Of a stretch of 64,000 nucleotides of DNA, positions 1 to 64,000 are shown one piece after another. Location: contig JAPOOC010000005.1 in the NCBI GenBank assembly GCA_026713605.1, positions 18,836 through 82,835 on the forward strand. The letters are read 5' to 3'. The stretch comes from Candidatus Kaiserbacteria bacterium. GTDB taxonomy: Bacteria; Patescibacteriota; Minisyncoccia; Phycocordibacterales; JABAAK01. Each line of letters opens with the position of its first letter. Positions within the stretch are counted from its first letter, which is position 1. The translations under genes were made by a program, and so were the position numbers. The notes under the pieces are model-generated. The model was not told the DNA's origin, ran no database searches, and saw nothing but the letters and a program-made list of their open reading frames with translations.

Positions 1-9410: not shown

Positions 9411-10496
9411 ATGGCAATTGTAGGGTGGTACACTATACAACATATGGCAACAGAGGTTATACTGCTCGGAATTGCTGTTTTTTGGTCGGCAGTGGGTATG
9501 GGTGTCGGCGTGACGGCAATAGTTATTCCCGGTCTTAAAAAAATGCAAGCGCAAAAAAAGAAGGATCGCAAAGAGACGATGTATGGAACAGAGGCGGTTG
9601 AGTTTAATAAGATACGGAAGGCAGAAGAGCGACAGGTAAAAAAGGAACCTGTTGCACGGATCGGTGGCCTGACCTTGCTGCCGACCATCCTATTTATCGG
9701 CTTGTGTGTTGCATGGGTACTGCAATCAACATTGCTGGCGGTGTGTGTGATGTTGATACTCGGCGTAGCATTAGTAGCACTGTATGATGACCTGCTTGAT
9801 ATTGGTTTGCTACAGGGGACGGTGTGGCGGGCACGAAAGCGATTACTACTGATGGGATTGGTTGCATTTGTGGGTGGCGTCGGACTCTACTATCAACTGC
9901 TACCCGGTACCATTTCATTGTTACCGTTCCCAGCATTTGAGCAAATAGCGGTCGGGGCATGGTTGCCACTGCTGTTCGTAGCGTGGTACATTTTTTGGCA
10001 AGCATCATCTATGATAGACGGCATAGACGGGCTGTCGGGCAGTATATTTTTGGTGTTATTTATTGGTACCGGGGTAGTAAGCATGCTGCAGGGAAGCGTT
10101 GAACCATTGCTGTTGAGCGCTTTAGGGGCGGGTGTCATGGTGCCATGGCTATTTGTAAACTATGCGCCGGCAAAGGCGTATCTGACAGAAACAGGTATTA
10201 CTATTCTGTTAATGCTATATGCGTTGATATCGTTTCTGCTTGGCAGCGGGGAACAAGCGGGTGACGGCTTATGGGTTGGCGGTATATTTGGATTGGCACT
10301 CATAGCAACATGGGGCTCAAACGCACTGCAGTTGCTATACCGAAAGAAAACCGGCAAAAAACTATTTCGCATCGCCCCGCTGCACCATCATTTTGAGGCA
10401 CTCGGATTGCCGGGACACGCCGTGGTAACGCGATATATGCTGGCAACAATCGTGTGTGTCATAGGCGGACTCTCGCTCCTTTTCCTGCTACGCTAA
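9411..10496 (+). CDS. mraY: phospho-N-acetylmuramoyl-pentapeptide transferase
   Basis: 361-aa polytopic protein with the MraY-diagnostic APLHHHFE motif (PLHHHFEALG) and DD motifs (LYDDLLD). Located next to ftsW. Confidence 0.75.
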   Translation: MAIVGWYTIQHMATEVILLGIAVFWSAVGMGVGVTAIVIPGLKKMQAQKKKDRKETMYGTEAVEFNKIRKAEERQVKKEPVARIGGLTLLPTILFIGLCVAWVLQSTLLAVCVMLILGVALVALYDDLLDIGLLQGTVWRARKRLLLMGLVAFVGGVGLYYQLLPGTISLLPFPAFEQIAVGAWLPLLFVAWYIFWQASSMIDGIDGLSGSIFLVLFIGTGVVSMLQGSVEPLLLSALGAGVMVPWLFVNYAPAKAYLTETGITILLMLYALISFLLGSGEQAGDGLWVGGIFGLALIATWGSNALQLLYRKKTGKKLFRIAPLHHHFEALGLPGHAVVTRYMLATIVCVIGGLSLLFLLR

Positions 10497-10519
10497 CCAA
10501 CTGACCTTTTCATTTTTCT

Positions 10520-11686
10520 ATGCAAAACATTATTCGACAGTACATTACCAAAAAAGACCAACTACAGCGGTTGATATTGCTGATGATCGGCACGCTGTTT
10601 TGTATGGGACTGTTTTTCCTCTTTTATGCATATATTGCCGAGGCGATAAAATTACCGAACATAAAGATATTTAACAACTTAGGCGTGCAAATCGCAGCAT
10701 TTGGAGTCGGATTGTTGGTAATGTACTTGGTATCACGATTGAAGTATCAGGTATACCGACGGCACATTCTTTTGATCGGCGGACTCTCGCTGGTATCAAT
10801 GTTGCTACTGGTCACGCCATTGGCAATTGAGCGGAACGGTGCGGTGCGGTGGTTAGACCTGGGCATTCTACAGTTTCAACCTTCTGAAATTCTCAAGTTG
10901 GGGTTTGTGCTATTTTTCGCATTCTTATTTACACAGAAAAGCATACGGAACAATGTAAAAAAACTACTCACTTTCACAGCTGCCGGATTCATCGTACTAC
11001 TGGGGACTTCAGTGCTACAACCGGACTACGGAGCAGCAGTAATTATCGGTAGTGCCATTATGGGGATGGCAATTATCGCCCGACTGCCAAAAGTATGGTG
11101 GATAAGCATCATCAGCGCGCTCATCGTGGCAAGTATTGGCCTTAGTTTTGTCGCACCATCATACATTGCGAATCGATTTAAGGTATTCTATGATATTAAT
11201 TTTGGTGAACTAACTCCAGAACAACGGTATGGCGAAGCATATCATTCATTACAGAACTTAGAGGCGGTTCGAGTCGGAGGGTTACTCGGGCAAGGACCCG
11301 GATATGTGGCACAGAGTTCACATCTCAGTATTCCCGAGGTGACAACCGACTCTATTTTCGCACTCATTGCAGCTGAAGTCGGCTTTATCGGATCACTCAT
11401 TTTGATTACATTGTTTTTATGCTTCTTTCTGTTATGCTATACCATCGCTGACTTTACAAAAGACCCGTTCGGAAAGTATGTGGTGGTGGGTATCACGACA
11501 CTATTTGCCGCACAATTTTTCGTAAACATCCTGGTGGTACTCGGATTACCAGCAACCGGTATTCCACTCATCTTCTTTAGTCGTGGTGGTAGCTCTTTGG
11601 TTATCACACTTGCTTCAGTAGGTATCATCTTGAATGTGCTGAAACAGAAGCCAACACGGCGAGAAATTTACCGAGGAGAGATATAG
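10520..11686 (+). CDS. ftsW: FtsW/RodA/SpoVE family peptidoglycan glycosyltransferase
   Basis: Conserved SEDS motifs LQPDYGAAVIIG and GLPATGIPLIFFSRGGSSL. Confidence 0.8.
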   Translation: MQNIIRQYITKKDQLQRLILLMIGTLFCMGLFFLFYAYIAEAIKLPNIKIFNNLGVQIAAFGVGLLVMYLVSRLKYQVYRRHILLIGGLSLVSMLLLVTPLAIERNGAVRWLDLGILQFQPSEILKLGFVLFFAFLFTQKSIRNNVKKLLTFTAAGFIVLLGTSVLQPDYGAAVIIGSAIMGMAIIARLPKVWWISIISALIVASIGLSFVAPSYIANRFKVFYDINFGELTPEQRYGEAYHSLQNLEAVRVGGLLGQGPGYVAQSSHLSIPEVTTDSIFALIAAEVGFIGSLILITLFLCFFLLCYTIADFTKDPFGKYVVVGITTLFAAQFFVNILVVLGLPATGIPLIFFSRGGSSLVITLASVGIILNVLKQKPTRREIYRGEI

Positions 11687-11767
11687 GGCGGGAGCAGAAA
11701 CAGCCACAAGATTCCCTCGCTGATAAGGTGTGCATAGCACAGGGGGAGACAGATTGGGTGTGGTAGT

Positions 11768-12463
11768 ATGAAAAGTATAATGAGTATTGTATCGTTTGAA
11801 GAGGCAACAAAGTATTACGGCGATAATGTCGCGGTGCAAGATGTGTCCTTTGAAATTGACGGCGGCGATTTTGTTACCTTAGTCGGACACTCCGGCTCGG
11901 GAAAGAGTACCCTCTTTAAGTTAATTTTAGGTGAGGAAGATGTGTATTCGGGTGTGGTGCGTCGCGGTGGTGTAGACATTGCCGGCATGACAAAGAAAGA
12001 ATTACTGGAACACCGGCGAAAGACCGGCGTTATTTTCCAAAACTTCCGGTTACTACCACGAAAAACGGTCTATGAAAACATTTCATTTGCGATGGAGGCG
12101 CTCGGCTACGATGAAAAACAGATAGAAAACGATGTGCCATATGTACTGGACTTGGTTGATCTGCGACATAAGGTGTGGTCGTTTTCGCAGGAACTCTCCG
12201 GCGGTGAACAGCAGCGGGTAGCAATCGCGCGAGCAATTGTAAATCAGCCAGAACTACTGCTCGCAGATGAACCAACCGGCAACCTTGACCCAGTGAACGC
12301 ACACGAAGTCATCAACATCTTGAAGCAAATTAACAAACTCGGCACCACCGTTATACTCGCAACACACGACCAAGCAGTGGTAAAAAAGATAAAAAAACGG
12401 GTCATTACCCTCGTAAATGGGGAAGTTGCGCTTGATGACCCGAAAGGTAAGTATATTCTATAA
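11768..12463 (+). CDS. ftsE: cell division ATP-binding protein FtsE
   Basis: ABC ATPase with GHSGSGKST, LSGGEQQRVAIARAI and LLLADEPTGNLD. Immediately followed by ftsX. Confidence 0.8.
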   Translation: MKSIMSIVSFEEATKYYGDNVAVQDVSFEIDGGDFVTLVGHSGSGKSTLFKLILGEEDVYSGVVRRGGVDIAGMTKKELLEHRRKTGVIFQNFRLLPRKTVYENISFAMEALGYDEKQIENDVPYVLDLVDLRHKVWSFSQELSGGEQQRVAIARAIVNQPELLLADEPTGNLDPVNAHEVINILKQINKLGTTVILATHDQAVVKKIKKRVITLVNGEVALDDPKGKYIL

Positions 12464-12465
12464 GT

Positions 12466-13404
12466 ATGGCAGGAACACAAATAAAAAGAATTTTTTACTT
12501 AGGATTAGTAAATGTAGTACGAAACTCATTTGTTTCGTTCTCGGTGGTATTTATTATGACCGTCTCATTATTCATCGTCGGCTTTTCATTGCTGTTCGGA
12601 CAGGTAATGAATGATGTTACTGAGGAGTTGCGAAACAAAGTTGATGTAACCGCATACTTTATAACAGACACTCCCGAAGAGCAGATACTCGCATTTCGCG
12701 ATCGATTAGAAGAGCTCTCACAGGTGCGAGAGGTTTTCTATGTGTCACAAGAGACGGCATTAGAAGAGTATCGCAAACGACATGAAAATGACTTAGATAT
12801 TTTGCACGGATTAGATCTCCTCAAAGAAACCGAGACCCCAAACCCGTTCCGCGCACGACTATCCATTCGTGCACAGCAGTCAGGTGACTTCGAATCAATT
12901 GTTCGCTTTTTAGATAATGAAGATGTCCTATCCGACAACCCATCAACAGTGATTGATAAGATTGATTTCTATCAAAACCGGCAAGTCATCATGCGCCTCT
13001 CGTCCGTTGTAGACACCGCAACATTACTGACCCATGTGGTAATCGCACTGCTGATATTTATCTCTTTCATCATCGTCTTTAATATCATCCGTCTCATCAT
13101 CTATCTCAGTCGCGAGGAGATCAAAGTAATGCGCCTTATCGGAGCGGAGGATTGGTATGTTCGGGCACCATTCTTGGTCTCAGGAGGCATCTACGGATTA
13201 GTTGGCTCAATTTTAGCAACCGTCATGCTGTACCCCATTTCCTACTGGCTTTCTCCGGTAGTTGAACGATTCTTTGAAGGGCAAGGTCTCTTCTCCTACT
13301 ATATTTCAGAGTTCTTCGTGTTAGTGCTTATTCTAACCGCCTTAGGAGTGTTTGTCGGAGTGTTTTCAAGCTACCTCTCCTCCCATCGCTATCTCGATGA
13401 TTAA
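12466..13404 (+). CDS. ftsX: cell division permease FtsX
   Basis: 312 aa with one N-terminal TM segment, a periplasmic domain and three C-terminal TM segments. Translationally coupled to ftsE. Confidence 0.75.
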   Translation: MAGTQIKRIFYLGLVNVVRNSFVSFSVVFIMTVSLFIVGFSLLFGQVMNDVTEELRNKVDVTAYFITDTPEEQILAFRDRLEELSQVREVFYVSQETALEEYRKRHENDLDILHGLDLLKETETPNPFRARLSIRAQQSGDFESIVRFLDNEDVLSDNPSTVIDKIDFYQNRQVIMRLSSVVDTATLLTHVVIALLIFISFIIVFNIIRLIIYLSREEIKVMRLIGAEDWYVRAPFLVSGGIYGLVGSILATVMLYPISYWLSPVVERFFEGQGLFSYYISEFFVLVLILTALGVFVGVFSSYLSSHRYLDD

Positions 13405-13457
13405 TCTGCAGAAAAGATAAAAGTGTATTATCATAAAACTGTACGCCACATGCGTAT

Positions 13458-13532
13458 TGCCGGATCGTCTAATTGGTAGGACGACGGGTTTTGATCCCGT
13501 TAATCTAGGTTCGAGTCCTAGTCCGGCAGCCA
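13458..13532 (+). tRNA. tRNA-Gln (anticodon UUG), CCA encoded
   Basis: Acceptor stem TGCCGGA/TCCGGCA with U1:A72 as in many tRNA-Gln. D-loop AATTGGTAG. Anticodon stem ACGGG/CCCGT with loop TTTTGAT (anticodon TTG). T-arm GGTTCGAGTCC, then GCCA. A terminator hairpin AAACCC-ccgcaaa-GGGTTTTTGTTTT follows. Confidence 0.7.
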
Positions 13533-13682
13533 ATAAAATAGGTAATACCAAACATGACAAAACCCCCGCAAAGGGTTTTTGTTTTCATGGTCACAGCAAC
13601 CATAACGCAAACCCAAGAAATAGCAAATTTAGACGGTTGGTGATAGAATAAGAGTACATATAAACAATGTCATAAAATAGGT

Positions 13683-15740
13683 ATGAAAAAAATAGATTTT
13701 CACATCCACACCATTCCCACAAAAGGCAAGGATGCAGTTTTTGAATTTAATTCAACAAAATTTCAAGAATATGTCAACACTTTTTCTCTAGATGCTGTTG
13801 CTATAACAAATCATAATGTATTCAACATAGAGCAATACAATACAATAAAATCTTTTTTGCAGGGCGTTGTTATTTTTCCAGGCATTGAAATAGACCTTGA
13901 GGAGGGCCAATTATTATTGATTGGTGAAAATGAAGATCTCAATGATTTTAATCAGAAATGTAAATCTATAGAAAATGAGTTAGAGATAGGAAAAAAAATA
14001 ACTGCCAGTAAATTAAAAGAAATTTTTACTGATCTAAATAAATACTTACTAATACCTCATTACGATAAAAAACCAAAAGTTTCTCAAGACATAATTAACT
14101 CTTTCAACGGTTATATTTTTGTTGGTGAAGTTTCAAGTCCAAAAAAATTTTATCGTGCCATAAAAGATACAAGTTCCCTTGCGCCGGTTGTCTTTAGTGA
14201 TATTAGGATTGATGAGAACCTTGACCTTAAAGAATATCAGGGTAAGTACACATTTATTCAAACAAATTCTAACCCATTAACACTTGATGCAATTAAAGCC
14301 GCTTTAATGGATAAAAATAAAATTTTTTTATCCGACAGCGGTAAGCGTGAATTTTTCCAAGTTTTTAACAGCGGGCAAGAGTTATCAAGCGGGTTAAACG
14401 TTGTTGTCGGCGGTAGATCAACGGGTAAAACTTACCTTTTAGACAAGTTAGATAAAATTTTTAATGTTGGAGATCAGTCAGTTAAATACATCAGGCAATT
14501 TGACTTAGTAACGGATGATGAAAAAAAATTTGATGAGCGAGTAGAAAGAGAGAAGAGTGAGGTCAAAGAAGAATATCTAAGAGAATTTCGTAATGTGGTA
14601 GAAAGTGTCATTGAAATAGATTTAAAAGAAACAAATCATAAATTGGAAAAATACATTGAGACATTGTTAGATTTTGCTTCAAGTGAAAAACTTCAGGATG
14701 AGTTTTCTAAGGCAAATCTATTCAAGGAAAATATGTATATGGTAAGGCAGGATCAGGAGGATGAATTAAAAAATCTATTCAATGCTGTTGCCTTGCTGTT
14801 GAAGAATAACACACATAAAGAAACAATAAGGCAATATATTTCCAGGGATGCCCTACAAGAATTGTTTGATGATCTAACAATGAAGTATAAACAAATGTTA
14901 GAGGCACGCCTAAAGAAGGAGTGGGTAAACATGGTGGTCAAAGATATAAAGCAACAATTACAAAGGAAAACATCTAGTCCAAAAATTGACGATGATGAGA
15001 TTGATTTCTATCAAGTAAAATTAGAAAGAGAGAAAATGAGGAGATTTAATGCCATTGCAAAGGGAATAAAGAAAGAAAATGAAATAAAAAAAGTAGATGC
15101 TTTCGGGAAGTTTAAAGTAAGAGCACTCGCAACCCATTATGCAAGGGCAGGAGATTTGCGTAATGAATCTGGAAAGAGGGTTTCTTTCGCCAATGCGTTC
15201 AAAAATTATGATAGGCCAATTGTTTTTTTGAGGGAATTAAAAAATATTGAAGATCTTTCAAAAAGCGATTTATATAAATACTTTTGTAAGGTAACTTATG
15301 AAGTATTAAACGAATATGAAAGAAAAGTGTCTGGTGGTGAAATGGCAGAGTTTAACTTGCTCAAGACTTTGGAGGATGCACGACAATACGAAATGTTGCT
15401 GATAGATGAACCTGAGTCTTCTTTTGATAATCTATTTCTGAAAGAGAGTGTAAATGAGGAAATTAAGGATCTTTCAAAAGATATGCCCGTTATCGTTGTG
15501 ACACACAGCAGTACCGTTGGCATGCTTTTGAAGCCTGACTACATTTTATACACAGAAAGAAAAATTGTTGATGGCAAAGATGAGTACAAGATTTTTTCTG
15601 GATCTCCTGGAGATAAAAGATTAAAAACCGCTGATGGCAACGAATCGGTGAAAAGTTATAATACACTCTTGAGCGCATTAGAGGGTGGGCAGGAAGCATA
15701 CGGTACTAAAAATAAATTATATGGGAGTTATAAAAAATGA
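13683..15740 (+). CDS. PHP-domain phosphoesterase fused to an ABC/SMC-like ATPase (OLD/SbcC-like architecture); candidate defense nuclease
   Basis: N-terminal PHP motifs DFHIHT, AITNHN and PGIEID. Walker A GGRSTGKTYLLD. C-terminal signature-like VSGGEMAEFNLL, Walker B LLIDEPESSFD and H-loop VVTHS. AT-rich codon usage. Confidence 0.55.
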   Translation: MKKIDFHIHTIPTKGKDAVFEFNSTKFQEYVNTFSLDAVAITNHNVFNIEQYNTIKSFLQGVVIFPGIEIDLEEGQLLLIGENEDLNDFNQKCKSIENELEIGKKITASKLKEIFTDLNKYLLIPHYDKKPKVSQDIINSFNGYIFVGEVSSPKKFYRAIKDTSSLAPVVFSDIRIDENLDLKEYQGKYTFIQTNSNPLTLDAIKAALMDKNKIFLSDSGKREFFQVFNSGQELSSGLNVVVGGRSTGKTYLLDKLDKIFNVGDQSVKYIRQFDLVTDDEKKFDERVEREKSEVKEEYLREFRNVVESVIEIDLKETNHKLEKYIETLLDFASSEKLQDEFSKANLFKENMYMVRQDQEDELKNLFNAVALLLKNNTHKETIRQYISRDALQELFDDLTMKYKQMLEARLKKEWVNMVVKDIKQQLQRKTSSPKIDDDEIDFYQVKLEREKMRRFNAIAKGIKKENEIKKVDAFGKFKVRALATHYARAGDLRNESGKRVSFANAFKNYDRPIVFLRELKNIEDLSKSDLYKYFCKVTYEVLNEYERKVSGGEMAEFNLLKTLEDARQYEMLLIDEPESSFDNLFLKESVNEEIKDLSKDMPVIVVTHSSTVGMLLKPDYILYTERKIVDGKDEYKIFSGSPGDKRLKTADGNESVKSYNTLLSALEGGQEAYGTKNKLYGSYKK

Positions 15741-15741
15741 T

Positions 15742-16092
15742 ATGAGGTATTTAAAAATAAAAAATGATCAAGGTTTTTATTGGGATGGAAAAGAGGATCG
15801 AGAAATTGATAAAATCAACAAGGATGACCTTCTTAAATTGCTGAATGCAGCAGAAACTGATGAGTTTTCGATGGATCCTTATGATGATAGTCTTATAAAG
15901 AATAAAGCCCATCAGATAATTTACGAAAATATACATTCAAAAATCACTCAATTTTTGGATGAAAAGGATCAGTTTAAAAATCAAGTTGATGGTTTATATA
16001 AAGAAGCAATAAGAAAATACTCTGCTGATGTTCAAAATAAAGAGACTGACGATATTGGTAATTTGGAAGATGAAAATGAGTCAGCAGATTGA
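15742..16092 (+). CDS. small acidic hypothetical protein, operon partner of the PHP-ATPase
   Basis: Its ATG is 2 nt after the upstream stop. 116 aa ending in an Asp/Glu-rich tail. The ORF track's longer version (15685) overlaps the upstream gene. Confidence 0.4.
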   Translation: MRYLKIKNDQGFYWDGKEDREIDKINKDDLLKLLNAAETDEFSMDPYDDSLIKNKAHQIIYENIHSKITQFLDEKDQFKNQVDGLYKEAIRKYSADVQNKETDDIGNLEDENESAD

Positions 16093-16095
16093 TCT

Positions 16096-17805
16096 TTGTG
16101 GCTTAGTGGTATACTGACTTACATGGAGAACGGCAAAGAAAATGGAAAGGGGAGGCACACGGAGCGTAGCAATAAAATCGGGTTGTTTATCAATCGAATG
16201 AGTGAGGTTGTACTGTCATTTCCGTTTAAGGATTGTATTCTTGAAGGAGGAATGACAAAGGAGGAGAAAAATGGTGGCAGAGAAGAGCGTTTTTTTTGTG
16301 AAGAGATAGATGGATATGAGATAGACACCTTGAAAGACAGGAAGGTACTGACTAATTTTAGCACAATAGATAGTAAAGGAGAAAAGAAGGCGAAAGACAC
16401 AGAAGGTGTTGACTTTTTTGACAAGCAAGGAAATTTAAAAAACAATCTTTTGATAAAGGGCAATAACTTGTTGACCTTATACTCAATGAAAGAAACATTT
16501 GGCGGAAAAGTGAAAATGATTTATATTGACCCGCCGTATAACACGAGTGGAGACAAAAATACTTTTACCTACAACAATTCATTTAATCACTCAACATGGC
16601 TTACCTTTATGAAAAACAGGTTAGAGGCAGCAAGAGATCTGCTGCGGGATGATGGGGTAATTTTTATCAGTATTGATGATAACGAACAAGCATACTTAAA
16701 GATTTTATGTGATGAGATTTTCGGGAGAGATAATTTTGTCGCGAATATTATTTGGGAAAAGAAGTATTCACCACAGAATGATGCGCGGTGGCTTTCGGAT
16801 ACGCATGACCATGTTTTGTTGTATTCAAAAAACAAAGAAGTGTGGCAACCGAATCTTTTACCAAGGACAGAAGAAATGGATGGCAGATATAAAAACCCGG
16901 ATAATGATCCAAGAGGGTTGTGGAAATCGGGTGACCTTTCAGTGAAAACTTATTCTGCCGCTATGGATTACCCAATCAGGACTCCAAGCAAAAGAACGGT
17001 TCGTCCGCCGGCAAGTCGCTGTTGGAGGTTTTCAAAAAAGAAATTTGAGGAGTTGAGAGTTGATAATAGGATTTGGTTTGGAGAAAAAGGTAATAATGTT
17101 CCAAGTTTAAAAAGATTTTTATCTGAAGTGAAGCAAGGGCTTGTGTCAAAAACAATATGGTATCGTGCAGAAGTTGGCGATAATCAGGAAGCGAAGCAAG
17201 AGATTAAGAATCTTTTTAAAGGAAGCGATACACTTTTCGATACTCCAAAGCCAACACGACTTATTAAAAGAATGTTGCAGTTGGCAACAGATGACAACGA
17301 CATCATCCTTGACTTCTTCGCCGGCAGTGGCACCACCGGACATGCGACGCTTGCGCTGAATGCAGAGGATGGCGGCAACCGAAAATTCATACTCTGCGAA
17401 CAAATTGACGAGCATTTTGATATCTGCAAAGAGCGGCTGCAGAAGGTTTTGAAACAGAGTGGTAAACTACTTGCAAAACCAAGCAAAGAAAAGGTCATAG
17501 CATTTGAATTAAAGCAATATAATCAGATATTTTTAGACAAAATAAAAAAAGCAAAAACCAAAAGGGAATTAGGTGAGGTATACAAAAGTATGCAGAAGAA
17601 TGCATTTTTACAGTTTTGGTTTGAGAAAAAAGAGTTTGAGAAAAATGGATATAAAAAGAAGGAGGTGAATGAGCAGAAGGAAGAATTGCTCGGCATCCTT
17701 GACCTCAATCAGCTCTACTTGAATTATCCGGAAATGGAGGATGTAACATATAAAGTGGCGAAGATTGATCAAGATTTAACGCACAAATTCTATGCCAACA
17801 CTTGA
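16096..17805 (+). CDS. mod: type III restriction-modification Mod (N6-adenine DNA methyltransferase)
   Basis: Motif IV MIYIDPPYNT, AdoMet motif FFAGSGTTGHA and a variable central region. Followed by the Res helicase with a 14-bp overlap. True start Met uncertain. Confidence 0.8.
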   Translation: MWLSGILTYMENGKENGKGRHTERSNKIGLFINRMSEVVLSFPFKDCILEGGMTKEEKNGGREERFFCEEIDGYEIDTLKDRKVLTNFSTIDSKGEKKAKDTEGVDFFDKQGNLKNNLLIKGNNLLTLYSMKETFGGKVKMIYIDPPYNTSGDKNTFTYNNSFNHSTWLTFMKNRLEAARDLLRDDGVIFISIDDNEQAYLKILCDEIFGRDNFVANIIWEKKYSPQNDARWLSDTHDHVLLYSKNKEVWQPNLLPRTEEMDGRYKNPDNDPRGLWKSGDLSVKTYSAAMDYPIRTPSKRTVRPPASRCWRFSKKKFEELRVDNRIWFGEKGNNVPSLKRFLSEVKQGLVSKTIWYRAEVGDNQEAKQEIKNLFKGSDTLFDTPKPTRLIKRMLQLATDDNDIILDFFAGSGTTGHATLALNAEDGGNRKFILCEQIDEHFDICKERLQKVLKQSGKLLAKPSKEKVIAFELKQYNQIFLDKIKKAKTKRELGEVYKSMQKNAFLQFWFEKKEFEKNGYKKKEVNEQKEELLGILDLNQLYLNYPEMEDVTYKVAKIDQDLTHKFYANT

Positions 17806-20542
17806 AGAAACATTGCAGAATTTTCTGTTCAACAAGATAAAAGAGGATGACAGATACCCATCATTTCGTGAAAATGATGTTCCTGCACATATTGCAGATA
17901 ACCTTGCAAAAAGCAAGACACTCAGACCATATCAGGAAGAGGCAGTGAAACGGTTTCTCTACTGCTTTGGAGAAAGTGGCGGAATACCTCAAAAAAATCA
18001 TCTGCTATTCAACATGGCAACTGGCTCCGGGAAAACATTGATCATGGCGGCTGCTATCCTGCACCTCTATGCAAAAGGATACCGCAACTTCATATTTCTC
18101 GTACACAGCAAAAATATCCTGACACAAGCAATTAACTCTTTTACTAACGCATCGTATGAGAAGTACTTATTTAACCAAAAGATTTCTTTCAATGGCAGGG
18201 CAATTGAAACAAGGAAGGTCACCGATTTTGAGAATGCAAACGATATTGACATCAACATGATATTTATGACCACCCAGTTGTTTTTTAACCGGATGAATAA
18301 TGCTGCTGAGGATGTGTTGCAGAAGAGTGATTTTGCAGATAACCAGACCGTTGTCATTGCAGATGAAGCGCATCACTTGAATGTTGAAACTGCAAAAAAT
18401 ATTAAGGAAAGAGATAACTGGGAACGGTCAGTTACAGAAGTATTGAATATGCGGGATGATAATGTGCTATTAGAGTTCACAGCAACCGTTGATCTGATGA
18501 ACCCGTACATCAATAAAAAGTACAAAGACAAGTTGCTCTATAAATACGATTTTGCAGAATTCAATAACGACGGCTACTCAAAGCAGGTACAATTTCTCTT
18601 TAACAAAGAGGCGAAAATCGCAGATCAAAAGAGGTTGCTTATTGTCAATGCGGTCGCACTGTCACAATTCAGGAAAATGCAGTTTGAAGATTTGGGGTAC
18701 CCACACATTAACCCTATCATGCTCGTCAAGTCAAAAAGGATAGCAGATAGCGAACAAGATAAAGAGTTTTTCCATGAAGTCATAAACACATTAAAGGTTA
18801 GTGATTTCAAATTTCTTAAGAATGTGCAAAAAGACGAGAAACAGGTCGTGTCTTCATTGTTCAAGTATTTAGAACGCAAAAAAATCAGCGAAGGTGCGTT
18901 CATTCAAAGTATTCGCTCAGCTTTTACAGAGAAAAGCACAATCATCTATAATTCAAAAAATCAAAAGAACGCAGAATTGCTGAAGGATTTAGACGAACAA
19001 AATCCAAGAAACATCATTCGCGTTGTGTTTTCGGTCAACGCACTCAACGAAGGGTGGGATGTGCTGTCGCTCTATGACATTGTGCATTTTGATATAGGCA
19101 AGGATAAAAAGGTAAAACAGCAGGATATTCAATTGATCGGGCGAGGTGCACGATACTGCCCTTTTTTGCTTAAGGAGGAAAAGAATAGCCACAATTTATT
19201 CGGCGTATACGGCACCGAACCCGACAAGAGAAAATTTGACGACATTGGCATCAAGATTGACGAAAGAAAGATACTTGATAATTTCTACTATCATTTTGTG
19301 GAAACACAAACATTTCTTGATGGGTTAATTAAGAATCTAAAGAATGAGGGGATTCTCAACGAAGAGGTGCAGAAAGTTTCCATCAAAATGAAAGATTCAT
19401 TTATGCAATCCAATACCTATAAAAAAGGATTTGTATTAGTAAATAGCATCGAAAAAAGGCAAAAGACAACAAAAGATGAGAAGGAGCGGGTGTTCGGAGA
19501 AACACTGGATGTTACGGCATATGAACTAAGTGCGAGAGCCCTGACAGATGCCGAAGAAGCAAAAAATGCGAGCGGCAGAAAGGTTGGAGACATGAACATC
19601 ATAAAAGATTTTGATAGGAACATCATCAAAAAATCACTAATGGCAGCAGAAAATGGTTTTTTTAGATTTGCAAACCTGAAAGAACATATAACCTACCTAC
19701 AATCCATTGATCAATTTATTGATGAAGGTTTGGGTACATACACAATCAGGTATGAGCATCAGGTCGGAAAGGACATACACAATCTGGAAGTGAGAGAGAA
19801 GTTGCAGCTGCTGATAGGTGAAATACTACCAAAAGTGCGCAAGATAGTAGATAGGGAGCTTCCTAAGAAGAGTGCTGGCAGAGAGTTCAGGCCGGTTTCC
19901 TTACGAAAAATCTTTGAAAAAGAGAAGTCAGTGTATATACGATCGCACCCGGAAACCAATGAAAGAACAGGAAAGGTTGAATATGTTTCTCCGGGCGAAA
20001 GGGCGGAGGCGCAGTCGGACAGCAATAATCCAAAGTTGCAATTAGACATCGCAAAGCTTGAGTGGTATGCGTACAACGAAAACTACGGAACAAGCGAAGA
20101 GAAGCGATTCGTCAAGTACATAGATTCTCAAATAGAACAGTTATTTGAAAAGTTCACAGGAGCAGAAATATTTCTTCTAAGGAACGAGTTGGACTACTGG
20201 ATATACGGAGAGGGCGGAAAACGGTTTTCTCCAGATTACCTCTTATTCATCAATGATGCAAAGGGGAAAAAGTTCTACTACCAATGCATTTTTGAGCCGA
20301 AGGGATCGCATCTACTGGAAAAGGACAGGTGGAAAGAAAAAACTCTTGAAGAACTTGAAAAGATGACAAAGGTGTCTTTTGATATAAAAGATGGAGATAA
20401 AAAGGCATATGCTAAGTACTTGGGAGAAGTAAAAAAGATGGGGTACACGATAATCAAGAATATGGGATTCGCATTCTATAACTCGGAAAATGCAGAGCAG
20501 TCACTCAAATTTAAGGGACAATTTCAAAAAATATATGATTGA
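17792..20542 (+). CDS. res: type III restriction enzyme Res subunit (SF2 helicase-nuclease)
   Basis: Helicase motif I NMATGSGKT and motif II VIADEAHHLN. 916 aa. Overlaps mod. Confidence 0.8.
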   Translation: MPTLEETLQNFLFNKIKEDDRYPSFRENDVPAHIADNLAKSKTLRPYQEEAVKRFLYCFGESGGIPQKNHLLFNMATGSGKTLIMAAAILHLYAKGYRNFIFLVHSKNILTQAINSFTNASYEKYLFNQKISFNGRAIETRKVTDFENANDIDINMIFMTTQLFFNRMNNAAEDVLQKSDFADNQTVVIADEAHHLNVETAKNIKERDNWERSVTEVLNMRDDNVLLEFTATVDLMNPYINKKYKDKLLYKYDFAEFNNDGYSKQVQFLFNKEAKIADQKRLLIVNAVALSQFRKMQFEDLGYPHINPIMLVKSKRIADSEQDKEFFHEVINTLKVSDFKFLKNVQKDEKQVVSSLFKYLERKKISEGAFIQSIRSAFTEKSTIIYNSKNQKNAELLKDLDEQNPRNIIRVVFSVNALNEGWDVLSLYDIVHFDIGKDKKVKQQDIQLIGRGARYCPFLLKEEKNSHNLFGVYGTEPDKRKFDDIGIKIDERKILDNFYYHFVETQTFLDGLIKNLKNEGILNEEVQKVSIKMKDSFMQSNTYKKGFVLVNSIEKRQKTTKDEKERVFGETLDVTAYELSARALTDAEEAKNASGRKVGDMNIIKDFDRNIIKKSLMAAENGFFRFANLKEHITYLQSIDQFIDEGLGTYTIRYEHQVGKDIHNLEVREKLQLLIGEILPKVRKIVDRELPKKSAGREFRPVSLRKIFEKEKSVYIRSHPETNERTGKVEYVSPGERAEAQSDSNNPKLQLDIAKLEWYAYNENYGTSEEKRFVKYIDSQIEQLFEKFTGAEIFLLRNELDYWIYGEGGKRFSPDYLLFINDAKGKKFYYQCIFEPKGSHLLEKDRWKEKTLEELEKMTKVSFDIKDGDKKAYAKYLGEVKKMGYTIIKNMGFAFYNSENAEQSLKFKGQFQKIYD

Positions 20543-20753
20543 TAAGATGAGGTGCGGGTGTACTTTACCTTCTCAACATCTCACATCACAGCGTTAAGGG
20601 TTTGTCAAAGCATTACTGTTTTTCCAAAAATAAGTACTATGTATATCTGTACGACACTTTTTGGAGGTCTAAATAGTGGACATGCCACCCGGAGTTTTAG
20701 GTCTCCGTTATCAAAACCTTTTTTTCATACACCGCCAAGCAACCTACCGGCAG

Positions 20754-21302
20754 TTACCTGCTCTCATGCAAAGTTTTTTCTACAAGATCCCAGAAGCGTT
20801 TTGAGTGATTCATTTCCTTGAGGTGGCAGAGTTCGTGAACAATAAGTTTGTCGGCCTCCCGTTTGGGTAGGAATATAATTTTATAGTTGAAAGTGATATT
20901 TCTGTTTGATGAACAAATGCCCCAGCTCGCCCGAAGTTGTTTTACCCGTATCATGTTATACGAAAATTTATTCTTCCTATTCCAGTAGGAAACCTTTTCT
21001 TCGCAAAAACGCTCCGCCCGCTCTTTGTACCGAAGAAAGTGCGCACGATCTTCAATCGCAAGGTTCTCATTCGTTCCATATTTTTTTGCTAACGATTCAG
21101 TGCGTTCCGTTATCCATGGCTGCTTCTCTCGAATAAATGTTTCAACAGTCGCCTGTTTAACCCACTTCGGTTTGGTAACCGTTATTTTCCCGCCGATACC
21201 AACTGCAAGCTTTAGGTATCGCGCTTTCGGGTGGTTAAGCAACTCATAGGCGATGTATTGATTTTTATATCTAATTTTTTGTTGCGAGCGACGGGTACTC
21301 AT
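20754..21302 (-). CDS. DUF45/YgjP-like (M48-family) zinc metallohydrolase
   Basis: HExxH motif in IVHELCHLKEMNHSKRFW, typical of the YgjP/DUF45 family that is frequently linked to R-M loci. 182 aa. Confidence 0.65.
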   Translation of the reverse strand: MSTRRSQQKIRYKNQYIAYELLNHPKARYLKLAVGIGGKITVTKPKWVKQATVETFIREKQPWITERTESLAKKYGTNENLAIEDRAHFLRYKERAERFCEEKVSYWNRKNKFSYNMIRVKQLRASWGICSSNRNITFNYKIIFLPKREADKLIVHELCHLKEMNHSKRFWDLVEKTLHESR

Positions 21303-21425
21303 ACATCAAACAGTATAGCCATCTGCGCCCAAAAAAAGCAACTTGACAAAAAATGGTATCATTATATATAAAAACACCCCGAAAAAAATGAGTTTGTTCG
21401 GGGTGTTTAAGCAAGGTCGCGCTCC

Positions 21426-21917
21426 TCATTCAGCGTCCTCGTCATAGACAACTACAAGGGTGTTGCTCCGCCCATTTCTGGAAGAGACAAACAGGTTATG
21501 GTGGGTGGCAAAAAAAGTGGTAATACCTTCATTGAAGAATCGTTTGGGCAAATCAAGGGTAAAAGTTTTCTGTCCATCCGCTTGAAGATAGGGCGGGCCC
21601 ACTACCGAACTCACGGTGTAGTAGCCAACCTCATGAATGTCATCTTTAAAGAGCCATATCCGATCGCCATTTTTGAAAGTGCCACGATCCGCCATGAAAA
21701 CCAGAGTAACCTCTTCGCCATCAAACCGGGTAATGTTGTCATGTGGCTCACCGGTGTCGTCAGATGGGTCAAGGGTAAGAGTGAAAGGGAAGAACCCTCC
21801 TTCAGGCAGGGGTGGCTGAAATAAATGAAACATGCCAATCCTATCGGTGTCACATCCGATGATATCAATGCCAACCAACAGAAAAAGCAAACAGAGCAGA
21901 CCAAATTTTTTAAGCAT
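21426..21917 (-). CDS. hypothetical lipoprotein/secreted protein
   Basis: The probable true start MLKKFGLLCLLFLLVGIDIIGC is a signal peptide with a lipobox-like Cys. A downstream bidirectional hairpin terminator lies at about 21370-21405. Confidence 0.4.
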   Translation of the reverse strand: MLKKFGLLCLLFLLVGIDIIGCDTDRIGMFHLFQPPLPEGGFFPFTLTLDPSDDTGEPHDNITRFDGEEVTLVFMADRGTFKNGDRIWLFKDDIHEVGYYTVSSVVGPPYLQADGQKTFTLDLPKRFFNEGITTFFATHHNLFVSSRNGRSNTLVVVYDEDAE

Positions 21918-22000
21918 GCGTTCCTCCTTCGCAAAAAGTGCACTGTTCCAATCCATACTTGTTATAGCACAGAACAAAGATACACAAATGAGCGTATACT

Positions 22001-23089
22001 ATGGGTATGAATATATCCATAGGCATTGTCGGGCTGCCAAATACCGGGAAGAGTACGCTGTTTAACGCACTAACAAAAAAAGCGGTGCCAGCAGAGAACT
22101 TTCCGTTCTGCACCATTGACCCGGCAGTTGGGGTGGTACCGGTGCCAGACGAGCGACTTGAAAAACTCGGGAAAATGTCTGCATCTAAAGAAATTGTTCC
22201 CACGGTGATTGAGTTTGTTGATATTGCGGGACTCGTACGGGGCGCATCTGAAGGCGAAGGGTTGGGAAATGCGTTTCTCTCACACATACGAGAGGTGGAT
22301 GCCATTGCCCACACCGTGCGCTGTTTCTTGGATGACTCAGTCACCCATGTGGACGGCGAAGTAAATCCAGTGCGGGATATTGAAGTCATAGAAACCGAAC
22401 TACTGTTAGCAGACATACAATTAGCAGAGCGGCGATTAGAAAAGGTAGAAAAAGAAGTAAAACGAGGCACTGAGGAGGCAATCGCAGAGAAAGCATTGTT
22501 AGAAGAGGCACTAACGGCGTTGCGCGAGGGACGAATGGTGGCATCACTCTCGCTTGACGATGAAAAACAGCAGAAATTGTGTCAATTGGGACTGCTCACC
22601 GGTAAACCAGTAATGTTTGTCTGCAACATCGGTGCGCACGATGACGAACGGTGCGTGGCACAAGTACAGGAGTGCGCGGCACGGACGGGAAGTGAGGTGG
22701 TAACAGTATCCGCACAGACCGAACAAGAACTATCTGTACTTGATCCGAAAGAAGCAAAGAGCATACGCGAGGAATTAGCAGTCGTTGGTGGCGGCCTGGA
22801 TGCCATTATACAAACAGCATACAAAACACTCGGGTATATTTCATTTTTCACCACCGGTGAAAAGGAAACCCGCGCATGGGCAATACCAAAAGGTTCAACG
22901 GCACCGCAGGCAGGTGGAGCAATCCACACTGATTTTGAAAAAAACTTTATTCGCGCGGAAACAATCGCGTACGATGAGCTGCTTGCCACCGGCTCGTATG
23001 CAACAGCACGAGAAACCGGCAAGCTCCGCCTAGAGGGCAAGGACTACCATGTCCAAGACGGCGATGTCATCATCTTCCGGCACGGGTAA
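22001..23089 (+). CDS. ychF: redox-regulated ribosome-binding ATPase YchF
   Basis: IGIVGLPNTGKSTLFNALT G1 motif, a TGS-like C-terminus, 362 aa. Confidence 0.85.
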   Translation: MGMNISIGIVGLPNTGKSTLFNALTKKAVPAENFPFCTIDPAVGVVPVPDERLEKLGKMSASKEIVPTVIEFVDIAGLVRGASEGEGLGNAFLSHIREVDAIAHTVRCFLDDSVTHVDGEVNPVRDIEVIETELLLADIQLAERRLEKVEKEVKRGTEEAIAEKALLEEALTALREGRMVASLSLDDEKQQKLCQLGLLTGKPVMFVCNIGAHDDERCVAQVQECAARTGSEVVTVSAQTEQELSVLDPKEAKSIREELAVVGGGLDAIIQTAYKTLGYISFFTTGEKETRAWAIPKGSTAPQAGGAIHTDFEKNFIRAETIAYDELLATGSYATARETGKLRLEGKDYHVQDGDVIIFRHG

Positions 23090-23104
23090 CAAAAGGTTGG
23101 CAAA

Positions 23105-24613
23105 TTAGACAGGAAACTGTGTTTCCAATGTTTCGGTGAGCGTGGGCAGGAGACCGCCGAGGTCACCAGAAGAAAGGCAGAGGATGAGGTCACCTTCTTT
23201 AATCTCCGTAAGGAGTGGAGAAAGGTCGTTGCGCAACTGAACTGCATCAGCGCCACCGTCTGTAATATGGGTGAGTATCGCTTCACCGGCGACAGTAGTG
23301 TCGTCTTGCGGGGCGGGCACAGCATCCAGATAGACAAACACCTTCTCCGCACCGTCAAAGAGCCCTTGATAGCGATCAACATATTCTTTTCTCCGCCAAG
23401 AAAGAGAGTGGGGTTCAAAGACAACAAGCAATCGCTTATCAGGGAAATGTGTCTTCATCGCGGCAAGGGCAGAGAGGGCTTTGCCATGAGAGGAGCCAAA
23501 CCCTTCGTAGAGCAACACCGATGATTTTTCCGTCTTTTTGTCTAACCGTCGGCGAAGACCAGTGAATGTGCGTATCCGCTCTTGCAGTACTTCCGGTGTG
23601 ATGAGTTTCCTTTCCAACAAAAGCGCGGAGACACCAACAATATTTTCTATGTTGTGTCGCCCAAGCAGTGGGGTGGTGAGTGATGTAATGGTTTTGCCAG
23701 TATGGCAGAGATCAAATGAGGTTTCTACGCCGTACACAATAGCATCCGCATACCAGTCGGTCTTGTATTCTGGACTAGCGCCATAGGTTATGACCGGCCG
23801 CTGTATGGTCGGCAATGTTTCCTGCATCTGCTCATCCTCACCACTCACAATCAAGAGACCATCACTTGGGAGCGTATCTATGAGTTGCAGAAATGGTGCA
23901 GTGTATGCCTCTTGTGTCGGAAAGACATTGAGGTGGTCATGTTCCAAAGAGGTAATAAGGAGGTCGATTGCATTATAGTAGAAAAATTTTGAGATCGGGT
24001 CAGTGTTTGCGGCAGGATATTCATCCCCCTCAAGAATGAAAAGATCTCCTTTCCCTGATCGGGCATTAGTAGCAAGATTATACGGTAAAGCACCGATGAA
24101 AAAACTCGGGTCTTGCTCCATAAGACACCATGCGGCCATACCAGCACAGGTTGACTTACCGTAGCTACCCGCACAGATCAAATTATGCGTGCGCTTTGTA
24201 AGATCTTGCAACACTTCCGGAAAAGAGCGGATGGTAAAATTGTTATCATACACATAGGCGACCTCCTCATTTTCTTCCTTGGTGAGTCCGGCGTGTTTGC
24301 CAACGACAATCAAATCAGCATCGCGTGGCACATTATTTTTACTATGCGTCTTAGCATAGGGAATGTGGTGTTGCTCCAAGTAGGTGGTAATCGGCGGGTA
24401 AGCCCCCTCATCTGACCCACTGACTTCCCAGCCAAGTGTTTTGAGGAGTTGCGCAGTGGCACTCATACCTGCGCCGGCGATACCGATGAAATAGGCCTTT
24501 TTCCTGCGAAAGGGAAGTGCGGCGCGTATCTTCTGCATGAAATGCATACTATCACTATACCGCATAATTACATGAAAAGTGGGCGCAAAAGAAACCAATT
24601 TTTGCATTTGCAA
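23105..24613 (-). CDS. Mur ligase family protein, MurC/Mpl-like (UDP-N-acetylmuramate-L-Ala or tripeptide ligase)
   Basis: N-terminal YFIGIAGAGMSATAQLL...GSDEGAYPPITTYLE resembles MurC/Mpl (GSDxxxYPPM). Central Mur ligase domain. True start is probably an internal Met (MHFMQK...). Confidence 0.65.
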   Translation of the reverse strand: MQMQKLVSFAPTFHVIMRYSDSMHFMQKIRAALPFRRKKAYFIGIAGAGMSATAQLLKTLGWEVSGSDEGAYPPITTYLEQHHIPYAKTHSKNNVPRDADLIVVGKHAGLTKEENEEVAYVYDNNFTIRSFPEVLQDLTKRTHNLICAGSYGKSTCAGMAAWCLMEQDPSFFIGALPYNLATNARSGKGDLFILEGDEYPAANTDPISKFFYYNAIDLLITSLEHDHLNVFPTQEAYTAPFLQLIDTLPSDGLLIVSGEDEQMQETLPTIQRPVITYGASPEYKTDWYADAIVYGVETSFDLCHTGKTITSLTTPLLGRHNIENIVGVSALLLERKLITPEVLQERIRTFTGLRRRLDKKTEKSSVLLYEGFGSSHGKALSALAAMKTHFPDKRLLVVFEPHSLSWRRKEYVDRYQGLFDGAEKVFVYLDAVPAPQDDTTVAGEAILTHITDGGADAVQLRNDLSPLLTEIKEGDLILCLSSGDLGGLLPTLTETLETQFPV

Positions 24614-24699
24614 AGGTTTTTGTGTATACTTGAAAGGTAATCGATTTATTTAAGGATTACATACCTAAATTATTTAATTTTTTAATAAATTAATTCAAT

Positions 24700-25032
24700 A
24701 TGAATGTAACAATAAAACCATTGGGTGATCGTGTGCTTGTTGAGGTAGATGAAACGGGAGAAGAAACACGGTCCGGTATTATTATCCCAAAAAGCTCTGA
24801 AGAGAGTGGTGGCGCCGTACATATTGGCAAAGTTATCGCAGTTGGTGACGGAAGAGAAACTGACAACGGAACGGTTGTGAAACCAAAAGTGGCAGTTGGA
24901 CAAAAGGTCGCATTTTCATGGGGCGAGAAAATAGAAGTTGGCGGGAAAGAATACCATTTGGTCGGCGAAAGCAGCTTGCTTGGGATTCTACAAGATGGCA
25001 ACGCAGCATTGACAAGTGGGAACATTGCATAG
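24700..25032 (+). CDS. groES: co-chaperonin GroES
   Basis: IKPLGDRVLVE... typical GroES, immediately upstream of groEL. Confidence 0.85.
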   Translation: MNVTIKPLGDRVLVEVDETGEETRSGIIIPKSSEESGGAVHIGKVIAVGDGRETDNGTVVKPKVAVGQKVAFSWGEKIEVGGKEYHLVGESSLLGILQDGNAALTSGNIA

Positions 25033-25129
25033 CAAAAATAGTAAAAAAGTGGCAAGATTTGATTTTTTTGCCATTTTTTACTATAATGAAAATATCTATT
25101 ATTAATCTTCATGGTGTTATAGAGTAATT

Positions 25130-26803
25130 ATGGCTAAACAAATTATATTTCACGAGGACGCACGCGCTAAAGTAAAAAAAGGCGTTGATGCTGTTGCGAA
25201 AGCAGTTGGAGTCACCCTCGGGCCGTTTGGGCGAAATGTTGTCCTACAGAAATCGTTTGGTGGGCCGACTATTACTAACGACGGGGTTTCCATTGCGAAA
25301 GACATTTCGCTTGAGGATGCGTTTGAAAATATCGGTGCTGACATTATAAAAGAAGTCGCCAATAAAACAAATGAATTGGCAGGGGATGGTACAAGTACTT
25401 CAGTCGTATTAGCGCAATCTATGGTTGACGAAGGGCTGAAGCAGATTGACAAAGGGGTGAATGCAATGTCCGTGCGAAGAGGTATGGAAAAGGCACACAA
25501 AATGGTGGAAGAGCAATTGGCACAAATGAAGCGGAACATCGCCGGTGACGCCGAGGTGGTACACATCGCCTCAGTATCCGCAGAATCCGAAGAGTTCGGA
25601 AAAATCATCGCTGAAACCGTGCAAAAAGTTGGGAATAAGGGGGTGGTCACTGTGGAAGAGTCCCAATCATTTGGTATTGAGTCCGAGGTGGTAGAGGGAT
25701 TGGAAATAGACAACGGATACATCTCACCATATATGATGACCAACCCAGATCGTCTGGAAGCAGAATACAAGGATGTGCCAGTATTGATAACAAGCGAGAA
25801 AATTTCAGGAGTAAAAGAGATACTGCCGTTTCTTGAAAAACTAACCCAGATGGGTACAAAAGATTTAGTGATTATTGCCGAAGATGTTGAGGGAGAGGCA
25901 TTAACCACTTTCGTTTTAAATAAACTTCGTGGCACTTTCAATGTGCTCGCAATAAAAGCACCCGGATTCGGAGACCGAAAGAAAGACATGCTCGGTGATA
26001 TTGCCGTTACCATCGGCGCACAGGTTATCTCCAAAGACGCCGGGATGTCTTTTGAAAATATCGGTCCTGAAGTGCTTGGTCGCGCAGCAAGAATTGTCGC
26101 AAAAAAAGATAGCGCAATTATCGTTGGTGCCGCTGATGTAAAAGGAGCCGTTGATGAACGCGTTCGCTCTCTTGAGGCAACACTGCAAGAAACAGATCAA
26201 TCATTTGAGAAAGAGAAGGTGGAGGAGCGCATTGCAAAACTTTCCGGAGGTGTGGCGGTAATTCGTGTTGGAGCAGCGACTGAAGCTGAAATGAAATATC
26301 TAAAACTCAAAATTGAGGATGCAGTAAACGCAACAAAAGCGGCATTAGAAGAGGGAGTCATCGCAGGTGGTGGCGCGGCATTCGTACACATCGCAAAACA
26401 CCTACGAGATCAGAAAACAAGCACACAATGGGCTGATGAGTATGAAGAAAAAGGGTACAGCATTGTCATTGACGCGCTTGAAGCACCGTTGACACGCATC
26501 GTTGAAAACGCCATCGGCGACGGCGAGGGAAAAGCGGTCGTACGAAAGGTACAAGACGCAGCAAGTAAAACAGCAGGGTACAACGCCCTCAAACAATCCT
26601 ATGTGGACGATATGTTCTCTGCCGGCATCATTGATCCAGTGAAAGTCGCTCGAGGTGGTCTACAGCACGCGGTCTCAACCGTCGGCATATTCCTAACAAC
26701 CGAAGCAGCCGTAGCTGACATACCTGAGAAAGATAACGGACCAGAAATAGACCCAACAGGTGGTATGGGAGGCATGGGCGGTATGGGTGGCGGTATGTAC
26801 TAA
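25130..26803 (+). CDS. groEL: chaperonin GroEL
   Basis: 557 aa with conserved GroEL blocks (AVKAPGFGDRRK-like AIKAPGFGDRKK). C-terminal GGM repeat tail GGMGGMGGMGGGMY. Confidence 0.9.
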   Translation: MAKQIIFHEDARAKVKKGVDAVAKAVGVTLGPFGRNVVLQKSFGGPTITNDGVSIAKDISLEDAFENIGADIIKEVANKTNELAGDGTSTSVVLAQSMVDEGLKQIDKGVNAMSVRRGMEKAHKMVEEQLAQMKRNIAGDAEVVHIASVSAESEEFGKIIAETVQKVGNKGVVTVEESQSFGIESEVVEGLEIDNGYISPYMMTNPDRLEAEYKDVPVLITSEKISGVKEILPFLEKLTQMGTKDLVIIAEDVEGEALTTFVLNKLRGTFNVLAIKAPGFGDRKKDMLGDIAVTIGAQVISKDAGMSFENIGPEVLGRAARIVAKKDSAIIVGAADVKGAVDERVRSLEATLQETDQSFEKEKVEERIAKLSGGVAVIRVGAATEAEMKYLKLKIEDAVNATKAALEEGVIAGGGAAFVHIAKHLRDQKTSTQWADEYEEKGYSIVIDALEAPLTRIVENAIGDGEGKAVVRKVQDAASKTAGYNALKQSYVDDMFSAGIIDPVKVARGGLQHAVSTVGIFLTTEAAVADIPEKDNGPEIDPTGGMGGMGGMGGGMY

Positions 26804-26822
26804 ACAAACGCACACCAAGTAC

Positions 26823-26935
26823 CCAAAAAAATACGGGCTACGGCTTAGTGCCGCAGCCCGCAAGGGAAAAAAGAAAAAACCCACAGTGTTTGTTAACCTG
26901 TGGGTTTGAGGTTGAAGGCCAATCCTCACGGCCTT
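26823..26935 (-). repeat. Conserved terminator module, copy A (double-hairpin plus U-run); second copy at 43490-43602
   Basis: About 113 bp, roughly 97% identical to 43490-43602. Read on the minus strand it contains, in order, hairpins AAGGCC..GGCCTT, CCCACAGGTTAACAAACACTGTGGG + TTTTTTCTTTTTT, and CGGGCTGCGGC..GCCGTAGCCCG + TATTTTTTTGG. It lies directly 3' of a minus-strand small ORF. Confidence 0.7.
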
Positions 26936-26943
26936 GAAAAAAT

Positions 26944-27366
26944 TCACTTAGTAATGCGGCGTATGTCCAGATGGAAAAATTCACCCAGCCTTTTCAGAGC
27001 AGGCCGCATACCGACGCAAGTTCTCGTCTGCTCTATCCTATACACCCCCCAAGGGGCTAAGACCGAGTCTTCCGGAATCACGAAAACCTTTTCTTCTTCC
27101 TGTAGACCTTTGGCTGAGTAGAAGGGGTCGCCCCCCTCTTCGAACACACCCTTAAGGGGGAACTGAAGGAAATCCGACTCACTCTCAACTGAGGATCCTT
27201 GAAAAAGATTTACAAACTCTTTCTTCAGCTCTTTTTTTGTAAGAGTGCTACCGAGCACCCCAAGATCAACGCACACGGCGTCAACCTTTTCCAAACTTGA
27301 AATTTGAAAAATATGCAAGGAAACTTTTGTTGTGGCGATGCTGAAAAGCATCTCTTTATGTTTCAT
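26944..27366 (-). CDS. hypothetical small protein (cassette ORF A, ~140 aa)
   Basis: Starts at ATG 27364-27366, preceded by the strong SD AAGGAGGG at 7-nt spacing. The ORF-track version (to 27486) reads through the conserved leader. Not similar to the ORF at the second cassette. Confidence 0.45.
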   Translation of the reverse strand: MKHKEMLFSIATTKVSLHIFQISSLEKVDAVCVDLGVLGSTLTKKELKKEFVNLFQGSSVESESDFLQFPLKGVFEEGGDPFYSAKGLQEEEKVFVIPEDSVLAPWGVYRIEQTRTCVGMRPALKRLGEFFHLDIRRITK

Positions 27367-27876
27367 TTTTCCCTCCTTAGGGAATATGGAACACCAGAAC
27401 ACACAACGGTGTCTGGCATTCCGAGTTCGATTTCTAAGAAAACGCCATCCCACGGAACACCCGTGGTGGCAAAGAATCGGGTACATTAAGTAGCCCGCAT
27501 AACCTGACAGAATACTATCCGGTTATGTGGACTACCTAAGGTACTACTATATAAAAGAGCAAGAATCATACAAATTATACTTTACACGACTCTCTTAAGA
27601 TGTCTTTGCGGATTGCGCTAATAACACAAAATAGGAGTTTCCCTCCTGTAAATAAAGTTGCCGCTTCCCAAATACATCTTAAGAGAATTGTCTAAACCAC
27701 TGACTATAATATACCATAATATATTTAATCTGTCAAGCCCTCTCTTCTACCAAATGCTTGTAAACTATACACCGCTGCTTCCAAGTAATAGTACTATACC
27801 ACATATATAGCATTATGTCAAGTATCAGGCCATCCCCGCAAAAGAACTCGTGAAATAAGGGTTTTTGGGGGGTAGC
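27367..27876 (-). repeat. Conserved promoter/long-leader module, copy A (~510 bp); second copy at 44024-44534
   Basis: About 95% identical to 44024-44534 with no ORF of 60 aa or more on either strand. Minus-strand features: near-consensus promoter TTGACA-17-TATATT (27736-27708), a ~335-nt leader, and the hairpin CCACGGGTGTTCCGTGG followed by GCGTTTTCTT roughly 60 nt upstream of the SD AAGGAGGG + ATG (attenuator-like). Confidence 0.6.
27708..27736 (-). promoter_or_regulatory. sigma70-type promoter TTGACA-17-TATATT inside leader module A
   Basis: Reverse complement of 27731-27736 is TTGACA and of 27708-27713 is TATATT, with a 17-nt spacer. Confidence 0.5.
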
Positions 27877-27993
27877 AGGTTTTTAGCCAAATATCGTTTT
27901 GCTACTCCCACAGTATAGGACATCTGCTTGGTAGGTGCAATAAAAAAGTGTATACTAAACATAGTATACTAATATATACCTATAGATAAACAT

Positions 27994-28311
27994 ATGAGCA
28001 AATTCGCGGTTATAGAAACAGGAGGAAAACAGTATGCGGTCAATGATGGTGACTGCATTGACATTGAATTACTGAAAGAATGCAAGGAAGGAGACACGAT
28101 CTCCTTTGACAAGGTGCTACTGTTTGACGACGGCGCAAAGACCGATGTGGGCATGCCATACCTTGAGGGAAGGAAAGTAAGCGGAACAGTCGAGACAGTC
28201 GGGCGGCATAAAAAGGTGTCAGTGGTTCGGTTTCGAGCAAAATCAAATTACCGCAGGCACTACGGACATAGACAGCCGTTCTGCAAGGTGCGGATTACCA
28301 GTATCGCGTAA
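27994..28311 (+). CDS. rplU: 50S ribosomal protein L21
   Basis: MSKFAVIETGGKQYAV... canonical L21 N-terminus, 105 aa. Confidence 0.85.
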   Translation: MSKFAVIETGGKQYAVNDGDCIDIELLKECKEGDTISFDKVLLFDDGAKTDVGMPYLEGRKVSGTVETVGRHKKVSVVRFRAKSNYRRHYGHRQPFCKVRITSIA

Positions 28312-28347
28312 GCACAGACACTGCACAGGTCGTGTGCGGGTGTATAC

Positions 28348-29694
28348 TTGTGCTATATGGCAAAGAATGACACAAAAAAATGGTTAGCAAGGATAAAGCG
28401 ACACATAGCGCGTGTGGTGCCAGATTTTTTACTCCTTGGATACCACTTCATATTCGCCGTTGCCGCAATGGTATGGTATCGGCATCCATCAAAGGAGCTG
28501 GTTGTCATCGGCGTAACCGGCACAAAAGGGAAGACCTCCACCGCTTCATATATGCACACTGCTCTTACTGCCGCCGGGAAAACAGTCGGCCTGCTTTCAA
28601 CGGCCGAGGTACGCATCGGCAGGGAAGTGCATACCAACAAACGCCACATGACACTACCAGGTCGGGGGTATGTGCAACAGCAACTCAGGAAGATGGTCAC
28701 CGCCGGATGTCAGTACGCCATCATTGAAACACCCTCTGAGGGAATACGGCAGTTCCGGGTATTCGGTGTGTGGTACGACTCACTGGTGTACACCAATCTC
28801 TCACCAGAGCATTTGGTCACACACAAAACCTTTGAACGATACCGACACACAAAAGGACTACTCTTCAAACAGCAGGCACAATCACCACAAAAAGTATTGC
28901 ACGGCAAACCAGTAAAGCGGTACATCATCTTAAACGCTGATGATGGCAATGTTGAGTACTTTCAAAAAATTGCCGATACACCACTGAATGAGCAACTAGT
29001 GGTTGGCTTTGGAGAGAAAGCGACAATACCAATCAGCACTGAAAAGGGAAGTGATGAAAACGCCTTCACACTGGAAGAGGATCGCTATGTCGTACCGCTA
29101 CCGGGAATAATCACCGTGCAGAACGCAGTACCGGCAATACTGCTTGCAAAACGGTATGGTGGCGTTTCTCCAGAGCAGCTGAACGACGCCTTTACTTCAA
29201 CGACACTGCCGGGACGACTAGAGCGCATAGAGGCGGGACAGCCATTTCAGGTCTATTGCGACTACGCCCACGAACCGCTAAGCATTGAGAGTGTCTGTGA
29301 AGCACTTCGACAGTATGTATCCTCAGAAGACGGACGACTACTTATCGTTGTTGGCGCAGTTGGCGCATCTCGGTGGCGATACAATGCAACTAAAATCGGC
29401 GAAGTTGCCGGGCAGTGCGCTGATGTTGCAATCATAACAGATGTCGACCCCTTCTTTGACGACCCAGAAGAAATAGCGCGAGCTGTTGTTTCCGGCATTC
29501 GTAAAAACAAAAACGCTGAATGGTATGTGGAATTAAACCGACGGAAAGCGATAGAAAAGGCCTTCGCACTGGCAAAAAAAGGTGATGTCGTCATCGTAAC
29601 CGGCAAGGGCGCAGAAGTAACGATGGAGGTCAACGGAGAATCAATACCATGGGATGAGCGGGCAATCATTCGGGAAATATTGCAGAATGGGTAA
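28348..29694 (+). CDS. Mur ligase family protein (MurE-like) with N-terminal membrane anchor
   Basis: GVTGTKGKTSTASY Mur ligase P-loop, central and C-terminal Mur ligase domains, 448 aa. Specific substrate is not assignable from sequence. Confidence 0.55.
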   Translation: MCYMAKNDTKKWLARIKRHIARVVPDFLLLGYHFIFAVAAMVWYRHPSKELVVIGVTGTKGKTSTASYMHTALTAAGKTVGLLSTAEVRIGREVHTNKRHMTLPGRGYVQQQLRKMVTAGCQYAIIETPSEGIRQFRVFGVWYDSLVYTNLSPEHLVTHKTFERYRHTKGLLFKQQAQSPQKVLHGKPVKRYIILNADDGNVEYFQKIADTPLNEQLVVGFGEKATIPISTEKGSDENAFTLEEDRYVVPLPGIITVQNAVPAILLAKRYGGVSPEQLNDAFTSTTLPGRLERIEAGQPFQVYCDYAHEPLSIESVCEALRQYVSSEDGRLLIVVGAVGASRWRYNATKIGEVAGQCADVAIITDVDPFFDDPEEIARAVVSGIRKNKNAEWYVELNRRKAIEKAFALAKKGDVVIVTGKGAEVTMEVNGESIPWDERAIIREILQNG

Positions 29695-30014
29695 GTAATT
29701 CGGCATACTGTATATATGGGAAAGAAAATAAAAAAAGTAGCAAGGAAAAAAAAGCGAGGGGAGAAACCCATTACCCTTGGAGATATGAAGAAGGAGAGTG
29801 GTGGTGGTTGGGGAAATTACCCTGATGATATGCCAGTCGCTGAATGGTTTAAGGAGCAAGGAATGCCCGTAGCAGCGAGGGTGTTTAAGCACCTTGTCGG
29901 ATAGTAAGTAGCACTTGTTGTATGAATGCAGTTCAGGAAAACATTGCTTGGAGCTTGCAAGATGTGTAATAAATAATAGGCATTGTTTGGTATACTAACA
30001 GTACACGCAATACC

Positions 30015-30680
30015 ATGTTCCTCTTTCGCAATAAAGATACCGCTATGCACGCAGGTTTCACACTGATTGAAGTGTTAGTAGCAATCTCAGTAATCAGCAT
30101 CATCGGCTTTTTGCCAATTTCTATTGTATCGGAACACCTTATTAGAAATGCACTAACAAAAAATAGAGTTACCGCAGCACTGCTGGCGCAAGAAATCACA
30201 GAGTATGTGCGATACACTCGGGATTCAGATATTCTTGATATAGGTGGTGGCGACTGGTTTGACACACTTTTTGACCCTAGGTCCACAAACCAATTTGCTC
30301 CTTGCACGATAGATGCCGACGACTGGATATTAGAAGACCGAGTAACCTACTGTACGGTTGAATGTTTTGACAACGCCGATAAAACAGCACGGGGAGAATG
30401 TGGCACAAAAGGGTCTGGCAACAAGATATACAACGGATCAGTTGCGGGCATCTCAGCAACGAGAGGTGTTCGTGGAAGAAGCACAGAGACCTGTGATGGT
30501 AACAGGCCAAAGGAAAACAATGCCTTCACCACAACCTTGAACATCGTTATCCCGCAACAAGGTAGCAAAACTCGCTATGCGGTTATGGCGCCATGCATCT
30601 CATGGTCTGATAAAACCGACACTGTCAGACGGGTAGAGCTACAAGAGGCAGTGTTTGAGTGGATACGAAGAACAAAATAG
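30015..30680 (+). CDS. type IV pilin-like protein (prepilin N-terminal methylation domain)
   Basis: Class III signal with GFTLIEVLVAISVISII directly after a short leader. Confidence 0.6.
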   Translation: MFLFRNKDTAMHAGFTLIEVLVAISVISIIGFLPISIVSEHLIRNALTKNRVTAALLAQEITEYVRYTRDSDILDIGGGDWFDTLFDPRSTNQFAPCTIDADDWILEDRVTYCTVECFDNADKTARGECGTKGSGNKIYNGSVAGISATRGVRGRSTETCDGNRPKENNAFTTTLNIVIPQQGSKTRYAVMAPCISWSDKTDTVRRVELQEAVFEWIRRTK

Positions 30681-31278
30681 GAGTATGCAATATAATACTA
30701 TAACAAAAGCAGGGGAGAACACAGGATCAGTTCTGGTTATCACCATCCTCATAACAGCAGTATTGCTGGCAATCGGTATAACAATGGCATCCATCCTCGA
30801 AAGAGACATTGTCCGACAGGCCTATGGCAGACAATCACAAAGTGCAATGAATATAGCAAACTCCGCATTAGAATGTGTATTGTTTAACGATTTTCGCCGC
30901 CATACATTTCAAACATTACTGGCCAGAAAATATGATGTGGTTGCATGCGGTGAGCTATATCAAGTACGAAAAGGATCTGACTGGTCTATTACATACAAGC
31001 CATCGTCAGACGAATCCTCAGCCAATCCAGCCGGAACAGGAACCTACCAGTTTGTCATCATAGATTCAGCGGTAAAAGATTTAGTCGGCGTATCAAGGGT
31101 ACCGTGTGCGCATATAACAGTGAAAAAAGTGTGTGCCGAAGGGGTAAAAACCGGAACAACTATCTGTGAAGAGGGGTTGATAGAATCATCAATAGAAATT
31201 AAAGGATACAACTCCTGTTCATCTGGAGAAACAGAGGTAAGCAGAGGGTTAGTGAGACGATTTAAAGTATATTACTAA
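30655..31278 (+). CDS. PilX-like minor pilin / pilus assembly protein
   Basis: N-terminal hydrophobic segment GSVLVITILITAVLLAIGITMASILERDI resembles the PilX N-terminal domain. Overlaps the preceding pilin gene by 26 nt. Confidence 0.4.
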   Translation: MSGYEEQNRSMQYNTITKAGENTGSVLVITILITAVLLAIGITMASILERDIVRQAYGRQSQSAMNIANSALECVLFNDFRRHTFQTLLARKYDVVACGELYQVRKGSDWSITYKPSSDESSANPAGTGTYQFVIIDSAVKDLVGVSRVPCAHITVKKVCAEGVKTGTTICEEGLIESSIEIKGYNSCSSGETEVSRGLVRRFKVYY

Positions 31279-31338
31279 CAGTTATTTGTATGCAAAAACC
31301 CAAAAAACTCTCGCACAGTTTTTTGGGTTATAACAACA

Positions 31339-31596
31339 TCACTCCACCTCCGAACCATCAAGACCAGGGTGGTGCAATGTTGGCACAGCAGCAGGCAATC
31401 GATCTTCATACTCAGGATAGGGTACTGCAGAATCTTCAAACTCCTGCTCGGAATCTTCAGGGGCAAGGAAAGTAACAAACCACTTCTTTCTATCCTGGAT
31501 TTCCCGCTCTTCCTGCACACAGAATAGGGCAAAGCATTCTTCAGAATCTGATGTTGCCTGGGTACAAAACAGGCAGTTACATTGTTGATCAACCAT
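31339..31596 (-). CDS. hypothetical small acidic Cys-containing protein
   Basis: 85-aa ORF, the only one in a 450-bp gap; no motif recognised. Confidence 0.2.
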   Translation of the reverse strand: MVDQQCNCLFCTQATSDSEECFALFCVQEEREIQDRKKWFVTFLAPEDSEQEFEDSAVPYPEYEDRLPAAVPTLHHPGLDGSEVE

Positions 31597-31725
31597 AGTG
31601 CCGTACCTCCCGCTAGTTAGTATGTGGTTAAGGTATCAGTAGGTAAGGTGAAATAGGAAAAACACACAAATCTATATGCAGTATATAACAAAAAATCCTA
31701 TAATAAAGCATGAACATCTGCTCAG

Positions 31726-33111
31726 ATGATATGGCATACTGGGTATATTATGGTCACATTGGAAGCCATTATGCAACTCGCAAAGCGACGGGGATTTGTA
31801 TTTCCATCCTCTGAGATTTACGATGGTTTTGCAGGAGTGTATGATTACGGACCACTTGGAGTCGAACTAGCAAACAACCTAAAAAATAGTTGGTGGCACA
31901 CGATGGTGAGAACACGCCCGGACATTGTCGGTTTGGACTCCGGCATTACCATGCACCCAAAGATATGGGAAGCATCGGGACACACAACGGGATTTGCCGA
32001 CCCGGTAACAACCTGCACAAAAACAGGGAAGCGTTTTCGCGCAGACCACTTACTTGAAGACATCGGTGTCTCTGCTGATGAGCGAATGAGTATTGAGGAG
32101 TTTCGCAAAGTGTTCGCAGAACACAAACAATCCCTGAAGATAGACGGGTGCAATCCAGATGACCTATCTGAGCCAGAGTTTCAAAATCTACTCGTAACCT
32201 CCAACTTAGGAACCTTGGGGAGCGATGAAGTTACCTATTTGCGCGGCGAAACCTGCCAAGGCATATATGTGAACTTCAAGCAGGTATTGGACACCATGCA
32301 TCTGCACCTACCATTCGGTATCGCACAAGTGGGGAAGGCATTTCGCAACGAAATAGCCCCTCGGCAATTCCTATTTCGCACCAGGGAATTTGAACAAATG
32401 GAAATGCAGTACTTTACACACGGAGAAGACAGCAAACAGCATTTTGACACATTCTTACAACTGCGACTACAAGCACTCAAAGAACTGGGTATCAATGAAG
32501 AACGCCTGCGAGCAACCCCACACGAACGATTGGTGTTCTACGCGAAAGCAGCAGTGGACATTGAGTATCAATACCCGTTTGGCTGGAAAGAGCTGGAAGG
32601 CATCCATGACAGGGGCAACTATGACTTAACCCAGCACACTGAACACTCAGGACAAAAACTCACCTATTTTGATCAAGATCGCAACGAACACATCATCCCA
32701 AGTATTATAGAAACATCCATCGGCGTCGGACGACTTTTCTTAGCAGTGCTGTGTGATGCCTACGATGAAGAGACGCTTGAAGACGGCACAGAACGAACCG
32801 TGCTACGCCTACAACCATCCATTGCACCGATGACCATAGCAGTAGTGCCACTGATGCGGAAAGATGGCCATCCAGAGAAAGCAAAAAAAGTGTATGCCGC
32901 CTTGGCACAGCAATACAGCGTGTACTACGATGAGACCGGCGCCATTGGCAAACGCTACCGCAGAGCTGACGAAATCGGCACACCATTCGCAGTAACCATT
33001 GATTACGACACGCTCAAGGACGACACCGTCACCATCCGCCACCGCGACTCAATGCAACAAGAGCGGGTACCAATACCACAACTCATACAACACCTACAAA
33101 ACACCTTGTAG
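31726..33111 (+). CDS. glyQS: glycine--tRNA ligase (dimeric GlyQS type)
   Basis: Class II aaRS motifs (FRNEIAPRQFLFRTREFEQMEMQYF) and an anticodon-binding C-terminus. True start probably MVTLEAIMQLAKRRGF... Confidence 0.8.
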   Translation: MIWHTGYIMVTLEAIMQLAKRRGFVFPSSEIYDGFAGVYDYGPLGVELANNLKNSWWHTMVRTRPDIVGLDSGITMHPKIWEASGHTTGFADPVTTCTKTGKRFRADHLLEDIGVSADERMSIEEFRKVFAEHKQSLKIDGCNPDDLSEPEFQNLLVTSNLGTLGSDEVTYLRGETCQGIYVNFKQVLDTMHLHLPFGIAQVGKAFRNEIAPRQFLFRTREFEQMEMQYFTHGEDSKQHFDTFLQLRLQALKELGINEERLRATPHERLVFYAKAAVDIEYQYPFGWKELEGIHDRGNYDLTQHTEHSGQKLTYFDQDRNEHIIPSIIETSIGVGRLFLAVLCDAYDEETLEDGTERTVLRLQPSIAPMTIAVVPLMRKDGHPEKAKKVYAALAQQYSVYYDETGAIGKRYRRADEIGTPFAVTIDYDTLKDDTVTIRHRDSMQQERVPIPQLIQHLQNTL

Positions 33112-33172
33112 TAGCCACAGTTCAATATATAGACAAAGCACAATGTCGCAAAAGGTATATTGTGCGACATTA

Positions 33173-33955
33173 CTATAAACGCAATTGGCACGAGCGGGTC
33201 TGCGTTATATTCAAAGACGCAATATAGTGCTCTGCCTCATCAACAGAATCTACCACGACAAATAAATCCATGTCTTCCGGAGATATCGTTTTATAGGTCT
33301 CAGCCAAACTATTTTGCAAAAAAGCCAGCACCGGCTCCCAATACGCTTTACCGTACAATACGATCGGAATCTGCTCTACAAGATCAATCTGCACCAAGGT
33401 CAACATTTCAAACAGTTCGTCCAAAGTCCCAAATCCACCCGGAAAAAAAATATACACCTCAGACGCGCAAGAAAGAATGGTTTTTCTTGAAAAAAGGTAT
33501 CTAAATGTCCGAAAATGCTTTAAAAACCTGTTATTTTGCTGTTCATGCGGAATATGGATATTCACCCCGACTGATTCCCCATTAACCCGATTTGCGCCAC
33601 GATTTGCCGCTTCCATAATACCCCCACTCCCGCCAGTAATAACAGCAAACCCACGGGTACTCAGTCGTGCCGCTAACTCCTCACAATCTGCATAGCACTG
33701 CTCAGGCAGCACTTCACGAGCAGAGCCAAAAAATGATACCGCCTTACCAAATTGAGAAATAAATCGAAATCCCATAAGGAACTCCAAAAAAATATCAGTT
33801 GAGTAAGCAACTGCGCGAAAAAATCCCGGTTTTTTAAATACTCCTTTTTGACGCGCAGTATTGTGCGGAACACACTTCCTTTTTGCTTTTGTAGTTATAG
33901 ATGTTTCTTTCTGCATAGCAAAATAAACTACCCACAGTATACCGCACAAAAACAA
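33173..33955 (-). CDS. LOG family protein (cytokinin riboside 5'-monophosphate phosphoribohydrolase-like, TIGR00730)
   Basis: GGGSGGIMEAANRGA and PGGFGTLDELFE motifs. True start probably the Met at about 33916. Confidence 0.75.
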   Translation of the reverse strand: MFLCGILWVVYFAMQKETSITTKAKRKCVPHNTARQKGVFKKPGFFRAVAYSTDIFLEFLMGFRFISQFGKAVSFFGSAREVLPEQCYADCEELAARLSTRGFAVITGGSGGIMEAANRGANRVNGESVGVNIHIPHEQQNNRFLKHFRTFRYLFSRKTILSCASEVYIFFPGGFGTLDELFEMLTLVQIDLVEQIPIVLYGKAYWEPVLAFLQNSLAETYKTISPEDMDLFVVVDSVDEAEHYIASLNITQTRSCQLRL

Positions 33956-33987
33956 ATGCTACCAAAGGAAATAGGTATGCGGTAAGA

Positions 33988-34446
33988 TTATATTATTTTT
34001 TGGATGGTCATCTCCACCTCACCTTTCGGCAAGGTAACCACAACGACGTCTCCCTTCTGCTTCCCCAACAACGCCTCGGCAATGGGAGAGTGTGAAGACA
34101 CTTCCACACCTTTTCCTTCGACACCTATGTCATACACCTTTTTCCCCTCCCCTTGCACTTTTACTTCAACGGTATTACCAATAGTAACCACATCGCGACC
34201 GTGATCTTCTGTCACAACCGTTGCGGTCTTAAGAATGGTTTCTATTTCACCAATACGACTTTCAATAATACCCTGCTTTTTTCGCGCAGCGTCGTATTCT
34301 GCATTTTCACTTAAATCACCATACGATCGCGCAATACGAAGTTCCTCTATAACCTCTGGCCGTTTTACTGCAACCAGTTTCTTCAATTCTGCCTCAAGAT
34401 CTTTTTTCTCCTCAGCGGTTATAAGATTTTCATGCTCATTTGCCAT
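33988..34446 (-). CDS. greA: transcription elongation factor GreA
   Basis: 152 aa with an N-terminal coiled coil, conserved DLSENAEYDAAR, and a C-terminal FKBP-like domain. Confidence 0.85.
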   Translation of the reverse strand: MANEHENLITAEEKKDLEAELKKLVAVKRPEVIEELRIARSYGDLSENAEYDAARKKQGIIESRIGEIETILKTATVVTEDHGRDVVTIGNTVEVKVQGEGKKVYDIGVEGKGVEVSSHSPIAEALLGKQKGDVVVVTLPKGEVEMTIQKII

Positions 34447-34678
34447 TCTTTAAATATAGCACGCTTTTCTCTAGCAATAAAGTGGGTGTGGATTACTGCT
34501 CAAGAAGACACATCGGTGGTACACTATCCATATGAAAATGCCGTATATATTCGTCACGGTTATCGCCTGCCTCTGGCTGTACTACATTGTCGTTACTGAA
34601 CCACCATACGGATTGGACCGAACACCACGAACACACGATGAAATAACACTCCAGCGAGTCCGACACCAATACCCCAGG

Positions 34679-35515
34679 TTACAAAACTGATACGAGTAAT
34701 AATGCAACACCCAGCAATACTTGGTAAACAAAGAATGGCACAAAGCCCATGCGCTCTATCCATCTGAGGAAATAATGTATGGTAATGTAAGAAACAGCTC
34801 CAGCAATACACACCACAAGCAGCAAAGTGCCTAAACCAGTACCGCCAAATGATAAAGCGCTCAGTGGTGTCTGTATGAAAAACAGTACTAAAGCACCAAG
34901 TATAGCAGGAATGGCAAGCAAAAAAGAAAAACGGGTTGCTTCCCTACGCGAAAAACCAAACAATCGCCCCCCAGCAATGGTAACACCTGATCGAGAAACA
35001 CCAGGCAGGAGCGCACCTATCTGTATGAGTCCAATGGCAATACCCTTCCTCCATAAGGGTATATCGGTAATAATCCATCTTTTTCGTATGCTATAGTCAG
35101 CAAGAATGAGCAGTACCCCCGACACAACCAACGCCAGCGCCACAGACGGCAGTGTTCGTACTACTGAAAGTACCGGGTAAACAAAAAACCCTACCAACGC
35201 GATCGGCAGTGTTCCAAGGAGTACCGCACCCGCCATTGATCGATCTTTTGACGGCGTGCGAGAGAATATCGCACGCATAAGACGATATATATCTTTTCTA
35301 AAATATGCTATGACAGCAGTAAGGGTTGCGCCATGCAGTATGATAGCAATACCTGAATGGTGCGCATCACTCCCTAACAACTCACCAGCCAACACAAGGT
35401 GTGCTGAAGATGAAATAGGCAAAAATTCAGTTACCCCCTGCACAATCGCCAGTATAATCAAGGACAGCACTGAATCCATACACTCACCATGATAACACAC
35501 TCCTGCATGCCGCAA
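34679..35515 (-). CDS. uppP: undecaprenyl-diphosphatase
   Basis: TEFLPISSSAHL signature, polytopic. True start probably MDSVLSLIIL (about 35479). Confidence 0.8.
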   Translation of the reverse strand: MRHAGVCYHGECMDSVLSLIILAIVQGVTEFLPISSSAHLVLAGELLGSDAHHSGIAIILHGATLTAVIAYFRKDIYRLMRAIFSRTPSKDRSMAGAVLLGTLPIALVGFFVYPVLSVVRTLPSVALALVVSGVLLILADYSIRKRWIITDIPLWRKGIAIGLIQIGALLPGVSRSGVTIAGGRLFGFSRREATRFSFLLAIPAILGALVLFFIQTPLSALSFGGTGLGTLLLVVCIAGAVSYITIHYFLRWIERMGFVPFFVYQVLLGVALLLVSVL

Positions 35516-35526
35516 CTACAAAGCCG

Positions 35527-36423
35527 CTACCCTTCCCATGCTTTTAGAGCTGCGATAAAACCATCTAATTCCCCATCAAGCACTGCATCGGGATCATGCT
35601 CCTCATACTGGACACGCAGATCTTTCACCATCTTGTACGGATGCAATACATACGAACGAATCTGATTTCCCCACTCAATGTCAGTAGTTTTATCAAACGA
35701 AAGATCACGAAGTTTTTCCACTCGCTTTTGTTTCATCAGTGCAAATAATTTTCCACGCAATATCTCCAATGCAACCTCCTTATTCTGCGCTTGAGATCGC
35801 TCTCGCTCAACCCGCACTGCAATGCCAGAAGGAGCATGCTTAACCCGCACCGCCGTCTCCCGCTTGTTTACATGTTGTCCGCCAGGACCACCTGAACCGG
35901 TAAAATCAATCTCCAAGTCACCTTCCGGAATCTCCACCTCTTGCAGTGCCGGCAGTTTCGGCACCACATCCACCAAAGCAAACGAAGTGTGACGCTGTTT
36001 TTTCGCATTAAACGGAGAGACGCGCACTAATCGATGTACACCAACTTCATGTTTCAATAGTCCGTACGCCTGCTTATTTGCAATCTCAATACTAATGTTT
36101 TTGTAGCCACCCTGCGGTGTTTCATGTTTTTCTACTGCGTACACCGCAAATCCTTTATTCTCGGCATATCGCTGGTACATAGTAGCAAGCATACGAACAA
36201 AATCTTCCGCATCGTCTCCGCCGGCTCCTGCGATGATATGCAACACAGCTGGAAAATCTTCTCGCGCCGACCCAACCTGCTTCAACGCAGTATACTCACG
36301 CACCAGCCGTTGTGCCACCTCCTTATCTTCCCAAAAATCAGGCAATGCCATCGCTGCCTCAAGTTCCTGCACCCGCCTTTCTCGCTCTTTTTTCTCCATA
36401 TATACAGTATTGTAGCGCATCAC
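35527..36423 (-). CDS. prfB: peptide chain release factor 2 (short form without frameshift-containing N-terminus)
   Basis: SPF motif (RVSPFNAKK) and GGQ (GGPGGQHVNKRE). The ORF begins where RF2 proteins normally resume after the programmed +1 frameshift. Only 79 bp of upstream intergenic sequence is available and no CTTTGAC-like site is present. Confidence 0.7.
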   Translation of the reverse strand: MMRYNTVYMEKKERERRVQELEAAMALPDFWEDKEVAQRLVREYTALKQVGSAREDFPAVLHIIAGAGGDDAEDFVRMLATMYQRYAENKGFAVYAVEKHETPQGGYKNISIEIANKQAYGLLKHEVGVHRLVRVSPFNAKKQRHTSFALVDVVPKLPALQEVEIPEGDLEIDFTGSGGPGGQHVNKRETAVRVKHAPSGIAVRVERERSQAQNKEVALEILRGKLFALMKQKRVEKLRDLSFDKTTDIEWGNQIRSYVLHPYKMVKDLRVQYEEHDPDAVLDGELDGFIAALKAWEG

Positions 36424-36502
36424 CAGAAACTTTTGAAAAATAAGGGATTACGGGCTATACTACAGGTAGACACAAACAATCCTTCACACAGGAGGTCAAG
36501 AG

Positions 36503-37357
36503 ATGCTTATAGAGAGAAAAACGCATGATGATGAGGTGACGATGTTTGAACAGAACGATGGCTTGGGCAACATCACCGAACCACTGGTAACACAGGTACT
36601 AACGGCGCTAAAGAAAAATGAACACAGATCAATTTCTTTAGAAGAAACTGATAATTTAGATGCCATTGCCGCTGTTGCAGTACACGATCTGTGGCACCAC
36701 CAGGTAAAGCCATCAAAAAAGATGCGGCATCGCATCGGTACCATTGCAAACTTAGTCCATGAAAAATACCGGGGGTGGGAAACAGGCACAGATGCCATAA
36801 ACAGTACTCAGTTGAATGCTCGAGGGAAGCTCTTCTTTGGCTACTTACACTCCCTCGTACTACCGACAAAAAAGAGAGTGGAATTTGTAAAGAGATACCT
36901 CCGAGAAGGAGTAACGCACCCATTTTTTGTTGAAGCAGTGAGGAGAAGAGAGCGAGTGCTCGACGATGTGGATCACTCTCTCGTGCTAAAAATGCAAAGA
37001 ATATCACCCACCATCGTAAAGATGGGGACAGTCATAACGGGTGAAAAATACTGCAATCAACTTGTTTTCTACGGATTTGCAAGCGCCCCGGTGGTGATTA
37101 TTCAAACAGTCCTACAGCTTGCAAAGGGAAAAATCTTGCCGATGCTTGTTATCGCAGCATACGATAGGCGATATCTTGATATGGAAATGGTTTTTAAAGA
37201 GTTGCGCAAAACACTTCCTACACTGAAGGAGGAAGTGTACACCCATGAGGTTATCAAAGTTTTGCAACCACCAATTATGATCTATAAACTGTTCTGCTCT
37301 GCGGAACACTTTAACAACATAAGCAAAGTTGTAGAAAGGCATTGTGCCACACTATAA
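36503..37357 (+). CDS. hypothetical protein
   Basis: 284-aa ORF with SD GGAGG upstream; no recognisable motif. Confidence 0.4.
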   Translation: MLIERKTHDDEVTMFEQNDGLGNITEPLVTQVLTALKKNEHRSISLEETDNLDAIAAVAVHDLWHHQVKPSKKMRHRIGTIANLVHEKYRGWETGTDAINSTQLNARGKLFFGYLHSLVLPTKKRVEFVKRYLREGVTHPFFVEAVRRRERVLDDVDHSLVLKMQRISPTIVKMGTVITGEKYCNQLVFYGFASAPVVIIQTVLQLAKGKILPMLVIAAYDRRYLDMEMVFKELRKTLPTLKEEVYTHEVIKVLQPPIMIYKLFCSAEHFNNISKVVERHCATL

Positions 37358-37400
37358 CAACGCAACAACCCTGGAAGAGTACACAAACAATCTTCCAGGG

Positions 37401-39508
<2,108 letters not shown>

Positions 39509-39618
39509 TGACACCTATACTATACCAACAAACCGCACCAGAACAATGCAACTGAAGTAGCTAAAATTGCATAAAAATAAGGAGGTGCCTAGGCACCTCC
39601 TGAGAAAATAATTCACCA

Positions 39619-40557
39619 TTACAAAAGATGTTCTTCCACAACCGAGACAATTTCCTTGATCGTGAGAGAAGAGCTCACACCTTGCGGTGAACCAATAATA
39701 GTCGACGACCCGCCCCATCCGGGTTCTCGAGCAACAAGATCCTGCAAAACACCGTTAATATCTGCATACTTCGGGCTATACGCACACACGGTGAATTTCC
39801 AATGCGGTTCACCGCCACCGAGCCGAAACTCAGGATTCAATGCAACGACAACGGGCGCCCGAAGATAGCCCAGCATGGTCGCGGCACGGTGAGTGCTCCT
39901 AACCGCGGCAATAGAGTTACCCGGAGTGGTAATGCAAATAGCCCCCATCTCAAGAGCGGCAACAAGGTCTGCTCGCTCATTTTCGGCACGCTCTCGGTAA
40001 CCGGGTGGATCTTCCCCGGTCAACAGCCAGTGTTTCATCATGCCAACTCGCTCATCGAGCGGAACTTTGAAGTCCGCAACCGCAGCACCAATAGCGGCAA
40101 GCTGAAATGCACTCCCACCTTCCGGATACGAATTCTCTACTGTCGGGAGTGGGCGTGGGCCAGGCCAATCACCTTTTGCAAACTTATCCGCATCGGCAAC
40201 AATTTTTACCCGACTCACCGTTTCCGTGGTCGGAATGCCTCCCGTCTCATGCCCTACCTCAAACATCGCCATTGCACCAACAGAGTCAAGGTCGGGTCGA
40301 ACGGTAGCAAATGTTATTCCAGCAGGTGGCTCATAGAAAAGTGCCGCCAACTCAATAGCAGTCACAGATGAACTCCCGCCGCTATGCTGTGGGTCAATGT
40401 TCCGCTCGCAAAGAGCCGCCAAAGAAGGGATTGTCACTTCAATCCCCCAAACACCCCGCTCCCCAGCATCTGCAAATATCTGCTCATTATGAGCAGACGC
40501 CTCTTCGGTCGACCGCGGATCAAACTGTGCATAAGTGTAATATTGAAAATCGGACAT
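39619..40557 (-). CDS. hypothetical protein (slightly GC-richer than neighbours)
   Basis: 312-aa ORF with no motif recognised; Gly/Ala/Pro-rich. Confidence 0.4.
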   Translation of the reverse strand: MSDFQYYTYAQFDPRSTEEASAHNEQIFADAGERGVWGIEVTIPSLAALCERNIDPQHSGGSSSVTAIELAALFYEPPAGITFATVRPDLDSVGAMAMFEVGHETGGIPTTETVSRVKIVADADKFAKGDWPGPRPLPTVENSYPEGGSAFQLAAIGAAVADFKVPLDERVGMMKHWLLTGEDPPGYRERAENERADLVAALEMGAICITTPGNSIAAVRSTHRAATMLGYLRAPVVVALNPEFRLGGGEPHWKFTVCAYSPKYADINGVLQDLVAREPGWGGSSTIIGSPQGVSSSLTIKEIVSVVEEHLL

Positions 40558-40625
40558 TATAATGTCCTCCTAATAATGTAGTATTCTTACTTTATTGTAG
40601 CATTTTCCTCTTAATTTGCAAGGCG

Positions 40626-42785
40626 CTACGAGAATCCGTCCATACGGGCAACCATCAATAGCTCCGCATCTTTCCACACTCCCTCAGGGATGTGCTGCCA
40701 AATGGTTTCAGTAATAAACGGCATAAAAGGATGCAGTGCTTTGAGTGAAACCGTGTAGAGATAGAGCAGCAACGATTGTCGTGACTGCTTTGCATGCGCA
40801 TCGTCACCGGAAAGGATACCCTTACTCTCCTCAATAATACTATCCGCAAAGGTGTGCCAAATATAATGATAGAGTTTCTCAGCAGCGAGGTGGTACCGAT
40901 GCTCTTCCATGTCGCCTGTTATCTCTTGTAGCAATCTGTCAAACAAATTTTTATGCTCTCTGTCCTGCTCAGTAAGGTCAGTCACATAGGTACACCCTGC
41001 AGTTTCAGTCAATACAAACCGCCCGATGTTCCACACCTTGTTTGCAAACTTCTTATACCCACGGATTTTATCCAACGAAAAGTTAATATGCTCTCCCGGC
41101 ACATTACCAACAATATATGCCATCCGCATCGCATCCGTGCCATATTCTTTCGCCACCTCAGTCGGATCAATAACATTTCCTTTTGACTTGCTCATCTTTT
41201 CCCCTTTGCTATCACGCACCAATCCATGCAAATACACCTCTTTGAACGGTACCGTGCCGGTACGATAGAGTCCGAGCATCAGCATACGCACCACCCAAAA
41301 AAATAAAATATCATTGCCGGTTTCCATGATACTCGTTGGGTAAAAGTCACGATAATCTTTTCCATCCGGATACCCGAGCGTAATAAATGGCCACTGCCCA
41401 GAAGAAAACCATGTATCAAAGGTGTCGGGATCCTGCTCCACGACACCACCACACTTCTGGCACTGTGTTATGGTATCGTCAATGTCAACCACCCCATGAT
41501 CACACTGAGTACAAATTTTTGCCGGTATCGGTATGCCCCAAGCAATTTGCCGCGAGATATTCCAATCCTGCAATTGCAAAAGCCAGTGCAGGGCAACGCG
41601 CTGATGTCGCTCTGTAACAAAGGATACTTCCCCACCTTTGATTGCCGCAATCGCCCGCTTGGCTAAGGGCTCCATGGTGATAAACCACTGCTTCTTGAGT
41701 TGCGGCTCAATCTCTCGTCCACACTTATAGCACACCGAAACCGTATGAGAATACTCTTCGTCCGTTCGGACTAAGAGCCCCATTTTCCCCATCTTTTCCA
41801 CAATTTTTCCACGAGCATCCATACCATTCATCCCAGCAAACGCTCCCGCAATAGGCAATAATTTCCCCCGTTCGTCAATAATCTGCACAACATCCAAACC
41901 ATGCCGCTGCGCTATCTCCCAGTCAACTTTAGAGTGCCACGGAGTAATGGTCATTGCCCCGGTCCCCTTCTCTGGATCACCTGCCTCGTCTTTTATAACG
42001 GTCGCCTCTATACGACCATGTATCCAATCAACTGGTACTTTTTGTCCATGCGTATACCCTGCATACCGCGCATCGTCCGGATGCACCACCACATACTTGT
42101 CAGCAAACTTGGTCTCCGGTCGTACCGTACCAATCACAAACGGACCATACTGAAAGTAATAAAAAGGATCTTTTCGCTCCTGATGCTCCAACTCCAATTC
42201 AGAGAAGCCGGTCTGGTGTTTCGGACACCAATGCACCGAACGCAAATCTCGGTAAAGCAACCCATCCTTCTCCAGCTGCGCAAAAGTGGCATACACCTGC
42301 TCCTTCACCCGATCATCAAGGGTAAACAGCAACCGTGACCAATCACAACTCGCTCCAAGCGAGCGCAACTGCCCCTCCATATGCGATTTATTCTCCTGAG
42401 TAAATGCTAATATCTCAGCATACAGTTCTTCTGATGACATAGTAAACCGGGATCGTTTCTCCTTCGCCAATTTCTTCTCATATACCACCTGCGTTTCAAA
42501 CCCAGCATGGTCTGCACCCGGCACCCAGAGCACTTTCTTCCCCCGCATGCGCTGATACCGCACCATCATATCCTCCAGCGTCACAAACAGGGCATGTCCC
42601 GCATGAAGCGCCCCGTTTGCATTCGGCGGCGGCATAATCACCGTATATGCCTCCTGCCGTTCCCCCGGCAAATGGTCAGGGTTAAAAAACCCACTCTTTT
42701 CCCACAACGCATAGATAGATGCCTCATGCGCAGTATGATTGTACGGAGAGAGAAAAATCTCAGGTATAGCCGGCTGAGTAGTCAT
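40626..42785 (-). CDS. valS: valine--tRNA ligase (class I, compact form)
   Basis: HIGH-type motif PPPNANGALHAGHAL and KMSKS motif KMSKSKGN, editing-domain-like insertion, 719 aa. Val vs Ile specificity inferred from overall resemblance, not certain. Confidence 0.65.
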   Translation of the reverse strand: MTTQPAIPEIFLSPYNHTAHEASIYALWEKSGFFNPDHLPGERQEAYTVIMPPPNANGALHAGHALFVTLEDMMVRYQRMRGKKVLWVPGADHAGFETQVVYEKKLAKEKRSRFTMSSEELYAEILAFTQENKSHMEGQLRSLGASCDWSRLLFTLDDRVKEQVYATFAQLEKDGLLYRDLRSVHWCPKHQTGFSELELEHQERKDPFYYFQYGPFVIGTVRPETKFADKYVVVHPDDARYAGYTHGQKVPVDWIHGRIEATVIKDEAGDPEKGTGAMTITPWHSKVDWEIAQRHGLDVVQIIDERGKLLPIAGAFAGMNGMDARGKIVEKMGKMGLLVRTDEEYSHTVSVCYKCGREIEPQLKKQWFITMEPLAKRAIAAIKGGEVSFVTERHQRVALHWLLQLQDWNISRQIAWGIPIPAKICTQCDHGVVDIDDTITQCQKCGGVVEQDPDTFDTWFSSGQWPFITLGYPDGKDYRDFYPTSIMETGNDILFFWVVRMLMLGLYRTGTVPFKEVYLHGLVRDSKGEKMSKSKGNVIDPTEVAKEYGTDAMRMAYIVGNVPGEHINFSLDKIRGYKKFANKVWNIGRFVLTETAGCTYVTDLTEQDREHKNLFDRLLQEITGDMEEHRYHLAAEKLYHYIWHTFADSIIEESKGILSGDDAHAKQSRQSLLLYLYTVSLKALHPFMPFITETIWQHIPEGVWKDAELLMVARMDGFS

Positions 42786-42820
42786 ATATAGTGCAGTGTA
42801 TCACAAGCACGGCACGCATG

Positions 42821-43426
42821 TTACCGCACATCTTGAGTCGTATTCCGCCATACAATATAGAGCGGAGCAATCATAAGCCCAGCAACAGCCAAAACAATAC
42901 CGACAAACATACTGACAGCCAGCATGGTCTGCACCTCCTCGGGCGCACTTTCCAACGACACTGACGGAGAAAACGTATTTTGATAGAGCAACATGGTACC
43001 GAGCATAGTACCAAGCACTGCATAAAGTCGTGTTCCCCAGCGCAAAAGGATTTGCCATGTTTTGTCCTGATTTTTCAAAAGCAAAAAAAGCGAAGTACCG
43101 GCAAGGAGCGGTACATACACTTGCTTGAGATAAAAAGCCGTCATTTCAGCCACAGATAATGAGCCAAACGAGCGATGCAGCATGGATGGCACACTCATAA
43201 GAAGCAACAACACGCCAAAGGCAATCGCACCCCGTCGATGCGCACGAACACGCAGCATCGCAAATACCCCCAAAGCCGCCATTGTTGCGAACACAATGAC
43301 AAGTAACAACCCGTACCACGGCATAGCAGTCAGATTGCCATTAAACCATGTGAGCATAAAGACGAAAAACGACAGTACTATTGCCCCATAGTCAAAAATT
43401 TTCACAAGCAGACCTTCTCTCTCCAT
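42821..43426 (-). CDS. hypothetical polytopic membrane protein
   Basis: 201 aa with 5-6 hydrophobic helices. Confidence 0.4.
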   Translation of the reverse strand: MEREGLLVKIFDYGAIVLSFFVFMLTWFNGNLTAMPWYGLLLVIVFATMAALGVFAMLRVRAHRRGAIAFGVLLLLMSVPSMLHRSFGSLSVAEMTAFYLKQVYVPLLAGTSLFLLLKNQDKTWQILLRWGTRLYAVLGTMLGTMLLYQNTFSPSVSLESAPEEVQTMLAVSMFVGIVLAVAGLMIAPLYIVWRNTTQDVR

Positions 43427-43489
43427 GGCATACAGTATAGCAAGATAGTATATAAAATAGCCAAACGAAATATGTTGTATAAAAAGTAT

Positions 43490-43602
43490 TCCAAAAAAAA
43501 TACGGGCTACGGCTTAGTGCCGCAGCCCGCAAGGGAAAAAGAAAAAACCCACAGTGTTTGTTAACCTGTGGGTTTGAGGTTGAAGGCCAATCCTCACGGC
43601 CT
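43490..43602 (-). repeat. Conserved terminator module, copy B (partner of 26823-26935)
   Basis: Near-identical 113-bp element directly 3' of the minus-strand cassette ORF B. Confidence 0.7.
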
Positions 43603-43612
43603 TAACTAGGCA

Positions 43613-44023
43613 CTATTCCGAGGGAAAGTACCTAGAGTAAAGTTCATCAATGCATGGTCGGGGAAGATCCCCGAACACCTTCTGCACCACGGTGCAGTGT
43701 GGGGGGACGTGGTCCCCCACACACTCCCCGATCCCCGTGCAGTCGCGGTTCAAGTAGAGATGGGTGACTGTGGATCCAAACTTCTCCAGATCCGCGGAGC
43801 ACAAGAAGTTCGGATTCCCCTTGTTTGCCGCCAAGGCGGCCGCCTCGGACAAAGACCGTGCCGTGACGGTCACGACCTCGAAGGCGTCCTCCCAAGCAAC
43901 GATGCTTTTCCATCCGTTTTCGTTCACGGAGATGACCGGGGCCCCTTCTGCCCGAAGGCGGAAGGTGTACTTACGAATTTTTGCCGAGGTGGACGCGCTC
44001 GAAGTTTTCATTAAGTTCAACAT
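43613..44023 (-). CDS. hypothetical small protein (cassette ORF B, ~136 aa)
   Basis: Starts MLNLMKTSS at ATG 44021-44023 with an identical AAGGAGGGAAAA spacer upstream. Cys-rich C-terminus. Unrelated to cassette ORF A. Confidence 0.45.
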   Translation of the reverse strand: MLNLMKTSSASTSAKIRKYTFRLRAEGAPVISVNENGWKSIVAWEDAFEVVTVTARSLSEAAALAANKGNPNFLCSADLEKFGSTVTHLYLNRDCTGIGECVGDHVPPHCTVVQKVFGDLPRPCIDELYSRYFPSE

Positions 44024-44534
44024 TTTTCCCTCCTTAGGGAATATGGAACACCAGAACACACAACGGTGTCTAGTGTTCCGAGTTCAAGTTCAAAGAAAAC
44101 GCCATCCCACGGAACACCCGTGGTGGCAAAGAATCGGGTACATTAAGTAGCCCGCATAACCTGACAGAATACTATCCGATTATGTGGACTACCTAAGGTA
44201 CTACTATATAAAAGAGCAAGAATCATACAAATTATACTTTTACACGACTCTCTTAAGATGTCTTTGCGGATTGCGCTAATAACACAAAGTAGGAGTTTCC
44301 CTCCTGTAAATAAAATTGCCGCTTCCCAAATACATCTTAAGAGAATTGTCTAAACCACTGACTATAATATACCATAATATATTTAATCTGTCAAGCCCTC
44401 TCTTCTACCAAATGCTTGTAAACTATACACCGTTGCTTGCAAGTAATAGTACTATACCATAGATATAGCATTATGTCAAGTATCAGGCCATCCCCGCAAA
44501 AGAACTCGTGAACTAAGGGTTTTTGGGGGGTAGC
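44024..44534 (-). repeat. Conserved promoter/long-leader module, copy B
   Basis: About 95% identical to 27367-27876, including promoter TTGACA-17-TATATT (44394-44366 on the minus strand), the attenuator-like hairpin and the SD. Ends 10 bp from the prfA stop. Confidence 0.6.
44366..44394 (-). promoter_or_regulatory. sigma70-type promoter TTGACA-17-TATATT inside leader module B
   Basis: Same hexamers and spacing as copy A. Confidence 0.5.
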
Positions 44535-44544
44535 GGATTATGAG

Positions 44545-45507
44545 TCAGGCATCTGCCTCTTGGTCCGCCTCTTGCAACGCCTGTATGATTGGATCCAATG
44601 CCCCGGCAAGAATACCCTCAATATTAGACCAGCTTTTCTTGATGCGATGATCGGTTACTCGATCTTGCAACACATTATAGGTACGAATTTTTTCAGAACG
44701 ATCGCCGGTGCCAATTTGTGATTTTCGCATTGAGGCATACGCTTTCGCCTCCTGCTCTTCTCGCTCCTGCTCAACCTTCGCCGTGAGAATTTCTAATGCT
44801 CGCTCTCGATTCCGCAGTTGCGTACGCTCTTCGGTGCAACGCACCTCAATACCAGTCGGTGTATGCACCATCCGAACCGCAGATTCAACCTTATTCACAT
44901 TCTGCCCGCCCGCCCCACCAGAACGAGAAAATTCCATCTGTATATCACCCGGATCAAGTTCAAGTAACTTCTTTTTGCGTATAGGCAAGATAGCAACCGA
45001 CGCAGTGGAGGTATGTATTCTACCCGACTTCTCAGTCGCCGGAACTCGCTGTATCCGATGCACACCGGTCTCAAAACGGAAAAAATCATACACCACCTTC
45101 CCCCGTATCTGAAACGATGCCTCCTTATACCCATCAATATTATTTTCAGACAGTGAAACCGCAGAAAATGAATACCCTTTACTGCTGGCATACTTTTCAT
45201 ACATCACTGCAAGGTCACGAGCAAAGATAGATGCCTCATCTCCGCCAGCCCCTGCGCGCACCTCCAAAATAACCTCATTAGCACTCTTCGCTTCGTCGGC
45301 ATCTTCTTGCACAATCGCTTGTACCTGCTCCACAACTGCCTGCATTTGCGCTTGCAGTTCAGATCGCTCTTCCTGCACCAACGCCTCCATCCCCTCTTGC
45401 TGCATGGCATCCAGCTCAGCAAGCTTTTCCTCTAATCGACGATACTCTTTGACGATATACATCGTCCGAGGATCTGTTTCATACTGTGCTATATTGTCCA
45501 TACCCAT
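44545..45507 (-). CDS. prfA: peptide chain release factor 1
   Basis: PxT tripeptide (RVPATEKSGRIHTS) and GGQ (GGAGGQNVNKVE). Confidence 0.85.
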   Translation of the reverse strand: MGMDNIAQYETDPRTMYIVKEYRRLEEKLAELDAMQQEGMEALVQEERSELQAQMQAVVEQVQAIVQEDADEAKSANEVILEVRAGAGGDEASIFARDLAVMYEKYASSKGYSFSAVSLSENNIDGYKEASFQIRGKVVYDFFRFETGVHRIQRVPATEKSGRIHTSTASVAILPIRKKKLLELDPGDIQMEFSRSGGAGGQNVNKVESAVRMVHTPTGIEVRCTEERTQLRNRERALEILTAKVEQEREEQEAKAYASMRKSQIGTGDRSEKIRTYNVLQDRVTDHRIKKSWSNIEGILAGALDPIIQALQEADQEADA

Positions 45508-45522
45508 ATCGGCACAACACCG

Positions 45523-45915
45523 TTACTGCTGGTGTTCTCCTCTCTGTGGTGCCACTTTCTTTTCCGTTACTTTTTTTGACACAGACGGCTGTTGATTTCG
45601 TTTGCTCGCCAAAACATCTTCTGTTTCCTTTTTTTTCGGAGCAACCACTTCCCGTTGCCGCTTACCGGTGACAGATTTTCTCCCTGCTCGTGCCTTAAAT
45701 TTCTCAACCCGACCGGCAGAATCAATAATATTCTCTTCACCAGTATAAAATGGGTGGCTCGCAGAACTAATTTCAATTGGGATGACAAAGTGCTCAACAC
45801 CATCAACAACTTCTTTCACTTCAGAGGTTGCGGTTGATAATCCGACAAAATCAACTCCCACACCCGTATCACGGAACAGCACAGGGTGCACCTCAGGATG
45901 TGTCTCTTTTTTCAT
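45523..45915 (-). CDS. rpmE: 50S ribosomal protein L31 with Lys-rich C-terminal extension
   Basis: MKKETHPEVHPV... and FYTGE motifs of L31; about 60 extra basic residues at the C-terminus. The ORF-track start is further upstream. Confidence 0.65.
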   Translation of the reverse strand: MKKETHPEVHPVLFRDTGVGVDFVGLSTATSEVKEVVDGVEHFVIPIEISSASHPFYTGEENIIDSAGRVEKFKARAGRKSVTGKRQREVVAPKKKETEDVLASKRNQQPSVSKKVTEKKVAPQRGEHQQ

Positions 45916-45955
45916 ACTTACAGTATATACCATACCAATACTTGCCACAACCACG

Positions 45956-46918
45956 CTACCGGAAAGGGGCCAATGCCTGAGATAACGCCTTACTAAACGC
46001 CACGACTGAGTCATCATCAAGCACCGTCAACGACATCGCTCCTTGAGGCAACTTGCTGAGCCGTGATTGCACAACAGCAGGGTCAACCATATCCGTCTTG
46101 GAAAGCACAATAATCTCTTTCTTTTCAAGCAGAGTTTTGTCATATGCCAATAACTCATCACGAACAGTGTGATACGCCTTCAGGGGATCATCTTCCTCCG
46201 CGGAAACGAGATGCACTAACATTCGAGTCCGGGAAATATGCCGCAAAAACTTATGCCCCAACCCCTTCCCCTGCGCCGCTTTTTCTATGAGTCCGGGAAT
46301 ATCAGCAAGGGTATAGCCATGAAACATGCCAAGATTTGGCTCCAGCGTGGTAAACGGATATGCAGCAACGCGAGCAGACGCATTGGTCAAAGTATTGAGC
46401 AGTGTTGATTTTCCGGCGTTCGGAAAGCCAACAATCCCCACATCAGCAATAATGCGTAACTCAATACGAAACTGGTACGATTGCCCCTCCTGCCCCGCAG
46501 TTGCAGTGGCAGGAGTAGTGTTCACTGAACTTTTGAAATGCGCATTACCGAAACCACCCCTACCACCGGTAGCAACTAACACCCGCTGCCCCTCTTCAAG
46601 CATCTCAAAACGCTCCAGAGTAGTGGTGTTCAATACAACAGACCCAACTGGCACCAATACCGTTACGGCATCTCCGCCCTTACCATCTCGCAACACACCC
46701 TTACCGTCCTGACCGTTCTTTGCCCGCAACACCTCTTTTTCAGTGCATCGTTCAAGCACGCGAATATTCCGCACTGCCTCTATGTAGGCATCTCCACCAT
46801 TGCCGCCGTTGCCACCATCAGGACCACCTTTTGCAAGAAACTTTTCCCGTCGCCAATGCACTGCGCCATCCCCTCCTTTCCCGGCAACGATGGTAATTGT
46901 TCGTTCATCTACAAACAT
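45956..46918 (-). CDS. obg: GTPase Obg
   Basis: Obg fold N-terminus (GGDGGNGGNGGD), G domain GFPNAGKSTLL and DIPGLIEKA. Confidence 0.85.
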   Translation of the reverse strand: MFVDERTITIVAGKGGDGAVHWRREKFLAKGGPDGGNGGNGGDAYIEAVRNIRVLERCTEKEVLRAKNGQDGKGVLRDGKGGDAVTVLVPVGSVVLNTTTLERFEMLEEGQRVLVATGGRGGFGNAHFKSSVNTTPATATAGQEGQSYQFRIELRIIADVGIVGFPNAGKSTLLNTLTNASARVAAYPFTTLEPNLGMFHGYTLADIPGLIEKAAQGKGLGHKFLRHISRTRMLVHLVSAEEDDPLKAYHTVRDELLAYDKTLLEKKEIIVLSKTDMVDPAVVQSRLSKLPQGAMSLTVLDDDSVVAFSKALSQALAPFR

Positions 46919-46921
46919 ACA

Positions 46922-47290
46922 TTATTTTGTCAACATCCGTACGATGCCCATGCCAGTGCCGAGTACCACCGCCTGCCAAAATGAAGAAACAACAAAAAGT
47001 GGAAACACAAAGGCGATACCATACACCAGATTTACCGAAAGAATTGCTGACGCAAAGCCAAAAGTGAGAATACGCAACGGCAGTATCAACATGTGCATCA
47101 CCGGATACAGCAACATCTCAACAGCGGCAAAAATGATAAAAAGTAGTAAAAATGAGGGAACGATACCATACTCCGTCGGCAGCAGCGTTATAGCATCAAG
47201 ATAAATGACACTCAAATACAGCACTGCCCAGATAAGCAAAATTCGTACAACATACTTAAACTTCATTACATCCAGTATACTCCACACCAC
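46922..47290 (-). CDS. hypothetical small membrane protein
   Basis: 122 aa with 3-4 hydrophobic helices. Confidence 0.35.
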   Translation of the reverse strand: MVWSILDVMKFKYVVRILLIWAVLYLSVIYLDAITLLPTEYGIVPSFLLLFIIFAAVEMLLYPVMHMLILPLRILTFGFASAILSVNLVYGIAFVFPLFVVSSFWQAVVLGTGMGIVRMLTK

Positions 47291-47316
47291 CTAACAACCA
47301 TAGCAACACACACCAC

Positions 47317-47748
47317 TCAATCCTCCAGCACCCGCCGATGTGCTTTCTTTTGACCGTGCCGCTTCTTCCTCAGCAGACGGCGCTCTTGCGATGCTTTTGT
47401 CGGCATGGTCGGAACACGCACTTTCGGCTTGCGACGAGCAACAGCAAGCACATCGGCAAGCCGCTGGTATGCCTCATCAATATTTTGTCGCTGCGAACGG
47501 TGTTCTCGTGCCACAACAAGCAGGGTGCCATTTTTGCTTAATTTCGCCTTCGGAACCCTTTGCAAGCGCTTTCGAACCGCCCCATCTAAGCAGTGGGTGT
47601 TAAAAAAGAGGCGAACGGCAGATGAAGTTTTATTAACATGCTGCCCACCAGGACCACCAGCCCGCACAAAACGGAGTGAGAGTGAGGTTTCTGGTATTGC
47701 CACCAGATCACAAAATTCCTTTTTAGTGTCCATATATCCCAAAATCAC
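47317..47748 (-). CDS. arfB: alternative ribosome-rescue factor ArfB (peptidyl-tRNA hydrolase, RF-like)
   Basis: Small (143 aa) GGQ-motif protein (GGPGGQHVNKTSSAVRL) with a basic C-terminal tail. Confidence 0.7.
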   Translation of the reverse strand: MILGYMDTKKEFCDLVAIPETSLSLRFVRAGGPGGQHVNKTSSAVRLFFNTHCLDGAVRKRLQRVPKAKLSKNGTLLVVAREHRSQRQNIDEAYQRLADVLAVARRKPKVRVPTMPTKASQERRLLRKKRHGQKKAHRRVLED

Positions 47749-47887
47749 CCTTAGTATGCCCTATTTTTTGATGTATCACCTGTGATCTCCACCCCACAAA
47801 AACCCCCGATAAACGCCAAATAATTAGTACTGAAAACGCCAAAAAGCCAGAATATACCCTATAAAGTAACGATTTCTTTCAAATAGG

Positions 47888-48101
47888 TTGACATATATAA
47901 AATTATATGCTATTGTATATACCAGATAAGGAAATGGTGGATTTGGCAACTTAGCGACTTGATGCCAGTCGCCTGAAGAGTCCATGGCAGGACGAAAAGA
48001 ATTACAAATTATACACCATAAAGATGTAACACTTTACATTGGCAAACGGGGCACTAAGCATATTCCTCAAAAGAGTATCCTTAGTGCCCCGTTTGCTTTT
48101 T
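47888..48101 (+). ncRNA. candidate small RNA: TTGACA promoter to strong intrinsic terminator, no ORF
   Basis: TTGACA at 47888-47893 with AT-rich -10 candidates. Internal hairpin GCGACT-tgatgcc-AGTCGC. Perfect 17-bp stem GCAAACGGGGCACTAAG...CTTAGTGCCCCGTTTGC (48042-48096) followed by TTTTT. No plus-strand gene upstream. Confidence 0.35.
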
Positions 48102-48200
48102 ATACCAAAACACCATATCAGATTCTCGGCTGAAGTGCAGCAAGCATTGAATCCTCTGCTGAAATACAGCAGACCTGGCATGCACATGAGCAAGGACCAA

Positions 48201-48836
48201 CTACTTGTCTGAGATAAATACAAACTTTCCATCCGGGGAAAAATTATACCAATATTCCAAACTAGGCGCGGCCAGGAATAGACCACGGCTGTCGTTAAGG
48301 GTACGAAAAAACATAAAAGCATCGACATGCGAACTGTCAAGGGGTTCCGTGAAGATAGTCTCATATTCTTCCGTAGCGTGTACCAGGCCGTACTGTGGTC
48401 CAACCCATGGAGGGCAAGGTTTGAGTCCTTGCGCTTCTGCGGCTTTGAATACTTCTTCCGGGGTGCTGCTATCAGGAAGTCCGAGGTCTTTCAGGGTTAC
48501 TTTCTTGAGGCGTACCTGCTCTTCTGGTATAGTGGTGAGTTGGTTGAGGAGGTCTTTTGCGCTGGAAAGTACGCGACCCCCCTTTTCCTTAAGTGCCTCT
48601 ATATACGCCGCGCCAGAGCGATACTCAGCAGAAAGGTAGAATATGCCCTCTTGCTGTTCTTTGTAGAGCACAATGTTTTCCCGTAATCGCTCCGTTTCAG
48701 TAGCAAAACTGGTACGGAGTTCTTTCGCTTTTTCAGAGTCACTTCCTTCACTCATCAGTACTGCTCTATACTCATCTGCAGTGTCTTGTAGTACCTGGTA
48801 CTGTTGCTCTAAGGATTCGCAGGTTATCTCTTGCAT
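48201..48836 (-). CDS. paralogous family protein 1 (MQEITCESLEQQYQ... family, unknown function)
   Basis: 211 aa. Shares a conserved N-terminal ~150 aa (ending ...GLKPCP(P/A)WVGPQ) with ORFs at 50811, 53804 and 54517. C-terminal ~60 aa are variable. All four end ...FVSDK. Confidence 0.5.
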   Translation of the reverse strand: MQEITCESLEQQYQVLQDTADEYRAVLMSEGSDSEKAKELRTSFATETERLRENIVLYKEQQEGIFYLSAEYRSGAAYIEALKEKGGRVLSSAKDLLNQLTTIPEEQVRLKKVTLKDLGLPDSSTPEEVFKAAEAQGLKPCPPWVGPQYGLVHATEEYETIFTEPLDSSHVDAFMFFRTLNDSRGLFLAAPSLEYWYNFSPDGKFVFISDK

Positions 48837-48842
48837 ATGTCT

Positions 48843-50708
48843 TTAGTGTACCGTACATCCAACTTCCTGCAGTTCTATTGCGATACTCTTGAGGGATTCT
48901 TCTATTCGCATCATCTCTTTTTCTTCTTCTCTTATCTCTGCCTCTGGATAGGTGTGTTCAGGCGCTTCGCCAAACGCATACTCAGCCACTTGTTCTTTGT
49001 AGATAAATTCAAAGTCATCTCTAGCAACAGGTTTGTCATACCCATCTTCAAAAAATCCCCCGAGATTTCTCAGATTCTGCTCAATAAAATCCTTATCAGT
49101 CGTTCCATCATCTATTTCATCAACAAACGATTCCTTTAGGTGATAATCAAGTGTGTGTCGGTATTCATCCCGCTCCCATGCCTCAAATACTTTTACCAGA
49201 GATCGTATGGAGGGTACATTTTTCTCAAGATTCTTTCCGATGCCATCATACTCAAGTTCCCTTTTTCCTGAGAAACTCTCCTGCAAAATTCGTGCGGCTT
49301 TTGCAAGCTCCCACAATTTTTCTATAGAGCCCTTCGGCAGATGTATGTTTCCGCGCCTGTCCATCACTTTTGCAAGCATAATATGAAATAACTCATCTCC
49401 CATGGCAACCTCTTCAAGACCACCTTCTGTACTCTGTGGCACATAATCATATTCCATTCTTGTGAACCTGCTTAAGAACGCCGGATCCAATGTCTGCCTA
49501 CCAACATAACTGCTATTTGTCTGTGTATTCAGATTTCCAGTCAAAATGATATTAAACCCCGGTTTCGCGATAACCTTCTTACCACCGTTGTGATGTAACA
49601 CAACAGTATTTTTTCCAGGCGTCATCCTCACAGATGCTAATATATCGTTCAAACAAATGAGTGTCTCGTGCGGTATTGCATTCGCCTCATCAATCACAAG
49701 CACTTTTCCTTCTTCCATCGCCTTATACACAGGACCATATTCAAATTCGGTTGTATTTCCAGTATCTAACTTATTATGCACTTCGGCCAGTATGAGATCC
49801 CATTGCTGATTTCCTTTCTCTTGTAGCGTTTCTTCATCCTGTTTCTTAGCCCATACTTCAAATTCTTCTTCTGCGTTCTCTCGTATCTCTTTCATTAATT
49901 TTGGATCCTTCTCTGATCCCTTCAGCACATATCGACCAAAAAAATCAGATCTGGTTACATTTTCATCACCAGAAATGCGATAAAATGGATGCTCTTCTTT
50001 ACTTTCAGGGTTAATTTCCCGATAAACCTCTTCAGCAACCTGAAACGCAAGTTGTGACTTTCCACTCCCAAGGTGTCCAGAGATGAATACTGGCTGCGCT
50101 GCGCGAATATTTTCGGAAACCTTATCAAACCTCTCCTGCACATATGGTGTTCTTACCAACTTCTCATTCAAAAGTGACCTTTTGTACCCTCGTAAGGTAA
50201 GCAGGTGATGTACATACCATGCCTCTGGGTTGGATTGCATGTTGTCCTCCAATCTTTTCTCAGCAGACCCTTTTCTCTCCTTCAATGTCTGTAGTGCTTC
50301 GCCTATTTCTGTGCTGGCATATCCTCTCTTTCGAATGTCCCAAGCATTTTCCAAAAGTTCCCGTTCAATTTTATCAAGCAATTTCATCTCAAGAACAACT
50401 GATCGGTAATCCTCCCCGATCTTTTTCATGTTTTTTGCCTTCTCGGCAAACAGCAACTTTTCGTCCTCGCTTAGTGCCTCTGACAGATCCTCTGCCTCAT
50501 TCTTTTTAGACCCTGACACCTCTTCCCTATCATTCTTGCTAATACTTTCAAAGTACTTATGTATTGAGCCACCTTCATTAAGCCACTTAATACTCGCAAT
50601 ATTTTTTTCATCGATGTACTCTTTTGATCGCTCTTCCACCACTTTCTGTTCTCGCTGCGACTGATACTCGCGGACATTTTTTCTTACGCCTTTTTCAAAT
50701 TTTTTCAT
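48843..50708 (-). CDS. MoxR-like AAA+ ATPase (AAA_5 type)
   Basis: Walker A FISGHLGSGKSQLA and Walker B VLVIDEANAI, with N-terminal coiled-coil-rich and C-terminal extensions. 621 aa. Confidence 0.65.
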   Translation of the reverse strand: MKKFEKGVRKNVREYQSQREQKVVEERSKEYIDEKNIASIKWLNEGGSIHKYFESISKNDREEVSGSKKNEAEDLSEALSEDEKLLFAEKAKNMKKIGEDYRSVVLEMKLLDKIERELLENAWDIRKRGYASTEIGEALQTLKERKGSAEKRLEDNMQSNPEAWYVHHLLTLRGYKRSLLNEKLVRTPYVQERFDKVSENIRAAQPVFISGHLGSGKSQLAFQVAEEVYREINPESKEEHPFYRISGDENVTRSDFFGRYVLKGSEKDPKLMKEIRENAEEEFEVWAKKQDEETLQEKGNQQWDLILAEVHNKLDTGNTTEFEYGPVYKAMEEGKVLVIDEANAIPHETLICLNDILASVRMTPGKNTVVLHHNGGKKVIAKPGFNIILTGNLNTQTNSSYVGRQTLDPAFLSRFTRMEYDYVPQSTEGGLEEVAMGDELFHIMLAKVMDRRGNIHLPKGSIEKLWELAKAARILQESFSGKRELEYDGIGKNLEKNVPSIRSLVKVFEAWERDEYRHTLDYHLKESFVDEIDDGTTDKDFIEQNLRNLGGFFEDGYDKPVARDDFEFIYKEQVAEYAFGEAPEHTYPEAEIREEEKEMMRIEESLKSIAIELQEVGCTVH

Positions 50709-50810
50709 ATTGTATTTATTATACTTGCTAATTATGATTATTTATATAGTACCATATTGAATTCCCCGCTGAAATACAACAGACCTAATATGCACCTGAG
50801 CAAGTTCTGG

Positions 50811-51446
50811 CTACTTGTCTGAGACAAACAAAAACTCCTTGTCGGAAGGCCAGCCAGAGCCCACATTAAGAGTGATCAGCTGAGAACTACGGTGGAAATA
50901 GGAAGTGTTGACAGTCCTGAACACATAAGCATCGCCGCCAAAATTGTCAAGGGGTTTCATGCCAATAGCAACATCTTCTTTAGTATCATCTGTCAGGCAA
51001 TGCTGTGGTCCGACCCATGCAGGGCAGGGTTTGAATCCTTGCGCTTTTGCGGCTTTGAGTACTTCTCTTGTGGTGCTGCCGCCAGGGAGTCCGAGGTCTC
51101 TCATGGTTACTTTCTTGAGGCGTACCCGACCCTCTGGTATGGTGTGAAGTCGGTTTAGGAGGTGCTTTGTATTGAGTAATACCTGGAACCCCCTTTCCTC
51201 AAGTGCCTCTATATACGCCGCACCAGAGCGATACTCAGCAGAAAGGTAGAATATGCCTTCTCGCTTTTCTTTGTAGAACACGATGTTTTCCCGCAATCGC
51301 TCTGTTTCAGTAGCAAAACTGGTACGGAGTTCCTTCGCTTTTTCAGAGTCACTGCCTTCACTCATTAGTATTGCTCTATACTCATCTGCAGTGTCCTGTA
51401 GTGCCTGGTACTGTTGCTCTAAGGATTCGCAGGTTACCTCTTGCAT
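50811..51446 (-). CDS. paralogous family protein 2
   Basis: Same N-terminal family (MQEVTCESLEQQYQALQDTADEYRAILMSEGSDSEKAKELRTSFATETERLRENIV...), divergent C-terminus. Confidence 0.5.
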   Translation of the reverse strand: MQEVTCESLEQQYQALQDTADEYRAILMSEGSDSEKAKELRTSFATETERLRENIVFYKEKREGIFYLSAEYRSGAAYIEALEERGFQVLLNTKHLLNRLHTIPEGRVRLKKVTMRDLGLPGGSTTREVLKAAKAQGFKPCPAWVGPQHCLTDDTKEDVAIGMKPLDNFGGDAYVFRTVNTSYFHRSSQLITLNVGSGWPSDKEFLFVSDK

Positions 51447-51458
51447 ATAGATACAGTA

Positions 51459-53717
51459 TTACATAGAATCGACAACAATACTACGAAGTGCCTCTGAAAG
51501 TGCCCCGGGAAGTTGTCCAACATCTTCACCGACCAATACCCCTCGTGTTTCATTACCCCTATTCCACGCAATGTGAAATGATTTTCTCTCGCCCTTGTCA
51601 ACACTGCCAATTTGAAAAGCACGAGCTATCACACCAGTTTCATGTAACGATGCAACCTCTTCTTGTACTTCTTTAGGGTCATTGGAGCCACCATCAGTAA
51701 TCATAAAGACAATTTCCAGCATCTTCTTTTCACGAATTTTGCGTACACAATCACTATCTGTGTGTATGGCACTTGACACCGTTTTAATCGCATTGGCATC
51801 ATCTGTCGAACCTCCGCTGTGGAGGGTGCCGAGCATTTTTGCTAATTTCACATCCTCGTCAACAGAATCTTCTGATCGAAACGATTTAATTTCTTGTGTT
51901 CCACCGGCAAACTCCCAAACCTGTGTGTCAACTTTTGTCTGTATTGCACCTTCCTCATTTTTCTGCCAGTCAACCCGTTTTTGAAATTCGTTCAACGAAG
52001 ACACCAGCAATACAATGCTTTGCTTTAAGATGTGCATTTTTTGTGCGTCCATAGAGCCGGACACATCACCAATAATGCGCACATGCACCTCCTCCGGAAA
52101 AGATATTTTTTTCTGCTCAAGTGTCATCTTTTTAAATATACGAGCGTTTTCAGCGCTCCCCGCCAGTATCCGCGGATATTCTTCAACAATAGCATCTATG
52201 TTAATGTCACTTCCTTCTTGATGTCTCCCACTGATAACTCTGCGTTTACCTATCGTACGGTACACCTGCAACAGTGTCTGCCAAAATTCAGACAAATCCT
52301 GTATGGGTTGCTCCAGCTCATCCTGCATTTCTCTCAGATGTTCTATTTCCCCATTTCTCAGTCCGTTTTCCCTTTCAAGATCCCGATCTTTTCTTTCTGC
52401 GAGATCTTTTTGTTTTTCTTCTGGCGTCTTTTTATCCCACTGCTCCTTTTCTACTTGTTCCTCCTCCTCTTCTTTTTTCCGCTCCGCACGATTTTCTATC
52501 TCATCAATCATTTCATCCCAATCATACTGATCAGGGCTATGCTTGCTATGATCTTGATATTCTTTCTCCCATGGATCACCAAATGGATTTGAACTGCCTT
52601 GCTGTCCACCCTCTTGCTGCTCACCACCTCCTTCACCTCCCTGACTTTCTCCACTTTCGCCCTCTTCCCCGCCTTCCTGCCCTTCCTCGCCCTCTTCCCC
52701 ACCTTCCTCTCCCTCTTCTGGTGGTGATGACGGCTCCCAATCCTCAAGGTCTCTGAGCAACAAATCCGTAAAAACAGGTTCAAGGGTGTGTCGAAGTGCT
52801 GTGTACCGCTCTTTTACTGTTGCGCCGTAGATATTGGATTTCTTTACACTCTTTTCTACACATTCTCTAGGGGTCATCTCCTCACCAAACCAGCGAACAC
52901 ACCTCTTGTCTAAAATCTCCTGCACCTCGTCACCCACCTCCACCTGCTCATCCGGCACCATCTCTTCTCGCAAGAGTGCGTAAAGGAATTGAAAATGGCG
53001 AGGCAAATCAGCATAGTTAGCCCCAGGAAACAACTTATACCTATACAAATCAACAATTGCATTCCGATGTCGCCCAGTGTTCCTGTTATACGGATGTGCT
53101 CGACGAGATACCTGATTATTCACAAACACATCATCAAAGATATTAAAAAAAGTGCTGTACGCCTTCATACCACCCTGATCAATACTCCGTATCTTCCGAC
53201 CCCCTTTTGTGCCAACGGGTATCTCTTTTTTGCATTTTTCAACAGCGTCAGGGTGTGTGTCACCAAATTTCTCTTCTAGTATACCGAGCATGTGATCACC
53301 TATCTCTCGTGCTCTTTCTATACCGTGATCAACGTTATACCGCAACACATCCTCAGGTGATTCAGTAAAATCGCGGTAATGCGATAGTTCGTGCAATGTT
53401 ACCCAAAGCATCTCCCCCTCGGAGTAACCCTGTTCATGAAACCACTCATGATCAAGGGTCACTTCTTTATCCATAAGATTAAAGAAAAATCCTCCGCCTC
53501 CCTCAATATTGAACTTCACATCACCACCAGCAAATTCATTCAGCATTCTTTTGTTTTTCTCCAAAAAACCACCGACCACCTCTCTCATTTCCTGCAGTTC
53601 TGGAGACTCTCCTTTCTTTTGCTCTACAGTTTTCTCCGCCACCTCCTCATTCTTACCATCAAACGAATCTTTATTTTTGTCTTTACCTGCAACAAATTTT
53701 TCAAACTTAACATGCAT
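51459..53717 (-). CDS. vWA-domain protein with N-terminal HExxH putative metallopeptidase domain (DUF2201-like partner of MoxR)
   Basis: HExxH in VTLHELSHYRD, a long acidic Gly/Glu low-complexity linker, and C-terminal vWA with MIDAS DVSGSMD and ITDGGSNDP. 752 aa. Confidence 0.6.
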   Translation of the reverse strand: MHVKFEKFVAGKDKNKDSFDGKNEEVAEKTVEQKKGESPELQEMREVVGGFLEKNKRMLNEFAGGDVKFNIEGGGGFFFNLMDKEVTLDHEWFHEQGYSEGEMLWVTLHELSHYRDFTESPEDVLRYNVDHGIERAREIGDHMLGILEEKFGDTHPDAVEKCKKEIPVGTKGGRKIRSIDQGGMKAYSTFFNIFDDVFVNNQVSRRAHPYNRNTGRHRNAIVDLYRYKLFPGANYADLPRHFQFLYALLREEMVPDEQVEVGDEVQEILDKRCVRWFGEEMTPRECVEKSVKKSNIYGATVKERYTALRHTLEPVFTDLLLRDLEDWEPSSPPEEGEEGGEEGEEGQEGGEEGESGESQGGEGGGEQQEGGQQGSSNPFGDPWEKEYQDHSKHSPDQYDWDEMIDEIENRAERKKEEEEEQVEKEQWDKKTPEEKQKDLAERKDRDLERENGLRNGEIEHLREMQDELEQPIQDLSEFWQTLLQVYRTIGKRRVISGRHQEGSDINIDAIVEEYPRILAGSAENARIFKKMTLEQKKISFPEEVHVRIIGDVSGSMDAQKMHILKQSIVLLVSSLNEFQKRVDWQKNEEGAIQTKVDTQVWEFAGGTQEIKSFRSEDSVDEDVKLAKMLGTLHSGGSTDDANAIKTVSSAIHTDSDCVRKIREKKMLEIVFMITDGGSNDPKEVQEEVASLHETGVIARAFQIGSVDKGERKSFHIAWNRGNETRGVLVGEDVGQLPGALSEALRSIVVDSM

Positions 53718-53803
53718 GTATGGTTTTATTATAGCAAAAAAAATCCCTCAAGAGTATCGCAATAGAACTGCAGAAATTTGGATGTACGGTATACTAAAGA
53801 CAT

Positions 53804-54454
53804 ATGCAAGAAATAACCTGCGAATCCTTAGAGCAACAGTACCAGGTACTACAAGACATTGCAGACGAGTATAAAGCAATACTAATGAGTGAAGGAAGTG
53901 GCTCTGAAAAAGCGAAAGAACTCCGTACCAGCTTTGCCACTGAAACGGAGCGGTTGCGGGAAAACATTGTGCTCTACAAAGAACGGCAAGAAGGTACGTT
54001 CTACCTTTCTGCTGAGTATCGCTCTGGCGCGGCGTATATAGCAGCACTTGAGGAAAAGAGGGGCCGCCTATTTTCCAGTGCAAAAGACCTCCTCAACCAA
54101 CTCACCACCATACCAGAAGAGCAGGTACGCCTCAAAAAAGTAACCATGAAAGACCTCGGACTCCCTCTCTCTGTCCCTGTCGTCAAAAGCGTAGAAGAAA
54201 TACTCAAAGCCGCAAAAGCACAAGGACTCAAACCCTGCCCTCCATGGGTCGGACCACAGTATTGCCTGGCAGCTGGTGCTGGAAAAGAGAGTGTTGTTAT
54301 TGGCATGGAACCCCTCACCGATTCGTCTGGTCATGCTCGTGTGTTCACTTCCTTTAAAAGTAAAAGACGCGCACGCGGTAATATAACAATGCGCACTTCC
54401 GACTTACTCCTTTATAGCCCTTTCCGGGACTGGTTGTTTGTCTCAGACAAGTAG
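53804..54454 (+). CDS. paralogous family protein 3
   Basis: Same family; divergently transcribed from the vWA gene. Confidence 0.5.
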   Translation: MQEITCESLEQQYQVLQDIADEYKAILMSEGSGSEKAKELRTSFATETERLRENIVLYKERQEGTFYLSAEYRSGAAYIAALEEKRGRLFSSAKDLLNQLTTIPEEQVRLKKVTMKDLGLPLSVPVVKSVEEILKAAKAQGLKPCPPWVGPQYCLAAGAGKESVVIGMEPLTDSSGHARVFTSFKSKRRARGNITMRTSDLLLYSPFRDWLFVSDK

Positions 54455-54516
54455 CTGGTCCTTGCTCAGATGTATTATTTGTTTGAAGAACAGAGTGTAC
54501 GGTACACTAAAGATAT

Positions 54517-55155
54517 ATGCAAGAGATAACCTGCGAATCTTTAGAGCATCAGTACCAGGTGCTACAAGACACTGCAGACGAGTATAGAGCAATACTGATG
54601 AGTGAAGGAAGTGACTCTGAAAAATCGAAAGAACTCCGTACCAGCTTTGCCACTGAAACAGAGCGATTGCGGGAAAACATTGTGCTCTACAAAAAAGAAA
54701 AGCGAGGCGATATATTCTACCTTTCTGCTGAGTATCACTCTGGTGCGGCGTATATAGAGGCGCTTGAGGAAGAGGGGAGCGGGGTAGATCACTCTGCAAG
54801 AATCCTCCTCAACAAACTCACCAGCATACCAGAAGAGCGGGTACGCCTCGAGAGAGTAACCCTGGAAGACCTCGGACTCCCTGATGGCGGCACTACAGAA
54901 GAAGTATTCAAAGCCGCAGAAGCACAAGGACTCAAACCTTGCCCTCCATGGGTCGGACCACAGTATTGTCTGACACGCGATACTAAAGAATGGGTTTCCA
55001 TCGGCATGGAACCCTTCATCGATTCGAATGGCGGAGCTTATATGTTCAATGTCTATAAACGCCGCGGTCAAAAAACGATGTCCACTGTCAAACCAGATTT
55101 TTATTCGTCTGATTGGTCTGACGGTCCTGGGTGGTTGTTTGTCTCAGACAAGTAG
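54517..55155 (+). CDS. paralogous family protein 4
   Basis: Same family; in tandem with paralog 3. Confidence 0.5.
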   Translation: MQEITCESLEHQYQVLQDTADEYRAILMSEGSDSEKSKELRTSFATETERLRENIVLYKKEKRGDIFYLSAEYHSGAAYIEALEEEGSGVDHSARILLNKLTSIPEERVRLERVTLEDLGLPDGGTTEEVFKAAEAQGLKPCPPWVGPQYCLTRDTKEWVSIGMEPFIDSNGGAYMFNVYKRRGQKTMSTVKPDFYSSDWSDGPGWLFVSDK

Positions 55156-55211
55156 CCAGAACTTGCTCATGTGCATACTAGGTCTGTTGCATTTCAACGG
55201 GAAACTCAACA

Positions 55212-57041
55212 CTAACCATCAAGATAATCAATATCTCGCTGGAATATCCGAGCATTTGAAGCAACGGCACGACAGTAATTAAGCGCATGCTGCCGGTATT
55301 GTCCGGTCCGCCAACCTGGACCAGCATAGTAGCTTGCCGCTGCATTACACTCATCTGTTGCAGCACCAAGCTGCTGCAGGTATGTGGCAGAAGCAAAGAA
55401 CGCATCTCGTGGATTCCATGGGTTAGACGGTCGATGATTGCCCGCTTTTTTGCGTATGAGGTCCTTTTCCGCACGATATTGCCACGGACCTGAGAAAAAG
55501 TCCAGTTGATTTATAGCATTTCTCGTCGAATTACCAACGGCTCCGGTGCCACGAGTGTAGCCATAGGGGCGCAAGATCCGATTCGCATACCGCTCCTGAA
55601 AGCGACTTACCGCAGCCGCCACCTTATCGGTGTAGCGACTACTCTCATTGCCAGGGCTTCCCGCTCCACTCGTTGCAACGGTAAACCCGCGCTGGTTTAA
55701 GAACTGTTGCAACCGCTTCACATCCGCACCGGTACTTCCTACCTGCAATATGCGCGTTGTTTGTATCAAATTTCTCACCGGCGAAGCGGTACCAGTCTTC
55801 GCATTCACCAATCCTGCAAACCGAACCCAAGTTGACGGAATAAACTGTGCTGGTCCCATAGCACCACCCCAACCAAACCCGGGGTTCGCTGACACTTTCA
55901 ACTCACTCGGATCTTTAAAACCAAGCAATTTCGCAATATAAGGGAAAATCGGCGCGTCTCGAGTCGGGTGCATGTCGGTCAAGTAATTCCCAGTTCCAAC
56001 ATTTTTCCCAAGATCAGATTCATTTTTAATCAAACCCAGCAAGAAAGCAGGTCGCACACCAGTCGCTCGTTCCGCCTCTCGAGCGTACTGCACTGCCTGA
56101 CCAAACGAAATATCGGCACTACCTTGCAACTCAAAAAGTCGGTTATTTATCTCCGCAACACGGCTCTCATATTCGCTCAATTTCTCCGTAGTTTGTTTCT
56201 CCTGTGCAACCTGTATATCAAGCAATTGCTGCTTTTGTTTCCGTTGAGATTGCACCTGATTCACCGTCGCCCGCTGCTGTTGCCATGCTGACCCATGCTC
56301 ATCTTTTTTCTCTTCAAGGTCGTCAATATTTGCCGCAACTCGTTCCCGCAACGATCCAACCCGACGAATAGAATCCTCAACGGTTTTCCGCAATGATTGA
56401 TACTCATTGATACGGGTAAAAAAAGAAGAGAGGGTCACATTAGAGAACAAAAACCGGGCAAACCCTTCCTGCTCTAATTCATTAATGCGCTGCAACAACG
56501 CCCATAAGAACTGCTGATTTTCAGCAAGTTGTCGGGCAAGATCCTCAACGGTCTCTTCTTTATCAACAATTTCTTTCCCCAACGCCTCAATAGCCAAGTC
56601 AATTTGACGGATACGAACAAGTCCTTTATTGATTTCATTATTAATAAGCAGAATATCAGATTCCGTATTTTTTCGTTCGCTAGATTGCTGCTCCAGTATC
56701 TTTTCATTCTTTTCAATTTGCGCTTGACATTCCGCAAGTGCCTGCTCTAACGCTTCCCGACTGGTGCCGAGATCAGTGAAACATTCTTCCGCAGAGACGG
56801 GGAAGGAAAAAAAGTGTAGCGAAAATGCTGACAACACCAGCAATAAAAAAGCAGAGCAAACAGATTTCTCACCCCGCATCAGGGACATCTCCCTCGCCAC
56901 CGTCCTCAGCGGCCTCTTCATCCTCCTTCTTACCGCCCTTGCCGGTAACCTCAATTTTTGATAGGTAATCTTCATCAATTTCTGGTTCCTGTTCTTCTTC
57001 TTGAGATTCCTCCACAATAGACACAATGATCTCATCCGCAT
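55212..57041 (-). CDS. secreted coiled-coil protein with lytic-transglycosylase-like and peptidoglycan-binding domains
   Basis: Signal peptide (SVCSAFLLLVLSAFSLHFFSFPVSA), a long coiled coil, a PG_binding_1-like segment (GSTGADVKRLQQFLNQRGF...RFQERY) and a C-terminal SLT-like region (ATYLQQLGA...YYAGPGW). Confidence 0.5.
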   Translation of the reverse strand: MRMRSLCLLWRNLKKKNRNQKLMKITYQKLRLPARAVRRRMKRPLRTVAREMSLMRGEKSVCSAFLLLVLSAFSLHFFSFPVSAEECFTDLGTSREALEQALAECQAQIEKNEKILEQQSSERKNTESDILLINNEINKGLVRIRQIDLAIEALGKEIVDKEETVEDLARQLAENQQFLWALLQRINELEQEGFARFLFSNVTLSSFFTRINEYQSLRKTVEDSIRRVGSLRERVAANIDDLEEKKDEHGSAWQQQRATVNQVQSQRKQKQQLLDIQVAQEKQTTEKLSEYESRVAEINNRLFELQGSADISFGQAVQYAREAERATGVRPAFLLGLIKNESDLGKNVGTGNYLTDMHPTRDAPIFPYIAKLLGFKDPSELKVSANPGFGWGGAMGPAQFIPSTWVRFAGLVNAKTGTASPVRNLIQTTRILQVGSTGADVKRLQQFLNQRGFTVATSGAGSPGNESSRYTDKVAAAVSRFQERYANRILRPYGYTRGTGAVGNSTRNAINQLDFFSGPWQYRAEKDLIRKKAGNHRPSNPWNPRDAFFASATYLQQLGAATDECNAAASYYAGPGWRTGQYRQHALNYCRAVASNARIFQRDIDYLDG

Positions 57042-57540
57042 TCGTTACCAGTGTAACATTGTCAGGAAGCGGTATATCAGATGCTGTCAAACGGGAGCCA
57101 ATCTCCTCCAAACCATCAACAGCAACTGTTACCTGACTCGGAATGTGCTGTGGTAAGGCACGCACCTCAACCTTATCAAGAGTTGCCAATACCTGTCCTC
57201 CATACGCCTTTTCCGCCGGCGACTCTCCCTCAATATGTATCGACACCTCATGGGTAACCTCGTGCGTCGCATCAACAAAAAGAAAATCAAGGTGTATTGG
57301 TTCTCGGGAAACCGGATGATAGGCAATATCCTGCACCATCACCTGTTTCCCCGACAAATCACCCTCCGTCTCAAACACCATCGCATCAGATGCAAGTGCT
57401 TTCTTCAGCATTTTCGCCTCAACAGCAAACGACTGTGACTCCTCCTGATTCCCATAGCAAACAACAGGAACCTGCCCCTGCTCACGCAGACCAGCAACCT
57501 CCTTACCAAACAACTCCCGTTTCGCAAACGCTATTTTCAT
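56869..57540 (-). CDS. rplY: 50S ribosomal protein L25/general stress protein Ctc with acidic C-terminal tail
   Basis: MKIAFAKRELFGKEVAGLREQGQVPVVCYG typical L25 N-terminus. The ORF-track start at 57588 is probably too long. Confidence 0.7.
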   Translation of the reverse strand: MKIAFAKRELFGKEVAGLREQGQVPVVCYGNQEESQSFAVEAKMLKKALASDAMVFETEGDLSGKQVMVQDIAYHPVSREPIHLDFLFVDATHEVTHEVSIHIEGESPAEKAYGGQVLATLDKVEVRALPQHIPSQVTVAVDGLEEIGSRLTASDIPLPDNVTLVTNADEIIVSIVEESQEEEQEPEIDEDYLSKIEVTGKGGKKEDEEAAEDGGEGDVPDAG

Positions 57541-57689
57541 ACTGTATATACTACCATAGTACCGCACATAGTTCTGCGTATAATCCACCCAACAGCAGCA
57601 AACAAACGCAGTCCAGTCATTTTTTGCATACCACAGGAAGAAGAAAAGCTTGAAAAATCAAGATTTTTTATCAAAAATCACCATAAAAA

Positions 57690-57718
57690 TTGACAAATTG
57701 ATACATATGATGTATAAT
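57690..57718 (+). promoter_or_regulatory. perfect-consensus sigma70 promoter TTGACA-17-TATAAT
   Basis: TTGACA at 57690-57695, a 17-nt spacer, TATAAT at 57713-57718. Confidence 0.55.
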
Positions 57719-57808
57719 ATATCATACATGGCAAGGTTGTGACGAGGGAAGACAAGCAGTACCCGACACTCTTTTTCAAAAATATTATTCACTACATATA
57801 CACCATAT

Positions 57809-57922
57809 ATGAAGCTCTACCAAAAGCTGATAGCAGCCGTCATAGTCACCACTCTGATGACGACGATCGCCGCTATTACAACTGCGTCAACCATTATGTT
57901 CTACAGTGTCGCCTACGCATAA
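57809..57922 (+). CDS. candidate 37-aa hydrophobic peptide (MKLYQKLIAAVIVTTLMTTIAAITTASTIMFYSVAYA)
   Basis: Lies 90 nt downstream of the consensus promoter and is followed by intrinsic terminator AAACGACCGAG-aatatt-CTCGGTCGTTTT (57943-57971). Single TM-like helix; no obvious SD. Confidence 0.3.
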   Translation: MKLYQKLIAAVIVTTLMTTIAAITTASTIMFYSVAYA

Positions 57923-58046
57923 AAACGCAGATAAAAAACTCAAAACGACCGAGAATATTCTCGGTCGTTTTGATTTCCTGCAAAAACAAATAAAAAACAG
58001 TGGTACTGAAAAACAGAGAAAGCGATCTACAACGACCACCGAAACC

Positions 58047-59243
58047 CTACACTTGTGATGAGATAGAATATATCGGAATAATAACTGCACCGATCAAAAG
58101 CCCCACGCCAAGTCCTAAGAAGACAATAATCGTTGGCTGAATAAGATCAAGTGCAGTATCAATAGTATTACGCAACTGTTTTTCGTACAAATCAGCAATC
58201 GTCTCAAGAATTCGCTGCAACTCCCCCGCCTCCTCTCCCACCCGTATAATCTGCGCAACATTGCTACCAAGATACTCCCGCCTGGCTATGGTCTCAGACA
58301 ATTTTACCCCCTGCCGCACCTCCACACTCATCTCCCGCACCACCTCTTGATACACAGTATTCACCATACCTCGACTTAATATCTGTAACGCAGTAACAAT
58401 CGGCACGCCACTTCCAAGCATCACACCCAGATTACGAGAAAAACGAACCAAAAAGTACTCTCGAAACATCCCCCGCAGCAACGGAAAATTCACCAAAAAA
58501 CGATCAAGTGCTTTTCGCCCATCCTCGGTCTGCGAATAGTAAACCAAGCCAAACCCGCTACCGAAAAAGGTAACCAAAAGTAAAACAATATTATGTTTCA
58601 GAAAATCACTGACAGCAACGACGATTCTCGTGATAAGGGGCAACTCAGCACCAGATTGGGTAAGAATGGTAGAAATTTGCGGAATAACGGTTACCATAAT
58701 CAGCACCATCACCAGAAAAAACATCACTATCACAAAAATCGGATAGGTCAATGCTTTGCGCATCTTGGCAGAAGTGTCAGCGCTACGATCTAGGTGATCA
58801 GCAAGATAAGAAAAAGATCGCGGGAGCGTCCCCGACTGCTCACCAATGGCAACAATGGAGATAAAAAATTCACTAAATACATTGTGATGCTTCAGCAACG
58901 CCTTTTCAACGGAGAGCCCTTGCTCAATACTCTTTGCAATATCAACCAAAATACCTTGAAAATACTTATTCTGCACATTTTCAGAAACCAAACTAAACGC
59001 TTGAAGCGCTGATATCTCAGCTTCAAACAGGGTAGCAATTTGGCGAGAAAATATGACAAGGTCTTTTTTTCGAACCTTTTCAAACACATTAATCTCCAAC
59101 GCACTCTTTGACTCATGTTCCAGTGAGAGCACCGTATACCCCCTCTCATGCAATAAAGTAATGGCATTTGTTCGACTGGTCGCCTCCAATTGCCCTGAAA
59201 GCTCCTCCCCTTCTTTGTCCACAACGGTATAGATAAAAATCAT
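58047..59243 (-). CDS. pilC: type IV pilus assembly platform protein PilC (GspF family)
   Basis: 398 aa, two GspF repeats, three TM segments. Adjacent to pilT. Confidence 0.75.
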   Translation of the reverse strand: MIFIYTVVDKEGEELSGQLEATSRTNAITLLHERGYTVLSLEHESKSALEINVFEKVRKKDLVIFSRQIATLFEAEISALQAFSLVSENVQNKYFQGILVDIAKSIEQGLSVEKALLKHHNVFSEFFISIVAIGEQSGTLPRSFSYLADHLDRSADTSAKMRKALTYPIFVIVMFFLVMVLIMVTVIPQISTILTQSGAELPLITRIVVAVSDFLKHNIVLLLVTFFGSGFGLVYYSQTEDGRKALDRFLVNFPLLRGMFREYFLVRFSRNLGVMLGSGVPIVTALQILSRGMVNTVYQEVVREMSVEVRQGVKLSETIARREYLGSNVAQIIRVGEEAGELQRILETIADLYEKQLRNTIDTALDLIQPTIIVFLGLGVGLLIGAVIIPIYSISSQV

Positions 59244-59260
59244 ATGACAAATTCTTTTAC

Positions 59261-60346
59261 TTACAAATAACGCGACAGCGCCTGCTCGCTTGAGGCATGT
59301 AATGTCGCAACCTCAAGTGCTACTTCACCCCGCTTTACCAAGTCGGCGAGATAACGCTCCAAACTTATCATCCCTTCCTCTTTTCCGGTCTGAATGGTTG
59401 ACTTAATACTTTCTACTCTCCCCTCTCGAATAAGGTTACCCACCGCATCAGTATTAATAAGTATTTCACATGCTGGTATCAAGCCGCCGGACATCCTCGG
59501 TAACAGCCGAACAGAACATACGCCGAGCAACGATCCGGCAAGCTGATGCGCTATTTGTCGTTGCTGATCAGCATGAAAAGAGTCAATAATACGATGTATC
59601 GCACCATAGGCAGAGTTCGCATGCACCGTTGAAAGCGCCAAATGTCCCACTTCAGCGGCAGTCATCACTGCCCGCATAGTTTCAACTTCACGCATCTCAC
59701 CAATCATGAGGATATCAGCATCCGTTCGCAAGGCGGTGTCAAGGGCAGAACGAAATGAAAGCGCATCCCAAGGAATTTCCTGTTGGGTGATAGTTGATTT
59801 TCGATCGTTAAAAACGAACTCAATCGGATCCTCAATAGTCAGAATGTGTTTTCGCAGGGTATTGTTACAGTGCCCGACCATCGCCGCAAGTGCCGTAGAT
59901 TTTCCGTTACCAGTGGCACCAACGATAAGAAACAGTCCGTTTGGTTCATGCATCACCTCTTTCAGCATTGCCGGAAGATGCAATTCCTCCAGTGTCCGCT
60001 CACTCGCCTGCACCAATCGCAGCGTAAGAGCAATGTTTCCCATTTCGTAGTACACCGTAACACGCAGATTTACCTTCACATCATTCTTAGTGGTGTGTAT
60101 ATAACTAAACATCAAATGCCTCTGCTCCTGCAGCATCCCTTCCGCATGCTCCACCCGTGACCCGGCAATGACGCGAAAAAACTCCTGGGTATCTGTTTCA
60201 GTAAGCACTTCTTTTTGGATAAACGGCACTAACTCCCGCTGCACTCGAAACAGTGGTTTCGTACCAGCAATAATGTGAATATCAGAGCCGTCACGCACCA
60301 TGAGAGTGTCAATGTAATCCTGTAATTCTGCAGCGTACTCCATCAT
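59261..60346 (-). CDS. pilT: type IV pilus retraction ATPase PilT family
   Basis: Walker A GATGNGKST, Asp box, His box; 361 aa. Confidence 0.75.
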   Translation of the reverse strand: MMEYAAELQDYIDTLMVRDGSDIHIIAGTKPLFRVQRELVPFIQKEVLTETDTQEFFRVIAGSRVEHAEGMLQEQRHLMFSYIHTTKNDVKVNLRVTVYYEMGNIALTLRLVQASERTLEELHLPAMLKEVMHEPNGLFLIVGATGNGKSTALAAMVGHCNNTLRKHILTIEDPIEFVFNDRKSTITQQEIPWDALSFRSALDTALRTDADILMIGEMREVETMRAVMTAAEVGHLALSTVHANSAYGAIHRIIDSFHADQQRQIAHQLAGSLLGVCSVRLLPRMSGGLIPACEILINTDAVGNLIREGRVESIKSTIQTGKEEGMISLERYLADLVKRGEVALEVATLHASSEQALSRYL

Positions 60347-60395
60347 GCCCAGTATGACACACGCACGGGCTATTTAACATGCTATCAACATAACA

Positions 60396-61616
60396 CTATG
60401 CTTTTCTCGCAAGGGGCAATTGTTGCTGTATACAACGAGCCAACGCTCTAATCGCCCGTCGAGTTGTTGTAGGAAGAACACCAATCCGCAACGATCCTTC
60501 CGTCACCTCATCACATGCACTGCCAGTGGAAACGGCAAACCCCTTTGCATCCAGCAGGGTGGCAAGGTAAGCGTGATTGGTATCAGCAAACGAAAGATAG
60601 AGCAAGTGCGGCGCAATCTTTTTCCAGTCAGAGGACTGTATGTCTTTTGCTTGTTTTTCAATGCCGTGAATATACATAGCGGGAAAATGCCGCTGCAAAT
60701 CTGCAACAACAGCATTACGCACACGCTGCACTTTCGCATACAACTGATCTCTGCTCTTACAGGTCTCATGTAAAGCAGTTGCAAATCCATACAACAGCGC
60801 AACCGAGGGTGTCCCGGGGCGCATATCCCACAAAGAACGCTCGCCCTGCAAACCTGTATACAAATGCGCCTTTTGAAACAGCAGTGCTCCCACCCCTTGC
60901 GGACCGAAACTCTTTGCACTGTCTATCGTAACCGCATCAACACCCAACGACACCGGCGAACAATTATAATAGGCCGTCGCTTGTGCCGCATCAGTGTGTA
61001 TGTACACAGACGGATGCTTCTCTCTGGATGCGCGAGCGATGTCCGCCACTGGCTGTATAACACCGTGCTGACTATTCACCAACTGTAACGAGATGGCAAT
61101 GGTATTTTTATGAATATGTTTTGTGATGTCTGCCGGCATAAAACGACAACCATCCTTTGGAGTCGCAGTAGTGTAGGGTATGCCAAGCGCTTGAAAATAT
61201 GCAACATGCTTATAGACAGATGCATGCTCTTCATGACCGACAAGTATATGCATATCGGCAAGGTCAAGACCGCGCCGCTTGGCATGGAGTACAGCCGTCC
61301 TGAGAGCAAGCAAATTCGCCTCAGTTGCTCCAGAAGTGAACGCAACATTGTTTTTTTTTACTTGATAGACCTGCGCCACCATGGTTCGCGCCAGATCAAG
61401 GTACTCTTTCGCAGTACGACCTGGTCGGTGTACCGCAATCGGATTACCCAACCCACACCTCCGCTGCACCTGCAACACACACTGCATCGCTTCAGCGGCT
61501 TTCGGATGTATCGGAGTAAACGACCCAGAATCAAAATAGTATTGTTTTTTAAATGCAAAAACCATTATACCGCCAGCATACCACGGTGGCGCAATAAAAG
61601 ACCACACTCTCCACAT
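60396..61616 (-). CDS. cysteine desulfurase family protein (class V aminotransferase)
   Basis: PLP-binding region IDSAKSFGPQGVGAL (compare SxHKxxGPxGxG) and HTDAAQA. 406 aa. Confidence 0.7.
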   Translation of the reverse strand: MWRVWSFIAPPWYAGGIMVFAFKKQYYFDSGSFTPIHPKAAEAMQCVLQVQRRCGLGNPIAVHRPGRTAKEYLDLARTMVAQVYQVKKNNVAFTSGATEANLLALRTAVLHAKRRGLDLADMHILVGHEEHASVYKHVAYFQALGIPYTTATPKDGCRFMPADITKHIHKNTIAISLQLVNSQHGVIQPVADIARASREKHPSVYIHTDAAQATAYYNCSPVSLGVDAVTIDSAKSFGPQGVGALLFQKAHLYTGLQGERSLWDMRPGTPSVALLYGFATALHETCKSRDQLYAKVQRVRNAVVADLQRHFPAMYIHGIEKQAKDIQSSDWKKIAPHLLYLSFADTNHAYLATLLDAKGFAVSTGSACDEVTEGSLRIGVLPTTTRRAIRALARCIQQQLPLARKA

Positions 61617-61669
61617 ACTATGCGGTTGGATTTGCTAAGCGGTATAGTGTTATTCGGATTTTCTCTACC

Positions 61670-61882
61670 TTATTTACGGTCAAGCATGCCAACCAGCACA
61701 ATGACTGCGGCGATACCGACGATGATATATACCACATCACTGACAACTGGCGCATTTAAAATATCATAACCAATGTATTCAACCAGGTCAAGGTGTGTGC
61801 CGAATGCATGGGTAACCCCAACCAATCCCCAGTTTAAACCACCAATGATGGTCAACACTTTTGCGATTTTATAATGTATCAT
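61670..61882 (-). CDS. DUF378-like small membrane protein
   Basis: 70 aa, two TM helices, GGLNWGLVG motif. Confidence 0.45.
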   Translation of the reverse strand: MIHYKIAKVLTIIGGLNWGLVGVTHAFGTHLDLVEYIGYDILNAPVVSDVVYIIVGIAAVIVLVGMLDRK

Positions 61883-61978
61883 ACTTCAAAAGAACTTAAT
61901 AATAGTACAGATAGTTTCCGTACAACAACAGTATGCCACGATTGCAAACAATGCAGAGAAAAGTGCACTTTTCAGTGA

Positions 61979-62944
61979 CTATAAAGTGCTTTCATCCTGA
62001 AATGAATTTCGTAACATCTTTTCTGCTGCCTCTGTTTCAGACAATTTTTGATCCTTCTTGTCTTTCTGTGGGAAGTGATGATGCCACAGGAGCAAGAGTG
62101 ATGGCGCAAAGAAAAGTGACGAGTAAGTCCCTGCTACAACCCCGGCAAAAAGTGCAATGCTAAACCACTGTGTTGCCGATACAAACAGAAACAGAAGAAC
62201 CAACGGTGTAACAGTAGAAACTGAAGTATACAACGAGCGTCGCAAACTACTCCGGACACCGTAATCAACTGTTTCAGTAAACGGCTCTTTCCTATTCTTT
62301 TCTCGATTCATCCGCAACCGATCCCGCATACGATCAAACACCACAATAGTGTCATTTATTGAGTAGCCCAAGGTTGCCAAAAGTGCAGTAACAAAGAGAG
62401 TGTCAACCATTGCCGTGGTAAATGGCGCAATAATCGCAAACAGTCCAAGCGGAATAATCGTGTCATGCACCAGGGCAAAGGTTGCCGTAATACCGTACTT
62501 CCAAGACGCAACTGGCCGCGACGACTTTCTGAACACAAGAGAAATGTACACAATGATAATACCGACTGCAACAAGCAACGCCAACACCGCCTTATACAGT
62601 AACTCCTTACTGATAGAAGGCGAATAAGATCGGTACTCCTTCACCTCAAACTCCCCTATCTGCTCGGCAATGTGTGCTTGTAGAGCACTATATGCATCAG
62701 CATCCAAAGATTGTGTGGTGAAAGTATATTCCGTCGCAGATACCTGTTGGATGGCAACGGCATACCCAATATCGCCGAACTGCGCCACCCCATCCTCTTG
62801 GGCTTCAGTAAATACCACCTGCAATTCAGCGCGACCGGCAAACTCTGGAGCAATGTTTGGTCCAATAATAAGCGTGCATAAAACAGAGAGGACAATGAGT
62901 CCAATGCCAATAAAAGCGTGTATTTTTGCGTGATTACTTACCAT
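61979..62944 (-). CDS. secF: protein translocase subunit SecF
   Basis: 321 aa, six TM segments, SecD/SecF family C-terminal domain. Immediately downstream of secD. Confidence 0.8.
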   Translation of the reverse strand: MVSNHAKIHAFIGIGLIVLSVLCTLIIGPNIAPEFAGRAELQVVFTEAQEDGVAQFGDIGYAVAIQQVSATEYTFTTQSLDADAYSALQAHIAEQIGEFEVKEYRSYSPSISKELLYKAVLALLVAVGIIIVYISLVFRKSSRPVASWKYGITATFALVHDTIIPLGLFAIIAPFTTAMVDTLFVTALLATLGYSINDTIVVFDRMRDRLRMNREKNRKEPFTETVDYGVRSSLRRSLYTSVSTVTPLVLLFLFVSATQWFSIALFAGVVAGTYSSLFFAPSLLLLWHHHFPQKDKKDQKLSETEAAEKMLRNSFQDESTL

Positions 62945-62954
62945 ACGAACATCG

Positions 62955-64000
62955 TTATTGTATATACCATTTTTTCAGCCGTTTACTGAAAACACTGGCG
63001 GTTGCCCGGAGAAAAAGTCGTGTGAGCACATACGCAGAAAACATACTAATGAGCACGCCGATGATAAACGCAAAGGCAAACCCTTTAATCATAGAGGTAC
63101 CAAACCAAAAGAGTAAGAAGGCAATGATCATGCTCGTCAAATTTGCATCCCGAATCGCCACCCACGCCCGGGCACAACCATTTCTTATTGCATGAACCCG
63201 CGTCTCTCCTCGGCTGATTTCCTCCCGCATCCGTTCAAAAATAAGTACATTTGCATCAACAGCAAAGCCAATAGACATAATAAAGCCAGAAAGTCCAGCC
63301 GCGGTCAGCACGATCGGCACCGCTTTGAATATCGCCAACACAATTATACAATAAACCGCCAATGCCAACACGGCAACAATACCAACAAAACGATACACCC
63401 CTATGAAAAGGAGTGCGATTAGGAGCAACGCAATCAGCCCAGCAAACACACTCTTCTCTGACACCTCCGCGCCAAGGGATGGATTTACCGTGAGGGTCTC
63501 TGACAGCTCAATCGGCAATGGCAACGCGCCGAGATTAAGTCCATCCACCAATTCTTTCGCCGAGTCCAAGGTAAAATTCCCTTGTATTTGAGTAGTGCCA
63601 CCAGTAATTGGCTCATTAATGACTGGTGATGAAATAACAGCGCCATCAAGGAAAATCATCAGTCGTCGCCCAACATTATCCCGAGTAACCTCAGCAAAAA
63701 TCTTTCCACCCTCTCCGTTAAAGTGCAATACCACAACCGGCTCATTGGTTAGCGTACCACCGATACCCGGCAAAAATTGCACTTCCGCAGTAGTGATATG
63801 AGTCCCCTGCAAACCAGTGTCTTTTATTTCCATGGGATCATCAACGAGTATCTTAAATTCAAGGTACGGTGTTTCTCCAATCGCTTTCGTCGCCTCATCG
63901 GTATCAGTAACACCTGGCAACTCAACCACCAAGCGATGTGCAGCGGGGTTGCCTCCAATCGCCAACCCAGTAATGGTATATACATTCGGCTCCGAAACCC
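62955..64000 (-). CDS. secD: protein translocase subunit SecD (5' end beyond window)
   Basis: SecD_SecF C-terminal membrane domain preceded by a periplasmic domain. The ORF continues past the window edge. Confidence 0.8.
   Translation of the reverse strand, partial: VSEPNVYTITGLAIGGNPAAHRLVVELPGVTDTDEATKAIGETPYLEFKILVDDPMEIKDTGLQGTHITTAEVQFLPGIGGTLTNEPVVVLHFNGEGGKIFAEVTRDNVGRRLMIFLDGAVISSPVINEPITGGTTQIQGNFTLDSAKELVDGLNLGALPLPIELSETLTVNPSLGAEVSEKSVFAGLIALLLIALLFIGVYRFVGIVAVLALAVYCIIVLAIFKAVPIVLTAAGLSGFIMSIGFAVDANVLIFERMREEISRGETRVHAIRNGCARAWVAIRDANLTSMIIAFLLFWFGTSMIKGFAFAFIIGVLISMFSAYVLTRLFLRATASVFSKRLKKWYIQ

What the first reader, a model, noticed from the sequence alone, without database searches (positions are those of the whole stretch)
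13405..21425. AT-rich defense island next to tRNA-Gln: PHP-ATPase + small acidic protein + type III R-M + DUF45
Directly after tRNA-Gln and its terminator, base composition drops sharply (AAA/AAT-rich codons). About 7.6 kb of same-strand genes follow: a PHP/ABC-ATPase fusion, a translationally coupled acidic protein, Mod and Res of a type III R-M system, and a convergent DUF45 zinc hydrolase of a type commonly linked to R-M loci. tRNA-adjacent, compositionally atypical, defense-enriched: this looks like a horizontally acquired defense island.
Basis: partly seen in the sequence, partly recalled or inferred. Interest (0 to 1): 0.65.

Follow-up and report, generated by a model that had tools for sequence, protein, structure and literature searches.

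The report
Composite phage-defence island beside tRNA-Gln
A 7.2 kb stretch of foreign DNA next to a tRNA gene in a tiny-genome (Patescibacteria) bacterium carries two separate anti-phage modules: a standard type III restriction system and an untested two-gene candidate already listed in a defence database. It is a real but fairly ordinary defence island.

Summary
tRNA-Gln (13458-13532) is followed by a hairpin, a sharp GC drop, and four same-strand genes, with a convergent DUF45 gene after them.

The closest genome found, a Ca. Paceibacterota chromosome (FtsE 95 %, FtsX 90 %, YchF 85 % identical), has ftsE-ftsX-tRNA-Gln-DUF45-ychF in the same order. It lacks the PHP-ATPase, the small acidic protein, Mod and Res, so window 13533-20689 is a variable island. 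DUF45 is conserved there (81 %) without any R-M system, so it is a native flank and not cargo. There is no integrase and no repeat of the tRNA end.

The island is composite:
- **PHP-ATPase plus small protein.** This pair is PADLOC candidate PDC-M49 (E 7e-233 and 7e-31; GC 0.30-0.33). It is a mobile two-gene cassette seen in 10 independent contexts, next to or inside type I, II and IIL R-M systems, or alone on Enterococcus and Rhizobium plasmids.
- **Mod-Res.** This is a complete type III R-M system (GC 0.39). Its closest relatives lack the PDC-M49 pair.

My inferred mechanism for PDC-M49 is an SMC/RecN-like ATPase gating a PHP nuclease, loosely like Ppl. It is unproven.

One new detail: most close homologues of the small protein end in an SSB-like acidic "EDIPF" tip. 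This copy has lost it. Interest is modest.

The parts
13458..13532 (+). tRNA-Gln (UUG), left anchor of the variable slot. Homology with the closest genome ends at its 3' terminus: the window encodes ...GGCAGCCA, L007 has ...GGCAGCAG.
   Evidence: ARAGORN, Rfam tRNA at 63 bits, alignment with L007. There is no significant homology to the right of the tRNA.
13533..20689 (.). Variable segment, the island proper: 7.16 kb here against 0.54 kb with one unrelated 120 aa ORF in L007.
   Evidence: tblastn synteny, L007 sequence and ORFs, boundary alignments.
13559..13579 (+). Terminator-like hairpin after the tRNA. It lies inside the variable segment and is not conserved in L007.
   Evidence: Consensus scan, alignment.
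13683..15740 (+). PDC-M49A, 685 aa. N-terminal PHP phosphoesterase (about aa 1-228): H7xH9, H44, E69, H126, D173. SMC/RecN-like ABC ATPase: Walker A 243-250, Q272, signature SGGE 550-553, Walker B 572-578, D-loop 579-582, H608. A helical insertion of about 180 aa (aa 279-462) sits between the head halves.
   Evidence: PADLOC PDLC04680, E 6.6e-233, full length. Invariant residues in a 45-sequence alignment. AlphaFold model, pLDDT 86.6. Foldseek hits to TM0559, RNase AM and PolC PHP domains and to RecN, JetC, MukB, SMC and Rad50 heads. Motif coordinates.
15742..16092 (+). PDC-M49B, 116 aa, pI 4.5 (alternative start 15721, 123 aa). Small beta sheet, one long helix (aa 55-101) and a disordered acidic tail. 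This copy lacks the '...EDIPF' tip found in most close homologues.
   Evidence: PADLOC PDLC04682, E 7e-31. Homologues and alignment. Model, pLDDT 85.5. No structural or sequence relatives in PDB or BFVD. Tail census. No IPF in any downstream frame.
16123..17805 (+). Type III Mod, 560 aa (ORF also open from TTG 16096). Beta-class N6-adenine methyltransferase: DPPY at aa 136, before FAGSG at aa 399.
   Evidence: Pfam N6_N4_Mtase, 1.4e-44. PADLOC MTase_III, 5.5e-113. Motifs. Gene-caller start seen in L087.
17792..20542 (+). Type III Res, 916 aa. SF2 helicase (GSGKT aa 78, DEAH aa 191) with a C-terminal PD-(D/E)xK motif (PDY...FEPK, aa 814-837).
   Evidence: Pfam ResIII, 4.5e-32. PADLOC REase_III, 3.8e-93. 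HI_1054 Pfam families on the identical database protein. Motifs.
20690..20718 (+). Conserved 29 nt element (hairpin CGGAG-N8-CTCCG plus tail) where homology with L007 resumes. This is the right edge of the slot.
   Evidence: 27 of 29 nt identical. None of 500 shuffles reached the local alignment score.
20754..21302 (-). YgjP-like/DUF45 HExxH metallohydrolase (HELCH, aa 156-160). A native flanking gene, not island cargo.
   Evidence: Pfam PF01863, 8e-35. 81 % identical orthologue at the same place in L007, which has no R-M system. GC3 0.464, native range.
21426..21956 (-). Predicted lipoprotein of unknown family (lipobox-like IIGC). Absent from L007: a second, unrelated small indel between DUF45 and ychF.
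   Evidence: ORF and translation. No Pfam, PADLOC or NCBIfam hit. No tblastn hit in L007.

Best explanation
Window 13533-20689 is a horizontally acquired, composite defence island. It sits in a variable slot between tRNA-Gln and a conserved hairpin upstream of a native DUF45 gene, in the chromosome of a Patescibacteria bacterium (Paceibacteria / 'Ca. Kaiserbacteria'). It holds two autonomous modules that are probably read as one four-gene transcript.

**Module 1: PADLOC candidate PDC-M49.** M49A fuses a PHP-family metal-dependent phosphoesterase or nuclease to an SMC/RecN/Rad50-type ABC ATPase with a short helical arm. M49B is a small acidic partner that always follows it.

Inferred mechanism for module 1 (about 35 % likely as stated):
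- M49A dimerises through its ATP-bound heads on foreign DNA or DNA ends.
- The nucleotide state gates the PHP nuclease, as reported for the single-gene PHP-NTPase system Ppl.
- M49B is the regulatory or adaptor subunit.

**Module 2: a conventional type III R-M system.** Mod hemimethylates its site. The Res SF2 motor, with its PD-ExK nuclease, cuts unmodified incoming DNA.

**Shown:** gene identities, intact catalytic motifs, absence of the block from the closest genome, the compositional break, and the mobility and constant pairing of M49A with M49B.

**Inferred:** anti-phage function of PDC-M49, its mechanism, co-transcription, and the direction of the event (gain rather than loss).
For: **Island status**
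- L007 (YchF 85 %, FtsX 90 %, FtsE 95 %, DUF45 81 % identical) has the same flanks but no M49A, M49B, Mod or Res.
- The boundaries fall at the tRNA 3' end and at a 29 nt conserved element.
- GC and GC3 z-scores reach -5.4 and -4.3.

**PDC-M49**
- Full-length PADLOC hits for both proteins.
- All PHP and ABC catalytic residues are invariant in 45 homologues.
- The model has pLDDT 86.6, with PHP and SMC/RecN/JetC/MukB/Rad50 structural neighbours.
- In 10 of 10 independent contexts a 98-126 aa gene follows M49A, from a 41 nt overlap to a gap of a few bases.
- The neighbours are type I (embedded, twice), type II and type IIL R-M systems, Abi, toxin-antitoxin, DUF4238, transposases and recombinases. 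64 plasmid records carry the pair and no phage record does.

**Type III R-M**
- Pfam and PADLOC hits, motif order, and a 14 nt mod-res overlap.

**Composite origin**
- There is a GC step at the M49B/Mod joint.
- The closest Res relatives (69-70 % identical) have Mod-Res without M49AB.
- No other M49AB context examined has a type III system.

**Ppl precedent**
- Ppl is a PHP 3'-5' ssDNA exonuclease plus NTPase, inhibited by bound NTPs (PMC12904381).
Against: - Only one close comparator genome was found, so gain in this lineage and loss or replacement in L007 cannot be polarised.
- Mod and Res have GC3 within the native range (z -0.4 to -1.0), so that module could be old.
- There is no integrase, att repeat or transposase in the island, so the insertion mechanism is unknown.
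- PDC-M49 has no experimental validation in the searched literature: 0 papers contain the name, and it is listed only as a predicted candidate.
- No PADLOC Ppl model appears among the M49A hits, even with the E-value limit set to 10. The Ppl analogy therefore rests on architecture, not on demonstrated homology.
- This copy of M49B lacks the conserved C-terminal tip, so it might be impaired.
Confidence: 0.75

Rival explanations
1. One reading: one tRNA-targeted genomic island of five genes, from the PHP-ATPase through DUF45, brought in as a unit. DUF45 would be an R-M accessory hydrolase.
For: DUF45 is adjacent and convergent to Res. From general knowledge, DUF45/YgjP genes are often found beside R-M loci. 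The position next to a tRNA is confirmed.
Against: DUF45 is conserved (81 %) at the same place in L007, which has no R-M system. Homology resumes 65 nt downstream of its stop codon. Its GC and GC3 are native. There is no integrase and no repeat of the tRNA end. M49AB and Mod-Res differ in GC3 by 0.12-0.22.
Confidence: 0.07
2. The block, or at least Mod-Res, is ancestral at this position. The closest genome lost or replaced it, so there was no recent acquisition.
For: GC3 of Mod and Res lies within the native range. There are no mobility genes or att sites. L007 holds a different small ORF in the slot, so the difference is a replacement and not a clean insertion.
Against: M49AB is 4-5 sd below native GC. 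Both modules are patchily spread across phyla and plasmids. The closest Res relatives sit in unrelated contexts.
Confidence: 0.15
3. M49AB and Mod-Res form a single four-gene system. The PHP-ATPase would be an accessory of, or back-up for, the type III enzyme, in the way PrrC works with EcoprrI.
For: The genes share a strand. Only 30 nt separate M49B from Mod, and no terminator-like site was found between them. M49AB is embedded in type I R-M systems elsewhere. The PrrC precedent is discussed by Payne et al..
Against: None of the other 9 M49AB contexts has a type III system, and 4 have no R-M system at all, including plasmid copies. Mod-Res relatives lack M49AB. The two modules differ in composition.
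Confidence: 0.1
4. M49AB is not immunity. It would be a DNA-repair or maintenance machine (like SbcCD, RecN or PolX-PHP), or a plasmid addiction module.
For: The ATPase head resembles RecN, Rad50 and SMC. PHP domains proofread in PolX and PolC. Most M49B homologues carry an SSB-like tip, which is typical of the replication and repair interactome. Copies occur on plasmids next to toxin-antitoxin genes.
Against: The distribution is patchy and mobile, with repeated embedding inside R-M operons and neighbours such as Abi, AbiH and DUF4238. The pair is absent from the closest genome, so it is not a core function.
Confidence: 0.1

Closest known systems
PADLOC 'phage defence candidate' PDC-M49 (Payne et al., bioRxiv 10.1101/2024.01.29.577857; PADLOC-DB v2)
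   Same: Both proteins match the A and B models end to end (E 6.6e-233 and 7e-31). They are adjacent, on the same strand and tightly coupled. The family was defined from cassettes embedded in BREX, DISARM or type I R-M systems, and I saw that arrangement in Bacteroidota and Patescibacteria (CPR) loci.
   Different: Here the cassette sits in front of a type III R-M system instead of being embedded in one of those systems. The M49B tail is truncated. PDC-M49 is a prediction only; no test of it was found.
Ppl (Gao et al. 2020): single-gene PHP + ATPase anti-phage system
   Same: The domain logic is the same: a PHP phosphoesterase fused to a P-loop NTPase. Ppl is reported as a 3'-5' ssDNA exonuclease held inactive by NTPs bound to both domains and triggered by nucleotide depletion and 3'-OH ends (PMC12904381; PMC11482910).
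   Different: No PADLOC Ppl model appears among the M49A hits, even with the E-value limit set to 10. M49A always has a partner gene, whereas Ppl is a single gene. The M49A ATPase is an SMC/RecN-type head with a helical insertion.
TrlF (NCBIfam NF045780), the PHP-type 'histidinol phosphatase'/AAA-like ATPase of the Photorhabdus temperature-restriction locus trlG-trlF-trlR
   Same: The N-terminal PHP domain and Walker A region align (aa 3-275, E 3e-22). TrlF also works in a small operon that is toxic under stress.
   Different: The score is 79 bits against a family cut-off of 350. The TrlF model is 944 positions long. Its partners are TrlG (AlbA_2 + HATPase_c_4) and TrlR, not an M49B-like protein.
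SMC-like nuclease defence and repair complexes (Wadjet JetABCD, Lamassu LmuABC, SbcCD/Mre11-Rad50, RecN)
   Same: The best structural neighbours of the ATPase part are RecN, JetC, MukB, SMC and Rad50 heads. The concept of an ATPase head, an arm and a nuclease is shared.
   Different: The arm is only about 180 residues. The nuclease is PHP and is fused in cis. There are no kleisin, KITE, LmuA, LmuC or Mre11 genes, and no PADLOC hit to those families.
Type III restriction-modification (EcoP15I / HinfIII, HI_1054 type)
   Same: Mod with DPPY before FxGxG, Res with SF2 motifs and a C-terminal PD-ExK motif, and mod overlapping res.
   Different: Nothing notable. No simple-sequence repeats that would suggest phase variation.

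Membership tests
PADLOC PDC-M49 | Protein A matches a PDC-M49A HMM over its full length | tested here: met
   PDLC04680, E 6.6e-233, aa 1-683 against model positions 1-672 of 674.
PADLOC PDC-M49 | Protein B matches a PDC-M49B HMM and lies directly downstream on the same strand | tested here: met
   PDLC04682, E 7.1e-31. The ATG lies one base after the M49A stop codon.
PADLOC PDC-M49 | Confers protection against phage | not testable with these tools
   No paper in the library contains 'PDC-M49'. It is listed only as a predicted candidate.
Ppl (Gao 2020) | PHP domain fused to an NTPase in one polypeptide | tested here: met
Ppl (Gao 2020) | Single-gene system | tested here: not met
   An M49B gene follows M49A in 10 of 10 contexts.
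Ppl (Gao 2020) | Sequence match to the Ppl profile | tested here: inconclusive
   No Ppl model appears among the PADLOC hits with the E-value limit set to 10. I could not confirm independently that the library holds a Ppl model, and I had no Ppl sequence for a direct comparison.
TrlF family (NF045780) | Score at or above the curated cut-off of 350 bits | tested here: not met
   79 bits, N-terminal 275 aa only.
Type III R-M | Mod is a beta-class N6-adenine methyltransferase, with motif IV (DPPY) before motif I (FxGxG) | tested here: met
   DPPY at aa 136, FAGSG at aa 399. PADLOC MTase_III, 5.5e-113.
Type III R-M | Res is an SF2 helicase with a C-terminal PD-(D/E)xK nuclease, encoded directly after mod | tested here: met
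   GSGKT, DEAH and PDY...FEPK. ResIII, 4.5e-32, and REase_III, 3.8e-93. 14 nt overlap with mod.
Type III R-M | Site-specific hemimethylation and ATP-dependent cleavage | not testable with these tools
   Needs methylome or enzyme data.
Integrase-type tRNA-integrated genomic island | Tyrosine or serine integrase at one end | tested here: not met
   No recombinase among the ORFs or Pfam hits of 13.4-21.4 kb.
Integrase-type tRNA-integrated genomic island | Direct repeat of the tRNA 3' end at the far border | tested here: not met
   The 23 nt tRNA 3' end occurs once in 64 kb with up to 3 mismatches allowed. No such repeat family was found.
Integrase-type tRNA-integrated genomic island | Absent from a close relative that shares the flanks, with atypical composition | tested here: met
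OLD / PARIS (AriA) / Gabija-type ABC ATPase defence | OLD-type ABC ATPase with a TOPRIM partner or domain | tested here: not met
   Only weak partial AriA and HEC-01A hits (E 3e-6 to 5e-4). No TOPRIM domain. The structural neighbours are SMC/RecN heads.
DUF45/YgjP as R-M-linked accessory (as part of this island) | Co-inherited with the R-M genes | tested here: not met
   The orthologue is present in L007 without any R-M system.

The most novel reading that the evidence does not exclude
PDC-M49 is a genuine, mechanistically new two-component immune system. In this reading the small subunit M49B uses a C-terminal copy of the SSB tip to plug the PHP-nuclease/SMC-like ATPase into the SSB interactome, either as bait for phage proteins that bind SSB tails or as a tether to ssDNA-processing sites.

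- The tip reads '...EEEINPEDIPF' in M49B homologues, against '...EEEISVEDIPF' in two SSBs from uncultured bacteria among the fetched loci.
- The copy in this window lost the tip when it was joined to the type III R-M system, so it would be a natural tail-less variant.
Probability: 0.2. Interest if true: 0.65.

Novelty: new member of a known kind. Interest (0 to 1): 0.35.

Why it matters
- **Methodological lesson.** Adjacency and composition alone pulled a native gene (DUF45) into the island. One syntenic relative was enough to redraw the borders and show that the island is a mosaic of two modules.
- **Biological point.** Even a roughly 0.7 Mb Patescibacteria genome keeps a 7 kb defence slot.
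- **An experimental handle on PDC-M49.**
  - It is a widespread but untested candidate, found in Patescibacteria (CPR), a Nanoarchaeota (DPANN) MAG, Bacteroidota, and Enterococcus, Staphylococcus, Clostridium and Rhizobium plasmids.
  - It has fully conserved PHP and ABC catalytic residues.
  - In one clade the partner protein carries an SSB-tip look-alike.
  - The Enterococcus plasmid copies make it testable in a cultivable host.

Tried and rejected
- **att-site hypothesis.** The repeat search and a 3-mismatch pattern search for the tRNA 3' end found nothing. Rejected.
- **A conserved promoter shared with L007 to the right of the tRNA.** An apparent match in the MAFFT alignment was not significant in a local-alignment shuffle test: 201 of 500 shuffles reached the score. 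Rejected.
- **More relatives of the slot.**
  - An FtsX scan of metagenome contigs returned no relative.
  - An exact tRNA-Gln pattern scan returned three loci from other lineages (dnaX-tRNA-Gln, GC 0.34) that share no flank. These were uninformative.
- **Non-coding RNAs or phase-variation repeats in the island.** Only the tRNA was found, and only trivial tandem repeats.
- **Fold and sequence relatives of M49B.** None in PDB or BFVD: the best Foldseek E-values were 1.4 and 0.2, and hmmsearch gave E > 0.3.
- **M49A in phage genomes.** No tblastn hit.
- **Literature check for a tested PDC-M49 or a PHP-ATPase two-gene system.** None found.
- **OLD, PARIS or Gabija membership.** Rejected: weak partial hits only, and no TOPRIM domain.


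Full report

Yes. ARAGORN and Rfam place tRNA-Gln(UUG) at 13458-13532 on the + strand. A terminator-like hairpin follows at 13559-13579.

GC in 1 kb windows falls from about 0.46 to 0.33 at 14-16 kb and stays at 0.38-0.40 up to 21 kb. No other 1 kb window in the 64 kb is below 0.399.

Per-gene values, compared with 50 other ORFs of the window (GC 0.469 +/- 0.032; GC3 0.463 +/- 0.057), show two tiers:

| Gene | GC | GC3 | z (GC) | z (GC3) |
|---|---|---|---|---|
| M49A | 0.328 | 0.292 | -4.4 | -3.0 |
| M49B | 0.30 | 0.22 | -5.4 | -4.3 |
| Mod | 0.385 | 0.408 | -2.6 | -1.0 |
| Res | 0.390 | 0.443 | -2.5 | -0.4 |
| DUF45 | 0.421 | 0.464 | within native range | within native range |

- a 685 aa protein at 13683-15740;
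- a 116 aa acidic protein (pI 4.5) whose ATG at 15742 lies one base after the preceding stop codon;
- Mod at 16123-17805;
- Res at 17792-20542, overlapping Mod by 14 nt;
- a convergent 182 aa gene at 20754-21302.

**2. What the genes are**

*Family scans.*
- Pfam gives N6_N4_Mtase for Mod (1.4e-44), ResIII for Res (4.5e-32) and YgjP-like/DUF45 for the convergent gene (8e-35). The flanking genes are FtsX and YchF.
- PADLOC gives MTase_III (5.5e-113) and REase_III (3.8e-93).
- PADLOC also gives full-length matches of the first two proteins to PDC-M49A (6.6e-233) and PDC-M49B (7.1e-31).
- PDC systems are "phage defence candidates" that Payne et al. predicted because they are embedded in BREX, DISARM or type I R-M loci. 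I read the S and M prefixes as single-gene and multi-gene; the passages I read do not define them. The candidates were added to PADLOC without testing.
- No paper in the library contains "PDC-M49". Papers that tested other PDC systems did not include it.

*M49A.*
- The window protein itself does not reach Pfam PHP. Homologues 47 % identical to it do (27.1 bits against a cut-off of 26.4).
- A 45-sequence alignment shows invariant H7, H9, H44, E69, H126 and D173. It also shows an invariant ABC set: Walker A 243-250, Q272, SGGE 550-553, D575/E576, the D-loop and H608.
- The AlphaFold model has pLDDT 86.6 and pTM 0.70.
- Its N-terminal domain matches PHP phosphoesterases (TM0559, RNase AM, the PolC PHP domain). 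The rest matches RecN, JetC, MukB, SMC and Rad50 heads.
- A helical insertion of about 180 residues lies between the two halves of the head.

*M49B.*
- The model (pLDDT 85.5) shows a three-stranded sheet, a short helix, one long helix (aa 55-101) and a disordered acidic tail.
- No relatives were found in PDB or BFVD by fold or by profile.

*Mod and Res.*
- Mod has DPPY (aa 136) before FAGSG (aa 399).
- Res has GSGKT, DEAH and a C-terminal PDY...FEPK motif.
- This is a complete, ordinary type III R-M system.

**3. Is it an island, and where are its borders?**

A YchF scan of one genome per species found one close relative. This is L007, a 662 kb Ca. Paceibacterota chromosome with YchF 85 % identical; the next best is 65 %. 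The identical M49B and Res database proteins are from a "Ca. Kaiserbacteria" MAG. The host is therefore a Patescibacteria bacterium.

L007 has ftsE (95 %), ftsX (90 %), tRNA-Gln, DUF45 on the minus strand (81 %), ychF, and the next gene (71 %) in the same order. It has no M49A, M49B, Mod or Res, and no lipoprotein gene.

- **Left border.** Homology stops at the last bases of the tRNA. Nothing significant lies to its right.
- **Right border.** Homology resumes at a 29 nt hairpin-containing element, window 20690-20718 (27 of 29 identical; 0 of 500 shuffles reach the score).
- **Size of the slot.** It is 7.16 kb here. In L007 it is 0.54 kb and holds an unrelated 120 aa ORF with a weak STIV_B116-like hit.

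Two conclusions follow.
- The four same-strand genes are variable cargo.
- DUF45 is a native flanking gene, conserved without any R-M system.

No integrase and no repeat of the tRNA end exist. The same island, 100 % identical, occurs on five metagenome contigs, so it is fixed in that population.

With one comparator I cannot strictly polarise gain against loss. The composition of M49AB argues for gain. Mod-Res is ambiguous.

**4. One unit or two?**

Two.

In ten independent contexts a 98-126 aa gene always follows M49A, from a 41 nt overlap to a gap of a few bases. The neighbours vary:
- embedded in type I R-M (hsdM-hsdS-[A-B]-hsdR in Bacteroidota; hsdM-[A-B]-x-hsdR in another contig);
- between EcoRI-like and DpnII-like type II systems with an IS1595 element;
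- next to a HinP1I-like system;
- next to an MmeI-like enzyme with transposases;
- next to DUF4238 and UvrD with a serine recombinase;
- with no R-M at all in a Doudnabacteria genome, on E. faecalis rep9a plasmids (between recombinases, near Abi and RelE/ParE), and on a Rhizobium plasmid (IS3, DUF4238, AbiH).

None of the other contexts has a type III system.

Conversely, the closest Res relatives (69-70 % identical) carry Mod-Res with the same 14 nt overlap but no M49AB.

The GC step falls exactly at the M49B/Mod joint. M49AB occurs on 64 plasmid records and on no phage record.

In the window the four genes share a strand and have no terminator-like site between them. Co-transcription is plausible, but it is an inference.

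**5. How it most likely works**

*Type III R-M (established knowledge).* Mod methylates one strand of an asymmetric site. Res-Mod complexes bound to unmodified sites use ATP to communicate along DNA and cleave.

*PDC-M49 (inference).*
- The catalytic residues of both M49A domains are invariant, so both activities are under selection.
- The head is of the type that dimerises around ATP and clamps DNA.
- PHP domains in PolX, PolC and RNase AM are metal-dependent exonucleases.
- The only validated defence protein with this domain logic, Ppl, is described as a 3'-5' ssDNA exonuclease held off by NTPs bound to both domains. It is released by nucleotide depletion and 3'-OH ends (PMC12904381; PMC11482910).
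- I therefore propose that M49A is an ATP-gated PHP nuclease acting on foreign DNA or DNA ends, and that M49B is a regulatory or adaptor subunit. I put this at about 35 % as stated.

*Membership tests.*
- Membership of Ppl is not supported. No PADLOC Ppl model appears among the hits with the E-value limit set to 10, and M49A has an obligate partner.
- Membership of the TrlF family fails: 79 bits against a cut-off of 350. TrlF belongs to the Photorhabdus trlG-trlF-trlR locus.

**6. A detail worth recording**

- Of the 120 listed M49B homologues, 58 end in [IVL]PF after an acidic stretch, typically "EEEINPEDIPF". These are nearly all of the closest ones, from the Patescibacteria/Nanoarchaeota clade.
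- Two Pfam-confirmed SSB genes, from uncultured bacteria among the fetched loci, end in "EEEISVEDIPF". From general knowledge, the SSB C-terminal tip (DDDIPF in E. coli) is the docking peptide for many replication and repair proteins.
- Bacteroidota copies of M49B have no tail.
- The window copy ends "...LEDENESAD", with no IPF in any downstream frame. The tip appears to have been lost at the joint with Mod.
- I found no literature on this. It suggests a testable link between PDC-M49 and the SSB interactome, but it is not a property of this window's copy.

**7. Verdict**

- It is a real, compositionally foreign defence island beside a tRNA.
- Its borders exclude DUF45.
- It shows none of the marks of integrase-mediated tRNA integration.
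- It is a mosaic of a catalogued but untested candidate system and a routine type III R-M system.

This is a new member of known kinds and of modest interest. The untested status of PDC-M49 and the SSB-tip mimicry in its small subunit are the only parts that could grow into something new.

Noticed in passing
M49B homologues P0122-P0187 (alignment A4); SSB genes L054:12069-12524 and L060:2966-3406; window 16040-16122: 58 of 120 M49B homologues end in an acidic tail plus [IVL]PF (typically EEEINPEDIPF). This nearly matches the C-terminal tip of two SSBs from uncultured bacteria among the fetched loci (EEEISVEDIPF). The window copy and the Bacteroidota copies lack the tip. In the window the loss coincides with the joint to Mod.
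   Followed up: partly
window about 31700-33200: Gene orientation switches from mostly + to mostly - at about 33.1 kb, and GC skew flips from positive to negative there, where the cumulative skew peaks (about 32 kb). This is the pattern expected at a replication terminus.
   Followed up: no
window 21426-21956 (-): A predicted lipoprotein gene of unknown family lies between DUF45 and ychF. It is absent from the closest genome, L007, where DUF45 and ychF are 138 bp apart. This is a second, independent indel with native-like GC (0.465).
   Followed up: partly
L007:8868-9230 (+): In the closest genome the tRNA-Gln/DUF45 slot holds a different 120 aa ORF with a weak hit to the archaeal-virus STIV_B116-like family (E 0.015, below threshold). 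The slot may take varied mobile cargo.
   Followed up: partly
window 13530-13532 against L007 8712-8714: The window tRNA-Gln has an encoded 3' CCA and the L007 copy does not (GGCAGCAG). The sequences diverge exactly at the acceptor end, as if the recombination joint lay inside the last bases of the tRNA.
   Followed up: no
L092 (E. faecalis plasmid NZ_CP124933.1) 7001-9326 and 10696-11697: An M49AB cassette (37 % identical) sits between two recombinase genes on rep9a plasmids of E. faecalis, near an Abi protein and a RelE/ParE toxin-antitoxin pair. A neighbouring DUF4062 protein also ends in an acidic '...DESDLPF'. This gives a cultivable host in which to test PDC-M49.
   Followed up: no
L105:561-8014: The contig with the closest Res relative (70 % identical) carries a second type III-like Mod/Res pair. 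The cognate mod is split into several short ORFs, which could be a pseudogene, a phase-variable gene or an assembly error.
   Followed up: no
The identical M49B and Res proteins of this window are in the protein database (Ca. Kaiserbacteria MAG). The M49A search returned nothing above 72 % identity, although the gene is called intact (685 aa) on contigs L087-L090. This is probably a limit of the word-index candidate step.
   Followed up: no

What the first reader, a model, noticed from the sequence alone, without database searches (positions are those of the whole stretch)
13683..16092. PHP phosphoesterase fused to an ABC/SMC-type ATPase: OLD/SbcCD-like logic with a different nuclease domain
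The protein combines three N-terminal PHP motifs (DFHIHT, AITNHN, PGIEID) with a Walker A (GGRSTGKT) and, about 350 residues later, signature-like VSGGE, Walker B LLIDEPE and H-loop VTHS. That is the split ABC ATPase head seen in OLD, Gabija GajA, PARIS AriA and SbcC, but with a PHP domain where those carry TOPRIM or Mre11-like nucleases. A small acidic protein is translationally coupled downstream. A candidate novel ATP-dependent anti-phage nuclease module sitting next to a type III R-M system.
Basis: partly seen in the sequence, partly recalled or inferred. Interest (0 to 1): 0.65.

Follow-up and report, generated by a model that had tools for sequence, protein, structure and literature searches.

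The report
PHP-nuclease/ABC-ATPase defence candidate PDC-M49
The gene really encodes a phosphoesterase fused to an SMC-like ATPase, followed by a tightly coupled small acidic partner, but this pair is already listed as the untested phage-defence candidate PDC-M49 and is a distant relative of the proven anti-phage exonuclease Ppl, so it is a new member of a known kind.

Summary
ORF 13683-15740 (685 aa) has a PHP phosphoesterase domain fused to an ABC/SMC-type ATPase split by a ~190-residue helical insert. A 116-aa acidic protein starts 1 nt after its stop codon. Every quoted motif is present and conserved in homologues down to 23% identity.

The novelty claim does not hold. Both proteins match PADLOC's PDC-M49A and PDC-M49B models (E 6.6e-233 and 6.9e-31). 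PDC-M49 is one of 145 untested "phage defence candidates" found embedded in restriction-modification (RM) loci. Protein A also aligns end to end (hhalign probability 98.7%) with a TrlF-family ATPase that hits PADLOC's Ppl model. Ppl is a validated single-gene PHP+NTPase defence, reported to be an NTP-inhibited 3'-5' ssDNA exonuclease.

- The A-B pair is conserved in 79 of 80 species-representative genomes across many phyla.
- It is usually AT-rich relative to its flanks.
- It occurs on Enterococcus and Staphylococcus plasmids.
- It has no conserved housekeeping neighbour and often sits inside or beside type I, II or III RM systems.

The most likely function is a Ppl-like, nucleotide-gated exonuclease defence module, with B as a regulatory subunit. 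No activity has been tested. In the Patescibacteria clade, B tails end in an SSB-like DIPF tip, which this copy lacks.

The parts
13458..13532 (+). tRNA-Gln (TTG). It marks the upstream edge of the low-GC island.
   Evidence: ARAGORN. GC falls from about 0.46 to 0.32 immediately downstream.
13559..13579 (+). Terminator-like hairpin following the tRNA. It separates the tRNA from gene A.
   Evidence: Consensus scan and sequence.
13683..15740 (+). Gene A (PDC-M49A), 685 aa: a PHP phosphoesterase fused to an ABC/SMC-type ATPase.
   Evidence: ORF. PADLOC PDLC04680, E 6.6e-233, full length. Model with pLDDT 86.5. Fold matches.
13683..14357 (+). PHP domain, about aa 1-225. Motifs: DFHIHT (13695-13712), AITNHN (13800-13817), PGIEID (13878-13895), IPHYD (14052-14066) and FSDIR (14193-14207).
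   Evidence: Motif coordinates. Conservation. Motifs I-III align with E. coli RNase AM. Foldseek hits to PHP structures. Pfam PF02811 is recorded on the 45%-identity relatives.
14409..14432 (+). Walker A / P-loop, GGRSTGKT. The Q-loop residue Q272 lies at 14496-14498.
   Evidence: G243, R245, G248, K249 and Q272 are 100% conserved.
14508..15077 (+). Helical (coiled-coil-like) insertion that splits the ATPase head, about aa 276-465.
   Evidence: DSSP assignment on the model: helices 280-342, 357-429 and 442-462. No conserved Cys, so no zinc hook.
15327..15509 (+). C-terminal half of the ATPase: signature VSGGE (15327-15341), Walker B LLIDEPE (15396-15416), D-loop SSFD (15417-15428) and H-loop VTHS (15498-15509).
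   Evidence: This stretch aligns with ABC transporter ATPases.
15742..16092 (+). Gene B (PDC-M49B), 116 aa, pI 4.5. The conserved core is aa 1-95, followed by a disordered acidic tail. Its start codon lies 1 nt after A's stop codon.
   Evidence: PADLOC PDLC04682, E 6.9e-31. 127 homologues. Model with pLDDT 85.8. No fold match in PDB or BFVD. A B homologue lies directly downstream of A in 79 of 80 genomes.
16123..17805 (+). Type III RM methyltransferase (Mod). The mechanical ORF begins at TTG 16096, while gene callers use ATG 16123.
   Evidence: PADLOC MTase_III, E 5.5e-113. Pfam N6_N4_Mtase.
17792..20542 (+). Type III RM restriction subunit (Res). It overlaps Mod by 14 nt.
   Evidence: PADLOC REase_III, E 3.8e-93. 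Pfam ResIII.
20754..21302 (-). YgjP-like metallopeptidase, convergent with the RM genes. It is probably the downstream edge of the island.
   Evidence: Pfam PF01863, E 8e-35. The same family was found among the neighbours of two other A-B loci.

Best explanation
Genes A and B are an intact copy of the two-gene module that PADLOC lists as the candidate defence system PDC-M49. Here it sits in a low-GC island next to tRNA-Gln in a Candidatus Kaiserbacteria (Patescibacteria) genome, immediately upstream of a type III RM system.

Shown:
- A is a PHP-family metal-dependent phosphoesterase fused to a complete ABC/SMC-type ATPase head that is split by a helical insert.
- Both active sites are under strong purifying selection.
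- A is a full-length distant homologue of TrlF/Ppl-type PHP-ATPases.
- B is an obligate, translationally coupled partner with no recognisable fold.
- The pair behaves as mobile accessory cargo and is often embedded in RM loci.

Inferred, by homology with Ppl:
- A dimerises through nucleotide-sandwiched ATPase heads.
- Its PHP site degrades exposed DNA 3' ends exonucleolytically.
- Nucleotide binding or hydrolysis gates that activity, so it fires on phage DNA ends or on nucleotide depletion, stopping phage replication.
- B is a stoichiometric regulator. I suggest it is an inhibitor or adaptor that docks through its long helix onto the coiled-coil or head of A. This role is the least supported step.
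For: Family membership: PADLOC PDC-M49A at E 6.6e-233 and PDC-M49B at E 6.9e-31. PDC systems are candidates found embedded in BREX, DISARM and type I RM loci.

Architecture: model with pLDDT 86.5. Foldseek hits to PHP structures and to RecN, JetC, SMC and Rad50 heads. The PHP motifs align with RNase AM.

Conservation: catalytic residues of both domains are 100% conserved in 110 representatives at 23-44% identity.

Link to Ppl/TrlF: NCBIfam TrlF at E 3e-22. A Listeria plasmid TrlF protein hits both PADLOC Ppl (E 1.8e-41) and PDC-M49A (E 3e-21). hhalign of the A alignment against that protein gives probability 98.7%, E 4.7e-16, over 641 columns end to end. For Ppl's activity and regulation see PMC11482910, PMC12904381 and PMC13434339 ref. 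51.

A-B coupling: B lies directly downstream in 79 of 80 species-representative genomes. Its conserved start overlaps A by exactly 20 nt in 66 of 83 loci, or follows after a 1-4 nt spacer in the Patescibacteria clade.

Accessory or defence context:
- HsdM-HsdS-[A-B]-HsdR arrangements.
- Type II RM on both sides.
- Type III RM next to the pair in the window, L012, L037 and L038.
- RM, MADS, Pbe, SoFic, GmrSD and HNH are the commonest neighbour families, with no conserved third gene.
- 64 plasmid records carry the pair, flanked by recombinases.
- GC of the pair is 9 points below its flanks in 46 of 49 loci, p=5e-14.
Against: - PDC-M49 has never been tested: Payne et al. call the 145 PDCs 'untested'.
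- A does not hit PADLOC's Ppl model at all, and it scores far below the TrlF cutoff (79 against 350 bits). The mechanism is therefore transferred across a large evolutionary distance.
- The last PHP motif is D-x-R (R175 in 89% of representatives, H in 10%) instead of the canonical D-x-H, so metal stoichiometry and substrate may differ.
- PHP enzymes also include RNases and nucleotide phosphatases.
- With my seed searches, only 9 of 57 loci have an RM homologue within 5 kb (a lower bound), so RM association is frequent but not the rule.
- B's role is pure inference. It has no fold match, and no complex prediction could be run.
Confidence: 0.6

Rival explanations
1. A toxin-antitoxin or addiction module. 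A is a toxic nuclease and the small acidic B is its antitoxin. The pair's main role would be to stabilise plasmids and genomic islands, possibly with abortive infection as a by-product.
For: The pair sits on 64 plasmid records, between recombinase genes and close to RelE and Abi genes. B is small, acidic, strictly linked and translationally coupled to A. The pair appears to be transferred horizontally, judged by its GC deficit.
Against: The gene order is large gene first, then small gene, and B's translation depends on A. This is unusual for type II TA systems. Most copies are chromosomal and lie inside RM operons. The homologue Ppl works as a single gene without an antitoxin. The two readings are not mutually exclusive.
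Confidence: 0.15
2. The PHP domain acts on RNA or on nucleotides rather than on DNA ends. It could be an RNase AM-like exoribonuclease, or a phosphatase that depletes nucleotides or degrades a signal, driven by the ATPase.
For: The fold and motif matches to RNase AM (7ug9, 9etk, and E. coli Rnm) are as good as those to polymerase PHP exonucleases. The terminal D-x-H motif has changed to D-x-R.
Against: The ATPase is of the DNA-binding SMC/RecN/Rad50/JetC type. The only characterised relative, Ppl, is reported to be a ssDNA 3'-5' exonuclease.
Confidence: 0.12
3. A functional accessory of the neighbouring RM system. A-B would degrade the DNA ends produced by restriction, a RecBCD-like clean-up, and would have little activity on its own.
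For: The pair is embedded between hsdS and hsdR. It is tightly packed with type III Mod-Res in different gene orders: A-B-Mod-Res in the window and Mod-Res-A-B in L012, L037 and L038. Ppl is reported to sense 3'-OH ends made by endonucleases.
Against: Most loci have no detectable RM neighbour. The RM types differ from locus to locus. The plasmid copies stand alone. Other systems found embedded in defence loci have proved to be autonomous.
Confidence: 0.1
4. A housekeeping DNA repair or replication factor, as an SbcCD or RecN analogue.
For: The fold resembles RecN and Rad50 heads, and PHP domains occur in replicative polymerases.
Against: Distribution is patchy: at least 532 of 185,579 species genomes. 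GC is atypical. The pair is carried on plasmids. There is no conserved repair or replication neighbour among 286 flanking genes.
Confidence: 0.03

Closest known systems
PADLOC PDC-M49 (phage defence candidate; Payne et al., bioRxiv 10.1101/2024.01.29.577857)
   Same: Both proteins match the family HMMs over their full length, with the same gene order and adjacency. The context is RM-embedded or RM-adjacent, as in the original discovery.
   Different: Nothing structural differs. This copy comes from a Patescibacteria genome and lies next to a type III RM system rather than inside a type I system. The family itself has no tested function.
Ppl (PplA; Gao et al. 2020), with mechanism in Xu et al., Mol Cell 2026 (known here only through PMC12904381 and PMC13434339)
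   Same: A PHP phosphoesterase and an NTPase in one polypeptide acting in phage defence. A is linked to the family through a TrlF protein that hits both the Ppl and PDC-M49A models and aligns with A end to end.
   Different: A gives no direct hit to the Ppl HMM. A is about 200 aa shorter, mainly because its helical insert is shorter (685 aa, against 862 aa for the TrlF protein and 894 positions in the Ppl model). PDC-M49 always carries a second gene, B, which has no counterpart in TrlF/Ppl. No activity has been tested.
TrlF (NCBIfam NF045780; temperature-restriction locus of Photorhabdus, bioRxiv 10.1101/2020.06.02.129163)
   Same: An N-terminal PHP domain followed by an AAA-like/ABC ATPase. 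NCBIfam gives E 3e-22 over aa 3-275. In some A-B loci a TrlG-like gene (AlbA_2 + HATPase_c_4) follows directly, mirroring the trlF-trlG arrangement.
   Different: The score is 79 bits against a cutoff of 350, so this is not a TrlF equivalog. The trl operon has a TrlR regulator and no B.
OLD-family, Gabija GajA and PARIS AriA nucleases, and SbcCD/Mre11-Rad50
   Same: The design principle is shared: an ABC ATPase head split by a helical insert and coupled to a metal-dependent nuclease. There are weak sequence hits to AriA and HEC-01A, and fold hits to Rad50, SMC, RecN and JetC.
   Different: The nuclease is a PHP domain, not TOPRIM or Mre11. There is no zinc hook and no long coiled coil. B is not an Mre11-type or AriB-type partner.

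Membership tests
PADLOC PDC-M49 | The large protein matches a PDC-M49A HMM. | tested here: met
   PDLC04680, E 6.6e-233, aa 1-683 against profile positions 1-672 of 674.
PADLOC PDC-M49 | The small protein matches a PDC-M49B HMM and is adjacent on the same strand. | tested here: met
   PDLC04682, E 6.9e-31. Its ATG lies 1 nt after A's stop codon.
PADLOC PDC-M49 | Anti-phage activity. | not testable with these tools
   Payne et al. describe the 145 PDCs as untested. No paper in the library mentions PDC-M49.
Ppl (PplA) | Match to the PADLOC Ppl model. | tested here: not met
   No Ppl hit even at E<=10. The link is transitive only, through a TrlF protein.
Ppl (PplA) | PHP phosphoesterase and NTPase in a single polypeptide. 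| tested here: met
   Model and fold matches. Catalytic residues conserved.
Ppl (PplA) | Single-gene system. | tested here: not met
   B follows A in 79 of 80 genomes. B has no homology to TrlF/Ppl-type proteins.
Ppl (PplA) | NTP-inhibited 3'-5' ssDNA exonuclease activity. | not testable with these tools
   This is a biochemical property, reported for Ppl in PMC12904381.
TrlF family AAA-like ATPase (NF045780) | Score at or above the curated cutoff of 350 bits. | tested here: not met
   79 bits, covering aa 3-275 only.
OLD / GajA / AriA-AriB class | A TOPRIM nuclease domain or partner. | tested here: not met
   No TOPRIM hit in Pfam or PADLOC. The N-terminal domain is PHP.
OLD / GajA / AriA-AriB class | An ABC ATPase with Walker A, Q-loop, signature, Walker B and H-loop split by an insertion. 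| tested here: met
   Weak AriA hit at E 3.4e-6.
SbcCD / Mre11-Rad50 | An Mre11-type calcineurin-like nuclease partner and a long coiled coil with a CxxC zinc hook. | tested here: not met
   B has no Pfam match and no fold match. The insert is about 190 aa with no conserved Cys.
PHP superfamily (PF02811) | HxH, H, E, H and D-x-H metal-binding motifs on a PHP (beta/alpha)7 barrel. | tested here: inconclusive
   HxH (H7, H9), H44, E69, H126 and D173 are conserved and the fold matches PHP structures. However, the final His is Arg in 89% of members, and the window protein itself does not reach Pfam PF02811, although its 45%-identity relatives do.

The most novel reading that the evidence does not exclude
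PDC-M49 may be a two-component elaboration of Ppl in which B is the switch. In the Patescibacteria clade, B carries a roughly 30-aa acidic tail ending in D/E-x-I-P-F, the same tip as the C-terminal tail of bacterial SSB. B could therefore mimic the SSB tail. It might hold the PHP exonuclease in check by occupying an SSB-tail pocket, or tether it to SSB-interacting replication or recombination proteins, releasing it when phage ssDNA or a phage SSB competes. That would be a new way of sensing infection, by SSB-tail mimicry. The window's own B has the acidic tail but lacks the IPF tip.
Probability: 0.12. Interest if true: 0.6.

Novelty: new member of a known kind. Interest (0 to 1): 0.3.

Why it matters
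This locus is a clean, intact example of an untested defence candidate in a candidate-phyla-radiation bacterium, a group whose immune repertoire is little explored. The analysis also links PDC-M49 to the Ppl/TrlF PHP-ATPases. I did not find that link stated in the papers I could read. The link supplies a concrete, testable mechanism (an NTP-gated 3'-end exonuclease) and a defined question: what does the obligate small partner B add? It does not reveal a new type of system.

Tried and rejected
- **Sequence searches of PDB.** Full-length A, the A profile and the PHP domain alone returned only ABC-transporter ATPase stretches and no PHP-ATPase structure. The Listeria TrlF protein likewise found no Ppl or TrlF structure.
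- **B against known families and folds.** Pfam, NCBIfam, PHROGs, PDB Foldseek and BFVD Foldseek gave nothing significant.
- **Gene-fission hypothesis.** I tested whether B corresponds to a segment present in the longer TrlF/Ppl proteins. hhalign found no similarity, so I rejected it.
- **The small ORF after the divergent Photobacterium A homologue.** It shows no detectable similarity to B.
- **Phage-borne copies.** None were found in 50,697 phage records or in PHROGs.
- **Integration scars.** There is no direct repeat of the tRNA 3' end and no integrase in the island.
- **Promoter scan.** It found no more sites than the shuffled controls.
- **Protein-search quirk.** The search for homologous proteins did not return A's own sequence (best hit 72% identity), even though identical 685-aa genes sit on contigs L001-L004. 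I treated this as a quirk of the tool.
Full report
**1. The observation**

The + strand carries a 685-aa ORF at 13683..15740.

| Motif | Residues |
|---|---|
| DFHIHT | 5-10 |
| AITNHN | 40-45 |
| PGIEID | 66-71 |
| GGRSTGKT | 243-250 |
| VSGGE | 549-553 |
| LLIDEPE | 572-578 |
| VTHS | 606-609 |

The signature motif lies 306 residues after Walker A and Walker B lies 329 residues after it. A second ORF, B, starts at ATG 15742, 1 nt after A's TGA, and ends at 16092. B is 116 aa with pI 4.5, and its last 21 residues contain 9 acidic and 1 basic residue.

**2. The gene is real and both enzymatic halves are under selection**

- The word-indexed protein search found 1707 homologues. The nearest are 72% identical and come mostly from Patescibacteria metagenome-assembled genomes.
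- An exhaustive profile search of 1.84 billion cluster representatives found 285 clusters at E<=1e-30, nearly all 665-700 aa long.
- In 110 full-length representatives sharing only 23-44% identity with the window protein, the following are 100% conserved: H7, H9, T42, N43, H44, E69 and D173 (PHP domain); G243, R245, G248 and K249 (P-loop); Q272 (Q-loop); S550 and G552 (signature); D575 and E576 (Walker B); and H608 (H-loop). H126 is conserved in 91%.
- The last PHP motif is D173-x-R175. It is Arg in 89% and the canonical His in 10%.

**3. Structure**

AlphaFold2 run on a 42-sequence alignment gave mean pLDDT 86.5.
- Residues 1 to about 225 form an alpha/beta domain.
- Residues 238-275 and 466-657 form the two halves of an ATPase head.
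- Residues 276-465 form a helical insert.

Foldseek against PDB matched the ATPase part to RecN, JetC, SMC, cohesin, condensin and Rad50 heads (E 8e-8 to 1e-4). It matched the N-terminal part to PHP-family structures: TM0559 (2anu), PolC (3f2c), RNase AM (7ug9, 9etk) and Pol III alpha. A profile-to-sequence alignment with E. coli RNase AM lines up DFHIHT with DLHSHT, AITNHN with AITDHD and PGIEID with PGVEIS. Pfam does not call PHP on the window protein itself (only AAA_21, just below cutoff), but PF02811 is recorded on its 45%-identity relatives. No member of the family has a solved structure.

**4. What the pair is called**

Against PADLOC-DB, A matches PDC-M49A over its full length (E 6.6e-233) and B matches PDC-M49B (E 6.9e-31). 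PDC systems are the 145 "phage defence candidates" that Payne et al. derived from genes embedded in BREX, DISARM and type I RM loci. The authors state that these candidates are untested. Their supplementary table assigns two cassettes (FAM_00021>>FAM_01695 and FAM_00021>>FAM_02682) to PDC-M49. No paper in the library mentions PDC-M49 by name.

**5. Relationship to Ppl and TrlF**

A PHP+ATPase protein is already a validated defence. Ppl (Gao 2020) is described as a single gene with an ATPase and a PHP domain, and it is countered by phage Bas63 gp130 (PMC11482910). A 2026 review describes E. coli Ppl as a ssDNA 3'-5' exonuclease. NTPs bound to its PHP and NTPase domains inhibit it, and it is activated by nucleotide depletion together with 3'-OH ends made by phage homing endonucleases (PMC12904381). 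The primary reference is Xu et al., Mol Cell 2026, cited in PMC13434339 and not held in the library.

- A does not hit PADLOC's Ppl model even at E<=10.
- NCBIfam gives a sub-threshold hit to the TrlF family AAA-like ATPase: E 3e-22, 79 bits against a cutoff of 350, covering aa 3-275.
- I fetched a PGAP-annotated TrlF protein from a Listeria plasmid (L093, 862 aa). It hits PADLOC Ppl (E 1.8e-41) and also PDC-M49A (E 3e-21).
- hhalign of the A alignment against that protein gives probability 98.7%, E 4.7e-16, over 641 aligned columns from the first PHP motif to the C-terminus.

A is therefore a shorter, distant, full-length homologue of the TrlF/Ppl type, with the same domain order.

TrlF was named in the Photorhabdus temperature-restriction locus trlR-trlF-trlG, where TrlG is an AlbA_2 + HATPase_c_4 protein. 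In four A-B loci an AlbA_2 + HATPase_c_4 gene lies next downstream of B on the same strand. In the three Flavobacteriaceae loci (L035, L037, L038) it also carries a winged-helix domain and starts 3 nt after B. In L083 it has a Fic-like C-terminal domain instead and lies about 200 nt downstream.

**6. The partner B**

- B has 127 homologues. An identical protein is annotated in a Candidatus Kaiserbacteria genome, which identifies the host lineage.
- In a scan of one genome per species, at least 532 genomes encode a relative of A.
- In the 80 best loci, which span Patescibacteria, Bacteroidota, Pseudomonadota, Bacillota, Planctomycetota, Omnitrophota, Elusimicrobiota, Spirochaetia, Nitrospirales and Chloroflexota, a B homologue lies directly downstream on the same strand in 79. 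The exception is a contig that ends 100 nt after A.
- The conserved start MK-YLKI overlaps A's 3' end by exactly 20 nt in 66 of 83 loci. In the Patescibacteria clade, which includes the window, it follows A's stop after a 1-4 nt spacer. This is strong evidence for translational coupling and fixed stoichiometry.
- B's model (pLDDT 85.8) shows three short strands, a helix at 27-37, a long helix at 55-105 and a disordered tail.
- B matches nothing in PDB or BFVD, nor in Pfam, NCBIfam or PHROGs. It is not a detached piece of TrlF/Ppl.

**7. Context**

*In the window.* The pair sits directly after tRNA-Gln (13458-13532) and a terminator-like hairpin. It is followed 30 nt later by type III Mod and then Res, with a convergent YgjP-like peptidase at the far end. 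GC is 0.32 for A-B and 0.39 for the RM genes, against 0.46 for the rest of the window.

*Elsewhere.*
- The pair lies between hsdS and hsdR in Bacteroidota.
- It lies between an EcoRI-like and a DpnII-like RM system, with an IS element, in another Patescibacteria genome.
- It lies after Mod-Res in L012, L037 and L038.
- In a Doudnabacteria genome it lies in a locus with no RM genes among the called neighbours, between a ParB-domain gene upstream and a GIY-YIG gene downstream.
- Among 286 genes at positions ±1 and ±2, no family recurs in more than 6 loci. The commonest are ResIII, N6_N4_Mtase, N6_Mtase/Eco57I, Methylase_S, HNH, GmrSD, MADS components, PbeA, SoFic, AlbA_2/HATPase_c_4, DUF2130, and resolvase or relaxase. 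Housekeeping families appear only once or twice each.
- A crude seed-based count found an RM homologue within 5 kb in 9 of 57 loci, which is a lower bound.
- The pair's GC is on average 9 points below its flanks, lower in 46 of 49 loci (Wilcoxon p=5e-14).
- It occurs on 64 plasmid records (45 Enterococcus, 9 Staphylococcus, 7 Clostridium). On an E. faecalis plasmid it lies between two recombinase genes, near Abi and RelE genes.
- No phage record carries it.

**8. Mechanism**

*Shown:* a complete ABC ATPase and a PHP metal site on one chain, both conserved; an obligate coupled partner; mobile, accessory behaviour, often embedded in RM loci; and full-length homology to the TrlF/Ppl type.

*Inferred:* head-to-head dimerisation on nucleotide binding, as in all ABC/SMC ATPases; PHP-catalysed exonucleolytic attack on DNA 3' ends, gated by the nucleotide state, by analogy with Ppl; and B as regulator, inhibitor or adaptor, perhaps binding the coiled-coil neck through its long helix.

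I put about 0.6 on the overall defence-nuclease reading, and less on the specific Ppl-like gating. The rivals are a TA or addiction module (0.15), an RNA or nucleotide substrate (0.12), an RM accessory (0.10) and housekeeping repair (0.03).

**9. Side observation**

In the Patescibacteria clade, the acidic tail of B almost always ends in D/E-x-(I/L/V)-P-F, for example ...EINPEDIPF. 48 of the 120 listed B homologues match [DE].{0,2}IPF$, and further ones end in LPF or VPF. From my own knowledge, this is the signature tip of the bacterial SSB C-terminal tail (E. coli SSB ends DDDIPF), which docks onto ExoI, RecQ, PriA and other proteins. The window's own B has the acidic tail but ends ...EDENESAD. 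B proteins from Bacteroidota and Proteobacteria lack the tail altogether. This may point to SSB-tail mimicry as a regulatory device in one clade. It is not a property of the window copy.

**10. Verdict**

The locus is a new, intact member of a catalogued but untested candidate family (PDC-M49), and I show that this family is a two-gene relative of the characterised Ppl/TrlF PHP-ATPases. Interest is moderate to low, 0.3.

Noticed in passing
B homologues P0122-P0187 (Patescibacteria clade); compare window 16030-16092: The roughly 30-aa acidic tail of B ends in D/E-x-(I/L/V)-P-F in most Patescibacteria homologues. This is the same tip as the bacterial SSB C-terminal tail and may be SSB-tail mimicry. 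The window's B has the acidic tail but no IPF tip, and B proteins outside this clade lack the tail.
   Followed up: partly
A/B junction: window 15738-15744; loci L005-L091: The conserved B start overlaps the end of A by exactly 20 nt in 66 of 83 loci across many phyla. The Patescibacteria clade instead has a 1-4 nt spacer. The deposited annotation of the window's B (123 aa, start at 15721) probably begins 7 codons too early.
   Followed up: yes
L035:12293-13657, L037:12293-13660, L038:12293-13660, L083:12523-13998: An AlbA_2 (Schlafen) + HATPase_c_4 gene, the domain pair of Photorhabdus TrlG, lies next downstream of B on the same strand. In the three Flavobacteriaceae loci it also has a winged-helix domain and starts 3 nt after B. 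In L083 it has a Fic-like C-terminal domain and lies about 200 nt downstream. This mirrors the trlF-trlG pairing of the temperature-restriction locus.
   Followed up: partly
L093:5974-8562 (Listeria monocytogenes plasmid pGMI16-004): A PGAP-annotated 'TrlF family AAA-like ATPase' hits both PADLOC Ppl (E 1.8e-41) and PDC-M49A (E 3e-21). This ties the TrlF, Ppl and PDC-M49A families together. I did not see this link stated in the papers I could read.
   Followed up: partly
window 13458-13680 and 20542-21302: The A-B-Mod-Res cluster is a low-GC island (0.32-0.39 against 0.46). It is bounded by tRNA-Gln plus a terminator hairpin on one side and by a convergent YgjP-like metallopeptidase on the other. 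No integrase and no att-like direct repeat were found.
   Followed up: partly
window 13683-20542; L012:917-7334; L037 and L038: Type III RM systems sit tightly against A-B in at least four lineages, but in different gene orders: A-B-Mod-Res here and Mod-Res-A-B elsewhere. L012 has a different Res family. This suggests repeated independent association.
   Followed up: partly
L021:12445-13833, L027:4081-5280, L064:12484-13743: A DUF2130 protein is the next gene downstream of B in three unrelated genomes. Its function is unknown.
   Followed up: no
L094:5513-7943 (Photobacterium damselae plasmid): A divergent PDC-M49A homologue (714 aa) is followed by an overlapping 99-aa ORF that has no detectable similarity to B. 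It lies next to an Eco57I-like methylase and a BsuBI/PstI-type endonuclease. This may be a second family of small partners.
   Followed up: partly
window 9411-13404: The genes upstream of the island are ordinary cell-envelope and cell-division genes. FtsE-like and FtsX-like genes have Pfam support from the matching contigs. By eye from the translations, MraY-like and FtsW/RodA-like genes also appear. The island is therefore inserted in a housekeeping neighbourhood.
   Followed up: no

What the first reader, a model, noticed from the sequence alone, without database searches (positions are those of the whole stretch)
26823..27876. Cassette architecture: identical promoter/leader and terminator modules bracket two unrelated small ORFs 16.7 kb apart
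At 26.8-27.9 kb and 43.5-44.5 kb the same ~510-bp upstream module and the same ~113-bp downstream module flank minus-strand ORFs of ~140 and ~136 aa that share no similarity. The upstream module has a near-consensus promoter, a ~335-nt leader and an AAGGAGGG SD; the downstream module is a double hairpin-U-run terminator. Conservation stops at the start codon and resumes just after the stop codon. This suggests a mobile or recombining expression cassette (integron- or shufflon-like swapping of coding payloads, or a family of highly expressed variable small proteins) rather than simple gene duplication.
Basis: seen in the sequence. Interest (0 to 1): 0.7.

Follow-up and report, generated by a model that had tools for sequence, protein, structure and literature searches.

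The report
Shared promoter-leader-terminator shell, two ORFans
In a sponge-associated Kaiserbacteria (CPR) genome, two unrelated small genes of unknown function sit inside near-identical copies of the same strong twin-promoter, long folded 5' leader and tandem terminator. This is a real and unusual duplication of a regulatory "shell", but I found no evidence of an integron- or shufflon-like swapping machine.

Summary
A 510-nt upstream module (U) and a 119-nt downstream module (D), 96-97% identical, bracket two minus-strand ORFs of 140 and 136 aa that share no similarity. Identity ends exactly at the ATG and resumes 8-9 nt after the stop.

U holds two tandem 11/12 sigma-70 promoters with extended -10, and a 335-nt leader that folds far better than shuffles (z -8.5). 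D holds two strong hairpin/U-run terminators after a third hairpin. Both ORFs look coding. Payload A has no relative at all. Payload B has foreign codon usage (GC3 0.73) and one homolog (41% identity) in another metagenome.

That homolog is preceded by a recognisably homologous leader: an identical 21-mer and two long helices kept through compensatory changes. So the leader is a conserved, unlisted structured RNA natively tied to the B family, and the shell was recently copied around unrelated payload A.

No third copy, recombinase, attC, terminal inverted repeat or target duplication was found, but the rest of the source genome could not be searched. Contigs joining the loci reciprocally exist; they are most simply assembly chimeras. 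The closest analogues are phage PeSL cassettes and morons. Interest is moderate.

The parts
27367..27876 (-). Upstream module U, copy A: twin promoters plus structured leader plus SD, ending at the base before the ATG.
   Evidence: 96-97% identical to 44024..44534.
27793..27821 (-). Distal promoter-like site in copy A: TTGACA-17-TATAGT with TG before the -10.
   Evidence: 11/12 match. The copy in B lies at 44451..44479.
27708..27736 (-). Proximal promoter-like site in copy A: TTGACA-17-TATATT with TG. The predicted transcription start near 27700 gives a leader of about 335 nt.
   Evidence: 11/12 match. The copy in B lies at 44366..44394.
27584..27698 (-). Leader helix P1: 5' arm GGUUUAGACAAUUCUCUUAAGAUGU and 3' arm ACAUCUUAAGAGAGUCGUGU enclose a variable insert.
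   Evidence: MFE and consensus folds. The arms are conserved in L015, and the inner 4 bp changed on both sides: AUGU/ACAU to GGUG/CACC.
27481..27544 (-). Leader hairpin P3: 64 nt, with the conserved core UAGUCCACAUAAC...GUCAGGUUAUGCGGGCU.
   Evidence: Folds. On the L015 alignment 98% of cells pair, with 2 pairs changed on both sides in aligned columns plus 2 more seen by eye. The covariance model scores 100.9 bits sense against 48.2 antisense.
27364..27470 (-). Leader 3' part: hairpins P4 and P5, a small hairpin that includes the SD, SD AAGGAGGG, and the ATG.
   Evidence: Folds. Three A/B substitutions in the 5' arm of P5 all keep pairing. The overall substitution test is not significant.
26944..27366 (-). 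Payload A: 140-aa ORFan with host-like codon usage.
   Evidence: Found only as itself among 5.8 G proteins and 1.84 G representatives. No Pfam, PHROG, PADLOC, NCBIfam or PDB match. Codon score is best in the annotated frame; probability of being open by chance is 0.0004.
26817..26935 (-). Downstream module D, copy A: hairpin T1 (26915-26935, no U-run), terminator T2 (26873-26906) and terminator T3 (26825-26861).
   Evidence: 97% identical to 43484..43603. Terminator scan and fold.
44024..44534 (-). Upstream module U, copy B. It starts 10 nt after the RF1 stop codon.
43613..44023 (-). Payload B: 136-aa protein with GC3 of 0.73 against about 0.43-0.54 in neighbouring genes.
   Evidence: One homolog, P0003 (131 aa, 41% identity, E 4.5e-14). 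Composition and codon score. No family match.
43484..43603 (-). Downstream module D, copy B.

Best explanation
Each cassette is a self-contained, insulated, single-gene transcription unit.

- Two tandem near-consensus sigma-70-type promoters drive a 335-nt (proximal) or about 420-nt (distal) highly structured 5' UTR.
- The UTR ends in a strong SD. The ORF is followed by tandem intrinsic terminators.
- The structured leader (helix P1 plus hairpin P3) is a conserved RNA element natively associated with the payload-B protein family. It is not in Rfam.
- Its most likely role is cis-acting: stabilising the mRNA and/or gating translation through protein or ligand binding. This role is inferred, not shown.

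In this genome the whole shell (U plus D) was copied recently between two intergenic sites; the copies differ by about 3-4%. It now brackets an unrelated ORFan as well.

- The most economical route is host homologous recombination or gene conversion. Junctions that preserve the ATG and the stop would then be kept by selection.
- The result is two unrelated small proteins placed under one expression programme.
- No dedicated site-specific recombination system is involved.
For: Anatomy of the unit:
- Module identity and exact boundaries.
- Twin 11/12 promoters with extended -10, which are 4 of the 7 best sites in the window's two strands.
- Terminators.

The leader as an RNA:
- Leader fold z = -8.5. 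The homologous L015 leader gives z = -8.2.
- The sense strand folds 18-26 kcal/mol better than the antisense strand in all three copies.
- L015 shares the 21-mer and the P3 core. It folds independently into the same P1/P3 architecture, with both-sided changes that keep pairing: 4 pairs in P1 and 2-4 in P3. No pair is broken in the aligned stems except one terminal pair.

The payloads:
- Both look coding.
- B and B' are 41% identical over their full length.
- B is compositionally foreign and A is host-like.

Against a dedicated recombination system:
- No recombinase in the Pfam lists for called genes at least 10 kb either side.
- No terminal inverted repeats or target duplications.
Against: - Only two copies and one outgroup are known, so the covariation evidence is thin. 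The shuffle control gave 69/500 with three sequences.
- The A-versus-B substitution test for RNA-level constraint is not significant: 2 of 9 substitutions break pairs, P about 0.25.
- Ordinary recombination does not by itself explain junctions exactly at the ATG and 8-9 nt past the stop.
- There are no expression data, and the function of both proteins is unknown.
- L015 has no D-like module. Its leader lacks the P4/P5 part, so the shell as a whole is not conserved.
- The rest of the source genome could not be searched for more copies.
Confidence: 0.55

Rival explanations
1. Ongoing recombination-driven cassette shuffling, a chromosomal analogue of the PeSL promoter/stem-loop cassettes of T4-like phages. 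U and D would serve as portable homology arms through which ORFan payloads are captured, exchanged and excised as circles. The two cassettes seen here would be a sample of a larger pool.
For: - Unrelated ORFan payloads sit between conserved promoter and terminator modules.
- Payload B has foreign codon usage.
- Contigs with the reciprocal joins exist in three samples: RF1-U-A-D-GroEL (L002, L003) and L21-U-B-D-membrane protein (L009). The L003 and L009 crossovers are exact reciprocals within the 117-nt identical stretch.
- PeSLs do exactly this in phages and produce mini-circles (PMC2839356, PMC4122927).
Against: - Only two copies are known, and no third copy was found in any collection searched.
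- The junction contigs are 100% identical to the window outside U.
- In the sample that gave L002, the B contig simply breaks inside U. Both facts fit assembler chimeras through the repeat.
- The deletion product would lose about 16.7 kb of essential genes, including ValRS, LigA, RF2 and HisRS.
- All recovered contigs carry the same two payloads at 99-100% identity.
Confidence: 0.18
2. A non-autonomous mobile element (MITE-like, or an IS-derived element carrying a passenger gene). U and D would be its ends, and a transposase encoded elsewhere would mobilise it.
For: - A discrete unit of about 1.05 kb is inserted in two intergenic regions between housekeeping genes, with sharp outer boundaries.
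- Subterminal hairpins are present.
Against: - No terminal inverted repeats, no target-site duplication and no common target motif at the two sites.
- No transposase in the Pfam lists for called genes at least 10 kb either side of both cassettes.
- The interior, not the ends, is what differs between copies.
- The leader is conserved with its gene in another organism, as a 5' UTR would be.
Confidence: 0.05
3. Ancient paralogues whose coding regions diverged beyond recognition, while their flanks were kept homogeneous by continuing gene conversion (concerted evolution).
For: - The payloads are similar in length (140 against 136 aa).
- The U copies are mosaics: single-site exchanges are seen between copies in L010 and L005.
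- Conversion tracts would naturally stop where homology ends.
Against: - There is no residual similarity at sequence or profile level.
- GC3 is very different: 0.50 against 0.73.
- Identity drops from 100% to random at the first codon after the ATG, without a gradient.
- Structure models are too poor to test for a shared fold: pLDDT 36 and 46.
Confidence: 0.07
4. The 'leader' is primarily a stand-alone abundant small RNA gene, present in two copies, that happens to read through into a downstream ORF. Alternatively it is the RNA partner of the encoded proteins, as in an RNA-protein toxin-antitoxin-like pair.
For: - Twin strong promoters resemble those of stable-RNA genes.
- The fold is very stable, conserved and strand-specific.
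- There is a weak terminator-like hairpin inside P1.
Against: - There is no convincing terminator between P3 and the ORF.
- The SD and ATG are part of the conserved module, and the ORF follows directly, both here and in L015.
- The inner hairpin of P1 is not conserved in L015.
- No Rfam family matches.
Confidence: 0.12

Closest known systems
PeSL (promoter-early stem-loop) regulatory cassettes of T4-like phages (Arbiol et al. 2010, PMC2839356; Comeau et al. 2014, PMC4122927)
   Same: - Conserved strong sigma-70-type promoter, stem-loop terminator and SD motifs flank unrelated ORFan genes.
- Conservation runs from the stop codon of the upstream gene to the start codon of the downstream gene.
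- The repeats can act as homology for modular exchange.
   Different: - PeSLs are short single intergenic motifs, present in about 50 copies and clustered in hyperplastic regions of phage genomes.
- Here there are two copies in a CPR bacterial chromosome, among housekeeping genes.
- The promoter module (510 nt, with a 335-nt structured leader) is separate from the terminator module.
- Exchange and circle formation are not demonstrated.
Morons of lambdoid and other prophages (own knowledge: Juhala et al. 2000)
   Same: A single ORF with its own promoter and terminator, inserted between two unrelated genes. It is often compositionally atypical, as payload B is.
   Different: - There is no prophage context.
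- Morons do not normally share identical promoter and terminator modules with each other.
Integron gene cassettes
   Same: Promoter-proximal capture of unrelated, often ORFan, small ORFs with conserved sequence at the cassette boundaries.
   Different: - No intI, attI or attC, and no array.
- Integron cassettes are usually promoterless, whereas here every unit carries its own promoters and terminators.
Long structured 5' UTRs that stabilise or gate mRNAs, such as the ompA and cspA leaders and ribosomal-protein leaders (own knowledge)
   Same: A long, stable, conserved 5' structure directly upstream of the SD of a highly expressed gene, with conservation of helices across species.
   Different: - There is no sequence or model match to any described leader.
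- The same leader serves two unrelated genes.
- No ligand, partner or function is known.
Mycoplasma vlp/vsp-type variable gene families with conserved 5' regions (own knowledge)
   Same: Highly conserved promoter and 5' regions precede divergent coding regions at several loci.
   Different: - In those families the conservation extends into the signal peptide, and the proteins are related surface lipoproteins with repeats.
- Here conservation stops at the ATG, and the proteins are unrelated and lack signal peptides.

Membership tests
Integron | Tyrosine-recombinase integrase (intI) adjacent to the cassettes. | tested here: not met
   The precomputed Pfam lists for called genes covering window 16.9-54.0 kb contain no integrase, recombinase or transposase family.
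Integron | attC recombination site at the 3' end of each cassette, with cassettes arranged in an array next to attI and Pc. | tested here: not met
   - D consists of hairpins with U-runs (terminators), not an R''-L''/L'-R' imperfect palindrome with AAC...GTT cores at its base.
- The two units lie 16.7 kb apart, each with its own promoters.
Shufflon / invertible-segment systems | Inverted repeats flanking invertible segments, plus a dedicated recombinase (Rci/Hin-type). | tested here: not met
   The copies are direct repeats on the same strand. There is no recombinase nearby.
MITE / IS-derived non-autonomous transposon | Terminal inverted repeats (or conserved subterminal hairpin ends) and target-site duplication or a fixed target motif. 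| tested here: not met
   No terminal inverted repeats are shared by both copies, no duplicated flank exists, and the flanks differ.
PeSL-type regulatory cassette | A conserved composite of a sigma-70 promoter, a stem-loop terminator and an SD bordering ORFan genes. | tested here: met
   Promoters, terminators and SD lie inside the conserved modules, and the payloads are ORFans. This is a functional resemblance only; there is no sequence relation.
PeSL-type regulatory cassette | Many copies concentrated in hyperplastic regions of a T4-like phage genome, with recombination between copies demonstrated. | tested here: not met
   - There are two copies, in a bacterial chromosome and a housekeeping context.
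- No match in viral contigs or phage genomes.
- The recombinant contigs are ambiguous.
Any Rfam RNA family (riboswitch, leader, sRNA, 6S, HEARO, retron ncRNA and others) | A covariance-model match at or near the gathering score. | tested here: not met
   - The window at gathering threshold gives only two tRNAs.
- The cassette searched at E up to 10 and the L015 leader at E up to 1 give only sub-threshold chance hits.
Conserved structured cis-regulatory leader RNA (generic class) | The same architecture in independent lineages, with compensatory changes, upstream of homologous genes and on the sense strand. | tested here: met
   - U and L015 share P1 and P3.
- Pairs changed on both sides: 4 in P1 and 2-4 in P3.
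- The sense strand folds better than the antisense strand.
- The leader sits upstream of B and B'.
- This rests on only two lineages, so it is weak statistically.
Conserved structured cis-regulatory leader RNA (generic class) | A demonstrated regulatory effect or ligand/partner. | not testable with these tools
   This needs transcriptomics, reporter assays or probing.

The most novel reading that the evidence does not exclude
U and D are the homology arms of a chromosomal 'expression slot' system in CPR bacteria.

- ORFan genes, some of foreign origin such as payload B, would be captured, exchanged between slots and excised as circles by recombination through the modules. This would be a bacterial counterpart of phage PeSL shuffling.
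- A new class of structured leader RNA would impose common control on whatever payload is installed.
- The reciprocal junction contigs would then be real recombination products rather than chimeras.
Probability: 0.12. Interest if true: 0.75.

Novelty: new variant of a known kind. Interest (0 to 1): 0.42.

Why it matters
CPR bacteria have tiny genomes, few known regulators and many ORFan genes. A duplicated, very strong and insulated expression shell around unrelated ORFans suggests how such genomes install and co-regulate new genes. It also flags two proteins that are probably among the most highly expressed in the cell.

The leader is a candidate new structured RNA element, so far seen in two uncultured lineages. 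If more members exist, it would be a tractable entry point to gene regulation in Patescibacteria. The shell itself (promoters, leader, SD, terminators) would be a natural parts list for expression in these organisms.

If the modules really mediate exchange, this would extend the PeSL principle from phages to a cellular chromosome.

Tried and rejected
Searches for further copies:
- Genome contigs with the SD/ATG 20-mer. It returned only L011, another Kaiserbacteria genome that shares nothing beyond SD and ATG, and two Clostridia chance hits.
- Metagenome contigs with a D 25-mer gave none. A U 21-mer gave one chance hit, L014, with no other similarity.
- Four viral contigs pattern scans gave none.
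- blastn against phages and plasmids gave none.
- A six-frame "spurious ORF" query built from U and D against 5.8 G proteins gave none.
- With hindsight, the 21-mer GGTTTAGACAATTCTCTTAAG, which is conserved with L015, would have been the better pattern for the capped genome and metagenome scans.

Payload function:
- Pfam, PHROGs, PADLOC, NCBIfam and PDB sequence searches were all negative.
- AlphaFold single-sequence models were too poor to search with: pLDDT 36 and 46.
- P0004, a 1055-aa hit, is a translated tandem repeat and was discarded.

RNA-level selection from A/B differences:
- It looked promising in the consensus fold, where no pair was broken.
- It is not significant when tested against the A-only MFE with simulated substitutions.

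Idea that the junction contigs come from a diverged, rearranged strain:
- Rejected. Outside U they are 100% identical to the window. The lower BLAST identity came only from aligning U to the other copy.

Other structure-based ideas, all considered and not supported by the anatomy:
- Retron: no RT, and P1 does not enclose P3.
- IscB/TnpB omega-RNA: no nuclease ORF and no Rfam HEARO hit.
- Type III toxin-antitoxin: no tandem RNA repeats.
- attC-like reading of P3: the AAC/GTT cores are not at the base of the hairpin.

Weak similarities judged to be at chance level:
- The SD-proximal 30 nt of U against the B'-X intergenic region of L015.
- A 12-mer at the 5' edge of U against the region downstream of the L015 operon.

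Full report
**1. Observation**

The described architecture is present exactly as stated.
- On the minus strand, U_A (27876..27367) and U_B (44534..44024) are 96-97% identical.
- D_A (26935..26817) and D_B (43603..43484) are 97% identical.
- In a six-sequence alignment the identity runs through SD AAGGAGGG and ends at the ATG. It resumes 8 nt (A) and 9 nt (B) after the stop codons.
- The enclosed ORFs are 140 aa (27366..26944) and 136 aa (44023..43613). They have no DNA similarity and no profile-level similarity.
- No other copy of U or D exists in the 64-kb window. A covariance model of the main leader hairpin finds only the two known copies.
- Independent ENA and JGI assemblies reproduce both loci, including one 42-kb contig that carries both.

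**2. Anatomy of the modules**

- Each U carries two tandem promoter-like sites about 85 nt apart: TTGACA-17-TATAGT and TTGACA-17-TATATT. Both have TG before the -10.
- In the whole window, both strands, only seven sites reach 11/12. Four of them are these, and they are the only ones with the TG.
- From the proximal promoter the leader is about 335 nt. It folds at -135 kcal/mol against -90 +/- 5 for shuffles, z -8.5.
- The leader contains a long helix P1 (27698..27584) enclosing a variable insert, a 64-nt hairpin P3 (27544..27481), two further hairpins, and a small hairpin that includes the SD.
- D has three hairpins. The last two carry U-runs; one of them has a 13-bp stem.
- There are no terminal inverted repeats, target duplications or shared flank motifs.
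- No recombinase or transposase family appears in the precomputed Pfam lists for called genes 10 kb or more on either side of both cassettes.

**3. Payloads**

- Both ORFs score best in the annotated frame. They are unlikely to be open by chance: P = 0.0004 and 0.0045.
- A has host-like codon usage, with GC3 of 0.50. B is atypical, with GC3 of 0.73 against 0.43-0.54 for its neighbours and a codon score below every host-gene chunk.
- Neither matches Pfam, PHROGs, PADLOC, NCBIfam or PDB sequences.
- In 5.8 G proteins each finds only itself. One source names the organism Candidatus Kaiserbacteria bacterium.
- An exhaustive HMMER scan of 1.84 G cluster representatives gives no relative for A. It gives one for B: P0003, 131 aa, 41% identity over the full length, E 4.5e-14.
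- Single-sequence structure models are unusable.

**4. The key comparison**

- P0003 is encoded on a 25.7-kb contig from a different sample (locus L015). That contig begins 302 nt upstream of the gene.
- This upstream stretch is homologous to the U leader. It has an identical 21-mer, GGTTTAGACAATTCTCTTAAG, which is the 5' arm of P1.
- It also has the matching 3' arm CTTAAGAGAGT(C/T)GT, a conserved TAATTTGTAT, and the P3 core TAGTCCACATAAC...GTCAGGTTATGCGGGCT.
- Folded on its own, the L015 leader gives the same P1 and P3 architecture, z -8.2.
- The inner four pairs of P1 have changed on both sides: AUGU/ACAU to GGUG/CACC.
- In P3, 98% of aligned cells pair. Two pairs changed on both sides and two on one side. 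By eye there are two more both-sided changes in columns that MAFFT gapped.
- All three leaders fold 18-26 kcal/mol better on the sense strand than on the antisense strand. The model scores sense far above antisense.
- No Rfam family matches.
- I conclude that the leader is a conserved structured RNA natively linked to the B family.

Caveats:
- Only two lineages are available, so the shuffle control is weak (69/500).
- The within-genome A/B substitutions give no significant signal.
- L015 has no D-like module. It lacks the 3' third of U, and it continues into two small membrane or coiled-coil ORFs. The shell as a whole is therefore specific to the window genome.

**5. Origin and mechanism**

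- U_A and U_B differ by about 3-4%. U and the L015 leader are alignable only in blocks, and B and B' share 41% identity.
- The shell was therefore copied within this lineage long after the two lineages split. It now also brackets A, which has no relative anywhere.
- With no recombinase, att-like sites or transposon ends, host homologous recombination or gene conversion is the most economical explanation. Selection would then keep junctions that leave the start and stop codons intact. This step is inferred.
- Functionally the units look like maximally expressed, insulated single genes under a common leader. The leader's role (stability and/or translational gating) is also inferred.

**6. Recombinant contigs**

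- L002 and L003 join RF1-U to A-D-GroEL. L009 joins L21-U to B-D-membrane protein.
- The switch from B-type to A-type SNPs lies in the 117-nt identical stretch for L003, and reciprocally for L009. It lies just 3' of that stretch for L002.
- Outside U these contigs are 100% identical to the window.
- In the sample that gave L002, the B contig breaks inside U.
- A real deletion would remove essential genes.
- Assembly chimeras are the simplest reading. Low-frequency recombination or circles cannot be excluded without reads.

**7. Searches for more copies**

- All were negative or returned chance hits.
- The source genome is not in the searchable DNA collections, so the number of copies in the whole genome is unknown.
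- This is the main limitation of the verdict.

**8. Comparison with known systems**

- The nearest functional analogues are PeSL cassettes of T4-like phages and phage morons. PeSLs are conserved promoter/stem-loop/SD motifs that flank ORFans and mediate modular shuffling and mini-circles (PMC2839356, PMC4122927).
- This case differs in several ways. It is chromosomal in a CPR bacterium, has only two known copies, has separate promoter-leader and terminator modules, and includes a long conserved structured leader.
- Membership of integron, shufflon and MITE classes fails on their defining features.

**9. Verdict**

- This is a real and unusual feature, a new variant of the promoter/terminator-bracketed ORFan cassette theme. 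It adds a candidate new leader RNA.
- The integron-like or shufflon-like reading is not supported.
- Interest is moderate (0.42). It would rise if more payloads or real recombination products were found.

Noticed in passing
window 57690-57975 (+): The only perfect 12/12 sigma-70 consensus promoter in the window (57690-57718) precedes a 37-aa hydrophobic ORF (57810-57923, MKLYQKLIAAVIVTTLMTTIAAITTASTIMFYSVAYA). A hairpin/T-run terminator follows. The unit resembles a type-I-toxin-like small membrane peptide.
   Followed up: partly
window about 48.1-55.2 kb: Several segments of about 530-700 nt, 79-93% identical to each other, correspond to paralogous 211-aa genes. They are interleaved with VWA-domain and AAA_5 ATPase genes, forming a locally amplified gene module.
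   Followed up: no
L002, L003, L009, L017 (window 26.0-29.3 kb and 43.3-46.4 kb): Metagenome contigs join the two loci reciprocally through U, with crossovers in or next to the 117-nt stretch that is identical between the copies. Outside U they are 100% identical to the window. They are probably assembly chimeras, but real recombination or circles are not excluded.
   Followed up: partly
L011:4391-5349 (OY969413.1, another Kaiserbacteria genome): The identical 20-mer TCCCTAAGGAGGGAAAAATG precedes a 313-aa ORF of 63-66% GC, in a region that is otherwise 43-57% GC. An IS3-type transposase pair lies next to it. Nothing else resembles U, so this may be a shared strong RBS context in front of a foreign gene.
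   Followed up: partly
window 27361-27374 with 26863-26876, and 27490-27500 with 26831-26841 (same in copy B): The SD/AUG segment AGGGAAAAAUGAAA is complementary to UUUCUUUUUUCCCU between terminators T2 and T3. An 11-nt stretch of the P3 3' arm is complementary to terminator T3. This could be 5'-3' UTR pairing or chance.
   Followed up: no
window 43613-44023: Payload B has GC3 of 0.73 in a genome where neighbouring genes have 0.43-0.54. Its only homolog, B' in L015, has GC3 of 0.54, typical of its own contig. This suggests B was acquired from a higher-GC source.
   Followed up: yes
L015:8051-8794: The contig carrying the B homolog encodes a protein with a Spond_N (spondin-like, eukaryote-type) domain, which hints at a host-associated lifestyle for that organism too.
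   Followed up: no

What the first reader, a model, noticed from the sequence alone, without database searches (positions are those of the whole stretch)
48201..55155. MoxR AAA+ ATPase and HExxH-vWA (DUF2201-like) pair embedded in four paralogs with variable C-termini
A MoxR-type ATPase and a protein with an N-terminal HExxH motif, an acidic Gly/Glu linker and a C-terminal MIDAS-containing vWA domain are interleaved with four 211-216-aa paralogs (two in the minus-strand operon, two divergent). The paralogs share ~150 N-terminal residues, diverge in the last ~60, and all end in FVSDK. MoxR-vWA pairs coupled to diversified accessory proteins have been proposed as NTP-dependent conflict/defense systems. 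The paralog family is unrecognised and could be the effector or sensor component.
Basis: partly seen in the sequence, partly recalled or inferred. Interest (0 to 1): 0.65.

Follow-up and report, generated by a model that had tools for sequence, protein, structure and literature searches.

The report
Fossil hypervariable receptor genes around ATPase pair
Four near-identical small genes whose tails differ turn out to be relatives of proteins that other tiny bacteria hypermutate with a reverse transcriptase, here kept as a fixed four-member set wrapped around an ATP-driven remodelling enzyme pair, which hints at what this large, unexplained class of hypervariable proteins plugs into.

Summary
Window 48201-55155 (a Candidatus Kaiserbacteria contig) holds an AAA_5 ATPase, an HExxH + acidic-linker + MIDAS-vWA protein, and four paralogs of 211-216 aa.

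The paralogs are not an isolated family. Each has a helical-hairpin N-module (aa 1-62) and a globular domain from a very large unannotated family (2685 clusters).

In that wider family, 17 of 17 reverse-transcriptase-bearing loci tested carry a template repeat of the last ~137 nt. Of the mismatches, 304 of 322 fall at template adenines. This is the diversity-generating retroelement (DGR) signature.

The window's variable tails sit exactly where that variable region lies. Sister genomes carry 5 to at least 17 copies around the same ATPase/vWA pair. Two show adenine-type variation, and one keeps a truncated DGR-type reverse transcriptase between the vWA and ATPase genes.

The window has no reverse transcriptase or template. 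Its four tails are saturated and keep only a compositional relic. I read them as a frozen repertoire.

The ATPase profile matches midasin and NorQ. The vWA domain resembles Rea1-MIDAS and NorD.

The function, receptor array feeding an ATPase/MIDAS/zincin machine for defence or host recognition, is inferred. I call it a new variant of DGR-linked MoxR-vWA systems.

The parts
48201..48836 (-). Paralog A (211 aa): N-terminal helical hairpin plus C-type-lectin-like domain. Ends FISDK.
   Evidence: ORF. Alignment. Family search. Domain family.
48204..48341 (-). Variable region of paralog A: 46 codons after the IFTEP motif.
   Evidence: Coordinates. Position matches the VR of canonical DGR targets.
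48141..48200 (-). Conserved non-coding stretch of about 60 nt just after the stop codon. It is shared by parA, parB and parD, and for about 20 nt by parC.
   Evidence: DNA alignment. A 10-bp hairpin spanning LFVSDK-stop is present in parB, parC, parD and in L001. It may be a relic of a DGR target-site element. This is an inference.
48843..50708 (-). AAA_5 ATPase (621 aa), NorQ/midasin-type member of the MoxR clade.
   Evidence: Pfam AAA_5, 8.7e-14. Family profile against PDB: midasin 1e-28, NorQ 1e-4. Walker A and B motifs.
50811..51446 (-). Paralog B (211 aa). It sits between the vWA and ATPase genes, next to the position where a sister genome (L006) keeps a truncated reverse transcriptase after its own frameshifted paralog.
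50814..50951 (-). Variable region of paralog B (46 codons).
51459..53717 (-). HExxH (zincin-like) domain, acidic Gly/Glu linker, helical region and MIDAS vWA domain (752 aa).
   Evidence: Pfam VWA. Invariant in 15 homologs: H109, E110, H113, D116, D551, S553, S555, T674, D675. AF2 model. Foldseek hits to TRAP vWA, Rea1-MIDAS and NorD. Proabylysin at E 0.15 for the N-domain.
53718..53803 (.). Divergent intergenic region between the vWA gene and paralog C.
   Evidence: The upstream ~60 nt is shared by parA and parC, and partly by parD.
53804..54454 (+). Paralog C (216 aa).
54314..54451 (+). Variable region of paralog C (46 codons).
54517..55155 (+). Paralog D (212 aa). This copy was modelled: helices 6-30 and 35-62, then an alpha/beta domain 66-212.
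   Evidence: AF2 pLDDT 89.3. Foldseek's best globular hits are C-type lectins.
55015..55152 (+). Variable region of paralog D (46 codons).

Best explanation
**Shown**
- The four paralogs are two-module cytoplasmic proteins with no signal peptide. Each has a clade-specific N-terminal helical hairpin fused to a globular domain.
- The globular domain is probably C-type-lectin-like. It belongs to a very large family of targets of diversity-generating retroelements (DGRs).
- The variable last 46 codons lie exactly where homologs carry the DGR variable region.
- In sister genomes the same genes form arrays of 5 to at least 17 copies around the same AAA_5/vWA pair. Two of these genomes show adenine-specific variation. 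One retains a truncated DGR-type reverse transcriptase between the vWA and ATPase genes.

**Shown for the window**
- There is no reverse transcriptase and no template repeat.
- The variable regions are diverged to saturation. Only a compositional relic remains.
- The N-terminal 150 codons stay near-identical.

**Inferred**
- The repertoire was generated by a DGR. After the DGR was lost it was kept as a fixed, germline-encoded set of receptor variants, with concerted evolution of the constant part.
- The N-terminal hairpin docks each receptor to the vWA protein's MIDAS site through one of its invariant acidic residues.
- The NorQ/midasin-like AAA_5 ring uses ATP to remodel or release the complex when the lectin-like domain has bound a ligand.
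- The output is the zincin-like HExxH domain of the vWA protein, that is, proteolysis.
- The most likely biological role is intracellular sensing of invader or host proteins, as proposed for DGR-linked MoxR-vWA conflict systems.
For: **Family and layout**
- The full-length family has only 34 proteins. It is multicopy on every long contig on which it was found.
- Synteny with the vWA/AAA_5 pair holds in L001, L003 and L006.

**The domain is a DGR target**
- The family profile finds 2685 clusters, almost all matching only positions ~65-211.
- 80 loci of that domain family were fetched.
- 26 of 80 loci, and 19 of the 39 loci of at least 6 kb, carry a reverse transcriptase.
- 17 of 17 tested loci have a template repeat. 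Mismatches by template base: A 304, T 9, C 8, G 1.

**Sister genomes**
- In the 847-kb genome array, the variable region has 0 invariant A in 44 invariant columns, against 145 of 381 upstream. Variable sites by codon position are 28/23/7, against 41/27/61 upstream.
- The reverse-transcriptase remnant carries the motifs LGNLTSPLF and RYADDF. It is 50-57% identical to the canonical reverse transcriptases.

**Window relic**
- 72% of variable-region codons end in C/T, against 47% upstream (p = 1e-6). K/E/Q/M/W residues are depleted.
- dS is 0.22-0.27 in the constant part and 0.59-1.18 in the variable part.

**Coupling module**
- The N-hairpin is homologous to the N-termini of LRV/HEAT-repeat paralogs lying near another vWA/AAA_5 pair (HHalign 95.5%, E 1.4e-8).
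- Canonical single-copy DGR targets lack the hairpin, the ATPase and the vWA protein.

**Machine**
-.

**Precedent**
- PMC7159879 and PMC10907252.
Against: - The window plus 8.9 kb beyond its right end holds no reverse transcriptase and no template repeat.
- The window's four variable regions show no adenine or codon-position signature of their own. Differences are 36/36/36 across the three codon positions.
- The C-type-lectin fold assignment is weak: Foldseek E ~0.1, probability ~0.8.
- The vWA/AAA_5 pair also occurs without any paralog array, once among ribosomal-protein genes (L008, L015).
- One ten-copy array (L002) lies about 180 kb from the pair.
- Nothing shows a physical interaction, peptidase activity or a defence phenotype. 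PADLOC gave nothing significant.
Confidence: 0.55

Rival explanations
1. Host-recognition repertoire rather than defence. The lectin-like receptors mediate the epibiont's recognition of, or attachment to, its host cell or host molecules. This is the role usually proposed for DGR proteins of candidate-phyla-radiation (CPR) bacteria. The ATPase/vWA pair would assemble, export or recycle the receptors.
For: - Close domain relatives are lipoproteins with lipoboxes (P0052 and P0057).
- PMC10907252 relays the view that CPR/DPANN DGRs may mediate interaction with the host cell.
- Type IV pilus genes and a lytic transglycosylase lie next to the locus.
Against: - The four paralogs, the vWA protein and the ATPase show no signal peptide, lipobox or membrane segment in their sequences.
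- In this clade the lipoprotein leader is replaced by a cytoplasmic-looking helical hairpin.
Confidence: 0.22
2. No functional coupling. The AAA_5/vWA pair is a housekeeping chaperone, NorQD-like or midasin-like, for some cell complex. Former DGR target genes merely expanded beside it by tandem duplication.
For: - The pair stands alone in L008, and in L015 between trmD/S16 and IF-1/S13/S11/S4/rpoA.
- The window's flanks are prfA, L31, Obg, ArfB and L25.
- One large array is unlinked to the pair.
Against: - Interleaving of paralogs with the two genes is conserved in four genomes.
- Unrelated paralog families, each with its own shared N-terminus, flank distant homologs of the pair.
- The hairpin module recurs on LRV/HEAT proteins lying near another pair.
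- 78 of 80 canonical targets are single-copy and lack the pair.
Confidence: 0.13
3. Variation is generated, or still shuffled, by recombination rather than by a retroelement. The mechanisms would be gene conversion and inversion among inverted and tandem copies, as in cassette-type antigenic variation.
For: - About 450-bp repeats at 84-88% identity lie in inverted orientation around the vWA gene.
- L003 has the vWA gene inverted relative to the window, exactly as recombination between the flanking paralogs predicts.
- The constant parts are mosaic within arrays.
- dS is far lower in the constant part than in the variable part.
Against: - Recombination cannot create the adenine-restricted, first/second-codon-position pattern seen in sister genomes.
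- An independent assembly from another sample is 100% identical over 12 kb, including two variable regions.
- This is most likely an added layer on top of the retroelement origin, not an alternative origin.
Confidence: 0.1

Closest known systems
DGR-associated MoxR-vWA (VMAP) ternary conflict systems of multicellular bacteria (Kaur et al. 2020, PMC7159879; Dore et al. 2024, PMC10907252)
   Same: - A MoxR-clade ATPase with a vWA partner.
- A peptidase component.
- A DGR-diversified lectin-type domain proposed as the sensor.
- A reverse transcriptase inside the locus, here as a remnant in a sister genome.
   Different: - The lectin domain is not fused to the vWA protein. It sits on 4 to at least 17 separate small paralogs with their own docking hairpin.
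- No VMAP protein was recognised.
- The peptidase-like domain is an HExxH domain at the N-terminus of the vWA protein.
- The ATPase is AAA_5.
- The host is a small-genome Patescibacteria organism, a group those surveys did not assess.
- The window has lost the retroelement.
Canonical CPR DGR cassettes: target, (accessory gene), template repeat, reverse transcriptase (loci L016-L095)
   Same: - Homologous globular domain.
- Variable region in the same last ~137 nt.
- A homologous reverse transcriptase, 50-57% identical to the L006 remnant.
   Different: - The canonical loci are single-copy in 78 of 80 cases.
- They have no helical N-module, no AAA_5 and no vWA gene.
- The window has four copies and neither a reverse transcriptase nor a template.
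NorQ/NorD and CbbQ/CbbO (MoxR-family AAA_5 ATPase plus vWA adaptor)
   Same: - A single-domain AAA_5 ATPase encoded beside a MIDAS-vWA protein.
- The profile hits NorQ.
- The vWA model superposes on NorD in NorQD complexes.
   Different: - No metalloenzyme client is nearby.
- The ATPase has a 190-aa N-terminal extension and a long insert.
- The vWA protein carries a zincin-like domain.
- The apparent clients are a paralog array.
Midasin/Rea1 (eukaryotic AAA_5 ring, acidic linker, MIDAS domain that binds an acidic residue of UBL domains)
   Same: - Best PDB sequence match of the ATPase family (E 1e-28).
- An acidic linker precedes the MIDAS domain.
- The MIDAS region aligns with Rea1-MIDAS over ~310 columns.
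   Different: - Here there are two separate proteins, and the ATPase has a single AAA module.
- This is a resemblance in parts and probable mechanics, not orthology.
Pfam DUF2201 proteins (putative metallopeptidase N-domain plus vWA-like C-domain)
   Same: The order of a metallopeptidase-like domain followed by a vWA domain.
   Different: No match to PF13203 or PF09967, even at E <= 1. The C-domain matches classical VWA (PF00092).

Membership tests
DGR variable (target) protein | Homology to proteins whose C-terminal region has a cognate template repeat with adenine-specific mismatches. | tested here: met
   The profile of the paralogs retrieves the domain family. In 17 of 17 loci of that family there is a template repeat, with 304 of 322 mismatches at template A.
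DGR variable (target) protein | A template repeat for its own variable region in the same genome. | tested here: not met
   There is no extra copy and no A-rich copy in the 64-kb window or in the 8.9 kb beyond it. The rest of the genome could not be searched.
DGR variable (target) protein | A DGR-type reverse transcriptase nearby. | tested here: not met
   None in the window. A truncated one is present at the syntenic position in sister genome L006.
DGR variable (target) protein | Variation among copies restricted to template-adenine sites (first and second codon positions of AAY codons). | tested here: inconclusive
   Clear in the 847-kb and 696-kb sister genomes. In the window the differences are 36/36/36 by codon position. 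Only a relic remains: 72% C/T-ending codons against 47% upstream.
DGR variable (target) protein | C-type-lectin fold carrying the variable residues. | tested here: inconclusive
MoxR-clade AAA+ ATPase (AAA_5: NorQ/CbbQ/midasin group) | AAA_5 domain above the Pfam threshold, with Walker A and B motifs. | tested here: met
   52.1 bits against a cut-off of 22. GHLGSGKS and VLVIDEAN. Midasin 1e-28 and NorQ 1e-4.
MoxR-clade AAA+ ATPase (AAA_5: NorQ/CbbQ/midasin group) | Genomic pairing with a vWA-domain partner. | tested here: met
   The two are adjacent, or separated by one paralog, in the window and in L001, L003, L006, L007, L008, L010 and L015. In L012 they are separated by six paralogs.
vWA domain with MIDAS | VWA domain above the Pfam threshold with DxSxS...T...D metal-site residues. 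| tested here: met
   35.7 bits against a cut-off of 23.8. D551, S553, S555, T674 and D675 are invariant; T638 and D640 are nearly invariant.
Zincin metallopeptidase | HExxH with a third zinc ligand in a zincin fold. | tested here: inconclusive
   H109, E110, H113 and D116 are invariant in 15 homologs. The only sequence hint is proabylysin at E 0.15. The fold search was dominated by the vWA domain.
Pfam DUF2201 / DUF2201_N | A match to PF09967 or PF13203. | tested here: not met
   No hit at E <= 1.
VMAP ternary conflict system | Presence of a VMAP protein (VMAP-C domain) as the third component. | not testable with these tools
   No VMAP model is held. The paralogs and the vWA protein have no PADLOC hit at E <= 0.01. 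The best ATPase hit is mad8 at 3e-4.

The most novel reading that the evidence does not exclude
Patescibacteria and DPANN archaea share a midasin/NorQD-like two-protein machine: an AAA_5 ATPase plus a zincin-MIDAS vWA protein. It works with interchangeable, locus-specific arrays of receptor paralogs, which may be lectin-like, LRV/HEAT or other types. In one lineage the receptor array was built by a diversity-generating retroelement and then fixed as a germline-encoded repertoire after the retroelement decayed. That would be a prokaryotic example of somatic-type diversification being converted into an inherited receptor family, serving immunity or host recognition.
Probability: 0.3. Interest if true: 0.8.

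Novelty: new variant of a known kind. Interest (0 to 1): 0.62.

Why it matters
DGR targets are abundant in CPR bacteria and DPANN archaea, but what their hypervariable proteins connect to is unknown.

This locus ties one subfamily, through a dedicated docking module, to an ATP-driven MIDAS/zincin machine. That gives a concrete, testable downstream partner.

It also extends the link between DGRs and MoxR-vWA systems beyond multicellular bacteria. And it shows a probable evolutionary end-state, in which the retroelement decays while the diversity it produced is retained as a multigene family.

Tried and rejected
- **Local retroelement.** A six-frame YxDD scan, a low-stringency BLAST of each paralog against the window, and a tblastn with the L006 reverse-transcriptase remnant all found nothing.
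- **Template repeat in sister loci.** An inferred A-rich template matched only the paralog genes themselves.
- **Exact 3'-end 20-mer in GTDB species genomes.** It hit only the nine paralog copies of OY764332.1. The window's genome is not in that collection, and the flanks of that array hold no reverse transcriptase.
- **First metagenome scan with the full-length family.** It found nothing. A domain-only alignment was needed.
- **Indels in the window's variable tails.** I first read them as having indels. All four are in fact 46 codons long, and the gaps were alignment artefacts of saturated sequence. This does not rescue a DGR signature.
- **N-termini of the L010 and L012 arrays.** They are not detectably related to the window's hairpin.
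- **Promoter and terminator scan.** Counts were no better than in shuffles.
- **Viral origin.** The vWA protein is absent from IMG/VR, where only generic AAA_5 fragments were found.
- **Annotation libraries for the paralogs.** PADLOC, NCBIfam and Pfam gave nothing significant.


Full report
**1. The observation**

The six ORFs are exactly where the finding places them. The contig is annotated in public sources as Candidatus Kaiserbacteria.

- **ATPase (48843-50708, minus strand).** It matches Pfam AAA_5 at 8.7e-14 and has Walker A and B motifs.
- **vWA protein (51459-53717, minus strand).**
  - It has HELSH at residues 109-113.
  - Its Gly/Glu linker is disordered in the AF2 model.
  - Its classical VWA domain has a complete MIDAS site.
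  - These residues are invariant in 15 homologs.
- **Four paralogs (211, 211, 216 and 212 aa).**
  - They are 63-69% identical.
  - They are near-identical for about 150 residues and then different.
  - The DNA is again conserved for about 60 nt after the stop codon.
- **Small corrections.** One copy ends FISDK. No DUF2201 model matches.

**2. The paralog family elsewhere**

Only 34 full-length relatives exist in 5.8 billion proteins. All come from a few related Patescibacteria contigs, and every long contig among them carries several copies.

Three longer contigs show the same interleaved layout around orthologs of the vWA and AAA_5 genes:

| Genome | Loci | Copies |
|---|---|---|
| 696-kb chromosome OY764332.1 | L001, L005 | 10 |
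| 263-kb contig | L003 | 5 |
| 847-kb contig | L006 plus a second, unlinked array L002 | at least 17 |

In L003 the vWA gene is inverted relative to the window. Recombination between its inverted flanking paralogs would produce exactly this.

**3. The variable tail is a retroelement variable region**

In the 847-kb genome the last ~105 nt before the conserved end has these properties:

- Variation falls at first and second codon positions (28/23/7, against 41/27/61 upstream).
- There are no indels among most copies.
- None of the 44 invariant columns is an A, against 145 of 381 upstream.

The 696-kb genome shows the same bias. This is the footprint of adenine mutagenesis on AAY codons.

At the syntenic locus of that genome, after a frameshifted paralog that sits where the window has parB, lies a 224-codon ORF. 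It has a Pfam RVT_1 hit and the motifs LGNLTSPLF and RYADDF. It lacks the N-terminal reverse-transcriptase motifs. No template repeat remains there.

**4. The test on the wider family**

- A profile of the paralogs finds 2685 clusters among 1.84 billion representatives. Almost all match only positions ~65-211, the globular domain. None of the ten members scanned had a Pfam match over that domain.
- A domain-only alignment retrieved 80 metagenomic loci.
- 26 of these loci carry a reverse transcriptase 50-57% identical to the remnant. Among loci of at least 6 kb the count is 19 of 39.
- In all 17 loci examined, a second copy of the gene's last 134-143 nt lies a few hundred bases away. It differs almost only where that copy has A: 304 of 322 mismatches.
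- The variable region begins right after the conserved IGMEP motif. This is the point where the window's paralogs start to differ.
- These canonical loci are single-copy in 78 of 80 cases. They have neither the hairpin nor the ATPase/vWA pair.

**5. The window itself**

- There is no reverse transcriptase or template in 64 kb or in 8.9 kb beyond the right end.
- None of the four tails is A-rich.
- All four tails are exactly 46 codons, but their central ~30 codons are unalignable. Differences are equal at the three codon positions.
- A relic persists. 72% of tail codons end in C/T against 47% upstream (p = 1e-6), and residues that AAY-derived codons cannot encode are depleted.
- Synonymous divergence is 0.22-0.27 in the constant part and 0.59-1.18 in the tail. 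This points to concerted evolution of the constant part.
- A second assembly from another sample is identical over 12 kb.
- I therefore read the four tails as a frozen repertoire. This is an inference. The rest of the genome could not be searched.

**6. Structure**

- The AF2 model of parD (pLDDT 89.3) has a two-helix hairpin (residues 6-62) and an alpha/beta domain.
- The best globular matches in the PDB and in viral models are C-type lectins, but weakly.
- The hairpin is homologous to the N-termini of LRV/HEAT-repeat paralogs lying near another vWA/AAA_5 pair (HHalign 95.5%, E 1.4e-8).
- More distant homologs of the pair are flanked by other paralog arrays. Each array has its own shared N-terminus and variable C-terminus.
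- Two pairs stand alone, one among ribosomal-protein genes.

**7. The machine**

- The ATPase family profile matches midasin AAA modules (1e-28) and NorQ (1e-4).
- The vWA model superposes on TRAP, Rea1-MIDAS, MDN1-MIDAS/UBL and NorD in NorQD complexes.
- By analogy with those systems, the MIDAS site would hold an acidic residue of a client and the ring would pull on it. This step rests on established knowledge of NorQD and midasin.
- The client here is most plausibly the invariant, acidic hairpin of the paralogs. The zincin-like domain would be the output. Neither has been tested.

**8. Comparison with what is known**

- The nearest described systems are the DGR-linked MoxR-vWA ternary conflict systems (PMC7159879; PMC10907252).
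- PMC10907252 also reports that CPR DGR targets are often lectin domains fused to an AAA ATPase.
- This locus differs in these ways:
  - It has separate multicopy receptors with a docking hairpin.
  - It has a zincin-vWA fusion.
  - It uses an AAA_5 ATPase.
  - No VMAP protein was recognised.
  - In the window the retroelement has been lost.
- I file it as a new variant of a known kind.

**9. Confidence**

| Claim | Confidence |
|---|---|
| The paralogs are DGR-type variable proteins | about 0.9 |
| They are functionally coupled to the pair | about 0.6 |
| The role is defence rather than host recognition | about 0.35-0.4 |

Noticed in passing
window 13458-20542: A tRNA gene (13458-13529) is followed by a low-GC island (0.33-0.39). 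The island encodes an AAA_21 ATPase, an N6/N4 DNA methylase and a ResIII helicase. It looks like an integrated type III restriction-modification-like defence island.
   Followed up: partly
window 4958-8876: A TnpB/Cas12f1-like gene (5805-7214) is preceded by internal DNA repeats about 76% identical (4958-5623). A Fic-domain protein with a MarR-like tail follows (7665-8876).
   Followed up: no
L006 13810-16125: The orthologous AAA_5 ATPase in the 847-kb genome is 771 aa. It has an internal tandem duplication of about 75 residues that the window's ATPase lacks. A 798-aa relative (P0204) also exists.
   Followed up: no
L003 5127-10648 versus window 48843-54454: The vWA gene is inverted relative to the ATPase gene in one sister genome. 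Its breakpoints lie at the flanking inverted paralog copies, which suggests recombination between paralogs.
   Followed up: partly
window 50790-50831, 54434-54475 and 55132-55169; L001 arrays: A 10-bp hairpin (GCTGTTTGTC-TCA-GACAAGTAGC) spans the codons LFVSDK and the stop in parB, parC, parD and in L001. Canonical DGR loci of the family instead have a long CTTGG-rich hairpin just after the stop. The window element may be a relic of a target-site element.
   Followed up: partly
L015 7725-11971: In a 724-kb Patescibacteria genome the vWA-like/AAA_5 pair sits alone between trmD/S16 and IF-1/S13/S11/S4/rpoA. This fits the midasin resemblance but may be coincidental in a small genome.
   Followed up: no
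proteins P0120 and P0147 (domain family): Some long members of the DGR-target domain family carry a PcfJ-like N-terminal domain. Others (P0052, P0057) are lipoproteins, and P0052 has two tandem copies of the domain.
   Followed up: no
window 55212-60346: Beside the locus lie a 609-aa coiled-coil protein with SLT_2 transglycosylase and peptidoglycan-binding domains, ribosomal protein L25, and the type IV pilus genes PilC and PilB.
   Followed up: no
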